From positions 1 through 50,836 of the forward strand of contig JBILUI010000002.1 in NCBI GenBank assembly GCA_044371145.1: 50,836 nucleotides of DNA. Direction: 5' to 3'. Position 1 is the first letter of the stretch. The number at the start of each line of letters is the position of its first letter. Below the pieces are notes generated by a model. It was not told the origin of the DNA. It saw nothing but the letters and a program-made list of their open reading frames with translations, and searched no databases. The translations under genes and the position numbers were made by a program. Shown here in pieces: positions 1 to 50,836 of this stretch. Source of the DNA: Chthoniobacterales bacterium (GTDB lineage Bacteria; Verrucomicrobiota; Verrucomicrobiia; Chthoniobacterales; JACTMZ01).

Positions 1-519
1 AGTCGCGGGCGATCCGGTCTGGTGGTGGCGGTCTGGTATTTGCTGAAGTGTGCGTTTCTGCTTTCGGCGTTGCCTTGGCCGTCGGGTTTGAAGGTGGCGC
101 TGTTGCGGGCTTTCGGGGCGAGGATCGGCAACGGGGTGGTCATCAAACCCCGGGTGAATGTGCATTTCCCGTGGAAGTTGGAGGTGGGTGATCATGCCTG
201 GATCGGGGAAGAGGTGTTCATCCTCAACTTCGAACCGGTGAAGATCGGTGCGAATGCCTGTATTTCGCAGCGGGCGTTTCTCTGCACGGGCAACCACGAT
301 TACCGGGATCCGCAGTTCTCCTACCGGAATGCGCCGATCACGGTGGGTGATGGGGCTTGGATCGGGGCCAGCGTTTTTGTCGGGCCGGGAGTGGAGGTCG
401 GGGATGAAGCGGTTTTGGCGGCAGGATCGGTGGTCACGCGGAATGTTCCGGCGAATGCTGTTGTGGCGGGGAATCCGGCGAGCGAGCGCGGGGTGCGGTG
501 GAAGAGGGAGGAAGTTTAG
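1..519 (+). CDS. WcaF-like sugar O-acetyltransferase (hexapeptide / left-handed beta-helix family), 5' end outside window
   Basis: The frame is open from nt 1, and the track ORF 22..519 is probably an internal start. Hexapeptide-type motifs are present: IGNGVVIKPRVNV, VGDHAWIGEEV, IGANACISQRAF, VGDGAWIGASVFVGPGVEVGDEAVLAAGSVV, NAVVAGNPA. The overall layout matches colanic-acid WcaF-type acetyltransferases from memory. The last codons (KREEV*) already run into repeat element A. Confidence 0.8.
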   Translation, partial: SRGRSGLVVAVWYLLKCAFLLSALPWPSGLKVALLRAFGARIGNGVVIKPRVNVHFPWKLEVGDHAWIGEEVFILNFEPVKIGANACISQRAFLCTGNHDYRDPQFSYRNAPITVGDGAWIGASVFVGPGVEVGDEAVLAAGSVVTRNVPANAVVAGNPASERGVRWKREEV

Positions 520-731
520 CCACAGCCGAGTCTGCGAGACAGCCGAAGGCAAATTTAAGAAGATGAATGAGGATAAAGTCCGAGCGGCTTGCAGCCGCGC
601 GGACTGAGGGGAATGCCGCGCACCGAGTGATTGCCTATGGGCTATCTACGGCTGCGCCTCCGGTTGCGATACGCGGCGGTTTGTCCGCAGAACTAAAAGC
701 AGAAGTGGGCGCGCGATGAGCGCGCTTTTTT
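515..731 (+). repeat. Boundary element copy A (structured repeat plus intrinsic terminator)
   Basis: Starts TTTAGCCACAGCCGAGTCTGCGAGACAGCC. Contains the hairpin GTCCGAGCGGCTTGCAGCCGCGCGGAC (578-604), then a long variable hairpin closed by GCCGCG/CGCGGC, then GGTTTGTCCGCAGAAC, then the terminator. Homologous to 2132-2307, 9432-9611 and 10342-10497. Confidence 0.85.
709..731 (+). terminator. Rho-independent terminator (GCGCGC-GATGA-GCGCGC followed by T6)
   Basis: Perfect 6-bp GC stem, 5-nt loop, T-run at 726-731. The 31-nt string GTGGGCGCGCGATGAGCGCGCTTTTTTATTT is repeated identically at 1296-1326 and 7921-7951. Confidence 0.8.
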
Positions 732-767
732 ATTTCATCGGGACGTGCTTATGTTGTCGGCGACCTT

Positions 768-968
768 ATGAGCGTTACGACCAGCAATGGCCCGGATTCA
801 GCGGACGCTATGGCTTCTGTTGTGCGAAAGCGCGAAGCGCGGGCGAGTGGTTCGGTCACTGCGGGTATGTCTGATGCGGAGTTCGAGGCTTGGTTGGTCG
901 CTCAAGGTGCGGTGCGGATGTCGGAGGAGCGTCATGCGGCTTTGCGGCCTGGTTTCTACGGAGTTTAA
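768..968 (+). CDS. Hypothetical small protein (66 aa)
   Basis: ORF only, with no recognisable motif. It lies between repeat A and the GT2 remnant and could be a remnant itself. Confidence 0.25.
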   Translation: MSVTTSNGPDSADAMASVVRKREARASGSVTAGMSDAEFEAWLVAQGAVRMSEERHAALRPGFYGV

Positions 969-1018
969 ACCTGATTGGAGATAGATCTGCTGCTTGGCAA
1001 GCAGGCTGTCAGGCTTGA

Positions 1019-1249
1019 GGGACGCCCGGACTGCGCGCACACTGGTCTTGGAAGCAGAAGCTGAAATACCGGCTGATGCAGACGCCGTTCATCGGGATCG
1101 TTTACTTTTTCGGGAGCTACGTGCTGATGGGTGGGTTCCGTGATGGGTTTACGGGATTGGCCTTTGCGATCCTGAAGATGTCTTACTTTACTCAGGTGTA
1201 TTGCAAGTTGAGAGAGGGGGAGCGAGCGGCTGAAAGCCGCGAGGGATGA
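1019..1249 (+). pseudogene. 3'-terminal remnant of a family-2 glycosyltransferase
   Basis: The frame is open only from 1019 (stop TGA at 1016), with an ATG at 1076. The translation ...KYRLMQTPFIGIVYFFGSYVLMGGFRDGFTGLAFAILKMSYFTQVYCKLRE matches the conserved C-terminal membrane-associated tail of GT2 enzymes (F..Y.L..GF.DG..G...A.L...Y....Y.KL.E). No catalytic domain lies upstream. Confidence 0.55.
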
Positions 1250-1298
1250 GCGCTGAGTGGAATCTTCTCGAACAGAAGGTCACAAAGGAAAGAAGTGG

Positions 1299-1321
1299 GC
1301 GCGCGATGAGCGCGCTTTTTT
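1299..1321 (+). terminator. Rho-independent terminator, identical copy 2
   Basis: GCGCGC-GATGA-GCGCGC plus T6. The 35 nt AGAAGTGGGCGCGCGATGAGCGCGCTTTTTTATTT are identical to 701-735. Confidence 0.8.
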
Positions 1322-1353
1322 ATTTTTGCGGAAAAGGATAGGTTGCAGGCTTT

Positions 1354-2115
1354 ATGTCGCCTGAACGCATTTTAGGGATTCCGTTTTTTACCGGTTCGGT
1401 GGAGGAGGCGGTGGCGGAGACTTGGCGTGGTGGGCTCGTGGTCGCGCCATCCGGACCGAATCTGGCCAATGAGCTGCGCAAGGTGCCGGATTACCGGCGC
1501 GCGGTGGAGAATGCCGATGTGGCTCTCACGGACAGCGCGGTGATGGTGGCGGTGTATCGCGCGGCGACCGGGCGATCGGTGCCGCGGCATTCGGGGTTGA
1601 AATTTCTCGAGGCGATGTTGGCGGAGCCGGCATTGCGGGAACCGGGCGCGGCGTTCTGGGTGATGCCGACGGAGGAGGAGGGGAACAAGATCGCCGCATG
1701 GTTGCGGACGCAGGGATTTCCGGTGGATGGGAGCAATACCTATGTGGCGCCATTCTATCGCGGGTATCCGATTGCGGATGAGGAGTTGTTGCGGCGTTTG
1801 CGGACGGCGAAGCCGAAGGTGGTTTTTTTGAATCTCGCGGGCGGTAAGCAGGAGGTGCTCGGGGCGTGGTTGCGCGAGCGGCTTGACCCGTGTCCGGGGA
1901 TCGTTTGCACGGGTGCGGCGGTGGCTTTTCTGGCGGGAACGCAGGCGAAGATTCCAGTGTGGGCGGATCGGAGCGGGCTCGGGTGGCTGATGCGGTGCAT
2001 TTATGAGCCGCGGAAGTTTATTCCGCGGTATTGGAGTGCGTTGCCTTTGGTTTGGATGGTGTGGAGCGGCGCGCGGCGCGCCGCGGACCAAGAGACTAAA
2101 AGACAAAGAGACTAA
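1354..2115 (+). CDS. WecB/TagA/CpsF-family (GT26) glycosyltransferase
   Basis: 253 aa. N-terminus ILGIPF...S.EEAV, then PSGPNLA, VALTDSA, KPKVVFLNLAGGKQEVLGAWLRERL and CTGAAVAFLAGTQAKIPVWADRSGLGWLMRCIYEPRKFIPRYW, typical of the TagA/WecG family. The last ~10 codons (DQETKRQRD) read into the octamer purine tract. Confidence 0.85.
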   Translation: MSPERILGIPFFTGSVEEAVAETWRGGLVVAPSGPNLANELRKVPDYRRAVENADVALTDSAVMVAVYRAATGRSVPRHSGLKFLEAMLAEPALREPGAAFWVMPTEEEGNKIAAWLRTQGFPVDGSNTYVAPFYRGYPIADEELLRRLRTAKPKVVFLNLAGGKQEVLGAWLRERLDPCPGIVCTGAAVAFLAGTQAKIPVWADRSGLGWLMRCIYEPRKFIPRYWSALPLVWMVWSGARRAADQETKRQRD

Positions 2116-2133
2116 GAGGCGGAGAGACGAGTT
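2086..2133 (+). repeat. Octamer-periodic purine tract (GACNAAGA x6)
   Basis: Reads gaccaaga|gactaaaa|gacaaaga|gactaaga|ggcggaga|gacgagtt. Sits immediately 5' of repeat element B. Confidence 0.8.
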
Positions 2134-2307
2134 TTAGCCACAGCCGAGTCTGCGAGACAGCCGAAGGCAAATTGAGGAAGATGGATGAGGATAAGGTCCG
2201 AGCGGCTTAGAGCCGATCGGACTGGTGGAATGCCAACCGCCGGGTGATTGCCCATGGGCTATCTACGGCCAGCTGGCCTCCGGTTCCGGCGTTCGGCGGT
2301 TTGTCCT
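2132..2307 (+). repeat. Boundary element copy B (degenerate, lacks terminator)
   Basis: Same 5' module as copy A (TTTTAGCCACAGCCGAGTCTGCGAGACAGCCGAAGGCAAAT). Hairpin GTCCGAGCGGCTTAGAGCCGATCGGAC, long variable hairpin, GGCGGTTTGTCC, then diverges with no GC hairpin or T-run. Confidence 0.8.
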
Positions 2308-2378
2308 AGGAGGTGGCGGATTTTACGGCTATGGGGCGAGCACGTGACAACAGGGCTGTTTGCGGCTAAGCTGATAAC

Positions 2379-2621
2379 ATGAAAGTAGAAATGGAAGTTC
2401 CCGATAGCGCTTTATCCGCGCTGCGGCGTGCACCAAGTGAGGTAGCTGGCAGGCTTCGTTTCATGGCTGCCGCCAAGCTCTATGAGGTGGGCGAATTAAG
2501 CCAAGAGCGCGCGGCGGAGTTGGCCGGGTTCTCTCGCCAGAAGTTCGTAACGATGCTCTCGGCGATCGGCGTTAGTCCGTTCCAAGGAGTCGAAGAGGAT
2601 CTCTTGGCATCAGCTCGATAA
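2379..2621 (+). CDS. UPF0175-family antitoxin-like protein
   Basis: 80 aa. AAAKLYEVGELSQERAAELAGFSRQKFVTMLSAIGVSPF is the characteristic UPF0175 helix-turn-helix core. A paralog lies at 5495-5752. Confidence 0.75.
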   Translation: MKVEMEVPDSALSALRRAPSEVAGRLRFMAAAKLYEVGELSQERAAELAGFSRQKFVTMLSAIGVSPFQGVEEDLLASAR

Positions 2622-2658
2622 GGCTCGTCGGTAGCCTGCAAGGTCGGAGAGCGGGTGG

Positions 2659-3426
2659 TTGACAGCTGATCCACGGAGCTGCATCGTTGAAGATGAAAGC
2701 TCGTTCCATGGTCACCATCGACAAATGCATCCAAAAGAAAGCCGCCGAGATGAGGGAAGCCCGCCTCAAGCAGCGTTGGATTTCTTACTCGGAAGCCTTG
2801 GCTCAGTGTCTCCGGGTCGAGGCGCGGGGAGACAGCGATTCAACGAAGAAGTCGCGGCGCTCCAACGTTGGGCGGCAAGCGGCGGCCGCTGCTTAAACGA
2901 GGACGGCCTGCGCGGGTTCAAGCCAGTTGCCTCGGGCGCAGAGCACGAAGTCTTTTTCGACGAGAGCGCACAGCGCGCGATAAAGGTTACGAAGAGTGGT
3001 CGCTTCGGTCACTCCCTGGAAGGAGAGGGACTCAGTGCAACGCCTGCAGCCTATCTCCAGCGTCTTGTTTTTCACAACGAGCTGCTCGGGGACAGCATTG
3101 AATTGGTCGGAGTATGGTCCGCGGAAGGAAGTGTGCGTATCATCTCATCGCAGCCTTGGGTTACCGAGGCCAAAGTGGACGTTGGTCTCACGCAAGATGA
3201 CATCACTGCATGGTTCGGCGACCTCGGCTTCAAACGGTTTTGTTGCGCGAAGGTGCCCGCCTATTTCAAAGCAGAGTCGGACGTGGTTGTTTTGGATGCC
3301 AATGTGAAGAATGTGCTTCGCGATACGAACGGCCGTCTTTTCCCGATTGACGTCGTGATCGGTGTGCCTGGATCAAAGGTGCGAGAGATCTTTGGACTTC
3401 CAGCCTCGCTGCATCCGGCTTCCTGA
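2659..3426 (+). CDS. Protein-kinase-like fold protein (atypical small kinase), N-terminus uncertain or possibly frameshifted
   Basis: Kinase-like signature in order: SGAEHEVFFDE (Gly-rich loop equivalent), AIKVTK (beta3 Lys), VVLDANVKNVL (D-x4-N catalytic loop), FPIDVV (metal-binding Asp). The track start at 2659 is TTG, with an ATG at 2725. Third-position GC looks better in the overlapping frame 2687-2896 up to about 2835. The 5' end may therefore be frameshifted. Confidence 0.55.
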   Translation: MTADPRSCIVEDESSFHGHHRQMHPKESRRDEGSPPQAALDFLLGSLGSVSPGRGAGRQRFNEEVAALQRWAASGGRCLNEDGLRGFKPVASGAEHEVFFDESAQRAIKVTKSGRFGHSLEGEGLSATPAAYLQRLVFHNELLGDSIELVGVWSAEGSVRIISSQPWVTEAKVDVGLTQDDITAWFGDLGFKRFCCAKVPAYFKAESDVVVLDANVKNVLRDTNGRLFPIDVVIGVPGSKVREIFGLPASLHPAS

Positions 3427-3439
3427 AGTGCCAAGGGAA

Positions 3440-3486
3440 GCGCGTGTAGCGCGCGGTGGCGGGTGTGAAAGTGACTGGTGAAAGGT
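3440..3486 (+). repeat. 47-nt cassette-end repeat, copy 1
   Basis: GCGCGTGTAGCGCGCGGTGGCGGGTGTGAAAGTGACTGGTGAAAGGT. It differs at 2 positions from 4170-4216 and starts with a GCGCG-N5-CGCGC hairpin. Confidence 0.85.
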
Positions 3487-3541
3487 GGGAAGGTAGGAAA
3501 GTGGGAAGGTATTTCGGTGCTTCGGTTGGTCGGTGGGGCGT
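3486..3541 (+). repeat. Octamer-periodic tract (T-N5-GG x7)
   Basis: Reads tgggaagg|taggaaag|tgggaagg|tatttcgg|tgcttcgg|ttggtcgg|tggggcgt, with T exactly every 8 nt. Followed by CTTGAAA CTTGAAA CCTGAAAAAA. Confidence 0.8.
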
Positions 3542-3644
3542 TGAGCGGGGAGGGATGAGGCTTGAAACTTGAAACCTGAAAAAAGAGGGCGCAAATTGGA
3601 GAACCGGTGCCCAGAAGACAAGGCTTTGCCCTTGAAGAGAAAAA

Positions 3645-3974
3645 ATGCCCACGAAAACGCGCAAAGTTAATAAAGCAAATCCCCTGACGGGGAGCAGTCT
3701 CGATGATTTTCTTCGAGACGAGGGGATTCTGGAGGAAGTGGAAGCTGCGGCGCTCAAGCGGGTGATGGCCGTTCTCGAAGACGTGGATGATCTGGCCGTC
3801 GTGGCGAAACGTCGCCGTGAGCCGACGATCGCGCATGAGGAAATCGTTGCGGCGCTGAAGGCGGCGTGGAACGCGGAGATCCCGTCTGAACAGCGGAGCT
3901 GGAAATCGGCCCAAAAGCAGCGGTTGGCGGATGAAATCCGTGATGCCGCAACAAAGAATGAGCGCAGACGTTAA
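3645..3974 (+). CDS. Antitoxin-like small protein (109 aa)
   Basis: The N-terminal SSLDDFLRDEGILEEVEAAALKRVMA motif is common in small TA-associated regulators. The middle part, EDVDDLAVVAKRRREPTIAHEEIVAALK, resembles RelB/Phd-type antitoxin tails. Overlaps the next ORF. Confidence 0.5.
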   Translation: MPTKTRKVNKANPLTGSSLDDFLRDEGILEEVEAAALKRVMAVLEDVDDLAVVAKRRREPTIAHEEIVAALKAAWNAEIPSEQRSWKSAQKQRLADEIRDAATKNERRR

Positions 3975-4218
3975 ATCCGAAATTCAGCTTTTGGACGTGG
4001 TGGCGTTGACCGAAGCGTTCGGGAGCCTTGCCAAGGGTTCACTGGGCACTGTGGTCGAAGTGTTGTCGGACGATGCTTTCGAAGTGGAATTCATCAATGA
4101 TGAGGGATACACGCTGGCGATCGAGACGCTCACGAGAGATTCTTTGCGCAAGGTGTGGGAGCGGGGGAGGCGCGTGAAGCGCGCGGTGGCGGGTGTGAAG
4201 GTGACTGGTGAAAGGTAA
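3931..4218 (+). CDS. DUF4926-like protein
   Basis: LLDVVALTEAFGSLAKGSLGTVVEVLSDDAFEVEFINDEGYTLAIETLTRDSLRKV matches the DUF4926 pattern from memory. Alternative starts lie at 3943 and 3958. The C-terminal RGRRVKRAVAGVKVTGER is a translation of the 47-nt repeat, so the native 3' end appears replaced. Confidence 0.65.
   Translation: MKSVMPQQRMSADVKSEIQLLDVVALTEAFGSLAKGSLGTVVEVLSDDAFEVEFINDEGYTLAIETLTRDSLRKVWERGRRVKRAVAGVKVTGER
4170..4216 (+). repeat. 47-nt cassette-end repeat, copy 2
   Basis: GCGCGTGAAGCGCGCGGTGGCGGGTGTGAAGGTGACTGGTGAAAGGT, 45/47 identical to 3440-3486. Confidence 0.85.
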
Positions 4219-4279
4219 CGACGGAGAAACGGAGGATAAGTGGGAAGTGATGAATGCAGAATGCGAAGTGGCGGAGGCG
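4217..4279 (+). repeat. Purine-rich GGA-laden tract
   Basis: aacgacggagaaacggaggataagtgggaagtgatgaatgcagaatgcgaagtggcggaggcg. The core AAGGTAACGACGGAGAAACGGAGGAT is homologous to 5262-5290. Confidence 0.7.
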
Positions 4280-4392
4280 TCCCGGTGAAGTGGGCTTCGC
4301 ACTTCACGGGCCAAGGAGACAGGGGTCAGGTGACGTGACGGGGAATTTTAACTTGAACTTGGTTGCGTCGGGAATCTTGCTAATTTGAGACT

Positions 4393-4707
4393 ATGACTAC
4401 GGCAGCTCTGCCAAAACATATCTCTGTCGATAACTTCGGTGTGGCCTGGATTCAGGGAACACGGGTGAAAGTGATCGAGGTCGCGCTGGATCATATCGCT
4501 CACGGTTGGAGCGCGGACGAAATCGCCCGCCAGCACCCTGAACTGACGTTGGGCCAGATTCATTCCGCTCTTTCTTGCTATTACGACAACAAGACCGAGT
4601 TCGAGGAGATCATCGCCGAGGATTATGAATCGGCCAAAGCGCTAGGCACGGCGACCGGGGAAACTCCACTGCGTCTCAGGTTGCGATCCAAGGGACTGTT
4701 GAGTTGA
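4393..4707 (+). CDS. DUF433-family antitoxin-like protein
   Basis: VAWIQGTRVKVIEVALDHIAHGWSADEIARQHPELTLGQIHSALSCYYDN is the DUF433 core. Its stop overlaps the start of the next gene (TTGA). Confidence 0.8.
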   Translation: MTTAALPKHISVDNFGVAWIQGTRVKVIEVALDHIAHGWSADEIARQHPELTLGQIHSALSCYYDNKTEFEEIIAEDYESAKALGTATGETPLRLRLRSKGLLS

Positions 4708-5054
4708 GTCTGCGGCTCTACATGGACGTCCATGTCCCGGCCGCGGTCACGGCGGCGCTGCGGCAGAAAGGTGTGGATGTGTTACGGGCCCAAGACGATG
4801 GCACCGGAACTCTCGACGATGGTCCGCTGCTGGAAAGGTCGACGTCCTTGGGACGCGTCATGTTTTCGCAGGATCGCGACATGCTGGCCGAGGCAAGCTT
4901 GCGGCAGCGCCAAGGCGTTGCCTTCGCCGGGGTGATCTACGGGCACCAACTGGAGGTGACGGTCGGCCAATGCATTCGTGATTTGGAGATCATCGCAAAA
5001 GCAGGCGAGCAGGAGGACTTGGCGGGGCGCGTGGAGTTTTTACCTCTACGGTGA
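4704..5054 (+). CDS. DUF5615-family PIN-like putative toxin
   Basis: LYMDVHVPAAVTAALRQKGVDVLRA ... GRVMFSQDRDM matches the Mut7-C/DUF5615 PIN-like pattern. This is the canonical partner of DUF433. The start is TTG at 4704, overlapping the upstream stop. Confidence 0.75.
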   Translation: MSLRLYMDVHVPAAVTAALRQKGVDVLRAQDDGTGTLDDGPLLERSTSLGRVMFSQDRDMLAEASLRQRQGVAFAGVIYGHQLEVTVGQCIRDLEIIAKAGEQEDLAGRVEFLPLR

Positions 5055-5076
5055 GGCAATAAGGAGTGACGAGGCT

Positions 5077-5253
5077 GTGGCAACTGAGGGCGCCACTGTC
5101 CCCAGTGCGCGGGTAGACGAGACGACGGGCGAGCCGTTTTTCACGCCTGATACGGTGGACAGGTTGCAGGAGATCTTGGAGAAGCAGATGGCAGAGGGCG
5201 TGGGGCAAGGAGCATGGGGCAGACGAGAAGTGATGCACCGGAGTAAAAGGTAA
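5077..5253 (+). CDS. Hypothetical ORF, probably a gene fragment
   Basis: GTG at 5077 lies 10 nt after AAGGAG. The translation ...TTGEPFFTPDTVDRLQEILEKQ... is not recognised. Ends inside a purine tract. Confidence 0.2.
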   Translation: MATEGATVPSARVDETTGEPFFTPDTVDRLQEILEKQMAEGVGQGAWGRREVMHRSKR

Positions 5254-5302
5254 AAAGTGCGAAGGTGACGGCGGAGAAGCGGGAGGATGCGGAGTGGCAA
5301 GA
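5241..5302 (+). repeat. Purine-rich GGA-laden tract
   Basis: gagtaaaaggtaaaaagtgcgaaggtgacggcggagaagcgggaggatgcggagtggcaagaa. Homologous core to 4212-4250 and to 7880-7905. Confidence 0.7.
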
Positions 5303-5405
5303 ATTCGCCTACCGCTCTTTCGCCGCAGGTTATGACGACGATGAGCCGGATTATTCGCTCGAGGATATCAAGGATCCGCCTCGGCCGGATGAGCCTCCGG
5401 CGTGA
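5265..5405 (+). pseudogene. C-terminal fragment of an antitoxin (EP-x-YS...DIK tail type)
   Basis: A frame not in the track (<60 aa) gives ...EDAEWQEFAYRSFAAGYDDDEPDYSLEDIKDPPRPDEPPA*. The W..F......A.G..DDEPDYSLEDIK ending is typical of small antitoxins. Compare AAYGPDEPDYS at 8164-8376. There is no proper N-terminus, because the upstream part is the purine tract. Confidence 0.4.
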
Positions 5406-5494
5406 CAAGGGAGGGATGCCAGAGGTCAAAAGCCAGTGGTCCGGGTTGACGGCGTGGGGTTGCGGTCGGGCGGACTTCGGTTTAATTAACGGTT

Positions 5495-5752
5495 ATGCCA
5501 GTGGCCGAGTCCATAAGCGTCGATTGCCCTCCAGAGGTGCTGCTTGAGTTGCACGTCAGTCCGGGCGAGATGGCGGATGTGCTGAAAGAGAAGGCGGCTC
5601 TGGCTCTCTTCAGTGAGGGAAAGATTTCTTCGGGGTTGGCGGCGCGATGGGTGGGTCAGCCGAGGGCGGCTTTTTTGATGGCGGCCATGGCACAGGGGGC
5701 GCGGCTCCTCGATCAGGGCGATGTGGACTACCGTCGCGAATCGTCGCTGTGA
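5495..5752 (+). CDS. UPF0175-family antitoxin-like protein
   Basis: KEKAALALFSEGKISSGLAARWVGQPRAAFLMAAMAQG is the UPF0175 core. Its stop overlaps the GTG of the next gene (GTGA at 5749-5752). Confidence 0.8.
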   Translation: MPVAESISVDCPPEVLLELHVSPGEMADVLKEKAALALFSEGKISSGLAARWVGQPRAAFLMAAMAQGARLLDQGDVDYRRESSL

Positions 5753-6228
5753 CGATCTACTCGAATACCACGCCGCTACTGGCTTTCTCGGCTATCGGTC
5801 GTCTCGACCTGATGAACAGGGTGCACGGCGAGATCTGTATCGTGCCGAGCGTGGTCGCGGAGTGCGGGGCGGGAGGGGTTGTCGAGGTTCCGGATTTGAC
5901 AAAACTTCCGTGGATTCGGATCGAGCGGGAGCCAGCGCAAGACGAGTCGAGGTTCTTTATGTTGGACGCCGGAGAGCGCGATACTTTGTCGGCGGCGCTG
6001 CGTGATGGCGCGGACTTGGTGCTGATAGACGAGCGGTTGGGAAGGAATCTTGCTGAGTTCTACGGTCTGCGTGTCGCTGGAACACTCGGCACTCTGAAGA
6101 AGGCGAAGGAGTTAGGGTTCATTCCGGAGTTTTTACCACTCGTGCGGGAGTTGCAGGGCGCGGGGTTCTGGTATCACGAGGACTTGGTGCGGCGCTTGGC
6201 AGCGGATGTGGGTGAGTCTCCTTTCTAG
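5749..6228 (+). CDS. DUF3368-family PIN-like putative toxin
   Basis: IYSNTTPLLAFSAIGRLDLM..., DAGERDTLSAALRDGADLVLIDERLGRNLA..., GLRVAGTLGTLKKAKELGFI. This is the classical DUF3368 partner of UPF0175. The start is taken as GTG 5749, since the longer track ORF from 5647 overlaps the antitoxin. Confidence 0.8.
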   Translation: MTIYSNTTPLLAFSAIGRLDLMNRVHGEICIVPSVVAECGAGGVVEVPDLTKLPWIRIEREPAQDESRFFMLDAGERDTLSAALRDGADLVLIDERLGRNLAEFYGLRVAGTLGTLKKAKELGFIPEFLPLVRELQGAGFWYHEDLVRRLAADVGESPF

Positions 6229-6237
6229 GAAGACACG

Positions 6238-6549
6238 TTGATAATGACGAAAGGCGAGTGCAGTCCTGAAACTGGGGACCCGCTTGGGCTGTTGTTGCAG
6301 CCGCTGTGGCGGGAGTTTGATGTGAAGCGGGCCTGGCTTTTTGGCGGGCGGGCGCGGGGTGAGGCTGACGCGGGCAGCGATTGGGATTTTCTGGTGGAGT
6401 TTGCGTCGAGGCCGGGATTCGCGAATTTCATGGGACTGAAATGCGCGTTGGAGGATGCGCTCGGGTCGAAGGTTGACGTGCTTTCGCTCAGTGCGGTTAA
6501 GCGTGCGTTTTTGGCGCGGATTGAGAAGGAGTTGGTCGATGTCTATTGA
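6238..6549 (+). CDS. MNT-type nucleotidyltransferase (MntA-like antitoxin of HEPN/MNT modules)
   Basis: WLFGGRARGEADAGSDWDFLVEF is the G[SG]-x9-D-x-D Pol-beta nucleotidyltransferase motif. KVDVLS follows. TTG at 6238, or ATG at 6244. Confidence 0.8.
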   Translation: MIMTKGECSPETGDPLGLLLQPLWREFDVKRAWLFGGRARGEADAGSDWDFLVEFASRPGFANFMGLKCALEDALGSKVDVLSLSAVKRAFLARIEKELVDVY

Positions 6550-6631
6550 GCGGGATCGATGTATATTCACCATGGATTACACAGATTCCACGGATTGTCT
6601 TTGTCCCTACAGGAAGTCTCCGAATGATTAA
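6539..6631 (+). pseudogene. Possible truncated HEPN (DUF86) toxin start, interrupted by CACGGATT-type repeat
   Basis: ATG at 6539 overlaps the MNT gene end by 11 nt, which is typical MNT-HEPN coupling, and reads MSIERDR. The sequence then becomes ccatggattacacagattccacggattgtctttgtcc. That string resembles the 5' arm of boundary element D (10349-10382). A stop follows after 30 codons. Confidence 0.25.
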
Positions 6632-6682
6632 GTGGCTCATCCGGACGTTGTTTCGGGCGGTGGGGCAGTGCAGGATTCAGTC

Positions 6683-6913
6683 ATGGGCACTTCATCACAG
6701 CAATCCGGGTCCAACGAAGCCGGTGAGTGGGTCTTCAGTGGAAAGCTGCGGAGAATGCCGGCACCTCGGACCGTGGATCTTCTCGAGGAGTATGGAAGTT
6801 GGAGTGGCTTTGTTGCAGCAGTCCACAAGTCGATCGGCGGCCGTCGGGGGAGTGGCGTGCTGAGGTTTGCGAAGTCGGACAGCAACGCATGCGGCAACCG
6901 GAAGAGCGCGTAG
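6683..6913 (+). CDS. Hypothetical protein (76 aa)
   Basis: ATG 9 nt after AGGA, with moderate third-position GC. The translation ...EWVFSGKLRRMPAPRTVDLLEEYGSWSGFVAAVHKS... is not recognised. Confidence 0.3.
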   Translation: MGTSSQQSGSNEAGEWVFSGKLRRMPAPRTVDLLEEYGSWSGFVAAVHKSIGGRRGSGVLRFAKSDSNACGNRKSA

Positions 6914-6975
6914 GGCTGGAGACAACGGGTGGCGCAAGACTTGCCGGTTTGACGAGGGTGAACTATGTCTCGGCT

Positions 6976-7254
6976 ATGGCCGCAGCGCGCATCACGAGAG
7001 ATCCCAGAGTGATGGGGGGCAAGCCTTGCATCCGCGGTATGCGCATTACGACGGGGACCATTTCTGGATTGGTGGCGTCCGGCCATTCCGGGGATGAGGT
7101 CTTGAGGATGTATCCGTTTTTGGAGGAGGAAGACATTCGCGCCGCGCTGGCGGAGGCAGATGCGGACATTGCGGCGGGGCGGTTGCTCTCACCTGAGGAG
7201 GTGCGTCGCAGCTTGAATTTGGGCGGGAGCGGGGCCAATGAGAACAAAACCTAA
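6976..7254 (+). CDS. DUF433-family protein with atypical C-terminal tail
   Basis: ITRDPRVMGGKPCIRGMRITTGTISGLVASGHSGDEVLRMYPFLEEEDIRAALA is a canonical DUF433. The tail EADADIAAGRLLSPEEVRRSL resembles the C-terminus of RHH-type antitoxins. Confidence 0.7.
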   Translation: MAAARITRDPRVMGGKPCIRGMRITTGTISGLVASGHSGDEVLRMYPFLEEEDIRAALAEADADIAAGRLLSPEEVRRSLNLGGSGANENKT

Positions 7255-7414
7255 GGAGATTGAGGAGTTGATCCGGCGTCAGCCGCGCCTGACGTCGGAG
7301 CGGTTTTGGCAACAACTGGAGAGGGCGAAGACGCTATCGCCCAGTGTGGAGTCGCTGAAGACGGTCCCTCTTGAGGAGGAGGCTCCTTTAAAAAAGATTC
7401 CGCCTTTGGATTAA
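7238..7414 (+). CDS. Hypothetical small ORF (58 aa) overlapping the DUF433 gene end
   Basis: Not in the track (<60 aa). Reads MRTKPKEIEELIRRQPRLTSERFWQQLERAKTLSPSVESLKTVPLEEEAPLKKIPPLD. It occupies the position where a DUF5615 toxin would be expected. Confidence 0.25.
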   Translation: MRTKPKEIEELIRRQPRLTSERFWQQLERAKTLSPSVESLKTVPLEEEAPLKKIPPLD

Positions 7415-7423
7415 CTAAGAGCT

Positions 7424-7792
7424 ATGCAAACGATTCCGGAGGTTACTGGCGCTCGCCCGACAAGTGGACGGCGTGTCTGGCTGAGCTTTGCGGATGGGCA
7501 GCACGGCGAAGTCGATCTTTCGCGGTATCTGGGATATGGGGCGGTGTTTGCGCCGCTGGCGGACGAGGAATTCTTTCGCCAGCTGCGCGTCGAGGCCGGA
7601 ACAATTGCCTGGCCGAACGGCGCAGACATCGCACCGGAACGATTATACGAATTGCTCGTCGGGCCCGGAGTGGAGGTCGGGGATGAAGCGGTTTTGGCGG
7701 CAGGATCGGTGGTCACGCGAAATGTTCCGTCGAATGCTGTTGTGGCGGGGAATCCGGCGAGCGAGCGCGGGGTGCGGTGGCGGGGCGCCTGA
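7424..7792 (+). CDS. Chimeric ORF: DUF2442-like domain fused in frame to a copy of the acetyltransferase C-terminus
   Basis: Residues 1-78 (RRVWLSFADGQHGEVDLSRYL...FFRQLRVEAGTIAWPNGADIAPERLYELL) look like a near-complete DUF2442. From nt 7658 the DNA is 120/123 identical (by eye) to 379-501 of the acetyltransferase gene (VGPGVEVGDEAVLAAGSVVTRNVP.NAVVAGNPASERGVRW). Confidence 0.7.
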   Translation: MQTIPEVTGARPTSGRRVWLSFADGQHGEVDLSRYLGYGAVFAPLADEEFFRQLRVEAGTIAWPNGADIAPERLYELLVGPGVEVGDEAVLAAGSVVTRNVPSNAVVAGNPASERGVRWRGA

Positions 7793-7800
7793 GAGAGGCG

Positions 7801-7920
7801 GACTAAAAGACCAAGAGACGAAAGACGAAGAGACAAAAAGACGTGGAAAGGTGGGAAAGTTTGAAGGTGTAAGGGTTTGAAGGCGGACGGAGAGGCGGTG
7901 AGGCGAAAGACTAAGAGACG
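7801..7920 (+). repeat. Octamer-periodic purine tract (about 15 units)
   Basis: Reads gactaaaa|gaccaaga|gacgaaa|gacgaaga|gacaaaaa|gacgtgga|aaggtggg|aaagtttg|aaggtgta|agggtttg|aaggcgga|cggagagg|cggtgagg|cgaaagac|taagagac. Runs directly into terminator copy 3. Confidence 0.8.
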
Positions 7921-7924
7921 GTGG

Positions 7925-7947
7925 GCGCGCGATGAGCGCGCTTTTTT
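7925..7947 (+). terminator. Rho-independent terminator, identical copy 3
   Basis: GCGCGC-GATGA-GCGCGC plus T6. Confidence 0.8.
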
Positions 7948-8163
7948 ATTTGTGGGCTAAGGCTTAGGATTTTGGGGAAAGCGTGGAGCTTGGAGCATAG
8001 AGTCGGCGAAACGGCCAAAGGCGGGCCGCCGGGTGGAGCTGGCGCCACGTTCTCCCCGTGCGCCGAGGGCGCTGGACAGGACGGCGGGGAAGGTGGGCAG
8101 AGACGGCTGAGGGGCGGATGGGCTTGCGAACCTGAGCGGAAGCGAGTTTATTGGATCCGGACT

Positions 8164-8376
8164 ATGCACTTAACAGCCCGAGTGGAGGACGCCACGCATC
8201 TCGTATTGAGCGAGCCATTGCCCATGCCGCGTGGCAGCATTGTGGCGGTGGATGTCCGCGAGTCTGCCTTGGTGGCTGAGCACGCAGATTGGATTGCCCC
8301 CTCGGGCGCTCTGCTTGATGCGGCTTACGGGCCCGATGAACCGGACTATTCCGAGTGCGGCGAACGTTTGTCCTGA
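8164..8376 (+). CDS. Antitoxin-like small protein (70 aa), putative MazE-position partner
   Basis: MHLTARVEDATHLVLSEPLPMPRGSIVAVDV...LLDAAYGPDEPDYSECGERLS. The EPDYS tail is typical of small antitoxins. It ends 6 nt before the MazF-like gene. The longer track ORF from 7972 is low-complexity and unlikely. Confidence 0.5.
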   Translation: MHLTARVEDATHLVLSEPLPMPRGSIVAVDVRESALVAEHADWIAPSGALLDAAYGPDEPDYSECGERLS

Positions 8377-8382
8377 GCCTTT

Positions 8383-8730
8383 GTGGCTAAAGTCTTCCCA
8401 GGTGATGTCGTAGTCGCGCCGCTGGCTCAAGCGGATGGCGGGGCGAAACCGAGGCCTGTGCTGCTGCTGCGCGAATTGCCGGGTTTCGGCGACTACTTGG
8501 CGTGTGGAATCAGCACGCAAGTGCATCAGGCGATCAAGGGATTTGATTTGATCCTCAGTCCAGGTTCTTCCGAGTTCGTTTCATCCGGCTTGCACACGGA
8601 ATCGGTAGTTCGTTTGGGTTATGTCGGCGTGGTGCCAGTGAGGAAAATGACAAGGCGCTTGGGGCGTCTTTCTCCTAGCGCCTTGGCTGGCCTGCAGAGG
8701 CGATTGGCCGACTGCATTCTGTCCGGATAG
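8383..8730 (+). CDS. MazF/PemK-family toxin-like protein
   Basis: GDVVVAPLAQADGGAKPRPVLLLRE...DYLACGISTQ...ESVVRLGYVGVVPVRKMTRRLGRLSPSALAGLQRRL follows the PemK/MazF pattern: G-D-v-v, KxRPalvl, iTs, and a C-terminal G.ls...l. GTG start. Confidence 0.7.
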   Translation: MAKVFPGDVVVAPLAQADGGAKPRPVLLLRELPGFGDYLACGISTQVHQAIKGFDLILSPGSSEFVSSGLHTESVVRLGYVGVVPVRKMTRRLGRLSPSALAGLQRRLADCILSG

Positions 8731-8745
8731 TGGCGGGCCTTTTCT

Positions 8746-9409
8746 ATGTCCCCTGAACGCATTTTAGGGATTCCGTTTTTCACTAGCTCGGTGGAGGAGG
8801 CGGTGGCGGAGACTTGGCGCGGGGGGCTTGTCGTTGCGCCATCGGGGCCGAACTTGGCCAATGAGCTGCGCACGGTGCCGGATTACCGGCACGCGGTGGA
8901 GAATGCGGATGTGGCGCTCACGGACAGCGCGGGTGGAAGCGGTGCGGGCGCGGCAGGCCAAGCGTTTCGAGGGTGTGTTGCGGCCGGCGTTGAATGCACG
9001 GATGTCGCCGAAGCTGATGCGGGAGCACTGCGCGATCTCGGAGACCTGCCACAACTTGATGAAGCATGCGCTCGATGATTTGCATCTGAGCGCGCGGGCG
9101 CATGACCGGATTCTCAAGGTGGCGCGAACCATCGCGGACCTGGCCGAGGCGGATTCGATCGGGGAAGACCATTTGCTCGAGGCGTGGTTGCGCGAGCGGC
9201 TTGATCCGTGTCCGGGTATTGTTTGCACGGGGGCGGCGGTGGCTTTTCTCGCGGGGACGCAGGCGAAGATTCCGGTGTGGGCGGATCGAAGCGGGCTCGG
9301 GTGGCTCATGCGCTGCATTTATGAGCCGAAGAAATTTATCCCGCGGTATTGGAGCGCGTTGCCTTTGGTTTGGATGGTGTGGAGCGGCGCGCGCGCCGCG
9401 AGGGCGTAA
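8746..9409 (+). pseudogene. Three-part chimera: wecB-like 5' part | comM 3' fragment | wecB-like 3' part
   Basis: 8746-8932 aligns with 1354-1540 (about 169/187 nt). 8933-9184 aligns with comM 11815-12066 (about 220/252 nt, equal length). 9185-~9400 aligns with 1867-~2085 (about 93%). The left junction is +1 out of frame. The right junction is in frame. Confidence 0.85.
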
Positions 9410-9431
9410 ACCTGAGGTCGGAGAACAAAAC

Positions 9432-9611
9432 TTTAGCCACGGACGAAAGAAGATTAGCGCAGCCGAGTCTGCGAGACAGCCGGAGGCAAATGAGTCCGAG
9501 CGGCTTGCAGCCGCACGGACTGAAGGGAATGCCTCGAGCCAAGTGACCTCGGCGCGAGGCGGTTTGTCCGCAGAACGAGGAGGCAGAAGGCGCGCGAGGG
9601 CGCGCTTTTTT
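9432..9611 (+). repeat. Boundary element copy C (with terminator 9590-9611)
   Basis: TTTAGCCACGG..., GAGTCTGCGAGACAGCC, hairpin GTCCGAGCGGCTTGCAGCCGCACGGAC, short variable hairpin GCCTCG...CGAGGC, GGTTTGTCCGCAGAAC, then GCGCGC-GAGG-GCGCGC plus T6. Confidence 0.85.
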
Positions 9612-9612
9612 G

Positions 9613-10020
9613 CTACCCAGGTGAGGGCTGGTCTTGGGCTTCAAGCCATTGGCGTGGAGTCACGATAGGAATCCCTTCATGTTGGCTTACAACCAGAAGG
9701 TCTTGGTCGCCCGTAGTAATGAAATCTACTTTGCCGGCGATTGCCGTGGCGAGCACGGCGACATCATCGGGATCACGGCAGAGATTGGCATCAAGCGGCG
9801 CAGGTTCCACCAACTCTGCGCGAGCTTCGTAAACACTTAGAAACGGAATGTCTTTTGCTTTCACAACGAACTTCTCCTCGAGCTTCTCGCGGAGCTCATT
9901 CAGAAGTGTTCTTGATGTGATCAGGGAATGGTTTTCGAGACGCCGCCAGACGAGATCCCGGCAGAGGCCGTCGGCTACCACAGCAGCGATGAGGACGTTG
10001 GTATCGAGGACAAGCCTCAC
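9613..10020 (-). CDS. vapC: PIN-domain toxin (VapC-like)
   Basis: MRLVLDTNVLIAAV..., ...DPDDVAVLATAIAGKVDFITTGDQDLL carries the PIN acidic residues. It overlaps the upstream RHH gene by 4 nt. Confidence 0.85.
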   Translation of the reverse strand: MRLVLDTNVLIAAVVADGLCRDLVWRRLENHSLITSRTLLNELREKLEEKFVVKAKDIPFLSVYEARAELVEPAPLDANLCRDPDDVAVLATAIAGKVDFITTGDQDLLVVSQHEGIPIVTPRQWLEAQDQPSPG

Positions 10021-10235
10021 GAAACAACGCGGAAGACGTCTTCGTCGGTGTAAATGCCACGGGCGCGCGCGGCGGGCACCAGGACCTCGCGGGAATCGTC
10101 GATGGCTTTTTGCCAGAGCTTGGACCGAATGGCGTCACGAACGAACTCGCTGGCATTCCTGTGCTCGGAAGCCGCAGCCCGCTCCATCTCGCGACGGAGT
10201 TTGGCCGGCAGACTGATGGTGAGTGTGCTGCGCAT
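10017..10235 (-). CDS. vapB: Ribbon-helix-helix (CopG/VapB-like) antitoxin
   Basis: MRSTLTISLPAKLRREMERAAASEHRNASEFVRDAIRSKL is an RHH motif. The start is taken at the internal Met (10235) rather than the track start at 10271. Confidence 0.75.
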   Translation of the reverse strand: MRSTLTISLPAKLRREMERAAASEHRNASEFVRDAIRSKLWQKAIDDSREVLVPAARARGIYTDEDVFRVVS

Positions 10236-10267
10236 GCTGTAAGAAGATATCTTACAGCAGCGAATTG

Positions 10268-10341
10268 TCAAATGAGAGACCGAAAGGCTAGGAGCCGGAG
10301 TCCGGTGAGGCGGGCGTAGACCAACAAGACGAAGAGGAGCG
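10268..10341 (+). repeat. Purine-rich tract preceding element D
   Basis: gagagaccgaaaggctaggagccggagtccggtgaggcgggcgtagaccaacaagacgaagaggagcg. It contains GACCAACAAGACGAAGAGG, related to 7809-7835. It is plus-oriented although the adjacent vapBC is on the minus strand. Confidence 0.65.
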
Positions 10342-10497
10342 TTTTAGCCACGGATAAACGCGGATTTTCACGGATTTGTCCAAGCGGCTTGCAGCCGCAC
10401 GGACTGAGAAAAATGCCTCGCACCGTGTGACCCCGATGCGAGGCGGTTTGTCCGCAGAACGAGGAGGCAGAAGGCGCGCGGTGAGCGCGCCTTTTTT
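10342..10497 (+). repeat. Boundary element copy D (with terminator 10473-10497)
   Basis: TTTTAGCCACGGATAAACGCGGATTTTCACGGATTT (three CACGGATT-like decamers replace the GTCTGCGAGACA arm). Then GTCCAAGCGGCTTGCAGCCGCACGGAC, hairpin GCCTCGCA...TGCGAGGC, GGTTTGTCCGCAGAAC, and GGCGCGC-GGTGA-GCGCGCC plus T6. Confidence 0.85.
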
Positions 10498-10569
10498 GTT
10501 TTTGGGAAAGTTTGGACTTGAGAAGGGGTTCTGTAATGGAGTCTATCAGCCGTTTCTCCTGAACATCTC

Positions 10570-12105
10570 ATGCTGACAAAGGTTTACTCTGCCGCTCTGC
10601 ACGGGGCCGATGCCCGGGAGGTGGAGATCGAGGTGAATGAAGGGTCTGGAGACCCGAAGGTGGTTATTGTCGGACTGCCCGATGCGGCGGTGAAGGAGAG
10701 CAAGGATCGCGTGACCACGGCGATGGCCAATAGTGGTTACCGTTGGCCTCGCGGTCGGACGACGATCAATTTGGCGCCGGCGGACATTAAAAAAGAGGGA
10801 CCAAGCTTCGACCTGCCAATAGCTATCGGGATGCTGGCCATCGCCCATGGCCGCAATCTTCCGCGACTCGGCGATTGCGCCATCACCGGGGAGTTGGCTC
10901 TGACGGGGGCGATCCGTTCGGTTAAAGGCGTGCTTCCCATCGCGATCGAAGCGCGTCGGCAAGGGAAGAAGGCGCTTCTTGTGCCGGCGGAGAATGCCGC
11001 CGAGGCGTCGGTGGTTCAGGGGCTTTCGGTTTTCGGTGTACGCAACCTGCGCGAGTGCTTCGAGTTTCTCGACGGGCAGAAGACGGTGGAGCGGACGCAA
11101 TCCGATCTCCAGACGGTGTTTCGCGATAATCAGCGCGACGAATTGGATTTCGCCGATGTGAAGGGCCAAGCGTCGGTGAAGCGCGCTTTCGAGGTGGCAG
11201 TCGCCGGCGGACACAATCTTCTCGTGATCGGCGCACCCGGTGGGGGCAAGAGCATGCTGGCCAAACGGATTCCCGGAGTCATGCCGCCGATGACGCTGGA
11301 GGAAGCGATTGAGACAACCAAGATCCACAGCGTGTGCGGGCTACTCGACGGGAAGCACAACTTTGTCGCCATCCGGCCGTTCCGCGCGCCGCATCACACG
11401 ATTTCCGATGTGGGTCTGCTCGGCGGGTCAACCAACCCGACACCGGGCGAGGTGAGCCTGGCGCACCACGGCGTGCTTTTTCTCGACGAGTTGCCGGAGT
11501 TCAAGCGCTCCACACTCGAGGTGCTGCGTCAGCCGCTGGAGGACGGGAGGGTGACAATTTCGCGGGCGGCGGGGAGTCTCACTTTTCCGGCGGATATCAT
11601 GCTGGTGGCGGCGATGAATCCGTGCCCGTGCGGATTCTACGGGCACCCGAAGCGTGAATGCCGGTGCTCGCCGGGACAGGTGGAACGGTATCGTCAGAGG
11701 GTGTCTGGTCCGCTCCTCGACCGGATCGACATCCACGTGGAGGCGCCGCCGGTGGAATATGCCGAATTGACCTCGACGGCGGAGGAGGAAAGTTCGGCTG
11801 CCGTGCGCGCGCGAGTCGAAGCAGTGCGGGCACGTCAGGCCAAGCGGTTCGAGGGCGCGCTACGGCCGGCGCTGAATGCGCGAATGACGCCAAAGCTGAT
11901 GCGGGAGCACTGCGCGATTTCCGAGACTTGCCACAATTTGATGAAGCACGCACTCGATGACTTGCACCTCAGCGCCCGGGCGCATGACCGGATTCTCAAG
12001 GTTGCGCGCACCATCGCCGACCTGGCCGAGGCTGATTCGATCGGGGAGGACCATCTTCTTGAGGCGATCCAATACCGCACTTTGGACCGCTCGCTCTGGA
12101 TGTAG
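10570..12105 (+). CDS. comM: YifB/ComM-family Mg-chelatase-like AAA+ ATPase
   Basis: 511 aa. Lon-like N-domain ([14 protein letters not shown]), Walker [19 protein letters not shown], zinc-ribbon [16 protein letters not shown]-terminal [18 protein letters not shown]...IQYR. Confidence 0.95.
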
Positions 12106-12383
12106 AACCTATCCCATAACCATACGGAGTGGCGCAGGGTCATGGCGGGCAGTCGGCCAGGCGCGAGGACGGAGCGCGATACTCCTGTGCATCGTGACCG
12201 ACGAAGCACCGCCGTCCGTTGCCCCGCCAAGGTCCTGCCAAAGAGGGTTGCGGCGCCTTTCGCCTGCCGCGGCGTTGCTGCGCTCGGGACAGTATCGCAG
12301 AGGATACAGCCACTTCGCTTACTCCTTGCAGCAGACCAAAATCATCCGCAACGCCACCCCGTCAGTTTTTGGCATAGGTTCTA
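12103..12383. mobile_element. Possible MITE-like element (19-nt imperfect terminal inverted repeats, TA flanks)
   Basis: TAGAACCTATCCCATAACC at 12103-12121 versus the reverse complement of 12365-12383, TAGAACCTATGCCAAAAAC. The first 10 are perfect and 16/19 match overall. The comM stop TAG is part of the left end. Statistical support is weak. Confidence 0.2.
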
Positions 12384-12455
12384 AAAAACGGCGAGGACTG
12401 GATATCCGGCCCGGAATATGCTTCATAACAGATTGGCAGGTTCCACCGCCGCTCG

Positions 12456-13835
12456 ATGATCTCCCAAAGGGAAAAAGGCATTTATTTTTGGTTCAGTCTG
12501 GCGCAGATCGCGCTGGCTGGTCTGCTTTTCGGCGCGTTTTACGCGATCAACGACCAGATTCGCGTGACGTGGCTGGCCGCGCCGGGGGCGTATCTGCAAC
12601 TGCTCAGTGTCATGGTGCTGGCCTTGGTGGGCGAGGCGGCCCTGCGTCCCGATGCCATGCGGGCGAATGCCGGCCGCGCACCTCGCCGGATGGCGATGAG
12701 CACGAGCCGTCGCCAATTGCTCTGGCTGATCGCGGGATTCAGTATCTTTTTGGTCCTGACGCGTGACACAAGCATTTCGCGCGTGTTCTTGGTCGGAATC
12801 TCAGTGCTGAGCTATCCGCTCTTTTATTACACGAACCGCAACGGCAGGCGCTGGCTGCACCGCATTTTTCCCTCGAGTGTGCTGCGTCTCAAGTTGCGCA
12901 CGGTGGTGCTCGGCTCGCGCGAGTGGTGCGACTCTATCCAGGACCGTCTGGAGGACTTTCGCGAGCACTTCGAGACGCAGGAGCCGCTGATCTGCGGCCC
13001 GGGCGAGAAGTCAGAAGACGTGCTATCCAAGGTCGCGGAGCGCAATCCCGACCTCCTGGTTTTTCCCTCGCGCGAGCTTCCATACGAAACGGTGACACAG
13101 CTCTTGGCCATGGGAGATCGCCGCGGATTCCGTTGCTGGATCCCGGTGGAAATGTCGCGCCAGCACGGCCGGCGCTTCGAGGTGCAGGATCTTGCGGGCC
13201 TTTCCGTGCTCTCGCCGCCCTCCATGCCCTTGGCCCTGAGCTACAACCGGACGATGAAACGGGCCTTCGATGTAGCGGTCAGCGTCGCGGTGATCCCGGC
13301 AATCGTCCTGCCGCTCATGGCGGTGGTTGCCGTCATCCAGCGCATCAATTCGCCGGGGCCGCTTTTCTTCCGTCAGAACCGCGTCGGCGAGAACGGAAAG
13401 ATTTTCGAGATCCTCAAGTTCCGCACAATGCGCGTAGACAATGATGACGAGGCGCGGCAAGCCTCGGCGGAGGATGATCGCATCTACCGCGGAGGGCGCT
13501 GGCTGCGGAGATTGAGCGTGGATGAGTTTCCGCAATTCTTCAATGTGCTGCTCGGCGACATGAGCGTGGTCGGGCCGCGCCCGCACATGATGGAGCACGA
13601 GCGGGAGTTCGAGAAATTCCACGAACTCTACGGAAGCCGCCGCTATGTGAAGCCGGGGGTCACGGGGCTGGCTCAGGTGGAGGGTTACCGCGGTGAGGTG
13701 AAGGGGGCCAAGGACGTCCGCGGGCGGGCGCGCTACGATCTCTTTTACGCGAAGCATTGGTGCCTGGGGCTGGACTTCCGGTTGGCCATGCAAACGGTGC
13801 TGCATCTGATCAAGCCTCCGGCCAAGGCTTACTAA
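12456..13835 (+). CDS. Polyprenyl-phosphate hexose-1-phosphate transferase (WcaJ/WbaP-type priming sugar transferase)
   Basis: 459 aa. N-terminal TM segments, then the C-terminal bacterial sugar transferase domain: KRAFDVAVS..., GPLFFRQNRVGENGKIFEILKFRTM, DEFPQFFNVLLGDMSVVGPRPH, PGVTGLAQV. Confidence 0.9.
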   Translation: MISQREKGIYFWFSLAQIALAGLLFGAFYAINDQIRVTWLAAPGAYLQLLSVMVLALVGEAALRPDAMRANAGRAPRRMAMSTSRRQLLWLIAGFSIFLVLTRDTSISRVFLVGISVLSYPLFYYTNRNGRRWLHRIFPSSVLRLKLRTVVLGSREWCDSIQDRLEDFREHFETQEPLICGPGEKSEDVLSKVAERNPDLLVFPSRELPYETVTQLLAMGDRRGFRCWIPVEMSRQHGRRFEVQDLAGLSVLSPPSMPLALSYNRTMKRAFDVAVSVAVIPAIVLPLMAVVAVIQRINSPGPLFFRQNRVGENGKIFEILKFRTMRVDNDDEARQASAEDDRIYRGGRWLRRLSVDEFPQFFNVLLGDMSVVGPRPHMMEHEREFEKFHELYGSRRYVKPGVTGLAQVEGYRGEVKGAKDVRGRARYDLFYAKHWCLGLDFRLAMQTVLHLIKPPAKAY

Positions 13836-14089
13836 AAGGCTTACTAAATGCCGAGGGTGGCGGCCCGCTGAGCCAGCGGGCCCTACCGGCACTGAGTCAT
13901 GAGGGGCCTAAGGCCACCGACTGCTAGTCGCTGCTGCAGGGGCAAGGACTGGGCTTCTGCGGGGGCCGGAGGGCTTGCTCCAGAGTGGCACCCCCACAGA
14001 TTTTTCCCCGCGCAAGTTAAATTGAACGATCGTTTGGAACGGCTGTCAGAATCCATGTCGCCATTAACCACCCGGCGGCACCAAACAAA

Positions 14090-14941
14090 ATGGAATCCCC
14101 TGACAGCAACATCGGCCTTTATCTCCGCGAGATAAGCCAAGTTCCGCTCCTGACTCCGGCGGAGGAAATCAAGCTTGCTGGCCAGATCAAGCGCGGCAAC
14201 AAGCGCGCCCGCGAGCAAATGATCAAGGCGAACCTGCGCCTGGTCGTGAAGATCGCCAACGATTTCAGCACTTTCGGGTTGCCCCTTTTGGATCTCATCT
14301 CCGAGGGAAACATCGGCCTGATGAAAGCCGTCGAGAGATTCGATCCCAAGAAAGGCGGAAAGCTGAGCACTTACGCTTCTTGGTGGATCAAGCAATCAAT
14401 CAAGCGCGCCCTGGCCAACCAGAGCAAGACGATCCGCCTGCCCGTCCATTTGGTCGACAAGATCGGCAAGATCCGCCGCGTGGCCGCGCGCATGACCGAG
14501 GAACTCGGCCGCGAACCGACGAGCGAGGAACTGGCGGACGAACTCGGTCTTGCTGTCGCCAAGGTATCGCATCTCAAAAATGTGGCGGTGCGTCCGGCCT
14601 CGCTCGACGCCCGCATCAATGCGGACGACGAGACGCCGTTCGGTGACTTGGTGAGCGACGAAAAGGCGGAGGATCCCTTTGCCGCGCTGCGCGACAAGGA
14701 TCTGCGCGACGAAATCGTCGAACTGCTCGACGTGCTCGATGTGCGCGAACGCCGCATCATCGCCTACCGCTTCGGCTTGGGCGGCGGACGCGAGCGCACC
14801 CTCGAGGAAGTGGGCAAGAAGTTCGGCGTGACGCGCGAGCGGATCCGCCAACTCCAAAACATCGCGCTGCTCAAGATGCGCAAGGCATTGCGCAAGCGAG
14901 AGGAGTTGAAGCTTCCCACAGCGGAGCCGGTCGGGGTTTAG
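14090..14941 (+). CDS. Sigma-70 family RNA polymerase sigma factor (RpoD/RpoS-like, short form)
   Basis: Region 1.2 LYLREISQVPLLT. Region 2 NLRLVVKIA...DLISEGNIGLMKAVERFD...KLSTYASWWIKQSI. Region 3 IRLPVHLV. Region 4 RERRIIAYRFGL...TLEEVGKKFGVTRERIRQLQNIALLKMR. Confidence 0.9.
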   Translation: MESPDSNIGLYLREISQVPLLTPAEEIKLAGQIKRGNKRAREQMIKANLRLVVKIANDFSTFGLPLLDLISEGNIGLMKAVERFDPKKGGKLSTYASWWIKQSIKRALANQSKTIRLPVHLVDKIGKIRRVAARMTEELGREPTSEELADELGLAVAKVSHLKNVAVRPASLDARINADDETPFGDLVSDEKAEDPFAALRDKDLRDEIVELLDVLDVRERRIIAYRFGLGGGRERTLEEVGKKFGVTRERIRQLQNIALLKMRKALRKREELKLPTAEPVGV

Positions 14942-14967
14942 CCGGCTTCCGCAGGATTTGGCAGAAA

Positions 14968-15004
14968 GACGGGTCCGTCGGCTGGGGTTGCCGGCGGGCC
15001 CGTC
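14968..15004. terminator. Long GC hairpin between convergent sigma-factor and pyk genes (possible bidirectional terminator)
   Basis: GACGGGTCCGTCGGC-TGGGGTT-GCCGGCGGGCCCGTC. The stem is 15 bp including 2 G-T wobbles. There is only a weak T-run (GCAGTTT) downstream. Confidence 0.45.
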
Positions 15005-15010
15005 GCAGTT

Positions 15011-16444
15011 TCAGGGAACGATGCGCAGCTGGACCGATTCGTGGCGGCGGTCGCCCTCCACAATGTCCGTGACGACGACGAGGTGATCACCGGATTCGAC
15101 GAGGCCCTTGAGAAGAAGGGCGGCTTCGGCCTCGAAAACATTTTTGGCCGGGTCGTCTTGGAAGCCCATGCGCTGGGCAAAGACTCCGTAGGGCAGGGCA
15201 AGTTGGCGCACAACGTTCTCGTGAGGCGAGAATGCATAGATCGTGGCGTGCAAAGGGCGCAGGTGGGCCACGTAGCGGGCCATGTTCCCGTGCTGGGTGA
15301 AGACGACGATCTTGGATTGGGGGAAGCTGTTGGCGAGGCTGACAGCTGCCGCCACGGTTTTCTGGCGCGGACCATCGACAATGGCCTCGCGGGCGAACCC
15401 CGCACCGCCGCTGCGTTCAATGCGGCGCGCCACGCGGTCGAATGTTTCCACGCACTGCACGGGGTATTTGCCGACGCTGGTTTCACCGCTGAGCATGATG
15501 GCGTCGGCCTGCTCGTAAATGGCGTTGGCCACATCGGTGACCTCGGCGCGGGTGGGGAGGGGGTTGGTGATCATCGACTCGAGCATGTGGGTGGCGACGA
15601 TAACCGGCTTGCCGACTTTGATGCAGGACTTGACGATGCGGCGCTGGATGATGGGCAGTTCCTCCATCGGGCATTCGATGCCGAGGTCGCCGCGCGCGAC
15701 CATGACGGCGTCGGCGGCGGAGATGATGTCCTGGACAAATTTGACCGCGTGCTGGTCCTCGATCTTGGCGATGATCTTGGCTTCACTGCCGAGCCGCTTG
15801 ATTTCCGCGCGCATGGCTTCGACGTCGGATTTTTCCCGGCAAAAACTGAGGGCGAAGTAATCGACGTCCATCTCCGCGCCGACCGCTATATCCTTGAGAT
15901 CTTTCGCGGTGAGGGGCGGGAGGTTGACCTTCACGCCCGGGAGGTTGATATGGCGGCGGGAACCGAGCACGCCCTGGGTGAGGACTTCGCAGCGGATGCG
16001 GTTGTCTTTTTTTCCGAGAACCTTCATGTGGATGTTGCCGTTGTCCACCATCACGACGTCGCCCTCGGAAATGTCGTCGATGAGTCCGTCGTAGTTCACG
16101 TCCACGGAATACTCCTCCTCGCTGCGTGCGCCGCGGACGGTGAACTCGACGATGTCGCCCGGTTTGAGGTCCAGCTTGGTGGCCAAGTCGCCCGTGCGGA
16201 TGGCGGGTCCCTGGGTATCCATCATGATGGCGATGTTCGTCTTGCTCTGGCGGGCCACCTCGCGGATGCGCGGCACCACGGCGCGGACCCAATCGTGGGC
16301 ACCATGGCTCATATTGAGGCGGAAGACATTGGCTCCCGCCGCGATAAGGGCGGCCAGCATTTCCGGGGAGTCCGTGGCCGGGCCGAGGGTGCAGACGATT
16401 TTGGTTTTGCGCATAAACGAGGAAAGGCGGGGCGGGTGCGTCAT
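15011..16444 (-). CDS. pyk: Pyruvate kinase
   Basis: RKTKIVCTLGPAT, NMSHG, MVARGDLGIE, ATHMLESM. The start is at Met 16444 or 16414. The longer track ORF to 16531 would overlap the acnA start. Confidence 0.9.
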   Translation of the reverse strand: MTHPPRLSSFMRKTKIVCTLGPATDSPEMLAALIAAGANVFRLNMSHGAHDWVRAVVPRIREVARQSKTNIAIMMDTQGPAIRTGDLATKLDLKPGDIVEFTVRGARSEEEYSVDVNYDGLIDDISEGDVVMVDNGNIHMKVLGKKDNRIRCEVLTQGVLGSRRHINLPGVKVNLPPLTAKDLKDIAVGAEMDVDYFALSFCREKSDVEAMRAEIKRLGSEAKIIAKIEDQHAVKFVQDIISAADAVMVARGDLGIECPMEELPIIQRRIVKSCIKVGKPVIVATHMLESMITNPLPTRAEVTDVANAIYEQADAIMLSGETSVGKYPVQCVETFDRVARRIERSGGAGFAREAIVDGPRQKTVAAAVSLANSFPQSKIVVFTQHGNMARYVAHLRPLHATIYAFSPHENVVRQLALPYGVFAQRMGFQDDPAKNVFEAEAALLLKGLVESGDHLVVVTDIVEGDRRHESVQLRIVP

Positions 16445-16519
16445 GGCAAGAGGAAGTTCTGCACGGACCACACAGATTGAACTTGCCCGCGAGCCGCCGT
16501 CTCGTTTTTCTGGCCGGCT

Positions 16520-19336
16520 GTGAAAGATCATTTCGGAGCGTTACGCCGGTTCCAGCCGGATGAAAAATCGGAAGCTTGGTATTACTCGCTGCCCGCGCTC
16601 GAGGCGGAAGGGTTGGGGAAAATTTCCCGGCTTCCGGTGAGCATCCGTATCGTGCTCGAGTCGGTGCTTCGGAATTGCGACGGACGCAAGGTCCGCCCCG
16701 AAGACGTGCGCGCCCTTGCCGCATGGAACGCAAAAAAGCCGGCCGCAGAGGAAATTCCCTTTGTCGTCGCGCGCATTGTTTTGCAGGACTTCACCGGGGT
16801 GCCGCTCCTCGTTGATCTGGCGGCCATGCGCAATGCGGTGGCCGCGGCGGGGAAGGATCCGGCCATGATCGAGCCACTCGTGCCGGTCGACTTGGTGGTC
16901 GACCACTCCGTGCAGGTGGACTTTTTCGGCAGTGCCGATGCCTTGCGGCTGAATTTGGACATGGAGTTCAAGCGCAACCGCGAGCGTTACCAATTTCTCA
17001 AATGGGGCCAGCAGGCCTTCAAGACCTTCGGTGTTGTGCCGCCCGGCATCGGCATTGTTCACCAGGTGAACCTGGAATACCTGGCCAAAGGCGTCCTTGC
17101 GCAGCACTGGGAAGGATCGAAGCTCTACTTTCCGGACACCTTGGTCGGCACCGATTCGCACACCACGATGATCAACGGTCTCGGAGTCGTCGGGTGGGGG
17201 GTGGGCGGCATCGAGGCCGAGGCGGGCATGCTCGGTCAGCCCGTTTATTTCCTCACGCCCGAGGTTGTCGGCGTCCATATGACCGGACGCCTGCGCGAGG
17301 GCGTCACGGCGACCGACCTTGCCCTCCATGTCACGGAGTTGCTGCGCAAAACGAAGGTGGTCGGCAAGTTTGTCGAATTCTACGGCGAAGGGGCAGCGTC
17401 CTTGCCACTGCCCGACCGGGCAACGATCGCCAACATGGCGCCCGAATACGGGGCGACCATGGGTTATTTCCCGGTGGACGAAGAGTCGGTCAATTACCTG
17501 CGCGCCACCGGCCGCACGGAAGAGCAATGCGCCGCGTTTCGCGCTTACTTCGAAGCGCAGCAGATGTTCGGGATTCCTCGCAAAGGCGACGTGGACTACA
17601 GCGTCGAACTTGATCTGGATCTGACCTCGGTGCAACCCGGTGTGGCCGGTCCCAAACGTCCGCAGGACCGCATCAATCTCCCCGATCTCAAGAGCACCTT
17701 CCTCGGACTTCTGGAAAAACCGGTGGCCGATGGCGGCTACAACAAGCCGGCTGACGGACGCGGAAAACCAGCCGAGGTCAAAGTCCAGCACCCGCGTTTC
17801 CAAATTCCGGCCGACGAAAAGAAGCAGGTCGAGGAAATGGAAGAGGATCGTCCCACGCCGGACAATGTGACCGGGCGCAAGGGCAACGGGTCCGCTTCGC
17901 TCGATCACGGCAGTGTAGTCATCGCAGCGATCACCAGCTGCACGAACACGAGCAACCCAAGCGTGATGATCGGCGCGGGCCTCTTGGCCAAGAAGGCCGT
18001 CGAACGCGGGCTGCACGTCTCTCCCGCGGTGAAGACCTCGTTGGCTCCCGGTTCACGCGTGGTGCAGGACTATCTGGCCACGACAGGGCTCCAACCCTAT
18101 CTCGACAAACTCGGATTCCAGATCGTCGGCTACGGGTGCACGACGTGCATCGGCAATTCGGGTCCGCTGCCGCAGGCCGTTGAGGAGGCGATCACGGGAC
18201 ACGATCTCGTGGCCGCGTCCGTGCTATCGGGCAACCGCAACTTCGAGGCGCGCGTGCACCAAAACGTCAAAGCGAACTTCCTCATGTCCCCGCCATTGGT
18301 CGTAGCCTTCGCCTTGGCCGGACGCGTCGATATCGACCTGAGCAAGGAACCGCTGGGCAAAGACCAAGACGGCAAAGAGGTTTATCTTCGTGATCTCTGG
18401 CCGACGCTGGACGAGGTCCGAAACAGTATGCAGGCGGCGCTCAAGCCGGAGATCTTCCGCAAGCTTTACTCGGATTTCGCCGGGCAAAACCCGAAGTGGA
18501 ACGAGATTCCGGGCTCGGCCGGCCAGCTTTATTCGTGGGACGACAAGAGCACCTACATCCAAAACCCGCCGTTCTTCGAAAACTTCTCCATGCACCCCGG
18601 GAAGATCGCTGACATCAAGGGTGCGCGGCCGCTCGGTATTTTCGGTGACTCAGTCACTACGGACCACATTTCACCGGCCGGCGCAATCAAAGCAGCGTCT
18701 CCGGCGGGGAAATATCTGGTCGAACACGGCGTCGAGCCGGCCGATTTCAACAGCTACGGTTCGCGCCGCGGCAACGACCGCATCATGACCCGCGGGACTT
18801 TCGCCAATGTCCGCATCAAGAACCTCATGGTTCCGGGTGTGGAGGGTGGGGTGACCAAGCACTTCGCCAAGGCAGCCAAAGACGGTGAGGTCATGGCCAT
18901 CTACGATGCGGCCATGAAATACAAAGAGGCGAAAACTCCCCTCGTCGTTCTGGCTGGTCAGGAATACGGGACGGGCTCGAGTCGCGATTGGGCAGCCAAG
19001 GGCACGATGCTTCTCGGTGTGAAGACGGTGGTGGCGCAGAGCTATGAGCGCATCCATCGCTCGAACTTGGTCGGCATGGGCGTTCTTCCGCTGCAATTCG
19101 AAGAAGGAACCAGCGCACAAATGCTGGGACTGGATGGATCGGAAACATTCGACGTGCTCGGACTATCGGACAACGTGAAGCCGCGGCAAAAGTTGACCCT
19201 GCGCATCACCAAATCCGATGGCGGGACGCAGGACATTCCGGTCACGTTGCGTATCGATACGCCGATAGAGGTCGAATACTACCGGCACGGCGGCATCCTG
19301 CCGTTTGTGTTGCGGGAGTTGATGGCGGCGGCTTGA
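16520..19336 (+). CDS. acnA: Aconitate hydratase A
   Basis: 938 aa. [57 protein letters not shown] start. Confidence 0.95.
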
Positions 19337-21127
19337 TTAGCCGGCTTTCAGCACCTCGATAAAAGCTTCCTGCGGGATGTTGACCCGCCCGATGCTCTTC
19401 ATCCGCTTTTTGCCCTCTTTCTGTTTCTCGAGGAGTTTGCGTTTGCGCGTGATGTCACCGCCGTAGCATTTGGCAGTCACGTTTTTGCGCATGGCGCTGA
19501 CGCTTTCGCGGGCGATGATTTTGCCGCCGATCGCAGCCTGGATGGCGACTTGGTACAGCTGGGTGGGGATGACTTCTTTCAGTTTGGCTGCGAGCTGGCG
19601 TCCGCGGGCCTCGGCCTTGTCGCGGTGCACGATGGACGAGAAGGCGTCAACCCGCTCGCCGTTGACCAGGAGATCGAGTTTGACCAGTTTATCCGCGCGG
19701 GTGCCCATGTGCTCGTAGTCCATCGAGCCGTAGCCGCGGGTGATGCTCTTTATCTTGTCATTGAAGTCGACGAGGATTTCGTTGAGTGGCAACACGCAGG
19801 TGAGCATGACTCGGCGAGTGTCGAGCGACTCGGTGTGCTCGAGCTGCCCGCGCTTCTCCATGATGAGCTGCATGAGCGGGGAAATGTATTCATTGGGGAC
19901 CATGATAAAGCACTTCACCATGGGCTCGCGGATCTCCTCGATGACGCTGAAATCCGGGAGGTATTCCGGATTGTCCACGTGGAGAACCTCACCGTTGGTT
20001 TTGAGCACTTCGTAGATGACGGACGGATAAGTCGCGATGATGTCCATGTCGTATTCCCGGCGCAGCCGCTCGAGAATGATTTCCATGTGGAGAAGTCCGA
20101 GAAACCCGCAGCGGAAACCGAATCCAAGAGCCACGCTGCTTTCGGCTTGGTAGACGAAAGATGAGTCGTTGAGCTGCAGCTTGGCCATGGCGGCTTTGAG
20201 GTGCTCGAAATCCGCGGTGTTGATGGGATAGACGCCGCTGAACACCATCGGCTGGATTTCCTGGAAACCGGGCAGCGGTTCCGTGGCGGGGGAACGTGTG
20301 CCGGTGAGTGTGTCGCCGATTTTGATCTCGCTCGAGGTCTTGATGTTGGCGATGACGTAACCCGTGTCACCCGCTTCGAGGCTTTGGCGCGCTTCCATTT
20401 TGGGGGTGAAGACGCCGACCTCCTTCACCTCGTAAGGCCGGTTATTGCTCATCATCTTCACGCCGTCGCCGGCTTTGAGCGAACCGCTCATCATGCGGAC
20501 GTAGGTGACGACGCCGCGATACGAGTCGAAGGTTGAATCAAAAACGAGCCCCCGCACTTTGTCGTCCGGCCATTGGGTCGGCGGGGGGATGCGATGGATG
20601 ACGGCCTCCAAGATGTCCTCGATGCCGATCCCCGCCTTGGCGCTGGCGAGGATGGCTTCATCCGCCGGGATGGCGAGGATGTCCTCGAGTTGTCGTTTGA
20701 CCGTGGGGATATCCGCATTCGGCAGGTCGATTTTGTTGATCACCGGGACGATGGTGAGCCCCTGCTTGTTGGCCAGGTGCACGGTAGCCACGGTCTGAGC
20801 CTCGACGCCCTGCGCTGCGTCGACGATGACCAGGGCGCCCTCGCAGGCGGCCAGGGAGCGGGAGACTTCGTAGGCGAAGTCGACGTGTCCCGGTGTGTCG
20901 AGAAGGTTGAGTTTGTATTCCTGTCCATCCTTCGCTTTGTAGCGCATGGCAACGGGATGCATCTTGATGGTGATGCCGCGTTCCCGCTCGAGGTCCATCG
21001 AGTCGAGCAGCTGGTCCTGCTTTTCCCGCTCGGAAATGGTGCGCGTCGTCTCAAGCAGGCGATCGGACAGGGTCGTCTTCCCGTGATCGATGTGAGCGAT
21101 GATGCAAAAATTGCGCGTGTTCCGCAT
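19337..21127 (-). CDS. lepA: Elongation factor 4 (LepA)
   Basis: MRNTRNFCIIAHIDHGKTTLSDRLL, DTPGHVDF, and a conserved C-terminal domain ...YGGDITRKRKLLEKQKEGKKRMK. The start is set at Met 21127. The 115-aa upstream extension in the track is Ala/Arg-rich and spurious. Confidence 0.95.
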   Translation of the reverse strand: MRNTRNFCIIAHIDHGKTTLSDRLLETTRTISEREKQDQLLDSMDLERERGITIKMHPVAMRYKAKDGQEYKLNLLDTPGHVDFAYEVSRSLAACEGALVIVDAAQGVEAQTVATVHLANKQGLTIVPVINKIDLPNADIPTVKRQLEDILAIPADEAILASAKAGIGIEDILEAVIHRIPPPTQWPDDKVRGLVFDSTFDSYRGVVTYVRMMSGSLKAGDGVKMMSNNRPYEVKEVGVFTPKMEARQSLEAGDTGYVIANIKTSSEIKIGDTLTGTRSPATEPLPGFQEIQPMVFSGVYPINTADFEHLKAAMAKLQLNDSSFVYQAESSVALGFGFRCGFLGLLHMEIILERLRREYDMDIIATYPSVIYEVLKTNGEVLHVDNPEYLPDFSVIEEIREPMVKCFIMVPNEYISPLMQLIMEKRGQLEHTESLDTRRVMLTCVLPLNEILVDFNDKIKSITRGYGSMDYEHMGTRADKLVKLDLLVNGERVDAFSSIVHRDKAEARGRQLAAKLKEVIPTQLYQVAIQAAIGGKIIARESVSAMRKNVTAKCYGGDITRKRKLLEKQKEGKKRMKSIGRVNIPQEAFIEVLKAG

Positions 21128-21254
21128 GGCGTGAAACCGGTCAGTATTCCCGAGCCGCGGGTTGGGGTCAAACTCCGGTCGGGCCGATTGGCGGTTTGCG
21201 CCTCGGGCCAGCCTTGTGCAGGATACGCGTGTGCGCAGCGAAGGACGAAAAAAG

Positions 21255-21719
21255 ATGCTGATTGCCGCCGCCGTGGCGGTTCTGGCTCTCGCCCTGCCCC
21301 TTGCCCTCGCCGTGGTCGGCGGAATGAGGATCTGGGAGGAAACCCGCAGCACTCCGGCCGCCGAACCTGACACTTTTGGGCTGCGCGAGGCGGCGGAACG
21401 CGCGGCGGAGGCTGCTTTGCCTGTGCCGACTTTGGCGGCGAATGCGGAGACACTTGAGTGCGCGCCCGACACACTCGAGGCGGAGGTTCAGCGCGTGGTG
21501 CGCTTGGCCGGCGGGGTGGGTGGCGTGGCTTCGTCGTGGAATGATGGCCAAAGCGTCCGCATCATCGCCAAAATTCCGGCAGACACAGAGAGCATCTTCC
21601 GCGATGCTGTGAACAAAGGCATTTACGATTTGCAGATCGCCAAGACGACAACGCAGACCACCATCGTCGAGGTGTTGATCAAGCCCGCGGAGGCCGCAGC
21701 GACAGAAAAGCAGCGCTAG
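21255..21719 (+). CDS. Hypothetical membrane-anchored protein
   Basis: N-terminal hydrophobic helix MLIAAAVAVLALALPLALAVVGG. No recognised domain. Confidence 0.45.
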   Translation: MLIAAAVAVLALALPLALAVVGGMRIWEETRSTPAAEPDTFGLREAAERAAEAALPVPTLAANAETLECAPDTLEAEVQRVVRLAGGVGGVASSWNDGQSVRIIAKIPADTESIFRDAVNKGIYDLQIAKTTTQTTIVEVLIKPAEAAATEKQR

Positions 21720-21850
21720 GGCTTCGCGGGATTTTCAGGAGCATTTGCGCCGGACAGGCTTGTTTCGTACGACGGGAACGCGTCGGTCGTGCCCCCGTAA
21801 GCCAAGAGGCTCACTCAGGGCTGAGCGGCTACCGAATTTCTCAAACGGCG

Positions 21851-24604
21851 CTAGCCCTCGGGAGCCGGTTCGGTCTGCTTTTTTACGCGGCGGATTTCTT
21901 TGACCGGTTGGGGAGCGGGGACAGTAGGGAGGGGCGCGACATCGGAGGCGGCGAGTGGCTCGACGGAATATTCACCGGTTTCCTCGTTGAAGGTGAATCG
22001 GTGCGGTCCTTCGGCCGCGGTCTCGATCTTGATGGTCTGGGCCATTTCGGCGGCAGTGCCGCGCGCCGGGATGGCAGCATGGTTCGCCGTGTCGTCTCCC
22101 CACTGCTTCTCGAGCGATCCATCGGCAATGAAGACAAACTCGAGACGTTGGCGCGGCTCGAGGTCGACGTCCGCTTGCCACGTAAAGTCGGATACCATGT
22201 GCATGGGGTCGCCGTTGCGGCTGTAGCCGTTGAAGTCGCCCATGATGTTGAGGCGGCCGAAGCGGCTCGCCGCTTTTTTCTCGAAGCGGTAGCGCAGGGT
22301 GCGGTCGTTGAAGGACAGGATGTAGTCACCGTTGAGCGGGCCGGCGACAGTGATGGGCGCGCCTTCTTCCGTCGCGGTCCCGGACACCGGCATGACCCCG
22401 GGTTCAAGCCCTGTGCTGCCGTATTCGCGTCCGCTGACCGGATCGACGATCTTGAACTGGATATTTTGTCCGTTGGCAAAGCCCAACTCGCATTGCCAGA
22501 TGTGATCCTCAACCAGACCCATACGCATGCCGTCGTTCGAGGGATCCCAAGGTTTTTCCGTGAAATTGGCGGCAACGACGAGTTGCTTCGAATCTGACTG
22601 CAGCGCGACTTCCTCGAATTGCGGTTCTGTCTCGGCAGATGTGTCTTCTTCTTCAGCTGCGCTCTCAGCGGTCGCCGCGGCTTGCGAGGATCCGTGCGTC
22701 TCGTCCCATTCGTCCTGCAACTCGGCGAGGTCAACCACGGAGGGCTCGACTTTGGTCAGGCCGAAAATTTGCGCGCTGTAGGGCGCGAGACTGATAGCAA
22801 TCTTTTGCGTGGCGTCGGTGCGCAGGCTTTTCGTGGTCACTCCGGTGAATTCGCGCCCGTATTTCGGGTCGTCGGTGTTGAGCAGGATATTCCACTCGCC
22901 CGCCTTGGGAAAAGTGATGGGGACATTCTCGATCGGCTCTCCCGAAAAATTGACAACCACGTAGATGTCGTCCTTAGGGCGCCCGGGCATATACCGGCGG
23001 TAGGCGATAAGCTTGCGGCTCTCGTCGGTGCGGACCACGCGCGTGTGCGTGCCGGTGAGGGCCGCGCTGCGGTTGTCCAGATTGCGGCGCAGGTGGACGA
23101 GATCTTTCATAAGTTGGAAGGCGTGAAAGGCGTCCGGCCCGCGCTGCCAGTCGAGCGGGTTGCTGTCGTGGAATTCCTTATCCTCGAGGAGGTCCTGTCC
23201 CATGAAAACAAGCGGCACGCCGGGCGAGGTGAGGGTGATCACGGCCGCGAGAGCCGCTTTGCGCCGCGCCACCAGACTGTGCGGCTCGTTCTCGTCGACA
23301 TCGGTGACGATGCGCCGCTTGCCGTTGAGCCGCCCGGTCTCATCGTGATTTTCGGTGTAGATGACGCGGCGGAAACCGAGTTCCGAGTCGATGCGCCGCG
23401 CGATATCCTCGACCTGCTTGGCCGCATCCGAGCTTTTCACGAGTTGCGGCACGACTCCGCCGCCGTCGCCGTGGTGGAAGGCGTATTCCCACGAGCTGTC
23501 GAAGCGCGGATCGCCGACCGAATCTTCGGCCACGCTGATTTTGCCCGGATATTCCTGGCGGATCATCTTGGCCAAACGGTGAAGCATGCGCTCGCCATCC
23601 GGATTAACCTCCGCACCGTTGTTATAGGCGCGGATGTTGACCGTGGAGTCCCAGCGCAGTCCGTCGATTTTGTATTCGTCAAACCACATACGCACCTGGT
23701 CGGCGATGAACTCCCGGACCTCCGCCCTGCTGAAGTCGGGACGCGGGCCCCAGGGTGTGCTGCCGCGCTCCTCGTCCTCGTAAAAATAGACGCCGGCTTT
23801 GGTGTCGCCGCCACCGTGGCCGTCGAACTGCCACATGCTGAGGTTATCGGGCCCATAGTGATTGTGGACGATATCCATGTGCACGGCGATGCCACGCTCG
23901 TGCGCCGCCTTGACGAACTCCTTGAGCGCATCGGGGCCGCCGTAGGTGTTTTCGATGGCGAACTGGTCGCTCGGGTTGTAGCCCCAGCTGTGCCGGCCCG
24001 GGAACTCGTTGACGGGCATGAGCAGAACGCAGTTCACGCCCATTTCTTTGAGGTGATCAAGCTTGGTGACGGCATCGCGCAGGGTGGCCGGTTCGCCATC
24101 GCCGGGAGTCGGGTCGAAAAAAGTTCCCGGATGCATCTGGTAGATGACGATGTCCTTGAGCAGCGCGACGGATTCGCGCTTGGCGGTGTCACCCCAATCG
24201 AACGCTGTCGTGTCATAAACAACGCTGTTTTTTTCGTCCTTGCTGACCTGTCGGGCGCGCGGGTCGCGCCGGGTCAATTCACCGTTGATAAGGTAAAGGT
24301 ATTCGTCGCCCGGCTTGGCGTCGCGGACATCGGCTGACCACACGCCGCTCTTGCCCTCCTTCTTCAGCGGGTCGCGTTTGCCGTCCCAATCGTTGAAGCT
24401 GCCGATGACGGAAACCGACTCGGCGTTGGGCGCCCAGACGCGAAAGGTGACTCCTTTGCTTTGGCCGCCGCTTTTGTCGACCATGGCGCCGAGTTTGCCC
24501 GGGAAGTTCCCCGACTGGGCGACGGCGGAGGGGGTGAAGCACGCGACGACGAGGACCGCCGCGAGGAGTGGCGTCCAGCAGAGCGACCGGCGGCGGAACA
24601 TCAT
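21851..24604 (-). CDS. Secreted GH13-family alpha-glucan-active enzyme with N-terminal CBM48-like module and C-terminal carbohydrate-binding-like repeats
   Basis: Signal peptide MMFRRRSLCWTPLLAAVLVVACFTPSAVA. GVTFRVWAPNAESVSVIGSFNDWD (CBM48/E-set). GH13 motifs VHMDIVHNH, IDGLRWD, SVAEDS, YTENHDE. An acidic linker, then two beta-sandwich-like repeats. Confidence 0.85.
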   Translation of the reverse strand: MMFRRRSLCWTPLLAAVLVVACFTPSAVAQSGNFPGKLGAMVDKSGGQSKGVTFRVWAPNAESVSVIGSFNDWDGKRDPLKKEGKSGVWSADVRDAKPGDEYLYLINGELTRRDPRARQVSKDEKNSVVYDTTAFDWGDTAKRESVALLKDIVIYQMHPGTFFDPTPGDGEPATLRDAVTKLDHLKEMGVNCVLLMPVNEFPGRHSWGYNPSDQFAIENTYGGPDALKEFVKAAHERGIAVHMDIVHNHYGPDNLSMWQFDGHGGGDTKAGVYFYEDEERGSTPWGPRPDFSRAEVREFIADQVRMWFDEYKIDGLRWDSTVNIRAYNNGAEVNPDGERMLHRLAKMIRQEYPGKISVAEDSVGDPRFDSSWEYAFHHGDGGGVVPQLVKSSDAAKQVEDIARRIDSELGFRRVIYTENHDETGRLNGKRRIVTDVDENEPHSLVARRKAALAAVITLTSPGVPLVFMGQDLLEDKEFHDSNPLDWQRGPDAFHAFQLMKDLVHLRRNLDNRSAALTGTHTRVVRTDESRKLIAYRRYMPGRPKDDIYVVVNFSGEPIENVPITFPKAGEWNILLNTDDPKYGREFTGVTTKSLRTDATQKIAISLAPYSAQIFGLTKVEPSVVDLAELQDEWDETHGSSQAAATAESAAEEEDTSAETEPQFEEVALQSDSKQLVVAANFTEKPWDPSNDGMRMGLVEDHIWQCELGFANGQNIQFKIVDPVSGREYGSTGLEPGVMPVSGTATEEGAPITVAGPLNGDYILSFNDRTLRYRFEKKAASRFGRLNIMGDFNGYSRNGDPMHMVSDFTWQADVDLEPRQRLEFVFIADGSLEKQWGDDTANHAAIPARGTAAEMAQTIKIETAAEGPHRFTFNEETGEYSVEPLAASDVAPLPTVPAPQPVKEIRRVKKQTEPAPEG

Positions 24605-24672
24605 CACGGCATTTTGTTTACACGACGGTGAGAAACGAGCCAATCTTTCGCCCTCCCGCACCAAACTCCACC

Positions 24673-26628
24673 ATGTCTTCCGCGCATCCTACCGACCGCC
24701 ACGTGTACGATCGCGCGGCCAATCTGGCCGATCTTTACCGGTTGGTTGGCGAGGTTTACGCGGACCGGCCGGCTCTGGCTTGGAAGGAATCAGGCGAATA
24801 CCGGACGCTGAGCTTTCGGGAACTCTACGATCGCGGCGCGGCGTTGGGCACGGCCTTGATCGAGTTGGGGCTGCAACCGCGGGAGCATGTTGCCCTGCTG
24901 GCCGATAATCGTCCGGAGTGGCTGATCTGCGACTTTGCCATCCTGCTCTGCGGCGCGGCGGATGTTCCAAGGGCGGCCGATGTGACGGCGCAGGAGATTT
25001 CCTTCATCGTCGCGCACAGCGATTCGGTCATTGTCATCGCCGAAAATCCGTCTGTTCTGGCCAAGGTTCTCGAGGTGCGCGCGGCGCTGCCCAAGGTCAG
25101 GCAGATCATTTTGCTGCAAGGCGAGCCGCCGGCCGGCGAGGGCGTGCTGCTTTATGCGGACTTGCTGGAGCGCGGCCGACATCTGCGCGCAGCGGGCGAC
25201 CGCGTGCTGGAGGAACGAACGCAACAGGTCAGGGGAGGTGATCTTTTTACTCTTATTTACACCTCGGGGACGACGGGAACACCCAAGGGGGTGATGCTGA
25301 CCCACGACAACATGATGTCCCAGGTGAAATTCCTGCCCTTCCATCTCGATCCCGGCGACCGCGTGCTTTCCATCCTGCCCGTGTGGCACAGCTACGAGCG
25401 GGTCTTCGAAATGGTGTCGGTAAGCCGCGGTGCGTGCACTTATTACACAAGCATCCGCACCATCGCTGACGATTTACGCAAGGCGAGGCCGACATGGATG
25501 GCCTCTGCGCCGCGTCTTTGGGAGGGGCTCTACAACAAGATCCTGCAGAATGTCGCCGCGCAATCCCCGGTGAAGCGCGGCCTTTTCCGGGCGGCCTACC
25601 ACTGTTCGCGCGCTTTCCAACGCGCGCATTTTTTCCTCACCGGACGCCTGATCGACATGAAAGGCAGGTCGTGGTTGGAGTCCCTCGGTCTGGCTTTGAA
25701 GAGCGTCGCACAAATGGCGCTCTATTTTGTCCCTTACAAAATTCTCGACGGTCTCGTGCTGAAAAAATTGCGAGGCGTGGTCGGCGGGGAATTCAAGGGC
25801 ACCGTGTCGGGCGGTGGAGCACTGCCGCCGCATGTCGACGAGTTTTTCAATTACATCGGAATTCCGGTGCTCGAAGGCTACGGCATGACGGAGACATCGC
25901 CCGTGCTCGCGGTGCGCACGTGGCCAAAACTCGTCATCGGAACAGTCGGACCATCCTGGCCGCACACGGAGATCCGCATCGTTGATCCTTCCGACGGCAG
26001 AGTGATCTATCCGTCGGGGGTTCTCGGCAAAGGGGGGCGGGGGATCAAAGGTGAGATCCACGCGCGTGGCCCGCAGGTCATGCGGGGCTATTACAAGAAT
26101 CCGGAAGCCACGGAGAAAGTGCTGCGTGACGGGTGGATGAACACGGGCGACCTCGGCATGGTGACATTCAACGACTGCCTGAAAATCCTCGGCCGCTCGA
26201 AGGAAACGATCGTTCTGCTCAACGGTGAAAACGTCGAACCGGTGCCGATCGAGGCGCAATTGCTCGAGTCGCGCTTCATCGAGCAGTGCATGATTGTCGG
26301 ACAGGACGAGAAACATCTCGGCGCGCTCATTGTGCCGTCGCTGGAAGCACTCAAGGGGCAGGGGTTCAACTTTGCCGGCCTTGGCGACGCGGAGGGTGAT
26401 GCGCGCGTGACGGATATCGTCAACAGCGAAATCAAGCGGCTCGTCTCCCGCGAAGCGGGGTTCAAGCCGTTCGAATTCGTCCTCGGATGGCGTTTCGTGC
26501 CGAAGGCCTTCGAGGTCGGAGACGAGCTCACGGCAACATTCAAACACCGGCGCCATGTCATCACCGAGAAATATGCCGGTCTGATCGACTCTATCTTCGA
26601 GAATTCGCGCGGCGGGCGCCGTCACTGA
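24673..26628 (+). CDS. AMP-dependent synthetase / long-chain fatty-acid-CoA ligase
   Basis: AMP-binding motif LIYTSGTTGTPKGVMLTH. GYGMTETS, TGDLG, and the C-terminal ...TATFKHRR typical of FadD-like ligases. Confidence 0.9.
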   Translation: MSSAHPTDRHVYDRAANLADLYRLVGEVYADRPALAWKESGEYRTLSFRELYDRGAALGTALIELGLQPREHVALLADNRPEWLICDFAILLCGAADVPRAADVTAQEISFIVAHSDSVIVIAENPSVLAKVLEVRAALPKVRQIILLQGEPPAGEGVLLYADLLERGRHLRAAGDRVLEERTQQVRGGDLFTLIYTSGTTGTPKGVMLTHDNMMSQVKFLPFHLDPGDRVLSILPVWHSYERVFEMVSVSRGACTYYTSIRTIADDLRKARPTWMASAPRLWEGLYNKILQNVAAQSPVKRGLFRAAYHCSRAFQRAHFFLTGRLIDMKGRSWLESLGLALKSVAQMALYFVPYKILDGLVLKKLRGVVGGEFKGTVSGGGALPPHVDEFFNYIGIPVLEGYGMTETSPVLAVRTWPKLVIGTVGPSWPHTEIRIVDPSDGRVIYPSGVLGKGGRGIKGEIHARGPQVMRGYYKNPEATEKVLRDGWMNTGDLGMVTFNDCLKILGRSKETIVLLNGENVEPVPIEAQLLESRFIEQCMIVGQDEKHLGALIVPSLEALKGQGFNFAGLGDAEGDARVTDIVNSEIKRLVSREAGFKPFEFVLGWRFVPKAFEVGDELTATFKHRRHVITEKYAGLIDSIFENSRGGRRH

Positions 26629-26631
26629 GGA

Positions 26632-27411
26632 TCAGCGCTTCGGCAGGTGTTCGCGGCAAAACTCCTCACCGGAATCGCTGACGCGAAAGTCCAGATCCGG
26701 ATCGGAGAGTTCGGTTCGTCCGCAGGACGCGCAACGATGCAAGGTGCTCTCGGTCTGCGCGGATTTGAAACGATTCAATTTTTTCGCGTTCCGCCGTGTG
26801 GTCCAGCGCCCGCGGATGGACGCAGGCCCGAAGAATAGCAAGTAGTTGGCCAGTGATGCCGCCATGGCCATTTTGGCCGAGACGGGGAGAACAAGGAATT
26901 GCAGTCCGAAAATGCCGGCCATGACCCACGCGATGTATTTGATTTTCACCCGCGCGATGAAAAAGAGGAAAACTTCGTAGTCCGGCGCGATCGTGGCGAA
27001 GGCGAAAAAGAGCGACAGATTGAGGAAGGTGTTCGACGGGCCGCCGCCGAAGAAAAAAGCGGCCACGGTGCAACCCGCCATTCCGAGAAGGTAGAAAACG
27101 TTGAGCTTCAGAGGACCCCACATGTCCTCCAGCATGGTGGAAAGAAACCAGAGGAAGAGAAGAGCGAAGAGAATCCAAAAAACACTACGCGTCTCCGGCA
27201 CGAAGATGTAGGTGACCAGACGCCAGACTTCGCCCTGCATAATCTTTGCCGCATCGAGCGAAAGCACGTCGCCGTAAGCCGGATTGGCCGTGACAAGGAG
27301 AAAGGTGAGCGCGTTGAGCAACACAACGGCCTTGAGGAGGCCCGGGGTCCCGAGCCACGGAAACCAACGCGCGAGGAAACCCCAAATTTTTCCTTCGTCC
27401 CGCGAGGTCAT
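26632..27411 (-). CDS. Rhomboid-like polytopic membrane protein (no obvious catalytic Ser) with C-terminal Cys-rich tail
   Basis: GEVWRLVTYIFVP resembles the rhomboid WR..T..F.H motif. There are six or more hydrophobic segments. I see no GxSG. The tail reads HRCASCGRTELSDPDLDFRVSDSGEEFCREH. Confidence 0.5.
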   Translation of the reverse strand: MTSRDEGKIWGFLARWFPWLGTPGLLKAVVLLNALTFLLVTANPAYGDVLSLDAAKIMQGEVWRLVTYIFVPETRSVFWILFALLFLWFLSTMLEDMWGPLKLNVFYLLGMAGCTVAAFFFGGGPSNTFLNLSLFFAFATIAPDYEVFLFFIARVKIKYIAWVMAGIFGLQFLVLPVSAKMAMAASLANYLLFFGPASIRGRWTTRRNAKKLNRFKSAQTESTLHRCASCGRTELSDPDLDFRVSDSGEEFCREHLPKR

Positions 27412-27758
27412 GAGTCGGACGGCTTGGCCTGCCAGGGCCAGCGCCCGTTGATTTCCAGCTCGAGCGAGAAGCTGAGGAAGGTGCGGATGACCACGATGGC
27501 GCCGAGCACAGCCATGTTCTCCAAAGTGGGCGCGACGGCGACGGTTTTGATGATGTCACCGGCGACAAGCAACTCCAGGCCGAGAAGAATGGCGCGGCCA
27601 AGATTCTGCCGATAGGCCATGTAGCGGTCGAGGCCGGGCGGAGGCGCCTTGAGGAGGGCTTGAACCGTGGCGGTCAGAATTCCCACCACGATCACGGCGA
27701 CGCCCGCGGCATCCACGAACATGCCGACCTGCTCCATGGTTTGCTGGAATGGGTTCAT
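27408..27758 (-). CDS. DUF1622-family small membrane protein
   Basis: FVDAAGVAVIVVGIL..., RQNLGRAILLGLELLVAGDIIKTV..., VLGAIVVIRTFLSFSLELE. Shares a 4-nt overlap with the downstream gene. Confidence 0.75.
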   Translation of the reverse strand: MNPFQQTMEQVGMFVDAAGVAVIVVGILTATVQALLKAPPPGLDRYMAYRQNLGRAILLGLELLVAGDIIKTVAVAPTLENMAVLGAIVVIRTFLSFSLELEINGRWPWQAKPSDS

Positions 27759-27858
27759 CGTTGCGGAAGGGTGAACGGGTCGCTATCCGGGCACAAGCGC
27801 GCAAGAGGGCGGTTCTGCAGGCTCGCTCGGGAGCCTCCGGGTTGTCATCGTTCAGCGT

Positions 27859-28329
27859 ATGGGTGTCGAAACCGAGCGCAAATTCCTCGTCACGGACGAG
27901 TCTTGGCGCGAGCAGGCGCACGAGACGCGCACCTTGCGGCAGGGTTATTTGGCCATCGACGGGTCGACCATTGTGCGGGTCCGGACTGACGGCAAAGCCG
28001 CCTGGGTCACGATTAAGGGCGGGCAGGAAGGCCTCACGCGACCGGAATTCGAATACTCCGTGCCGGCCGAGGACGCCGAAGCCTTGCTCGCACTATGCGG
28101 CGGCCGGTTGGTCGAGAAGATCAGGCATTTAGTGAGGTTTGGCGGGAAGTTATGGGAGGTCGACCAGTTCATGGGAGCAAACGAGGGGCTAGTGGTGGCG
28201 GAGGTGGAACTGTCTGGAGCAGACGAGGCTTTCAGCCGTCCGAACTGGCTTGGGGCGGAGGTTTCGGGAGATCCGCGATACCTGAACGCGAACCTAAGTC
28301 TCAGGCCTTACACAGGCTGGGTGCCATAG
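27859..28329 (+). CDS. CYTH-domain protein (triphosphate tunnel metalloenzyme)
   Basis: The N-terminal ETERKFLV (ExExK) signature. RQGYL, VRVR, and EFEY...E.E strands. Confidence 0.85.
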   Translation: MGVETERKFLVTDESWREQAHETRTLRQGYLAIDGSTIVRVRTDGKAAWVTIKGGQEGLTRPEFEYSVPAEDAEALLALCGGRLVEKIRHLVRFGGKLWEVDQFMGANEGLVVAEVELSGADEAFSRPNWLGAEVSGDPRYLNANLSLRPYTGWVP

Positions 28330-28428
28330 CTGGAAAGGATGAAAGCAGGTGGCGCAACAGTGTTCGTAAGTATACATGACATATATTGTATGGACTTATT
28401 GCTAAGGGCCTGACGCAGTCCTCTGAGA

Positions 28429-29307
28429 CTACTTTTTGCCCACGTAGCGAGTCTGAACGTAGTCGGCCACGGCCTGCTGCCAGGGCCGCATCGGACGCCC
28501 CAATAGTTCCTCGATGCGCCGGCAAGTCATGCTGGTATGGACCGGCCGCCGCGCGACCATGGCCGATATATCAGCCAAGCGTAGAGGCTCGGGCTTGGGT
28601 CCCGGCGCCAAGATTCCGGCTTGCTCGGCGACGGCCATAGCCTCGGCCGCCCAGTCCAACCATGTGCAGATCCCGGAATTGCAGACGTGATAAATCCCGC
28701 CCGGCGCACCGGGATCCATCAAGACTTTCAGCGCCGCGCCGATATCCGCCGTATAGGACGGAGACGACCACTTGTCGGCCACTGCTTTGACCGGCTCGCC
28801 GCGCATGGCGGTTTGCAGGGCCTTGTCGACAAAACTGTCGCGGTCCGGCCCGAAGACCCACGAAACCCGCACCACTGCATGGCGCGCGTCGGCATCCATA
28901 ACAGCGCGTTCCCCGGCCCATTTCGTCTCGCCATACCATGACACTGGAGCCGGCTCGTCATCCTCGGTGTATGGTGTCTTTTTCTCCCCGGAAAAAACGT
29001 AGTCCGTGCTGATATGAATCAAGCGAGCCCCGACGTCGGTCGCGGCCTTCGCTACAGCTCCCGGGGCCGTGGCATTGACTAGCTCGGCCTTGGCGCGTTC
29101 CTTTTCGCATTCGTCCACATTGGTCATGGCGGCCGAGTTGATGACGATGTCGGGCGCGGCCTGCCGGATCATGTTTGCCACATTGTCCGGGTCACCAAGA
29201 TCGGCTGTCTGGCGCCCCCACGCGATGACCTCGTGATCTGCCGCGTAGTCGCGGGCCAAAGCGGCACCGAGGCGTCCGCCCGCACCAAGGATAACAATTC
29301 GCGCCAT
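28429..29307 (-). CDS. rfbD: dTDP-4-dehydrorhamnose reductase
   Basis: MARIVILGAGGRLG (Rossmann), INSAAMTNVDECE, HISTDYVFSG, YGETKWAGE. The start is set at Met 29307. Confidence 0.85.
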   Translation of the reverse strand: MARIVILGAGGRLGAALARDYAADHEVIAWGRQTADLGDPDNVANMIRQAAPDIVINSAAMTNVDECEKERAKAELVNATAPGAVAKAATDVGARLIHISTDYVFSGEKKTPYTEDDEPAPVSWYGETKWAGERAVMDADARHAVVRVSWVFGPDRDSFVDKALQTAMRGEPVKAVADKWSSPSYTADIGAALKVLMDPGAPGGIYHVCNSGICTWLDWAAEAMAVAEQAGILAPGPKPEPLRLADISAMVARRPVHTSMTCRRIEELLGRPMRPWQQAVADYVQTRYVGKK

Positions 29308-29327
29308 GGATTCCCCTCGCCCTGCGG

Positions 29328-29975
29328 CTACTTCACCACGGGGCTCAGGCCCCCGATCATAAAGGCGGTCATTTCCTCCTCGAGGAGGTCGAACTGTTTG
29401 CTCTCGGAACGCGTGCGCAGGAACCAATCCATGCTGTCGTGCATCAGTCTGACACCGAGCACCGTGGCGAAGGCGCAGAAGAACCGGGCGTAGACCTGCT
29501 GCGAGGCAAGCCCCGGAAAAGTGCGCTGCAATTCGTCGTGATAGAAGTCGATGACGTTCTGATAAAAAACTTTGTGGATGTGGGAAAAACGGTGCGGATC
29601 ATCGATGAGCATCTGTGCAACGAGGCGCACCATGATGGCGCGGTTGCCCTTGCTCTGCCGCAACGCTTTGAACATCGGGTCGATGAGCGCGGCGACAAGT
29701 TCGGTCACCGGGATGGGATTTCTGCCGTGCTTGTCCTTAAGATTTTTCAAACGCAGGATGCGCTCGTTGTTGATCGGCGTGAGGCGCCGGTCGGCCATGG
29801 CGTGAATAAGTTTGTCCTTCGAGCCGAAGTGATAGTTGACCGCGGCGAGGTTCACGCCGGCGAGCAAAGTCACCTCGCGCAAGGACATGCCGTGGAAACC
29901 GCTCGCCGCGTAGATGCGCTCGGCGGCTTTGAGGATTCTTTCGCGCGTGCTGTCGAGGGAGGCTTTTTTCGGCAT
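29328..29975 (-). CDS. TetR/AcrR-family transcriptional regulator
   Basis: RERILKAAERIYAASGFHGMSLREVTLLAGVNLAAVNYHFGSKDKL is a TetR HTH. Confidence 0.9.
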   Translation of the reverse strand: MPKKASLDSTRERILKAAERIYAASGFHGMSLREVTLLAGVNLAAVNYHFGSKDKLIHAMADRRLTPINNERILRLKNLKDKHGRNPIPVTELVAALIDPMFKALRQSKGNRAIMVRLVAQMLIDDPHRFSHIHKVFYQNVIDFYHDELQRTFPGLASQQVYARFFCAFATVLGVRLMHDSMDWFLRTRSESKQFDLLEEEMTAFMIGGLSPVVK

Positions 29976-29976
29976 A

Positions 29977-29987
29977 CGTTTTAAACG
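29977..29987. promoter_or_regulatory. Small palindrome CGTTT-T-AAACG next to the TetR start codon (possible operator)
   Basis: Palindrome with 5-nt arms, located in the TetR/pdxH divergent intergenic region. This is a short motif and could be chance. Confidence 0.2.
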
Positions 29988-30084
29988 GACAATTGAACTG
30001 CTGCGGGCCTTCTCGTCAACTCCGGTCTGGGCGAGCGGGGCAAAAGTGGCTGACGCCCCCGCGCGCCGGCCCTAAGTTCAGGGC

Positions 30085-30735
30085 ATGTCCACCGCGCGCC
30101 ATTCCGACGTCGCTGCCTTGCGCCGCGAATACACGCGTCAGGGTTTGCGCCGCACCGATCTCGCTCCGGATCCCATCGCCCAATTCCGCCAATGGTTCGG
30201 CGAGGCTACCTCCGCGGAGTTGGTCGAACCCAACGCCATGGTGCTGGGGACGACGGACGGAAAGCGGCCGAGTTCGCGCACTGTCCTGCTCAAGGCTTAC
30301 GACGAGCGCGGTTTTGTCTTTTTCACCAACTACGAGAGCCGCAAAGCGCAGGAGATCGCGGAAAACCCCGACGCGAGCCTGCTCTTTCCGTGGTATCCAC
30401 TTGAGCGCCAGGTCGGGATTCTCGGGCGCGCCGAACGGATCAGTGCCGCGGAGTCACTGGCCTATTTTGCCTCGCGTCCGCACGGTAGCCGTCTCGGGGC
30501 TTGGGTTTCGCAGCAAAGCACCGTGATCAGTTCCCGGCAATTTCTCGAAATGAAATGGGACGAGATGAAGCGGAAATTCGCCGATGGAGAGGTTCCCCTG
30601 CCCTCTTTTTGGGGCGGGATACGCGTGGTTCCGACAGAGATCGAGTTCTGGCAGGGGCGGGAAAACCGACTCCACGACCGGTTCCGCTACACGCGGTCGG
30701 GCGATGTTTGGACCATCGAGCGGCTGTCCCCGTGA
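30085..30735 (+). CDS. pdxH: Pyridoxamine 5'-phosphate oxidase
   Basis: [54 protein letters not shown]. Confidence 0.95.
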
Positions 30736-30787
30736 GGCCGAGTCTCGACGGCGAGCGGCCGTCCCACTAAATTCCGCGGCTCAATTT

Positions 30788-32011
30788 ATGGCCACAAGCA
30801 AAGCTCCCGTCGGCAACATGGTTATCGCCCAAAGCGGCGGACCGACCATGGTGATCAACCAAAGTCTCATCGGTGCCGTCCTCGAGGCGAAAAGGCACAA
30901 GCAGATCAAAAACATTTACGGCTCCCTGCACGGCATCGCCGGAATCCTCGGGGAAAACTTCATCGATCTGCGGAAGGAGAGCGCGGCGACGCTCGAGGCA
31001 GTGGCCAAGACCCCGTCGTCCGGCCTCGGGTCGGTGCGGAAGAAGCCGACCAAGGAAGACTGCTTGGCTATCTTCAAAGTCCTGCAGAAATATGACGTCC
31101 GTTACTTTTTCTACATCGGCGGCAACGACACAGCGGAGACCACGCACATCATCAACGAGGAAGCCAAGGCGAACCACTATCCGCTACAGTGCTTCCACAT
31201 TCCCAAGACGATCGACAACGATCTCAAGGAGAATGATCACACGCCCGGCTTCGGCAGCGGTGCGCGCTTCGTCGCCGAGGCGTTCATGGGCGACAATCTC
31301 GATAATCGCGCCCTTCCCGGGGTGAAGATCAACATCATCATGGGTCGTCATGCCGGGTTTCTCACCGCGGCGGCCGCGCTGGCCCGTATCTATCCGGACG
31401 ACGGTCCGCATCTTGTCTATTTACCCGAGCGTCCGTTCGACGAAGACAAGTTCGCCAAGGACGTCGAGCGGGTTTACGAGAAGCTCGGACGCTGCGTTGT
31501 CGCGGTCTCGGAAGGCATTTGCGACAAAAACGGCACGGCCATCGCGGCCAAGCTGAGCAAGGAAGTCGACTCGCACGGCAATGTGCAATTGAGCGGTTCT
31601 GGGGCGCTCGGCGATTTACTCTCGGGCATCATCAAAGGCAAAACGAAGATTTCCCGCGTCCGCGCCGACACCTTCGGCTATTTGCAGCGATCCTTCCCGG
31701 ACATCGCCTCGTCGGTCGATTCCGCCGAAGCGCGCGAAGTCGGCAAACTGGCGGTGAAGCACGCGGTGGCGGGCAAAAAGCAGAGCGGTTCAGTCACCAT
31801 CAATTGCAAAGCCGGCAAGAAATACGCACCGTCCTACGGATTGGTCGAGTTGCGGCAGGTTTCCAAAGAAACCCGCCACATGCCCGACAAATTCATCAAC
31901 AAGGACGCGAACGACGTCACACCGGCCTTCATTGCTTACGCCAAGCCTCTGGTCGGGAAACTGCCCGAGATCGGACGGTTCAAAGGCGTGAGAGTGAAGA
32001 AAGTGCGGTAA
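30788..32011 (+). CDS. pfp: Pyrophosphate-dependent 6-phosphofructokinase (PFK group B2-like)
   Basis: IAQSGGPT.VIN, YFFYIGGNDTAET, IPKTIDNDL, MGRHAGFL. The start is at Met 30788. The upstream track extension overlaps pdxH. Confidence 0.85.
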   Translation: MATSKAPVGNMVIAQSGGPTMVINQSLIGAVLEAKRHKQIKNIYGSLHGIAGILGENFIDLRKESAATLEAVAKTPSSGLGSVRKKPTKEDCLAIFKVLQKYDVRYFFYIGGNDTAETTHIINEEAKANHYPLQCFHIPKTIDNDLKENDHTPGFGSGARFVAEAFMGDNLDNRALPGVKINIIMGRHAGFLTAAAALARIYPDDGPHLVYLPERPFDEDKFAKDVERVYEKLGRCVVAVSEGICDKNGTAIAAKLSKEVDSHGNVQLSGSGALGDLLSGIIKGKTKISRVRADTFGYLQRSFPDIASSVDSAEAREVGKLAVKHAVAGKKQSGSVTINCKAGKKYAPSYGLVELRQVSKETRHMPDKFINKDANDVTPAFIAYAKPLVGKLPEIGRFKGVRVKKVR

Positions 32012-32092
32012 GTAGACAAACTTGAGGGGTCGCAGAGACCACGGAAAGGGCAAGTTGCTTCGCGCCGTCCGGGCGCCATGTTCGCGTCGAGA

Positions 32093-32114
32093 ATCGCGAT
32101 CGGGGCATCGCGAT
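32093..32114. repeat. ATCGCGAT-N6-ATCGCGAT hairpin motif (copy 1)
   Basis: See 50124-50145. It is preceded by the hairpin GCGCC-GTCCG-GGCGC at about 32062-32076. That mirrors the GCGCCG-TCC-CGGCGC hairpin at 50092-50106. Confidence 0.7.
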
Positions 32115-32153
32115 CCACCGAGCCTCTGTGTTCTCTGCGTGCTCTGTGGTTCC

Positions 32154-32546
32154 TTACAACGCGTGCTCTTTGAGCGCTTCAAGCGGCACGATGGATAGCG
32201 CAGCCTCGTTAGTCGCTTCGAGATTCACCTGCGGGGCTTTGCCTGCGGTGTAGGCCTCAAACCACCGGCCGGCACAGAGGCACCAGTGATCGCCGGGTTT
32301 CAGACCCGGAAAGTCGTATTGCGGCATGGGGGTGGAAAGGTCATTGCCGCGGGATTTGGAGAAAGTGAGGAAATCGGCCGTCATAACGGCGCAGACCGTG
32401 TGCGATCCGTGATCCTGCGCGCAAGTGTGGCAGTGGCCGTCACGAAAAAAGCCGGTCGCCGGATCGAAACTGCATGGCTTGAGCGCGCCGCCCAGGACAT
32501 TGCGCGCGGCCTGCGTCCCCTCGCCTGGCTCGAGATCGCGGATCAT
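32154..32546 (-). CDS. DUF2237-family protein
   Basis: NVLGGALKPCS.DP.TGFFRDGHCHT...D.G.HTVCAVMTADFLTFSKSRGNDL....P.....L.PGD.WCLCA.RW. Confidence 0.8.
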   Translation of the reverse strand: MIRDLEPGEGTQAARNVLGGALKPCSFDPATGFFRDGHCHTCAQDHGSHTVCAVMTADFLTFSKSRGNDLSTPMPQYDFPGLKPGDHWCLCAGRWFEAYTAGKAPQVNLEATNEAALSIVPLEALKEHAL

Positions 32547-32547
32547 G

Positions 32548-33519
32548 TCACCAACCAAGAATGAGGGCGAACATGAGCGGCGCGACGATCGTGGCATCCG
32601 ACTCGATGATGTATTTCGGCGTGTGCGCTTCCAGCTTTCCCCAGGTGATTTTTTCGTTGGGCACGGCGCCGGAGTAGGATCCGTAACTCGTGGTCGAATC
32701 GCTGATCTGGCAGAAGTAGGCCCAGACGGGAATGTTTTCCAACTGCAGGTCCTGATGCAGCATGGGCACAACGCAGATGGGAAAATCCCCGGCAATGCCG
32801 CCGCCGATCTGGAAGAAGCCGACCGGTGTGGGTGAGGCCTTTTGATACCAGTCGGCCAGATACATCATGTATTCGATGCCGGTGCGGACGGTGTGGACGT
32901 TTTTGATTTCCCCGGTGATGACGTGCGAGGCATACATGTTCCCCATGGTGGAGTCTTCCCATCCGGGAACGATGATCGGGATGTTTTTCTCCATCGCGGC
33001 GATGACCCATGAGTTCTTCGGGTCGATTTGGTAATACTGCTTGAGCTTGCCGGACTTGATCGTGCGCCACATGAACTCGTGCGGGAAATAGCGCTCGCCC
33101 GCGGCGTCGGCGGCCATCCATTCCTCCAGCACAGCTTTCTCGAGGCGCCGCATGGCCTCCATTTCGGGAATGCAGGTGTCGGTGACACGGTTCATGTGCC
33201 GGTCGAGCAACGCCTGCTCGTCGGCCGGCGTGAGATCGCGGTAGTTCGGAACCCGCTCGTAGTAGTCGTGCGCCACGAGATTGAAGATGTCCTCCTCCAG
33301 ATTGGCCCCGGTGCAGGAGATGATGCTGACCTTGTCGCGGCGGATCATCTCGGCGAGCGAGAGCCCCAGTTCGCCCGTGCTCATCGCCCCAGCCAGCGAG
33401 ACGAGCATCTTGCCGCCGCTGTCGATCAGCTTGCTGTAGCCGTCGGCACCGTCAACCAGGGCGGCGGCATTAAAGTGACGGTAGTGGTGACGGATGAAGT
33501 CGGAGACGGGTTTGCTCAT
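32548..33519 (-). CDS. Deoxyhypusine synthase-like protein
   Basis: 323 aa. LAGAMSTGELG, IISCTGANLEEDIFN, and the ...FFQIGGGIAGDFPIC pattern of the DHS/homospermidine-synthase-like family. Confidence 0.8.
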   Translation of the reverse strand: MSKPVSDFIRHHYRHFNAAALVDGADGYSKLIDSGGKMLVSLAGAMSTGELGLSLAEMIRRDKVSIISCTGANLEEDIFNLVAHDYYERVPNYRDLTPADEQALLDRHMNRVTDTCIPEMEAMRRLEKAVLEEWMAADAAGERYFPHEFMWRTIKSGKLKQYYQIDPKNSWVIAAMEKNIPIIVPGWEDSTMGNMYASHVITGEIKNVHTVRTGIEYMMYLADWYQKASPTPVGFFQIGGGIAGDFPICVVPMLHQDLQLENIPVWAYFCQISDSTTSYGSYSGAVPNEKITWGKLEAHTPKYIIESDATIVAPLMFALILGW

Positions 33520-33522
33520 AGA

Positions 33523-34590
33523 TCAGACTTTGACGTGAAAGGATTCGCCCGGTTTGACCGAGCGGCAGAAGGCGGCGAGCAATCTGGCCATCGCGGCCAG
33601 ATCGTCAAGGTCGATCACTTCGACTGGCGAGTGCATGTAGCGGTTGGGCAGACCTAGCGACGCGGTCGGGATGCCACCGCGCTGAAGGAAGAAAGCATCG
33701 GCATCGGTGCCGGTGCGGCGCGGGTTGGCCTCGCGTTGGACCGGAATCTTTTCCTTCGCGGCGACATCGAGGAGGCGCTGGACGACCAAGGGATGGTTCG
33801 AGCTGCCAAAGGAAATCACCGGGCCTCTTCCGAGACGGACGTCGCCATGTTTCGGCTTGGAGCAGTTCGGGATATCGGTTCCGTGGGTCACGTCCACGAC
33901 GAGGGCAATATCCGGTTTGAGCGAGTATGCGGCCATCGTCGCACCGTAGAGTCCATTTTCTTCCTGCACGGTGGAAACAGCGGTTACGCAGACCGCAGGT
34001 TTCTTCGCGGCGAGCTGGCGCAGGGCTTCGCCCGCCGACCACACGCCGATGCGGTTGTCGCACCCACGGGCGGACACGCGGTTGTTTTGCAAACGCTCGA
34101 AGCCGTCGGCGTAAGTGATCGAGTCCCCCACCCGCACGAGCTTTTCCGCCTCGGACTTCGAACCTGCACCGATGTCGATATACATTTCGTGGAGTTCGGG
34201 AACCTTTTTGCGGTCCTCCGGCTCCTGCATGTGGATGGCCAGCGATCCGGTCACGCCAGAGATGGTGCCCTTTGGTCCATGGACATGGACGCGTTGTCCG
34301 CGGAACAGCGCGCGGTCGATGCCGCCGATACCCTGAACGAAAAGGAAGCCGTCCTCGTTGATGTGCGACACCATGAAGCCGAGTTCGTCGATGTGCCCGG
34401 CGAGGACGATGTGTGGCGCCTTTTCCGGATTGCCAAGGCGCGCGAAAGCGTTGCCGTAGGCATCGGTCGAGAATGCATCGCAGTGCGGCTTGACGTAGTC
34501 CGCAAACACGCGCTGCGCGCCGGTCTCGAAACCGGACGGCGACGGCGTGGCGATGAGGTTTTCCAAAAACTCGAGCGGGGCCTTATCCAC
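33523..34590 (-). CDS. M42-family metallopeptidase (aminopeptidase/endoglucanase-like)
   Basis: LENLIATPSPSGFE, LAGHIDELGFMV, GCDNRIG, VQEENGLYGA, PNRYMHSP. GTG at 34590 is preferred. The track start at 34665 would leave only 5 nt to the divergent MATE gene. Confidence 0.8.
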   Translation of the reverse strand: MDKAPLEFLENLIATPSPSGFETGAQRVFADYVKPHCDAFSTDAYGNAFARLGNPEKAPHIVLAGHIDELGFMVSHINEDGFLFVQGIGGIDRALFRGQRVHVHGPKGTISGVTGSLAIHMQEPEDRKKVPELHEMYIDIGAGSKSEAEKLVRVGDSITYADGFERLQNNRVSARGCDNRIGVWSAGEALRQLAAKKPAVCVTAVSTVQEENGLYGATMAAYSLKPDIALVVDVTHGTDIPNCSKPKHGDVRLGRGPVISFGSSNHPLVVQRLLDVAAKEKIPVQREANPRRTGTDADAFFLQRGGIPTASLGLPNRYMHSPVEVIDLDDLAAMARLLAAFCRSVKPGESFHVKV

Positions 34591-34670
34591 GCAGGCACTA
34601 TGCAAACCGCAGGCGGCGGGGGCAAGAACTCGACGGAGGAAAATCCCTCGGGCACGATGCGCCACTCTCG

Positions 34671-36002
34671 ATGAGCTTCGCCCGCGCCACTGTCCGTGAA
34701 CTGCGCCCGACCATGCGTCTGGCGGCCCCGATCGCGGCGGGCCAGGTCGGTCAGATGCTCATGGGCGTGACCGACACGATCATGGTCGGCCAGGTCGGCA
34801 CGCTTGCCCTGGCCGCCTGCGCGTTCAGCAACAACGTGCTGATGATTGCCGCAATCGTGGGCTATGGAGTGCTCACCGCGGTATCGGTGCGGGTCGCCCA
34901 CGCGCACGGCGCGGGAACACAGCATGCCATGGCGCGGGCATATTACGCAGGGGCAGGCCTGTCGGTAATCGGCGGAATCCTCTGCGCGGCGGGCATGTAT
35001 CTTTTCTATCCGCTCTTCCATCATCTCGGGCAGGCGCCCGGCGTGGTCGAGGAGGCGGAGGCCTACACGATTATCGTGACGTGGTCATTGATCCCGGCGT
35101 GGCTCATCGCGACGGCGCGGAACTACTTGGACAGCCAGTCGCGTCCATGGCCCTCGTTCTGGATCACGCTCGCGGGTGTCCTGCTCAATGTGCTTCTCAA
35201 CTGGATCCTGATCTTCGGAAACCTCGGTGCGCCAGCCTTGGGTTTGGCCGGGGCCGGTTGGGCCACATTGATCAGCCGCGTGGTCACGTTCGCCGCCCTC
35301 ACCTGGTTTTTGCTGGCCGGCAGCAGCGCGCCATCGGAGCGGTGGAGGCCGGATGCCGTGTGGTGGCGCGAGCAGTGGGCCATGTTGCGGCTTGGCATGC
35401 CCACCGGCCTGATGTTGCTGAGCGAAGTCGGAGCGTTCTCCGCGGCGGCCCTGCTTATCGGCCGTCTCGGCGCCGTGCCCTTGGCGGCACACCAAATCGC
35501 CATCACCTGTGCGTCCACCACATTCATGTTGCCCCTCGGCGTCGCCATGGCCTCGACGGTGCGGATCGGACAGGCGCTGGGCGGAGGGCGACGCGAATTG
35601 CTGCGCCCGATCGGCGCGGGCGCGTGGCTGATCGGCCTGGTTGTCATGGCGGCTTTCACCGTGATTCTGGTTGCCGCGGGTCCGGCCATCGCGCGAGCGT
35701 TTGTCAGCGATCCCAAAGTAATCGTCATCGCGGCGCAGTTGCTCGTCATCGCGGGTGTTTTTCAGCTGGTCGACGGCGTGCAGGTCATTGGTTCGGGACT
35801 GCTGCGAGGTCTGCACGACACCAAAGTCCCGATGTGGATCAACCTGATTGCCTACTGGGTCATCGCCCTTCCTTTGGGCGGATGGCTGACTTTCGCGCGC
35901 GGCGAAGGCGCGGCGGGAATGTGGGTAGGTTTGGCGTGGGGGATTGCTTTAGCCTCTGTGTTGCTGGTGTTGCGGTTTTGGACCAAGACCAAAACCGACT
36001 AA
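34671..36002 (+). CDS. MATE-family efflux transporter
   Basis: 443 aa and 12 predicted TM segments. LAAPIAAGQVGQMLMGVTDTIMVG and ...GLLRGLHDTKVPM motifs. Confidence 0.9.
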   Translation: MSFARATVRELRPTMRLAAPIAAGQVGQMLMGVTDTIMVGQVGTLALAACAFSNNVLMIAAIVGYGVLTAVSVRVAHAHGAGTQHAMARAYYAGAGLSVIGGILCAAGMYLFYPLFHHLGQAPGVVEEAEAYTIIVTWSLIPAWLIATARNYLDSQSRPWPSFWITLAGVLLNVLLNWILIFGNLGAPALGLAGAGWATLISRVVTFAALTWFLLAGSSAPSERWRPDAVWWREQWAMLRLGMPTGLMLLSEVGAFSAAALLIGRLGAVPLAAHQIAITCASTTFMLPLGVAMASTVRIGQALGGGRRELLRPIGAGAWLIGLVVMAAFTVILVAAGPAIARAFVSDPKVIVIAAQLLVIAGVFQLVDGVQVIGSGLLRGLHDTKVPMWINLIAYWVIALPLGGWLTFARGEGAAGMWVGLAWGIALASVLLVLRFWTKTKTD

Positions 36003-36008
36003 CCGGAC

Positions 36009-37163
36009 TCAGTGGCTCAACGCGTAGGCCAAGTGGGGCGTATAAAGCTTCGGTTCGAGCAAGAAGCTGTCGTGCCCTTTTTCCGAGTGCACCGTGAGGC
36101 GCAGATGTGACACGCCCGCCTTCTTCAACTCCGCACAAATCTCCGTCTGGTAGTCCGGATAAAAACAGCAATCGCTGTCGATTGTGAAGACGAGGTAATG
36201 CTGGTTTTGGCAACGGCCGAAGAGCGGTTGCCATCCGTTGTTTTTCGCTTCCTTGTAGAGATCGAATTGCTGCCATGCGTCGATGATGCGCAGGTAGCTG
36301 TTTGCGTCGAATCGCCTGACAAACTTCTGACCCTGATAGAGCATGTAGCTTTCCAGCGAACTGGAGAGTTTGTACCAAGGCAAATCCATCTCGGGCTGCA
36401 CGACGTCCACGCGGGCACGCTCCTCGATCACATCGGCCCAGAGGAAAGTTTTATGGCTGATCATCCGCGCCAGCGCGAGCCCATGGACCGGCCCCGGCGT
36501 GCCGTAGTAGTCCCCTCCCCGGAAATCCGGATCGCGCGTGATCGCGATGATCTGCTCGAGATTGTGCATTTGCTGCAGTCCGTGCGAGCGCAGGCCGGAT
36601 CCGATGGCGATGACATTGGCCACGCGGTCCGGATCATGAACCGCGAGGTCGAGGGCCATCATGCCTCCGAGCGAGGTTCCAACGACGGCGTGCAGTTTTT
36701 CGATGCCGAAATGATTCAGGAGCGGAAGTTGCGAGCGGACAATGTCGCGCACCGTGACGCGGGGAAAAGCTCCGCCCCAGGGCTTTTGTGTCGCCGGGTT
36801 GATCGAGGCAGGTCCGGTTGACCCGTAGCAACCGCCGAGGTAATTGGCGCAAATGACAAAATATTTCTTCGTGTCGAGCGCGCGGCCCGGTCCGATAAAA
36901 CCATCCCACCAGCCGGCGTGCATTTCCTCGGTCCAACGGTGGTCGGTGCCCGGAACCGAGTTGTTCGTTCCCGCGGCGTGCTGGCTGCCGCTCAAGGCGT
37001 GGAAAAGCAGAATGGCATTCGAGCGCTCGGCGTTAAGCTCACCGTAGGTCTCGTAGGCAATGGTCACGCCGGGCAAAGCCCCGTCCCCCGCGGTGACGAA
37101 GGGTTCGTCCGCACTGCCGAAGGTCAGAAACTGCGTTTCGACCTCGCCGACGCCTTTGCTCAT
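36009..37163 (-). CDS. metX: Homoserine O-acetyltransferase
   Basis: NAILLFHALSGS, GTSLGGMMAL (nucleophile elbow), ...S.KGHDSFLLE. Confidence 0.9.
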   Translation of the reverse strand: MSKGVGEVETQFLTFGSADEPFVTAGDGALPGVTIAYETYGELNAERSNAILLFHALSGSQHAAGTNNSVPGTDHRWTEEMHAGWWDGFIGPGRALDTKKYFVICANYLGGCYGSTGPASINPATQKPWGGAFPRVTVRDIVRSQLPLLNHFGIEKLHAVVGTSLGGMMALDLAVHDPDRVANVIAIGSGLRSHGLQQMHNLEQIIAITRDPDFRGGDYYGTPGPVHGLALARMISHKTFLWADVIEERARVDVVQPEMDLPWYKLSSSLESYMLYQGQKFVRRFDANSYLRIIDAWQQFDLYKEAKNNGWQPLFGRCQNQHYLVFTIDSDCCFYPDYQTEICAELKKAGVSHLRLTVHSEKGHDSFLLEPKLYTPHLAYALSH

Positions 37164-37174
37164 GTGATTCGTGA

Positions 37175-38461
37175 CTATTTCGCCGCGGCCAAGGCTTGGT
37201 CGATGTCCTCGATCAGGTCGGCCGGATCCTCGATGCCGACGGAGAGACGGATGAGTTCCGGCGTGATCCCCGCGCCGCGCTGCTGGTCCTCGTTGAGTTG
37301 GGAATGGGTCGTGGTGGCCGGATGAATGGCCAAGCTCTTGGCATCCCCGACATTGGCGAGATGCGAGAAGATCTTGAGCGACTCGATGAATTTCTTGCCG
37401 GCCGGCGCGCCGCCTTTGATCCCGAAAACGACCATGGATCCGCCTTTGCCGTGGAGATACTTTTTGTTCAGGTCGTAATACGGATCATCTTTGAGCCCGG
37501 GGAAACGGACCCATTCGACGTCCTTGTGCTTTTTGAGGTGCTCGGCGATGGCCAATGCGTTGGCGCAGTGCTTCTCCATGCGGAGCGGGAGCGTTTCGAT
37601 GCCTTGCAGGAAGAACCACGAATTGTCCGGAGCAATGCAGGCGCCAAGGTTGCGCAGCGGCACGGTGCGCATGCGCAGAATGAAGGCGAGCGGTGCGAGA
37701 GGCGGCGGCAGATCATGGCCCCAGCGCAGTCCGTGATAGCTGGTGTCCGGGTTATCGTAGAGCGGATGTTTCCCCGCGCCCCAGTTGAACCGTCCGCTAT
37801 CCACCACGACGCCACCGATGCCGGTGCCGTGCCCGCCGAACCATTTGGTCAGTGAGTGCACGACGATGTCCGCCCCGAAATCGAGCGGCTTGGTCAGGTA
37901 GGGCGTGGAGAATGTGGCGTCGACGATCAACGGAATGCCGTGGTCGTGGGCGACTTTGGCCACCTTCTCGAGATCGACGACTTCGAGGGCCGGATTCGAG
38001 ACCGTCTCGACGAAAAGCGCGCGCGTTTTGTCGTCGATCGCCTTGGCAAAGTTCTGAGGATCGTTCGAATCGACGAATTTTACCTTGATCCCGAGGGCGG
38101 GAAGGATGTCGTTGAATTGCGTGTAGGTCCCGCCGTAGAGATTGCGCGCGCTGACGATGTTGTCGCCGGCTGAGGCCAGGTTGATGATCGAATAGAAAAC
38201 GCCGGCCGTTCCGGAGGCGACCCCCAACCCTCCCATTTCCGGCGCGCCTTCGAGCAGCGCAACGCGCTTTTCCAACACATCAGTCGTCGGATTCATCAGC
38301 CGCGTGTAGATATTGCCCAGCTCGCGCAGCGCGAAGAGGTTCGCCGCGTGTTCGGTGCTCTTGAAGACGAAGGAACTGGTGCGGTAGATAGGCACCGCGC
38401 GGGATAGCGTTGTCGGATCGGGCTGCTGTCCGCCGTGAAGGCAAATGGTGTCGAATCTCAT
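37175..38461 (-). CDS. metY: O-acetylhomoserine aminocarboxypropyltransferase/sulfhydrylase
   Basis: [30 protein letters not shown] (PLP Lys), [12 protein letters not shown]. The start is set at Met 38461. Confidence 0.9.
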
Positions 38462-38542
38462 GGCTTCTGTGTGGTTTGAGTGAAGGGAGATAGTTTCCCC
38501 TGCAACGCTCAAGTCAACCGCAAAGGCGGGTATGACGCTGGT

Positions 38543-39295
38543 TTACTTGAGGTATTTGAAGCTGCCCTTCGGAGCGAAACGTCCAATGTTCGCCTGAGGA
38601 GCAGAGGCGTCACGAGTCGAGGGATCCATGGGGACAAAACCAGCAGAGCCGTCGGCAAAAGAAACCATGGCTTGCCCATTGTGACGGAAGTGGACGGTAA
38701 CTTGGCGCTCGTCGATTCCGTAGAATTCTTCGATATAGTTTTTGTCGAACGGGTAAACTTGGGCCGAGGTGGCGAACACGACCGTAGAAGCGGGATTCGT
38801 CAAATCCCAATAGCGAAGCGGCTTTTTCGCTTTCGGGCTTGTTCCGGTGACCCAGCCATTGGCAATCACCGCGTTGTAACCGGCGCCGATGTAGCCGAAC
38901 CGATATTTCGGTTTGAAGGGCTTGCCAGCGGTTCGCAGGCTGGGATCAGGCATCATGCGGCGCGGCATGTAATTGGCAAGCGGCCCCTTGGTCATGTCGA
39001 TTTCGCGTTCTCCTTCCGGCTTGCCTTTGCTTGAGGACGGCTCCAACCCGAACCACCACACATCGCCTTCTTTGCTCTTCTGCAGAAAAGGCCAGAACCT
39101 GTAATTGTTTTCCCCGAGGTAAGCGGCGCCCCCGGCGGCTAGTTGCCGGATGTTGCCGGCCGAGACGGCAAGCGAAGATGTCCGCATCACCGAGACGCCC
39201 GCTGGCACCGCCACGGCGGCGAGCACGATGATCACCGCCACCGCGACAAGGAGTTCGACCATGGAGAAGGCCGCTCTTTTCGCGCGTGTTCTCAC
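38543..39295 (-). CDS. Prepilin-type N-terminal cleavage/methylation domain protein of the H-X9-DG (DUF1559-like) family
   Basis: AFSMVELLVAVAVIIVLAAV is a pilin-like N-terminus. HNGQAMVSFADG is an exact H-X9-DG. GTG start at 39295, overlapping the upstream stop (GTGA). Confidence 0.75.
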   Translation of the reverse strand: MRTRAKRAAFSMVELLVAVAVIIVLAAVAVPAGVSVMRTSSLAVSAGNIRQLAAGGAAYLGENNYRFWPFLQKSKEGDVWWFGLEPSSSKGKPEGEREIDMTKGPLANYMPRRMMPDPSLRTAGKPFKPKYRFGYIGAGYNAVIANGWVTGTSPKAKKPLRYWDLTNPASTVVFATSAQVYPFDKNYIEEFYGIDERQVTVHFRHNGQAMVSFADGSAGFVPMDPSTRDASAPQANIGRFAPKGSFKYLK

Positions 39296-39963
39296 GATTG
39301 GACGGCCAGCTTTCTCCATAGGACGGCACAGGCTCCACCCAGAACGAGCAGCGCGGCCGTCCCTGGCTCGGGGACCGCAGCCACCGGTTGGGCAAAAGTG
39401 CGGGGGTCGGCGGCACCATCGCTCTGCACAAAGCCGATCCACACTCCGTTGGTCAGCGAGATATCAGACATTCCCACCTGCGCCTGGGCAAACGAGCCGC
39501 CCCAAAGCCCGGCGCTGTTGAGCGAATAAAGCGTGGGATACGTGCCGTCGACGAAGTAGGCATCTTCGATCAGCCTCGTTGCTTGCGTCCACGGCGCCGG
39601 CAGTCCGCTTTGATTATAGGCGATGGTGTTGACGAAATAACCGCCGAAGCCGGAGAAGAAACTGGCATCAACCGATAGCCTCGGGTCCGAACCCGCAAGG
39701 GGCGAAGGTGCAGTAGTTCCGGTCACCGTGATCGTCCCAGCGAGCGCGAACAACATCGACGCCGCCGTGGAGGGTCCGTTCCAACGATAGCCCCACGCAA
39801 CGGAAGCGGGTGTCGAGGGACCACCAAACTCGAGGACAAGGGCAGCGCTGTTTGTGCCGGCGCCCGTCCAATATTGGATATTGCTGAAGGAGTTGACCGT
39901 GATCAGTGAGGACCACGCCGTGAGTGGCGCTGCGAGCAGCAGGGCCAGGAGTGTTTTTTTCAT
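39292..39963 (-). CDS. PEP-CTERM sorting-domain protein
   Basis: Signal peptide MKKTLLALLLAAPLTAWS. C-terminal VPEPGTAALLVLGGACAVLWRK (PEP motif, TM segment and basic tail). Confidence 0.8.
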   Translation of the reverse strand: MKKTLLALLLAAPLTAWSSLITVNSFSNIQYWTGAGTNSAALVLEFGGPSTPASVAWGYRWNGPSTAASMLFALAGTITVTGTTAPSPLAGSDPRLSVDASFFSGFGGYFVNTIAYNQSGLPAPWTQATRLIEDAYFVDGTYPTLYSLNSAGLWGGSFAQAQVGMSDISLTNGVWIGFVQSDGAADPRTFAQPVAAVPEPGTAALLVLGGACAVLWRKLAVQS

Positions 39964-40332
39964 CAGTCGTCTTTCTTGTTTGGTGGCAAGAGAGACCCTG
40001 ATGGCGCTTCCGGAGAAAAGCGTGCAGCAGAGACCACTCCCGCACGCTTCATTTTTGCGATGAAGTTTTTTCGCCCGCGGCCACCCGGCCGCGCGCGCGT
40101 CGAGGACCGGCAAGAAAGGTATTCGGACTCCCGGTTTGTGAACGCCGAAGCGCTCGCCTCTCCCCTCGCCTTCATCCGAATCACACCGGACTGGCTTTGC
40201 TTCCGCTTGCGCGGAATGGAGGATTGTTACCGGATACCGCAGCGCAACTGTGGCCGGATCTCACGGCCTTCCCTTGGCTTGCTGGTCGGTCTCACCCGGC
40301 CAAGCCGGATGTTGATCATGCAAAAGAACTAG

Positions 40333-40668
40333 GTGGGTTTTTTAGAACTTCGCGGATGGAGCGTCAATCCCCTTGCCAAAAAATCGTGGACCGCCCTCAA
40401 TGTTTTCATGCGCAACCTGCACGCTTGGACCCACCGGACAGAAGAAGGAGATAAGCGGGAGGTGCGCGCGGTCAAGAATCAGGGACGATGGAAGTTGCAG
40501 TCCAAGCTGAAACACGAGGAGGACTGGACCTATCACGAAAAGCCAGAGCGTTCGGATCTTGCGGAATTGCGCGATATTTTGTGGCGCAAATACCAGCGTC
40601 GCCGCGCCTCGCACGAGGACGTGTTGCTCGCCGACAAAATGCTGGCGGAGTTGGATCCGGCCGAATGA
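40333..40668 (+). CDS. Hypothetical protein
   Basis: ORF only, with a possible start at Met 40408. Charged, with no recognised motif. Confidence 0.3.
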   Translation: MGFLELRGWSVNPLAKKSWTALNVFMRNLHAWTHRTEEGDKREVRAVKNQGRWKLQSKLKHEEDWTYHEKPERSDLAELRDILWRKYQRRRASHEDVLLADKMLAELDPAE

Positions 40669-40681
40669 TCGGGGCGCGGCC

Positions 40682-41485
40682 CTACTTCTTCTTCTGCGCC
40701 TCGCGGTATTGGATGTAGCTGGTGCGCGCCGCGATGTAGGGATCGAGCGAGTCTTTGGTCGCCGCGTCGTAGCGGTCCATCTGATCGGGCACGCCGTGGG
40801 CGCCAGAGGGAGCAGAAACCGCGGTCGTCCAGCCCGCGCCGCCGAAGAGAAATCCCAACCAGGCAATGGGATTAAGGGCGGTATCGCCGGCCGTGCCGAC
40901 CAGATCCCGGCAACTGGTCGGTCCGAGCACCGGAAACACAAGATACGGACCATGGGGAACGCCCCATTTGGCGAAGGTCTGGCCGGTGTCAGCCTTGGGT
41001 ACATCAGCGAGCGCAGGGATTTTGTCCGCGGGCTTCATCAGGCCCCCAACCCCGGCGGTGGTATTGACCACAAATCGCCCGGTCTCCTGCGCCGTGCGGT
41101 CGAGCCGCCCCTGCAGCGTGTGGTTCACAAACCGCACAGGAAAGCGGACATTGTCGTAGGCGTTGCGAATGCCTTTGCGGACGATGTCCGGGAAAACGAA
41201 TTTGTAGGCAGCGGAGAAAGGCTTGGCTACGTATCGGTAGAGTTGATGATTGAACCAGAACACGCCGCGGTTCACCGGCTCGATCGGATCGGAAACTTTC
41301 ACGTCGGCCACATTGTCCCAGTCGTCGTCGGACGCGCTCGCCGTCGTCTTGCCGTCGCTGGCCGCCTGCGCGCTCTTCCCGGTCGGAGCAGGCTGCTCGC
41401 GGTCCTTGTCGCGGCCCTTGCCCGCACAGCCGACGAGAAGCAAAAAACTCGCGCACGCGAGAAGACAAAAGACGCGCATGATCAC
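40682..41485 (-). CDS. mlaA: MlaA/VacJ-family lipoprotein
   Basis: Lipobox LLLVGC. DPIEPVNRGVFWFN, VVNTTAGVGGL..., GPYLVFPVLGP. Confidence 0.85.
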   Translation of the reverse strand: MIMRVFCLLACASFLLLVGCAGKGRDKDREQPAPTGKSAQAASDGKTTASASDDDWDNVADVKVSDPIEPVNRGVFWFNHQLYRYVAKPFSAAYKFVFPDIVRKGIRNAYDNVRFPVRFVNHTLQGRLDRTAQETGRFVVNTTAGVGGLMKPADKIPALADVPKADTGQTFAKWGVPHGPYLVFPVLGPTSCRDLVGTAGDTALNPIAWLGFLFGGAGWTTAVSAPSGAHGVPDQMDRYDAATKDSLDPYIAARTSYIQYREAQKKK

Positions 41486-42060
41486 GTGTCAGCGACGGAT
41501 TTTTTCAACGAATCCATCACCGCGTTTACGCCGCCCCTTTTGAAAAGTTCGTCGAATTGCGCCCGGTAATTGGCAATGAGGCTGACGCCTTCCGCCAAGA
41601 TGTCGGTGATCAGCCATTTGCCGCGGTTTTCCATACGATAGACAATGCTGTAGCGGCTACCTTTGTAGAGCATCGAAGTGGGTATCTCGATTTTGCCCGC
41701 CCCCTGCGAGGAGCCCTTGAGATACTTAACTTCGGGTTCCTCTCCCGGGGTGAACTTGTTGCTGTAGCTGCGGATGATCAACTTGGTGAACAGCCTCGTC
41801 GCCTCGTCTTGCTGGGCCGGCGAAAATTCCCGCCATCCGGGACCTATGGCGCGGCGCGTCATGGATTCGAAGCAAACGCGACGTTCCAGGACAGGTTGCA
41901 ATTTGTCCGCCAGGGCGCGGCCGCCCTGCGAAGCGTTGGCCACGGTGACGGCTTCTTGCATCGCCTCGCGCAGAGTCGACTCCGGGTCGCTGGCACCGAA
42001 GGCCTGGAGGGGCATCGCGGCCAACGCAAGCAAGAGAGCCGTTTTTTTCAGAGTCATCAC
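41482..42060 (-). CDS. mlaC: MlaC/Ttg2D-family periplasmic lipid-binding protein
   Basis: Signal peptide, then ...FESMTRRAIGPGWREFSPAQQDEATRLFTKLIIRSYSNKF...WLITDILAEGVSLIANYRAQF. Confidence 0.8.
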   Translation of the reverse strand: MMTLKKTALLLALAAMPLQAFGASDPESTLREAMQEAVTVANASQGGRALADKLQPVLERRVCFESMTRRAIGPGWREFSPAQQDEATRLFTKLIIRSYSNKFTPGEEPEVKYLKGSSQGAGKIEIPTSMLYKGSRYSIVYRMENRGKWLITDILAEGVSLIANYRAQFDELFKRGGVNAVMDSLKKSVADT

Positions 42061-42566
42061 GGCTGGGAGTCGGCGGAAGCTGAGCCTTGCGCGTCCCCGG
42101 ACTGCGTTTGCTCGCCTTCCTTGACGCTGCCGAAGGCCATTTTGCTGATGAGCGACTCAAGTTCGACGGCTGACTCAGTCATGACGATACGTTCGGAAGG
42201 TTTGAGAAGAGATTCTTCGGCTCCGGGTGCCAAAGCAACAAATTTGTCCCCGATCAAACCCGAGGTTTTGATCGACGCCATGGTATCGGCAGGGAGTTGA
42301 ACCTCCCTCATGATGCTCATGTCGACGATGGCGCTGTAATCAGTCGGGTCGAGACGTATGCCCTCGACGCGCCCAACGGTGACGCCCCCAAGCATAACGG
42401 TGCTGCCTTTGTTGAGCCCGCCCGTGTTGGCGAAGCGCGCCTCGAGCGGATAGGTGTCCGCCGCGACGAAAGACCCCGTGCCGAGTTTGACCGTGAGGTA
42501 AACAATCGCGGCAAGCCCGAGAAGGACGAAAAGTCCCACACCGAATTCCAGTCGTTTGTCTGTCAT
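42057..42566 (-). CDS. mlaD: MlaD (MCE-domain) protein
   Basis: The start is set at MTDKRLEFGVGLFVLLGLAAIVYL. GLNKGSTVMLGGVTVGRV...SGLIGDKFVAL is the MCE core. The track ORF extension to 43217 is spurious. Confidence 0.85.
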   Translation of the reverse strand: MTDKRLEFGVGLFVLLGLAAIVYLTVKLGTGSFVAADTYPLEARFANTGGLNKGSTVMLGGVTVGRVEGIRLDPTDYSAIVDMSIMREVQLPADTMASIKTSGLIGDKFVALAPGAEESLLKPSERIVMTESAVELESLISKMAFGSVKEGEQTQSGDAQGSASADSQP

Positions 42567-43414
42567 GGTTCTTCGTCTGAAATCACTTCCTCGCCCCTTC
42601 GCACCGCTGCAAGGGTAGAGCGCAAAGCATCGGAGCTGTCGCGAAAAGAAGCAACCACCGGATTGTCCGAGGTGGAAAATTCGACGGGGGTGCCGCAAAA
42701 ACAAATCCCGCCTTGGTAAAGCAAGGCCACGACCGAACTGGCCTCCAGGGCCTCGGGCACATCGTGCGTTACGATGAGTGCGGTAAAACCGAAGACCTTT
42801 TGGTATTTGGCGATCATGGCGAACACCGCGTTGCGCCGGAGAGGGTCGAGGCCCGCCGTGGGCTCGTCGAAAAACACCATTTCGGGCCGCGTCACGATGG
42901 CCCGGGCCAAGGCGAGGCGCTTCTGCATCCCGCCGGAAAGCATACTCGGGTAGTGATCCTTGTGATCCTCCAACTCCAACTGCTTCAGCGCGTCCACCGA
43001 GCGTTTGCGGATCTCGGACCGCGAAAGCGCCGTGGTTTGTTCCAACGGGAGCGCCACATTTTCCAGCGCGGTGAGCGAGTCGAAAAGCGCGTTGCCTTGG
43101 AATAGAAAACTGCAGCGACGGTGAAACTCGGCCCGCGCGTCTTTGCGGCGGAAATCCATGGCCTGTCCGTCGAAGGAGATTTTTCCCGCGTCCGGCTCCT
43201 CGATGTTGGCCAGGCACTTGAGCAATACCGATTTCCCCGCTCCGCTTGGTCCGAGAACGGTGAAAACGCTGCCGTGCGCGACGGAGAATCCGATCCCGCG
43301 CAAGACATTGCGCGGGCCGAAGCTCTTGTGCAGGTCTTCGACTTGCAGAATCGGCGCGCCCGAGCGGGGAGAGGCATGGCGCTGAGCCTGTGCTGTCGTG
43401 GAGATCGCAGACAT
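42563..43414 (-). CDS. mlaF: ABC transporter ATP-binding protein (MlaF-like)
   Basis: Walker A GPSGAGKS, signature LSGGMQKRLALARA, Walker B VFFDEPTAGLD. The start is set at MSAIS (43414). ATGA overlap with mlaD. Confidence 0.9.
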   Translation of the reverse strand: MSAISTTAQAQRHASPRSGAPILQVEDLHKSFGPRNVLRGIGFSVAHGSVFTVLGPSGAGKSVLLKCLANIEEPDAGKISFDGQAMDFRRKDARAEFHRRCSFLFQGNALFDSLTALENVALPLEQTTALSRSEIRKRSVDALKQLELEDHKDHYPSMLSGGMQKRLALARAIVTRPEMVFFDEPTAGLDPLRRNAVFAMIAKYQKVFGFTALIVTHDVPEALEASSVVALLYQGGICFCGTPVEFSTSDNPVVASFRDSSDALRSTLAAVRRGEEVISDEEP

Positions 43415-44286
43415 CAGACGAGGAAAGATGTGATCACGTAGTCGGCGGCGAGCACAGCGATGCAGGAAAGAACGACAGCCTTGGTTGTTGCGGCGCTGAC
43501 CGCGCGCGCGCCGGTCGATCCGCGGACGCGATGGGCGTGGAAGCCTTGGTAAGCGCAGATGCTGATGGTGAGCAGTCCGAAGGTGAGCGCTTTGGTGAAG
43601 CACTCGCGCACATCCGCCTCCTTGACCGCGCGCTCGACCGACGACCAATAGACACCGGGATCCACGCCGAGCAGCAATGATCCGGAGAGACTCCCTCCCC
43701 AAAGACCGACCACGACGAACAATGCGGTTTGCATTGGATAGGAAACGAGCGACGCGATCAGTCGCGGGGTGACAAGATAACCATGGCTGCTCACGCCCAT
43801 GGTTTCCAGTGCGGCGATCTGTTCCGAGTTGCGCTGGATACCCAGCTCCGCAGCAAGGGCCGACCCGGCTTGCCCTACAAGCATGATGGCGGCAAGCACC
43901 GGCGCCATTTCCCGGACCAGACTGAGAGAGACGAGCGCGCCGAGCAGTCCCTCCGATCCGAAGCGGTTGAGGACGTGGTAGCCCTGCAGCCCGAGAACCA
44001 ATCCGGTGAACAAGCCGACAATCAGAATGACGGGCATGCAGCGAAACCCCTGCTCGTAAATGGCACGCGCGATCCGCGAAGGAAGCCGCCGCGTGGCCAA
44101 AGCCGAGGCCACCGATTGCGCGACAAAGAGGGCGTAATCGCCCAAACCGCGCACACGCGTGACTACAAAGTTGCCGATGCTTCCGACCACCGCGCATCGT
44201 ATGGCAGAAAGAAGGGCCCGTGGCAAAGCCGCGCTGCTTCCGCGGCTTGTCCGACGCGGAAGCAGGCCTATGCTCGGCGAGGCCAT
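43414..44286 (-). CDS. mlaE: MlaE-like ABC permease
   Basis: ...IYEQGFRCMPVILIVGLFTGLVLGLQGY..., REMAPVLAAIMLVGQAGSALAAELG, MGVSSHGYLVTPRL. The N-terminus is uncertain. Met 44286 would overlap the bioA ATG head to head. Confidence 0.8.
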   Translation of the reverse strand: MASPSIGLLPRRTSRGSSAALPRALLSAIRCAVVGSIGNFVVTRVRGLGDYALFVAQSVASALATRRLPSRIARAIYEQGFRCMPVILIVGLFTGLVLGLQGYHVLNRFGSEGLLGALVSLSLVREMAPVLAAIMLVGQAGSALAAELGIQRNSEQIAALETMGVSSHGYLVTPRLIASLVSYPMQTALFVVVGLWGGSLSGSLLLGVDPGVYWSSVERAVKEADVRECFTKALTFGLLTISICAYQGFHAHRVRGSTGARAVSAATTKAVVLSCIAVLAADYVITSFLV

Positions 44287-45580
44287 GCGCAACGGGAGTC
44301 CCACGGAAATCGACAAAAAACACATCTGGCATCCCTTCACGCAGATGCGTGACTGGTGCGCGCCGGGGCACGATCCGCTGGTCATCAAGGAGGGACGCGG
44401 CAGTGTCCTCATCGATAACGAGGGGCGCGAATACCTTGATGGCAACAGTTCCATTTGGACCAATATTCACGGGCACTCCCATCCGCGCATTGTCCGCGCC
44501 ATACAAGAACAGGCGGCGAAATTGGCCCACAGTTCCTTTCTGGGTTTCACCAACGAGCCAGCCATCAGGTTGGCCCAAAAGCTTGTCGCGCTCTTCCCGC
44601 CGCAGACGCTAACGCGCGTTTTTTATTCCGATGACGGATCCACCGCCATCGAAGTCGCTCTGAAAATGGCCGTGCAATACAGCCAACTCACGGGAAATCC
44701 CGGGCGTTGCCGCTTTGCCGCCTTCGATCACGCTTACCATGGCGATACAGCCGGTGCGGCTAGCCTCGGCGGCATCGCCGCGTTCCACGACCGCTTTGCC
44801 CCGCTGAGTTTTCCAGTGCTTCGCGTCGACGGCTTGGCCGCGCTCGAAAGTCTCGACGCAGCAACCAAAGCGTCGCTGGCCGGCGTGGTCATCGAGCCAT
44901 TAGTCCAAGGCGCGGGCGGCATTCGCGCTTGGCCCGCAGGGCTGCTCCGCGAACTGCGCGCTTGGTGCGACCGGAACGGAATTTTCCTCATTCTTGACGA
45001 AGTCATGACGGGCTTCGGACGCACCGGAAAAATGTTCGCCTGCCAGCACGAAGACGTTGTTCCTGACTTCATCGCGCTGGCCAAAGGGTTGAGCGGCGGC
45101 ACCATGCCGCTTGCCGCCACGCTGACCACGGAAAAAGTGTTCTCCGCATTTCTTGGTGACTACGCGGAGATGAAGACGCTTTTTTACGGTCACAGCTACT
45201 GCGGCAACCCGCTCGGCTGCGCCTCGGCACTGGCCAGCCTAGATACTTTCGAGGAGGAGAAAACGCTCGAGCGACTCCAACCGAAAATCGCGAGGATGCG
45301 GGCTCTCTTGTCCGAATTGGCGCGGGAACCACACGTAGGCGAAATCCGCCAGTGCGGCTTCATCGCCGGTATCGATATCGTCGGCGCTCCCGGGGTTCCC
45401 TACCCGTGGCAAGAGCAGACAGGTGCCAAGGTTTGTCTGGCCGCCCGGCGGCACGGCCTGCTGACTCGGCCCATCCGGGACACGCTGGTTTTGATGCCGC
45501 CGCTTTGCTTCACGGAAGAGGAACTGGACAGGGCGGTAGGCGCGCTCCGGTCAGCCCTCCGCGATGTCTGCGTGGCTTGA
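44285..45580 (+). CDS. bioA: Adenosylmethionine-8-amino-7-oxononanoate aminotransferase
   Basis: HIWHPFTQM, WTNIHGH.HP, DEVMTGFGRTGKMFA (PLP Lys region), RPIRDTLVLMPPL. The start at 44285 gives an E. coli-like spacing before HIWHP. Confidence 0.9.
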   Translation: MRNGSPTEIDKKHIWHPFTQMRDWCAPGHDPLVIKEGRGSVLIDNEGREYLDGNSSIWTNIHGHSHPRIVRAIQEQAAKLAHSSFLGFTNEPAIRLAQKLVALFPPQTLTRVFYSDDGSTAIEVALKMAVQYSQLTGNPGRCRFAAFDHAYHGDTAGAASLGGIAAFHDRFAPLSFPVLRVDGLAALESLDAATKASLAGVVIEPLVQGAGGIRAWPAGLLRELRAWCDRNGIFLILDEVMTGFGRTGKMFACQHEDVVPDFIALAKGLSGGTMPLAATLTTEKVFSAFLGDYAEMKTLFYGHSYCGNPLGCASALASLDTFEEEKTLERLQPKIARMRALLSELAREPHVGEIRQCGFIAGIDIVGAPGVPYPWQEQTGAKVCLAARRHGLLTRPIRDTLVLMPPLCFTEEELDRAVGALRSALRDVCVA

Positions 45581-45661
45581 AGCGGCGGTCCGGCTTTGAC
45601 AGCGCATCGCTTTCCCGATAATCCTACGCGTTCTGTCCGATCCATTTTACAACCAAAATTC

Positions 45662-48421
<2,760 letters not shown>

Positions 48422-48443
48422 TACAGGGGATTTCCCTCCCGCC

Positions 48444-48478
48444 ATCCCGTCCCGCGTTCGCGCGGGACGGGATTTTTG
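48444..48478 (+). terminator. Rho-independent terminator after ppdK
   Basis: ATCCCGTCCCGCG-TTCG-CGCGGGACGGGAT (13-bp stem) followed by TTTTT. Confidence 0.85.
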
Positions 48479-48514
48479 TTTGCAAGACAGCCGAGAAGGA
48501 CGATTGTTCCTGAA

Positions 48515-50068
48515 ATGAAGTCAGCCCTCTGGGCGGCGCTGCTCTGCGCCGCCCTTTCCCATGGTGCGCAGGCGCGCGAAATCACGCTCCTGACTTATAA
48601 CGTCGAGAACCTCTTCGATGCCGACAAGGTCGCCATTTTCGAGGACTACGCCGAGACCGGCGAAACCGACGCCTATTCCCCGGAGAAGATGCTGCGCAAG
48701 ATGGAGGGAATCGCCAAGGTGCTGAAAACCTTCAACGACGGCGCCGGTCCCGACATCATCGCCTTCAACGAGCTGGAGCTCGACTTCACGCCCGACACGA
48801 AAGTCGGGGACTACGCGGCGTTCCTCGAGAAATACAAAGACACGACAGCCCGGGAAATGCTCACGTCGGAGTTGAATGACGAGATCCGCGGACTCCCCTC
48901 CGAGGCCCTGCTCCTCAAGCATCTCGCCGACGAGGGAATGACGGGCTACAGCATCGCCATCGGCGCAGACGAACCGGATTTCGCCGCCTTGGCCAGCACG
49001 GATCGGGGCGTGCGCAAGAAGGGCCAAAAAAGCGGTTTGTTCAGCAAGTTCCCAATCACGGACGTGAAAAGCCATGCCACGCCCGATGCGCGCGATGTGC
49101 TCGAGGTGACTTTGGACGTCGAAGGCCATCCGCTCATCGTTTTCGTCAATCACTGGAAATCCGGGGCTGGCAATCTTGATTCCGAGCAAAGCCGGCGCTT
49201 CAACGCCAAGACGGTGCGTGACCGTCTCGAGGCGATCTTCGCCGCGGATCCATCCGCCGATGTGGTCGTCACCGGCGACTTCAATTCGCACTACAACCAG
49301 TCGGCCGTCTACACCTTCATGGGCAAGACCGGGATCAACGATATCCTCGGCTCGCAGGGCGACGAAGCCGCGACTGCCGTGGCCACCAATCTGTCGCTTT
49401 ACAATCTGTGGCACGAGCTGCCCGAGGATAAGCGCGGTTCCGACCACTACGACGGCAAATGGGGAACCTTGATGCAGAGTCTGGTCACGCCGGGCCTCTA
49501 CGATCACAACGGGCTGCAATACGTGGACAACTCCTTCACCGTTATCGCGCTCGACGGGGACAATTCGGTGACCGAACTCAATCTTCCCCGCCGGTGGAGC
49601 AATCTGGGCGCTGGATGGGGTTTCAGCGATCACTTCCCGGTCGCTTTCCGCATCCGCACCATCTCCGACGGCGACAAGGCCAAGCGTCTCGAATTGACCG
49701 ATGCGGGCCGGGCGTGCGACGCGACCACCCAGCGTTCGGTGGGCTTCGACCGTCTCAAGGCGGACAAGGTGCCGGTCTTCAACGCGAAGGCGGCGGCCGA
49801 CCTCGGTGCCCGCATGGGAGAATTCTTCCGCGTGGAAGGCAAGATCGCCTCCCGCCGTCCCCTCACCCTCGAGACCGGAGGGAATAAGTATTCCCTTTGG
49901 GCCTCGGACAAGGAATCGGATGCGCTCCGTCCGATTCGCAAATTGCCGGTGGGATCCGAAGTCGAGCTCATCGGCCTGCTCTCGACGCACAAAGGCAAAC
50001 CGCAGTTCCTCATCGAGGATCCGTCGTGGATCCTTGAATACGAGGCCGCAGACAAGGACAAGGACTGA
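48515..50068 (+). CDS. Secreted endonuclease/exonuclease/phosphatase (EEP) family protein
   Basis: Signal peptide MKSALWAALLCAALSHGAQA. LLTYNVENLF, IIAFNELE, VFVNHWKS, VVTGDFNS, SDHFPV. A C-terminal region of about 130 aa follows, of unknown and possibly OB-like type. Confidence 0.8.
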   Translation: MKSALWAALLCAALSHGAQAREITLLTYNVENLFDADKVAIFEDYAETGETDAYSPEKMLRKMEGIAKVLKTFNDGAGPDIIAFNELELDFTPDTKVGDYAAFLEKYKDTTAREMLTSELNDEIRGLPSEALLLKHLADEGMTGYSIAIGADEPDFAALASTDRGVRKKGQKSGLFSKFPITDVKSHATPDARDVLEVTLDVEGHPLIVFVNHWKSGAGNLDSEQSRRFNAKTVRDRLEAIFAADPSADVVVTGDFNSHYNQSAVYTFMGKTGINDILGSQGDEAATAVATNLSLYNLWHELPEDKRGSDHYDGKWGTLMQSLVTPGLYDHNGLQYVDNSFTVIALDGDNSVTELNLPRRWSNLGAGWGFSDHFPVAFRIRTISDGDKAKRLELTDAGRACDATTQRSVGFDRLKADKVPVFNAKAAADLGARMGEFFRVEGKIASRRPLTLETGGNKYSLWASDKESDALRPIRKLPVGSEVELIGLLSTHKGKPQFLIEDPSWILEYEAADKDKD

Positions 50069-50088
50069 GATCAGAGGAGACAACGTGG

Positions 50089-50113
50089 ATCGCGCCGTCC
50101 CGGCGCGATTTTT
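50089..50113 (+). terminator. Rho-independent terminator after the EEP gene
   Basis: ATCGCGCCG-TCC-CGGCGCGAT followed by a T-run. Confidence 0.75.
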
Positions 50114-50123
50114 CAGTTTCTAA

Positions 50124-50145
50124 ATCGCGATAGGGACATCGCGAT
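50124..50145. repeat. ATCGCGAT-N6-ATCGCGAT hairpin motif (second copy at 32093-32114)
   Basis: ATCGCGAT AGGGAC ATCGCGAT CCAC here, and ATCGCGAT CGGGGC ATCGCGAT CCAC at 32093-32118. Both lie just 3' of a minus-strand gene in a convergent gap. Confidence 0.7.
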
Positions 50146-50162
50146 CCACACCGCGAGAGCCG

Positions 50163-50836
50163 CTACTCCCCGCGCTTTTCGATCGCCACGTAGTCCCGCT
50201 CGGTCTTGCCGTTGTAGACCTGGCGCGGACGGTGGATTTTCATTTTGGGATTGGTTGCCACTTCGCTCCAGTTGGCGATCCAGCCGGGCATGCGGCCGAT
50301 GGCGAACATGACCGGGAACATGTCGACCGGAATGCCGATGGCGCGGAGAATGATGCCGCTGTAGAAATCCACATTCGGATAAAGTTTACGCGAAACAAAA
50401 TACTCGTCCTTGAGCGCCACATCCTCGAGGTGCATGGCGATGCCCAGGAGCGGATCGTTGATGCCCATCGAGGTCAGGACGCGCTTGGCCGCTTCGCCGA
50501 GGATGCGCGCGCGCGGATCGTAATTCTTGTAGACGCGATGACCAAAACCCATGAGGCGGCGCTCGCCCTTCTTGGCCGCCTCGACCGCCTTGCGTCCATC
50601 GTCACCCGAAGCCGCGATCTCCTCGAGCATCTCGATGACGGCCGCGTTGGCCCCGCCGTGTAAGGGGCCCCAAAGGGCGCTGACCCCGGCGGAAACGCTG
50701 GCAAAAAGGTTGGCCCCGCTCGAAGCGACCATGCGCACCGTCGAAGTGCTGCAGTTCTGCTCGTGATCGGCGTGCAGAAGAAGAATCAGCTCGAGCGCGT
50801 CGGTGACTTCCGGCTTCGGATTGTAGTCGTGATACG
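50163..50836 (-). CDS. gltA: Citrate synthase (type II), N-terminal part outside window
   Basis: The frame is open to the window end. [55 protein letters not shown]. Confidence 0.95.

Follow-up and report, generated by a model that had tools for sequence, protein, structure and literature searches.

The four structured elements on the plus strand of the window, a 50,836-nt stretch of DNA that was analysed as a whole, are members of an undescribed two-hairpin repeat in uncultured freshwater Chthoniobacterales; the literature that we searched holds no description of it. We read it as a low-copy, modular and palindromic repeat that is comparable to BIME, BOX or RPE elements. More specifically, we propose, with a probability of roughly 45%, that it is a locus-restricted mosaic palindromic repeat, which is co-transcribed in 3' UTRs and intercistronic spacers; its RNA hairpins would form a barrier, and its sequence would provide portable homology through which toxin-antitoxin cassettes are shuffled. 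A preceding sequence-only reading of the window had pointed to Opitutales as the related genomes; the naming of the ComM homologues places it in Chthoniobacterales instead.

A full unit begins with purine-rich words, TTTAGCCAC and a 5' module. Two hairpins, H1 and H2, come next, separated by a linker rich in G, and GGTTTGTCC follows. H1, the G-rich linker, H2 and the GGTTTGTCC tail are common to all four window copies (A to D) in their alignment, and the 5' module is interchangeable: it can be a GTCTGCGAGACAGCCGRAGGCAAAT arm, a GGTCGC-N4-GCGACC hairpin or a series of CRCGGAT words. H1 is an 11-bp hairpin, i.e. an 11-5-11 palindrome, with an almost invariant sequence across copies and the loop variants TTGCA, TTAGA, TTTTA and TTACA. 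In H2 the stem varies, the loop mostly reads TGAC, and an insert of 36 nt is optional. Many copies, not all, are closed by a shared GC hairpin with a T-run.

The alignment recovers the four copies at the positions and with the order of parts described by the sequence-only reading. The start motif TTTAGCCACRG is found at 515, 2133, 9432 and 10343 (0.98 matches expected by chance), the core of the conserved hairpin H1, AGCGGCTTNNAGCCGNNCGGACTG, at 583, 2201, 9499 and 10383 (0.00 expected), and an exact GGCGGTTTGTCC at 675, 2295, 9558 and 10442. The reported length variation of H2 comes down to a loop insert of 36-39 nt in A and B, with none in C and D, and the GC hairpin with its T-run lies 3' of A, C and D and is missing after B. 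Furthermore, the compensatory difference in the base helix of H2 (GCCGCG/CGCGGC vs GCCTCG/CGAGGC) is real and is strongly extended by the added copies. By contrast, the closing stem, which had been proposed for A, B and C, stands in part: since B has TGTCCTAGGAGG in place of the distal TGTCCGCAGAAC, the stem is possible only in A and C. Across the 17 copies tested, complementarity between 5' arm and tail stands out in three, namely A, C and L035:1116 (related loci are numbered L001 onwards), and we therefore reject a general conserved closing stem and regard it as real in these three alone.

Copy A (515-733, plus strand; covariance-model match 578-694, 76 bits) lies directly 3' of a hexapeptide acetyltransferase gene, whose TAG stop codon (517-519) is the TAG of TTTAGCC. 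Its arm GTCTGCGAGACA (530-541) is followed by H1 (578-604), the G-rich linker (605-614), H2 (615-677) with the 36-nt loop insert nested within it (631-666), the tail (678-694), and a terminator hairpin (707-727) with T-run. Copy B (2132-2314, plus strand; match 2196-2314, 70 bits) is preceded by an intact WecG/TagA gene (1354-2115) and then a purine-word tract (2080-2131), and consists of H1 (2196-2222) with the loop TTAGA, H2 (2232-2297) in its long-loop form, and a tail (2298-2314) that diverges past GTCC. No terminator follows it, and 3' of it a UPF0175 antitoxin-like gene starts at 2379.

Copy C (9432-9611, plus strand; 97.5 bits) is preceded by a chimeric WecG'/ComM' ORF (8828-9409) and is convergent with a minus-strand PIN-like ORF (9613-10020). 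It comprises TTTAGCCACGG (9432-9442), the arm (9467-9478), H1 (9494-9520), the linker (9521-9530), H2 (9531-9560), the tail (9561-9577), and a terminator (9590-9605) with a T6 run (9606-9611). In copy D (10342-10497, plus strand; 90 bits), TTTAGCCACGG is followed by three CRCGGAT words with a 10-nt period (10343-10377), which replace the 5' arm; then come H1 (10378-10404) with one A.C mismatch, the linker (10405-10414), H2 (10415-10444), the tail (10445-10461) and the terminator (10469-10497), 70 nt upstream of comM/yifB (10570-12105). From H1 onward, C and D form a direct repeat of 88% identity that brackets the minus-strand PIN-like ORF pair (9613-10271).

The window contains four copies in 10.5 kb and none of the modules in the other 40 kb. 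On the same strand, a solo copy of the shared terminator hairpin, GGGCGCGCGATGAGCGCGC with T-run, lies at 1297-1323, 35 nt upstream of the WecG start and free of H1 and H2. A further tract (7801-7949, plus strand) sits after a duplicated acetyltransferase 3' end (7658-7780) and consists of purine words (GACTAAAAGACCAAGAGAC..., GGAAAGGTGGGAAAG...) and a solo terminator hairpin (7923-7943); it has the same architecture as the spacers around A to D, minus the H1/H2 module.

Beyond the window, the family is small: there are 27 matches, or about 24 distinct copies, in the window, three MAGs and metagenome contigs, five of them within the 11.6 kb of L043. Among 185,579 species genomes scanned by pattern, three MAGs alone contain exact H1, and a looser pattern gave 22 loci, of which L024, L027 and L034 alone were real. 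A strict pattern (H1 plus AATGCC) had no match in the genome scan and, in metagenomes, hit two real contigs and by chance a third, L003. IMG/VR, PLSDB plasmids and GenBank phages contained no match to the repeat pattern. Likewise, an exact-protein look-up of the window's WecG returned no record, and relatives of ComM with 86-87% identity are found in another gene order, where the element is absent. In L001 the element joins two truncated, unrelated ORFs in what is probably a chimeric assembly, which we left out of the context analysis.

In line with the earlier statement that the element resembles no named RNA family, Rfam 15 yielded no match at gathering scores anywhere in the window. At E<=10 over positions 1-12000, only chance matches of the terminator type appear (Trp_leader with 19 bits against a cut-off of 41, isrK with 17 against 50), and none that would indicate a ribozyme or a SINE-like element derived from tRNA, tmRNA, 6S RNA, RNase P or SRP. 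A small protein gene is rejected as well: no frame is open across the copies, and indels of 1-2 nt in the linker shift the frame. The 19 matching database 'proteins' (clusters) are unannotated ORFs of 48-115 aa laid over element copies. A CRISPR-like repeat-spacer unit was also considered and discarded, as the variable part is always palindromic.

On the level of structure, copy C is predicted to fold into the closing stem, H1, H2 and the terminator (-81 kcal/mol, z = -4.0), and the predicted fold of copy A reaches z = -2.3. In H2, both sides have changed with pairing kept in 11 of the 13 pairs, and 88% of the cells pair, which bears out the covariation that four copies had hinted at; the covariation score was reached by none of 500 shuffles, and controls slid along the alignment pair at 26-40%. 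A mismatch in the centre of H2 recurs (pair 47-64 of alignment A2), and no conserved pattern of bulged G or T was identified. Minus-strand folding of the hairpins is as good or better in 18 of the 24 copies, and A.C mismatches in H2 (19) are about as frequent as G.U pairs (15), without a G.U excess on the plus strand; the hairpins thus show no plus-strand signature of selection at the RNA level. A strand-specific wobble signature was rejected, given that the hint of a minus-strand bias in a set of 12 copies gave way to no bias in the set of 24.

These data bear on the main claim of the sequence-only reading, an independent family of small-RNA genes with their own promoter and terminator. The stable folds of C and A (z = -4.0 and -2.3), the covariation in H2 and the Rho-independent terminators after A, C and D all agree with it, and since no plus-strand gene precedes D, its transcription would need a promoter of its own. 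However, there is no promoter-like site upstream of any copy, as judged by a sigma-70 consensus that may not fit this phylum, and the terminator is not a constant part, being absent from B and many related copies. Moreover, the element starts at or inside the stop codon of the upstream gene, one copy is intragenic and in frame, the element is missing from near relatives that have the same gene order, its 5' half varies in content, and the plus strand has no excess of G.U pairs over A.C mismatches. These points leave the claim unsupported, and we consider such a gene family very improbable.

What the copies do share is their genomic setting. All contexts examined present one gene set, comprising a VanZ-like gene, a hexapeptide acetyltransferase, WecG, GT4 and toxin-antitoxin genes, and the copies are always co-oriented with the genes. 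As far as the exact-pattern scan, one 50-kb window and genomes seen as fragments cover it, the repeat is confined to this one type of cell-envelope polysaccharide and toxin-antitoxin locus, where a single copy is intragenic and all others lie in spacers. The ORFs upstream terminate within the element, and copies begin at or just past the stop codon; copy B and many copies in relatives have no terminator and lie ~40-100 nt before the next start codon, in intercistronic positions such as those in L035 and L043.

The wealth of toxin-antitoxin genes in these loci makes it tempting to see in the repeat a recombination site for the insertion and excision of their cassettes, recognized by its structure or sequence, either in the manner of attC or through a 10-7-10 palindromic core at H1. 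Directly repeated copies bracket the gene blocks A-B, B-C and C-D, the last being the minus-strand PIN-like pair, in an array that, like chromosomal integrons, is rich in co-oriented toxin-antitoxin cassettes. In addition, the 11-5-11 palindrome of H1 has a conserved spacer, the homology of C with D and of B with L043:8705 begins exactly at the 5' edge of this hairpin, and the bottom strand gives a slightly better fold of H2. The distribution of the copies, though, is at odds with this view. The element had been said to mark every cassette junction, but the covariance model finds none at 2315-9493, a region with at least five gene-block junctions and most cassette junctions of the window, so that most toxin-antitoxin and cassette junctions are free of it. 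In L043 the cassette junctions lie 3' of the shared terminator and outside H1 and H2, while L035 and L037 have copies between core genes with no cassette in between. The loop of H1 also differs between copies (TTGCA, TTAGA, TTTTA, TTACA).

The attC version is further weakened by the arrangement of its core sites. In attC, R'' (RYYYAAC) lies 5' and R' (GTTRRRY) lies 3', and the two pair at the base of the fold. The base stem of the present repeat, where present, reads 5' GTCTGCGAGACA ... TGTCCGCAGAAC 3', that is, with a GT..-type arm 5' and a ..GAAC arm 3' in the reverse order, and it is absent from most copies. No integrase gene was found in the window or in the 11.6 kb of L043, and no integrase or recombinase gene among the 40 ORFs of the window or the called genes of L035-L053. 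With the inverse core order, no integrase and most toxin-antitoxin junctions lacking the element, an attC-like site is not supported, and we judge a recombination site of either kind to be highly unlikely. As for a Xer/dif site, the repeat is unlike the AT-rich dif core.

Comparison with relatives instead reveals a mosaic. In support of the sequence-only reading, homology breaks between copies and between genomes fall at module edges: in the pairs C and D, and B and L043:8705, homology sets in precisely where H1 begins, and in B-type copies homology ends just after GGTTTGTCC. B, with its long loop, and L043:8705, with a short loop, are positional orthologs with the same stem; the positional ortholog of copy C (L034, 5577-5495) has an H1 that is 100% conserved in surroundings of ~75% identity. 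In L012, the flanks of copy D enclose a different word module, H1 is deleted in the widespread L044-L050 lineage, L043:736 consists of H2 and the tail alone, and in L051 the 5' module is inverted. Finally, close syntenic relatives with the same gene order do not have the element. Modules, i.e. 5' words, H1 and the 36-nt loop insert, are thus gained and lost, even between positional orthologs.

The element is also found in a coding sequence. In two lineages, represented by L027 and L036, it lies in frame in the GT4 gene. The L027 ORF (3315-5219, minus strand) reads through the copy at 3939-3857, and the Glycos_transf_1 profile is matched only from its position 74, at residue 439. Between the L027 and L036 copies there are three compensatory double changes in H2, and the peptide differs. 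The GT4 ortholog of L043 has a different insert at the same spot. Such RPE-like, in-frame placement, in which a conserved protein domain is interrupted and the frame stays open, is seen in relatives and in none of the four window copies.

In-frame insertion, known from Rickettsia RPEs, would also be expected of a purely selfish, non-autonomous element of the MITE or RPE type, mobilized by a transposase in trans from elsewhere in the genome and of no benefit to the host. The variable presence at orthologous sites and the upstream ORFs ending within the element fit this view, a classical MITE with 32-nt terminal inverted repeats in the same region shows that such elements are active here, and template switching could keep the arms of a palindrome matched without selection. 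On the other hand, there are no terminal inverted repeats common to all copies and no target-site duplication is seen, the copy number is very low, the copies have a single orientation in a single locus type, and modules swap at internal boundaries rather than moving as a unit. A purely selfish origin therefore appears unlikely to us. A minimal element of the IS200/IS605 type is rejected, H1 being unlike H2 and H2 differing between copies.

The rival that we take most seriously, while still holding it to be rather unlikely, is an RNA that acts in cis and is dedicated to the regulation of the polysaccharide operon. It could be an element for processive antitermination, in the manner of EAR or put RNA, that is loaded anew ahead of each cassette with a terminator. 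Alternatively, it could be an attenuator built on a conserved mini-ORF, in which an SD-like linker leads to an ATG, the next four codons make up the 5' arm of H2, and a TGA lies in the loop. The exclusive link to one polysaccharide locus and the strict co-orientation speak for such an RNA, and an invariant H1 next to a covarying H2 is the classic pattern of a protein-recognized RNA. A, C and D lie 10-25 nt before a strong intrinsic terminator within a run of co-directional genes, and the 3' half of H1 (GCGGAC) could instead pair with the tail (GTCCGC). As to the attenuator, an ATG, 12 nt and a TGA fall exactly over the 5' arm of H2 in 18 of the 24 distinct copies, with differing codons; however, the SD-like run ends only 1-4 nt ahead of the ATG. 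More generally, close relatives with the same operon and terminators do without the element, one widespread lineage has deleted H1, many copies have no downstream terminator, and the plus strand has no bias of G.U over A.C. As no Rfam model matches the repeat, no curated antitermination RNA family does so either.

Under the mosaic-repeat reading that we favor, the unit would be transcribed together with the upstream gene, and its stable hairpins may form a barrier to 3' exonucleases or processing that insulates the core-gene mRNA from what lies downstream. As DNA, the conserved modules, together with the terminator that copies share, would provide homology anchors, through which cassettes and gene ends could be shuffled by unequal crossing-over or homology-facilitated illegitimate recombination. 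That copies flank cassettes may be explained by this anchoring: C and D enclose the minus-strand PIN-like ORF pair, junctions carry duplicated 3' ends of the acetyltransferase, WecG and comM genes, and in L043 the shared terminator stands on both sides of a cassette. What speaks against the mosaic repeat is its copy number, which is far below that of the classical REP, BIME, BOX and RPE families, with no dispersed copies seen. Neither a transposase nor target-site duplications were found, nor terminal inverted repeats of a consistent kind (aligned flanks; 17 copies for the repeats), and the hairpins lack a plus-strand RNA signature. Furthermore, H1 is 100% conserved between C and L034 and all copies are strictly co-oriented, which suggests, on the basis of sequence, a function more specific than that of a generic hairpin barrier.

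It is conceivable, albeit decidedly unlikely, that the element is the recognition module of an unrecognized cassette system, either as a candidate site at which a recombinase encoded elsewhere acts or as an RNA that restores, in cis, read-through or translation of the operon. Toxin-antitoxin cassettes that all end in one and the same terminator hairpin would be taken up directly 3' of core polysaccharide genes, and H1, as the invariant 11-5-11 palindrome, would act together with H2, of which only the structure is kept. In its RNA role, the module might work after each inserted cassette via the conserved SD-ATG-4 codon-TGA mini-ORF over H2.

Most work on mosaic palindromic repeats has dealt with Proteobacteria, Firmicutes and Rickettsia. 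If the mosaic-repeat reading is true, these repeats extend to Verrucomicrobiota, in an unusual form with very low copy number at one hypervariable surface-polysaccharide locus, interleaved with toxin-antitoxin cassettes. The locus would then be a model for the rebuilding of flexible islands in which shared non-coding modules are the recombination anchors. The GT4 insertion, in turn, is a natural case of a nucleic-acid hairpin that is kept by compensatory change within a protein-coding gene. There is also a practical side: gene callers already output spurious small 'proteins' from the element (the 19 clusters above), and a covariance model would clear this noise and mark locus boundaries in MAGs.

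Among the known systems, the EAR/epsC motif of Bacillales eps operons and the put RNA of phage HK022 are, like the present repeat, two-hairpin arrangements inside or just before terminators in long operons, where they act in cis. EAR is specific to exopolysaccharide operons. Unlike these RNAs, the present repeat occurs in several copies per locus, is dispensable in near relatives and has no similarity to Rfam families. Integron attC sites share with it a length of ~60-140 nt, structure, conserved ends around a variable, self-complementary center, and a place among small, co-oriented cassettes rich in toxin-antitoxin genes; the repeat, however, comes without integrase or attI and lies off most cassette junctions, between biosynthetic genes and inside a gene. 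As regards MITEs, complementarity of 5' arm and tail is clear in 3/17 copies, and the aligned flanks show no duplication.

The closer parallels are found among mosaic and palindromic repeats. The pneumococcal BOX element (boxA-boxB-boxC) is likewise built from separable modules in varied combinations and numbers, and is intergenic, with a stable predicted fold and no transposase of its own. BOX elements are dispersed in more than 100 copies and tied to no single operon. The present repeat differs in not being dispersed, and there is no sequence similarity. RPEs are palindromic, ~100-150 nt long, and lie in frame in genes, where they are translated as an extra loop (general background and PMC3733652). 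They are dispersed over the genome, whereas the present repeat, which has no sequence similarity to them, is in frame in one known gene and otherwise in spacers of the same locus. REP sequences are credited with mRNA stabilization and termination, and intragenic units are known (PMC3733652). By the definition given there, REPs have an unpaired GTAG or CGTC tag at one end of the stem, and none lies beside H1 or H2. REP/BIME elements of enterobacteria and pseudomonads also number tens to thousands genome-wide, as opposed to a handful of copies at one locus, and the present unit, which is longer, has one orientation and combines two different hairpins with word modules, while no RAYT gene was seen near it in the genome fragments. 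What the two have in common is the principle: palindromic units and short motifs that form mosaics with stable hairpins, situated at the 3' ends of genes or in intercistronic stretches, in extragenic DNA that is transcribed. It is this mosaic arrangement, H1 and H2 with interchangeable 5' modules at gene 3' ends or between cistrons, that we find in the present repeat.

Motif matches confirmed the four plus-strand copies of the element that the sequence-only reading had proposed, A (515-733), B (2132-2314), C (9432-9611) and D (10342-10497). Pattern searches of the window placed TTTAGCCACRG at 515, 2133, 9432 and 10343, the core of the near-invariant 11-bp hairpin H1 at 583, 2201, 9499 and 10383 (chance expectation 0.00), and exact matches to GGCGGTTTGTCC at 675, 2295, 9558 and 10442. 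The predicted order of parts also held when the four copies were aligned: a purine tract, TTTAGCCAC, a variable 5' part, H1 (GTCCGAGCGGC-TTGCA-GCCGNNCGGAC), a G-rich linker ending in AATG, a second hairpin of variable stem sequence (H2), GGTTTGTCC, and a terminator made of a GC hairpin and T-run, which is present after A, C and D and missing after B. The H2 loops of A and B carry an insert of 36-39 nt. Copy C folds as predicted (-81 kcal/mol, z = -4.0), and the fold of its minus strand is just as good (z = -5.3). Other expectations failed: B does not contain the distal TGTCCGCAGAAC claimed for it, the closing stem between the 5' arm and distal sequence is prominent in no more than 3 of 17 copies, and a covariance-model scan of the window did not place the element at every cassette junction. 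In 18 of the 24 distinct copies, the SD-like linker leads into an ATG, exactly four codons and a TGA. The codons of this mini-ORF (with linker, 605-630, 2223-2247, 9521-9546 and 10405-10430 in the window) make up the 5' arm of H2, the TGA falling in the H2 loop; the peptides vary (MPRAK, MPRTE, MPTAG, MQPAR and others), and only start, length and stop are kept.

The claim of an unnamed family stood: Rfam 15 gave no matches at gathering scores and only terminator-type chance matches at E<=10, and plasmid, phage and IMG/VR collections contained no similarity to the element, which has no sequence relative among described families. A strict pattern yielded zero matches in 185,579 species genomes and two real contigs in JGI metagenomes, and a looser H1 pattern led to three Verrucomicrobiota MAGs (L024, L027 and L034; L numbers denote related contigs or MAGs). 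The usually-open frame of the element was translated and used as a protein profile query, which returned 19 clusters of unannotated 48-115 aa ORFs overlying further copies (contigs L035-L053). In these clusters (P0121-P0139), 'hypothetical proteins' are the output of gene callers on a non-coding element; one cluster carries the source label outer-membrane iron receptor. Scanning with a covariance model based on 12 aligned and hand-checked copies gave 27 copies, 24 of them distinct. On the minus strand of L001 (Ga0209668_10200642, 230-340), a copy links two truncated ORFs that lie in different frames, one amidohydrolase-like and the other coding for a PlsC-like acyltransferase; this contig is probably a chimera that arose when the metagenome was assembled across the repeat.

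In the 12-copy alignment, H1 has zero two-sided changes and 11 of the 13 H2 pairs are changed on both sides; the observed score was matched by 0 of 500 shuffles. Across 24 copies, 88.9% of cells pair, versus 26-40% with the partners slid; the number of doubly changed H2 pairs is again 11 of 13, and H1 gains three. Copy C and its positional orthologue in L034 differ by the compensated changes G-C to U-A and C-G to U-A, and the intragenic copies of L027 and L036 by three compensated pairs. The pairing of H2 is thus maintained, be it as RNA or as DNA; H2 lacks the strand signature of a plus-strand RNA (15 G.U pairs versus 19 A.C mismatches). Its minus-strand fold is equal or better in 18 of 24 copies.

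All contexts examined represent one type of locus, whose core (a VanZ-like 135-aa membrane protein, an acetyltransferase, WecG, a GT4 glycosyltransferase and a Wzy-like protein) is interleaved with toxin-antitoxin genes. The window carries a hexapeptide acetyltransferase (ORF 22-519), a WecG/TagA glycosyltransferase (1354-2115) and a run of small toxin-antitoxin-type genes (2379-10271: UPF0175, polyvalent-protein kinase, DUF4926, DUF433 with DUF5615, DUF3368, nucleotidyltransferase, DUF2442 and MazF), and comM/yifB (ORF 10570-12105). The run includes a minus-strand ORF pair (9613-10020 and 10017-10271), tentatively read as VapC/VapB-like from size and layout, which is bracketed by C and D, an 88% direct repeat from H1 onward. 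The remaining window is housekeeping sequence with no integrase or transposase, and the 40 kb of the window outside the locus contain none of H1/H2, CRCGGAT words, GCCGRAGGCAAA, GACYAARAGAC or the shared terminator described below. GC skew on the plus strand is 0.17-0.29 in the polysaccharide/toxin-antitoxin region (window 1-10000), where the sense strand is strongly G-rich in coding and non-coding sequence alike, versus ~0.04 in the housekeeping part. The source is a Chthoniobacterales bacterium, as judged by the names given to the closest ComM relatives, which are 86-93% identical.

In every context examined, the element is co-oriented with the genes and lies directly after a core gene, with either a cassette or the following core gene downstream; five copies lie within 11.6 kb of L043. 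Others lie strictly between cistrons, lack a terminator and are ~40 nt away from the following start codon, as between the VanZ-like gene and the acetyltransferase in L035. Upstream ORFs can terminate within the element: the window acetyltransferase stops at the TAG of TTTAGCC, and the L027 Wzy-like ORF runs into the 5' words. An independent sRNA gene, as proposed earlier, is argued against by these intercistronic copies and by intragenic ones, by the many copies without terminator, by near relatives without the element and, more weakly, by the lack of a promoter-like site.

Those relatives reveal a dispensable mosaic. At the site of A, L009-L011 (same gene order, ComM 88% identical) show nothing but purine words and the terminator, and at that of D an unrelated spacer; in L012 (ComM 93% identical), the flanks of D enclose another word module. 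B has a long loop, versus a short one on an identical stem in its positional orthologue at L043:8705, where CRCGGAT words replace the 5' arm, and L024 equals A minus the loop insert. The lineage to which L044-L050 and L043:5084 belong lost H1 by a deletion via CGGA microhomology, L043:736 consists of H2 and tail only, and in L051 the 5' module is inverted. Homology between copies sets in precisely at the 5' border of H1 (C versus D; B versus L043:8705) and, in B-type copies, ends just past GGTTTGTCC; a UPF0175 gene is linked to such copies three times (window, L043 and L051).

Duplicated gene 3' ends also sit at junctions in the window. Acetyltransferase segment 379-501 recurs at 7658-7780, pieces of WecG at 8745-8932 and 9174-9393, and a C-terminal piece of comM at 8927-9184. 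The duplicated ends of WecG and comM thus produced the chimeric ORF 8828-9409, a Mg_chelatase_C fragment (87% identical to the comM 3' end at 11809-12066) joined to a WecG C-terminus. ORF 1076-1249, without Pfam match, looks by eye like the orphan 3' end of a glycosyltransferase gene and is followed by words, then a terminator. Such orphan ends are marks of past recombination events. Immediately behind the comM stop codon lies a classical MITE-like element (12103-12383) with 32-nt terminal inverted repeats (TAGAACCTATCCCA...), of which L034 has an 87.6%-identical copy (4715-4436) in other surroundings, after the minus-strand ORF pair, with comM absent.

One terminator hairpin, GGGCGCGCGATGAGCGCGC plus T-run, is reused behind unrelated genes and across genomes, with identical copies at 707-727, 1297-1317 and 7923-7943, variants at 9590-9605 and 10469-10495, and occurrences in L009, L012, L034, L035, L037 and L043. 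It may be the real cassette-end module; in L043, two copies bracket a DUF433 cassette, so that this junction lies outside H1 and H2. The locus spacers are strings of short purine-rich words whose order varies (GACYAARAGAC, GGAAAGTGGGAAGGT, GTGACGAGTGACGGGTGACGAG and CRCGGATWW, the last with a period of 10-11 nt), as at 2080-2131, 3435-3518, 4165-4216 and 7801-7920 in the window and in L010 (1460-1660), L012 (1-160) and L043 (7500-7860). The structure-recognised recombination site of the sequence-only reading, if of attC type, is argued against by the wrong order of the core motifs, the missing integrase, the many junctions without the element (most of them) and its presence between ordinary genes.

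The data agree with a modular palindromic repeat of the same type as BIME, BOX or RPE, present in few copies and restricted to one locus. The unit would be co-transcribed as a 3'UTR or intercistronic RNA, in which its hairpins could serve as a barrier to exonuclease or processing. In the DNA, the conserved modules and shared terminator would offer homology anchors, and cassettes and gene 3' ends would then be shuffled, which would account for both cassette bracketing and orphan gene ends. A more specific function is possible, as an antitermination or attenuation-type RNA or as the site of a recombinase encoded elsewhere; strict co-orientation, the exclusive link to one polysaccharide locus, the full conservation of H1 where its surroundings are ~75% identical and the mini-ORF leave room for it.

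In L027, a 634-aa GT4 ORF stays open, without a stop, through a copy (3939-3857) and other word inserts (e.g. DQKTKRQKDQETDG, in frame), and its match to Pfam Glycos_transf_1 starts no earlier than profile position 74, which falls at residue 439. The same insert recurs in the L036 orthologue, where H2 is compensated and the peptide differs; the L043 orthologue carries an unrelated low-complexity insert at the same spot. This in-frame behaviour agrees with that described for the RPEs of Rickettsia. The element is of a known kind; what is unusual is that it is confined to one locus, has few copies and is interleaved with toxin-antitoxin cassettes.
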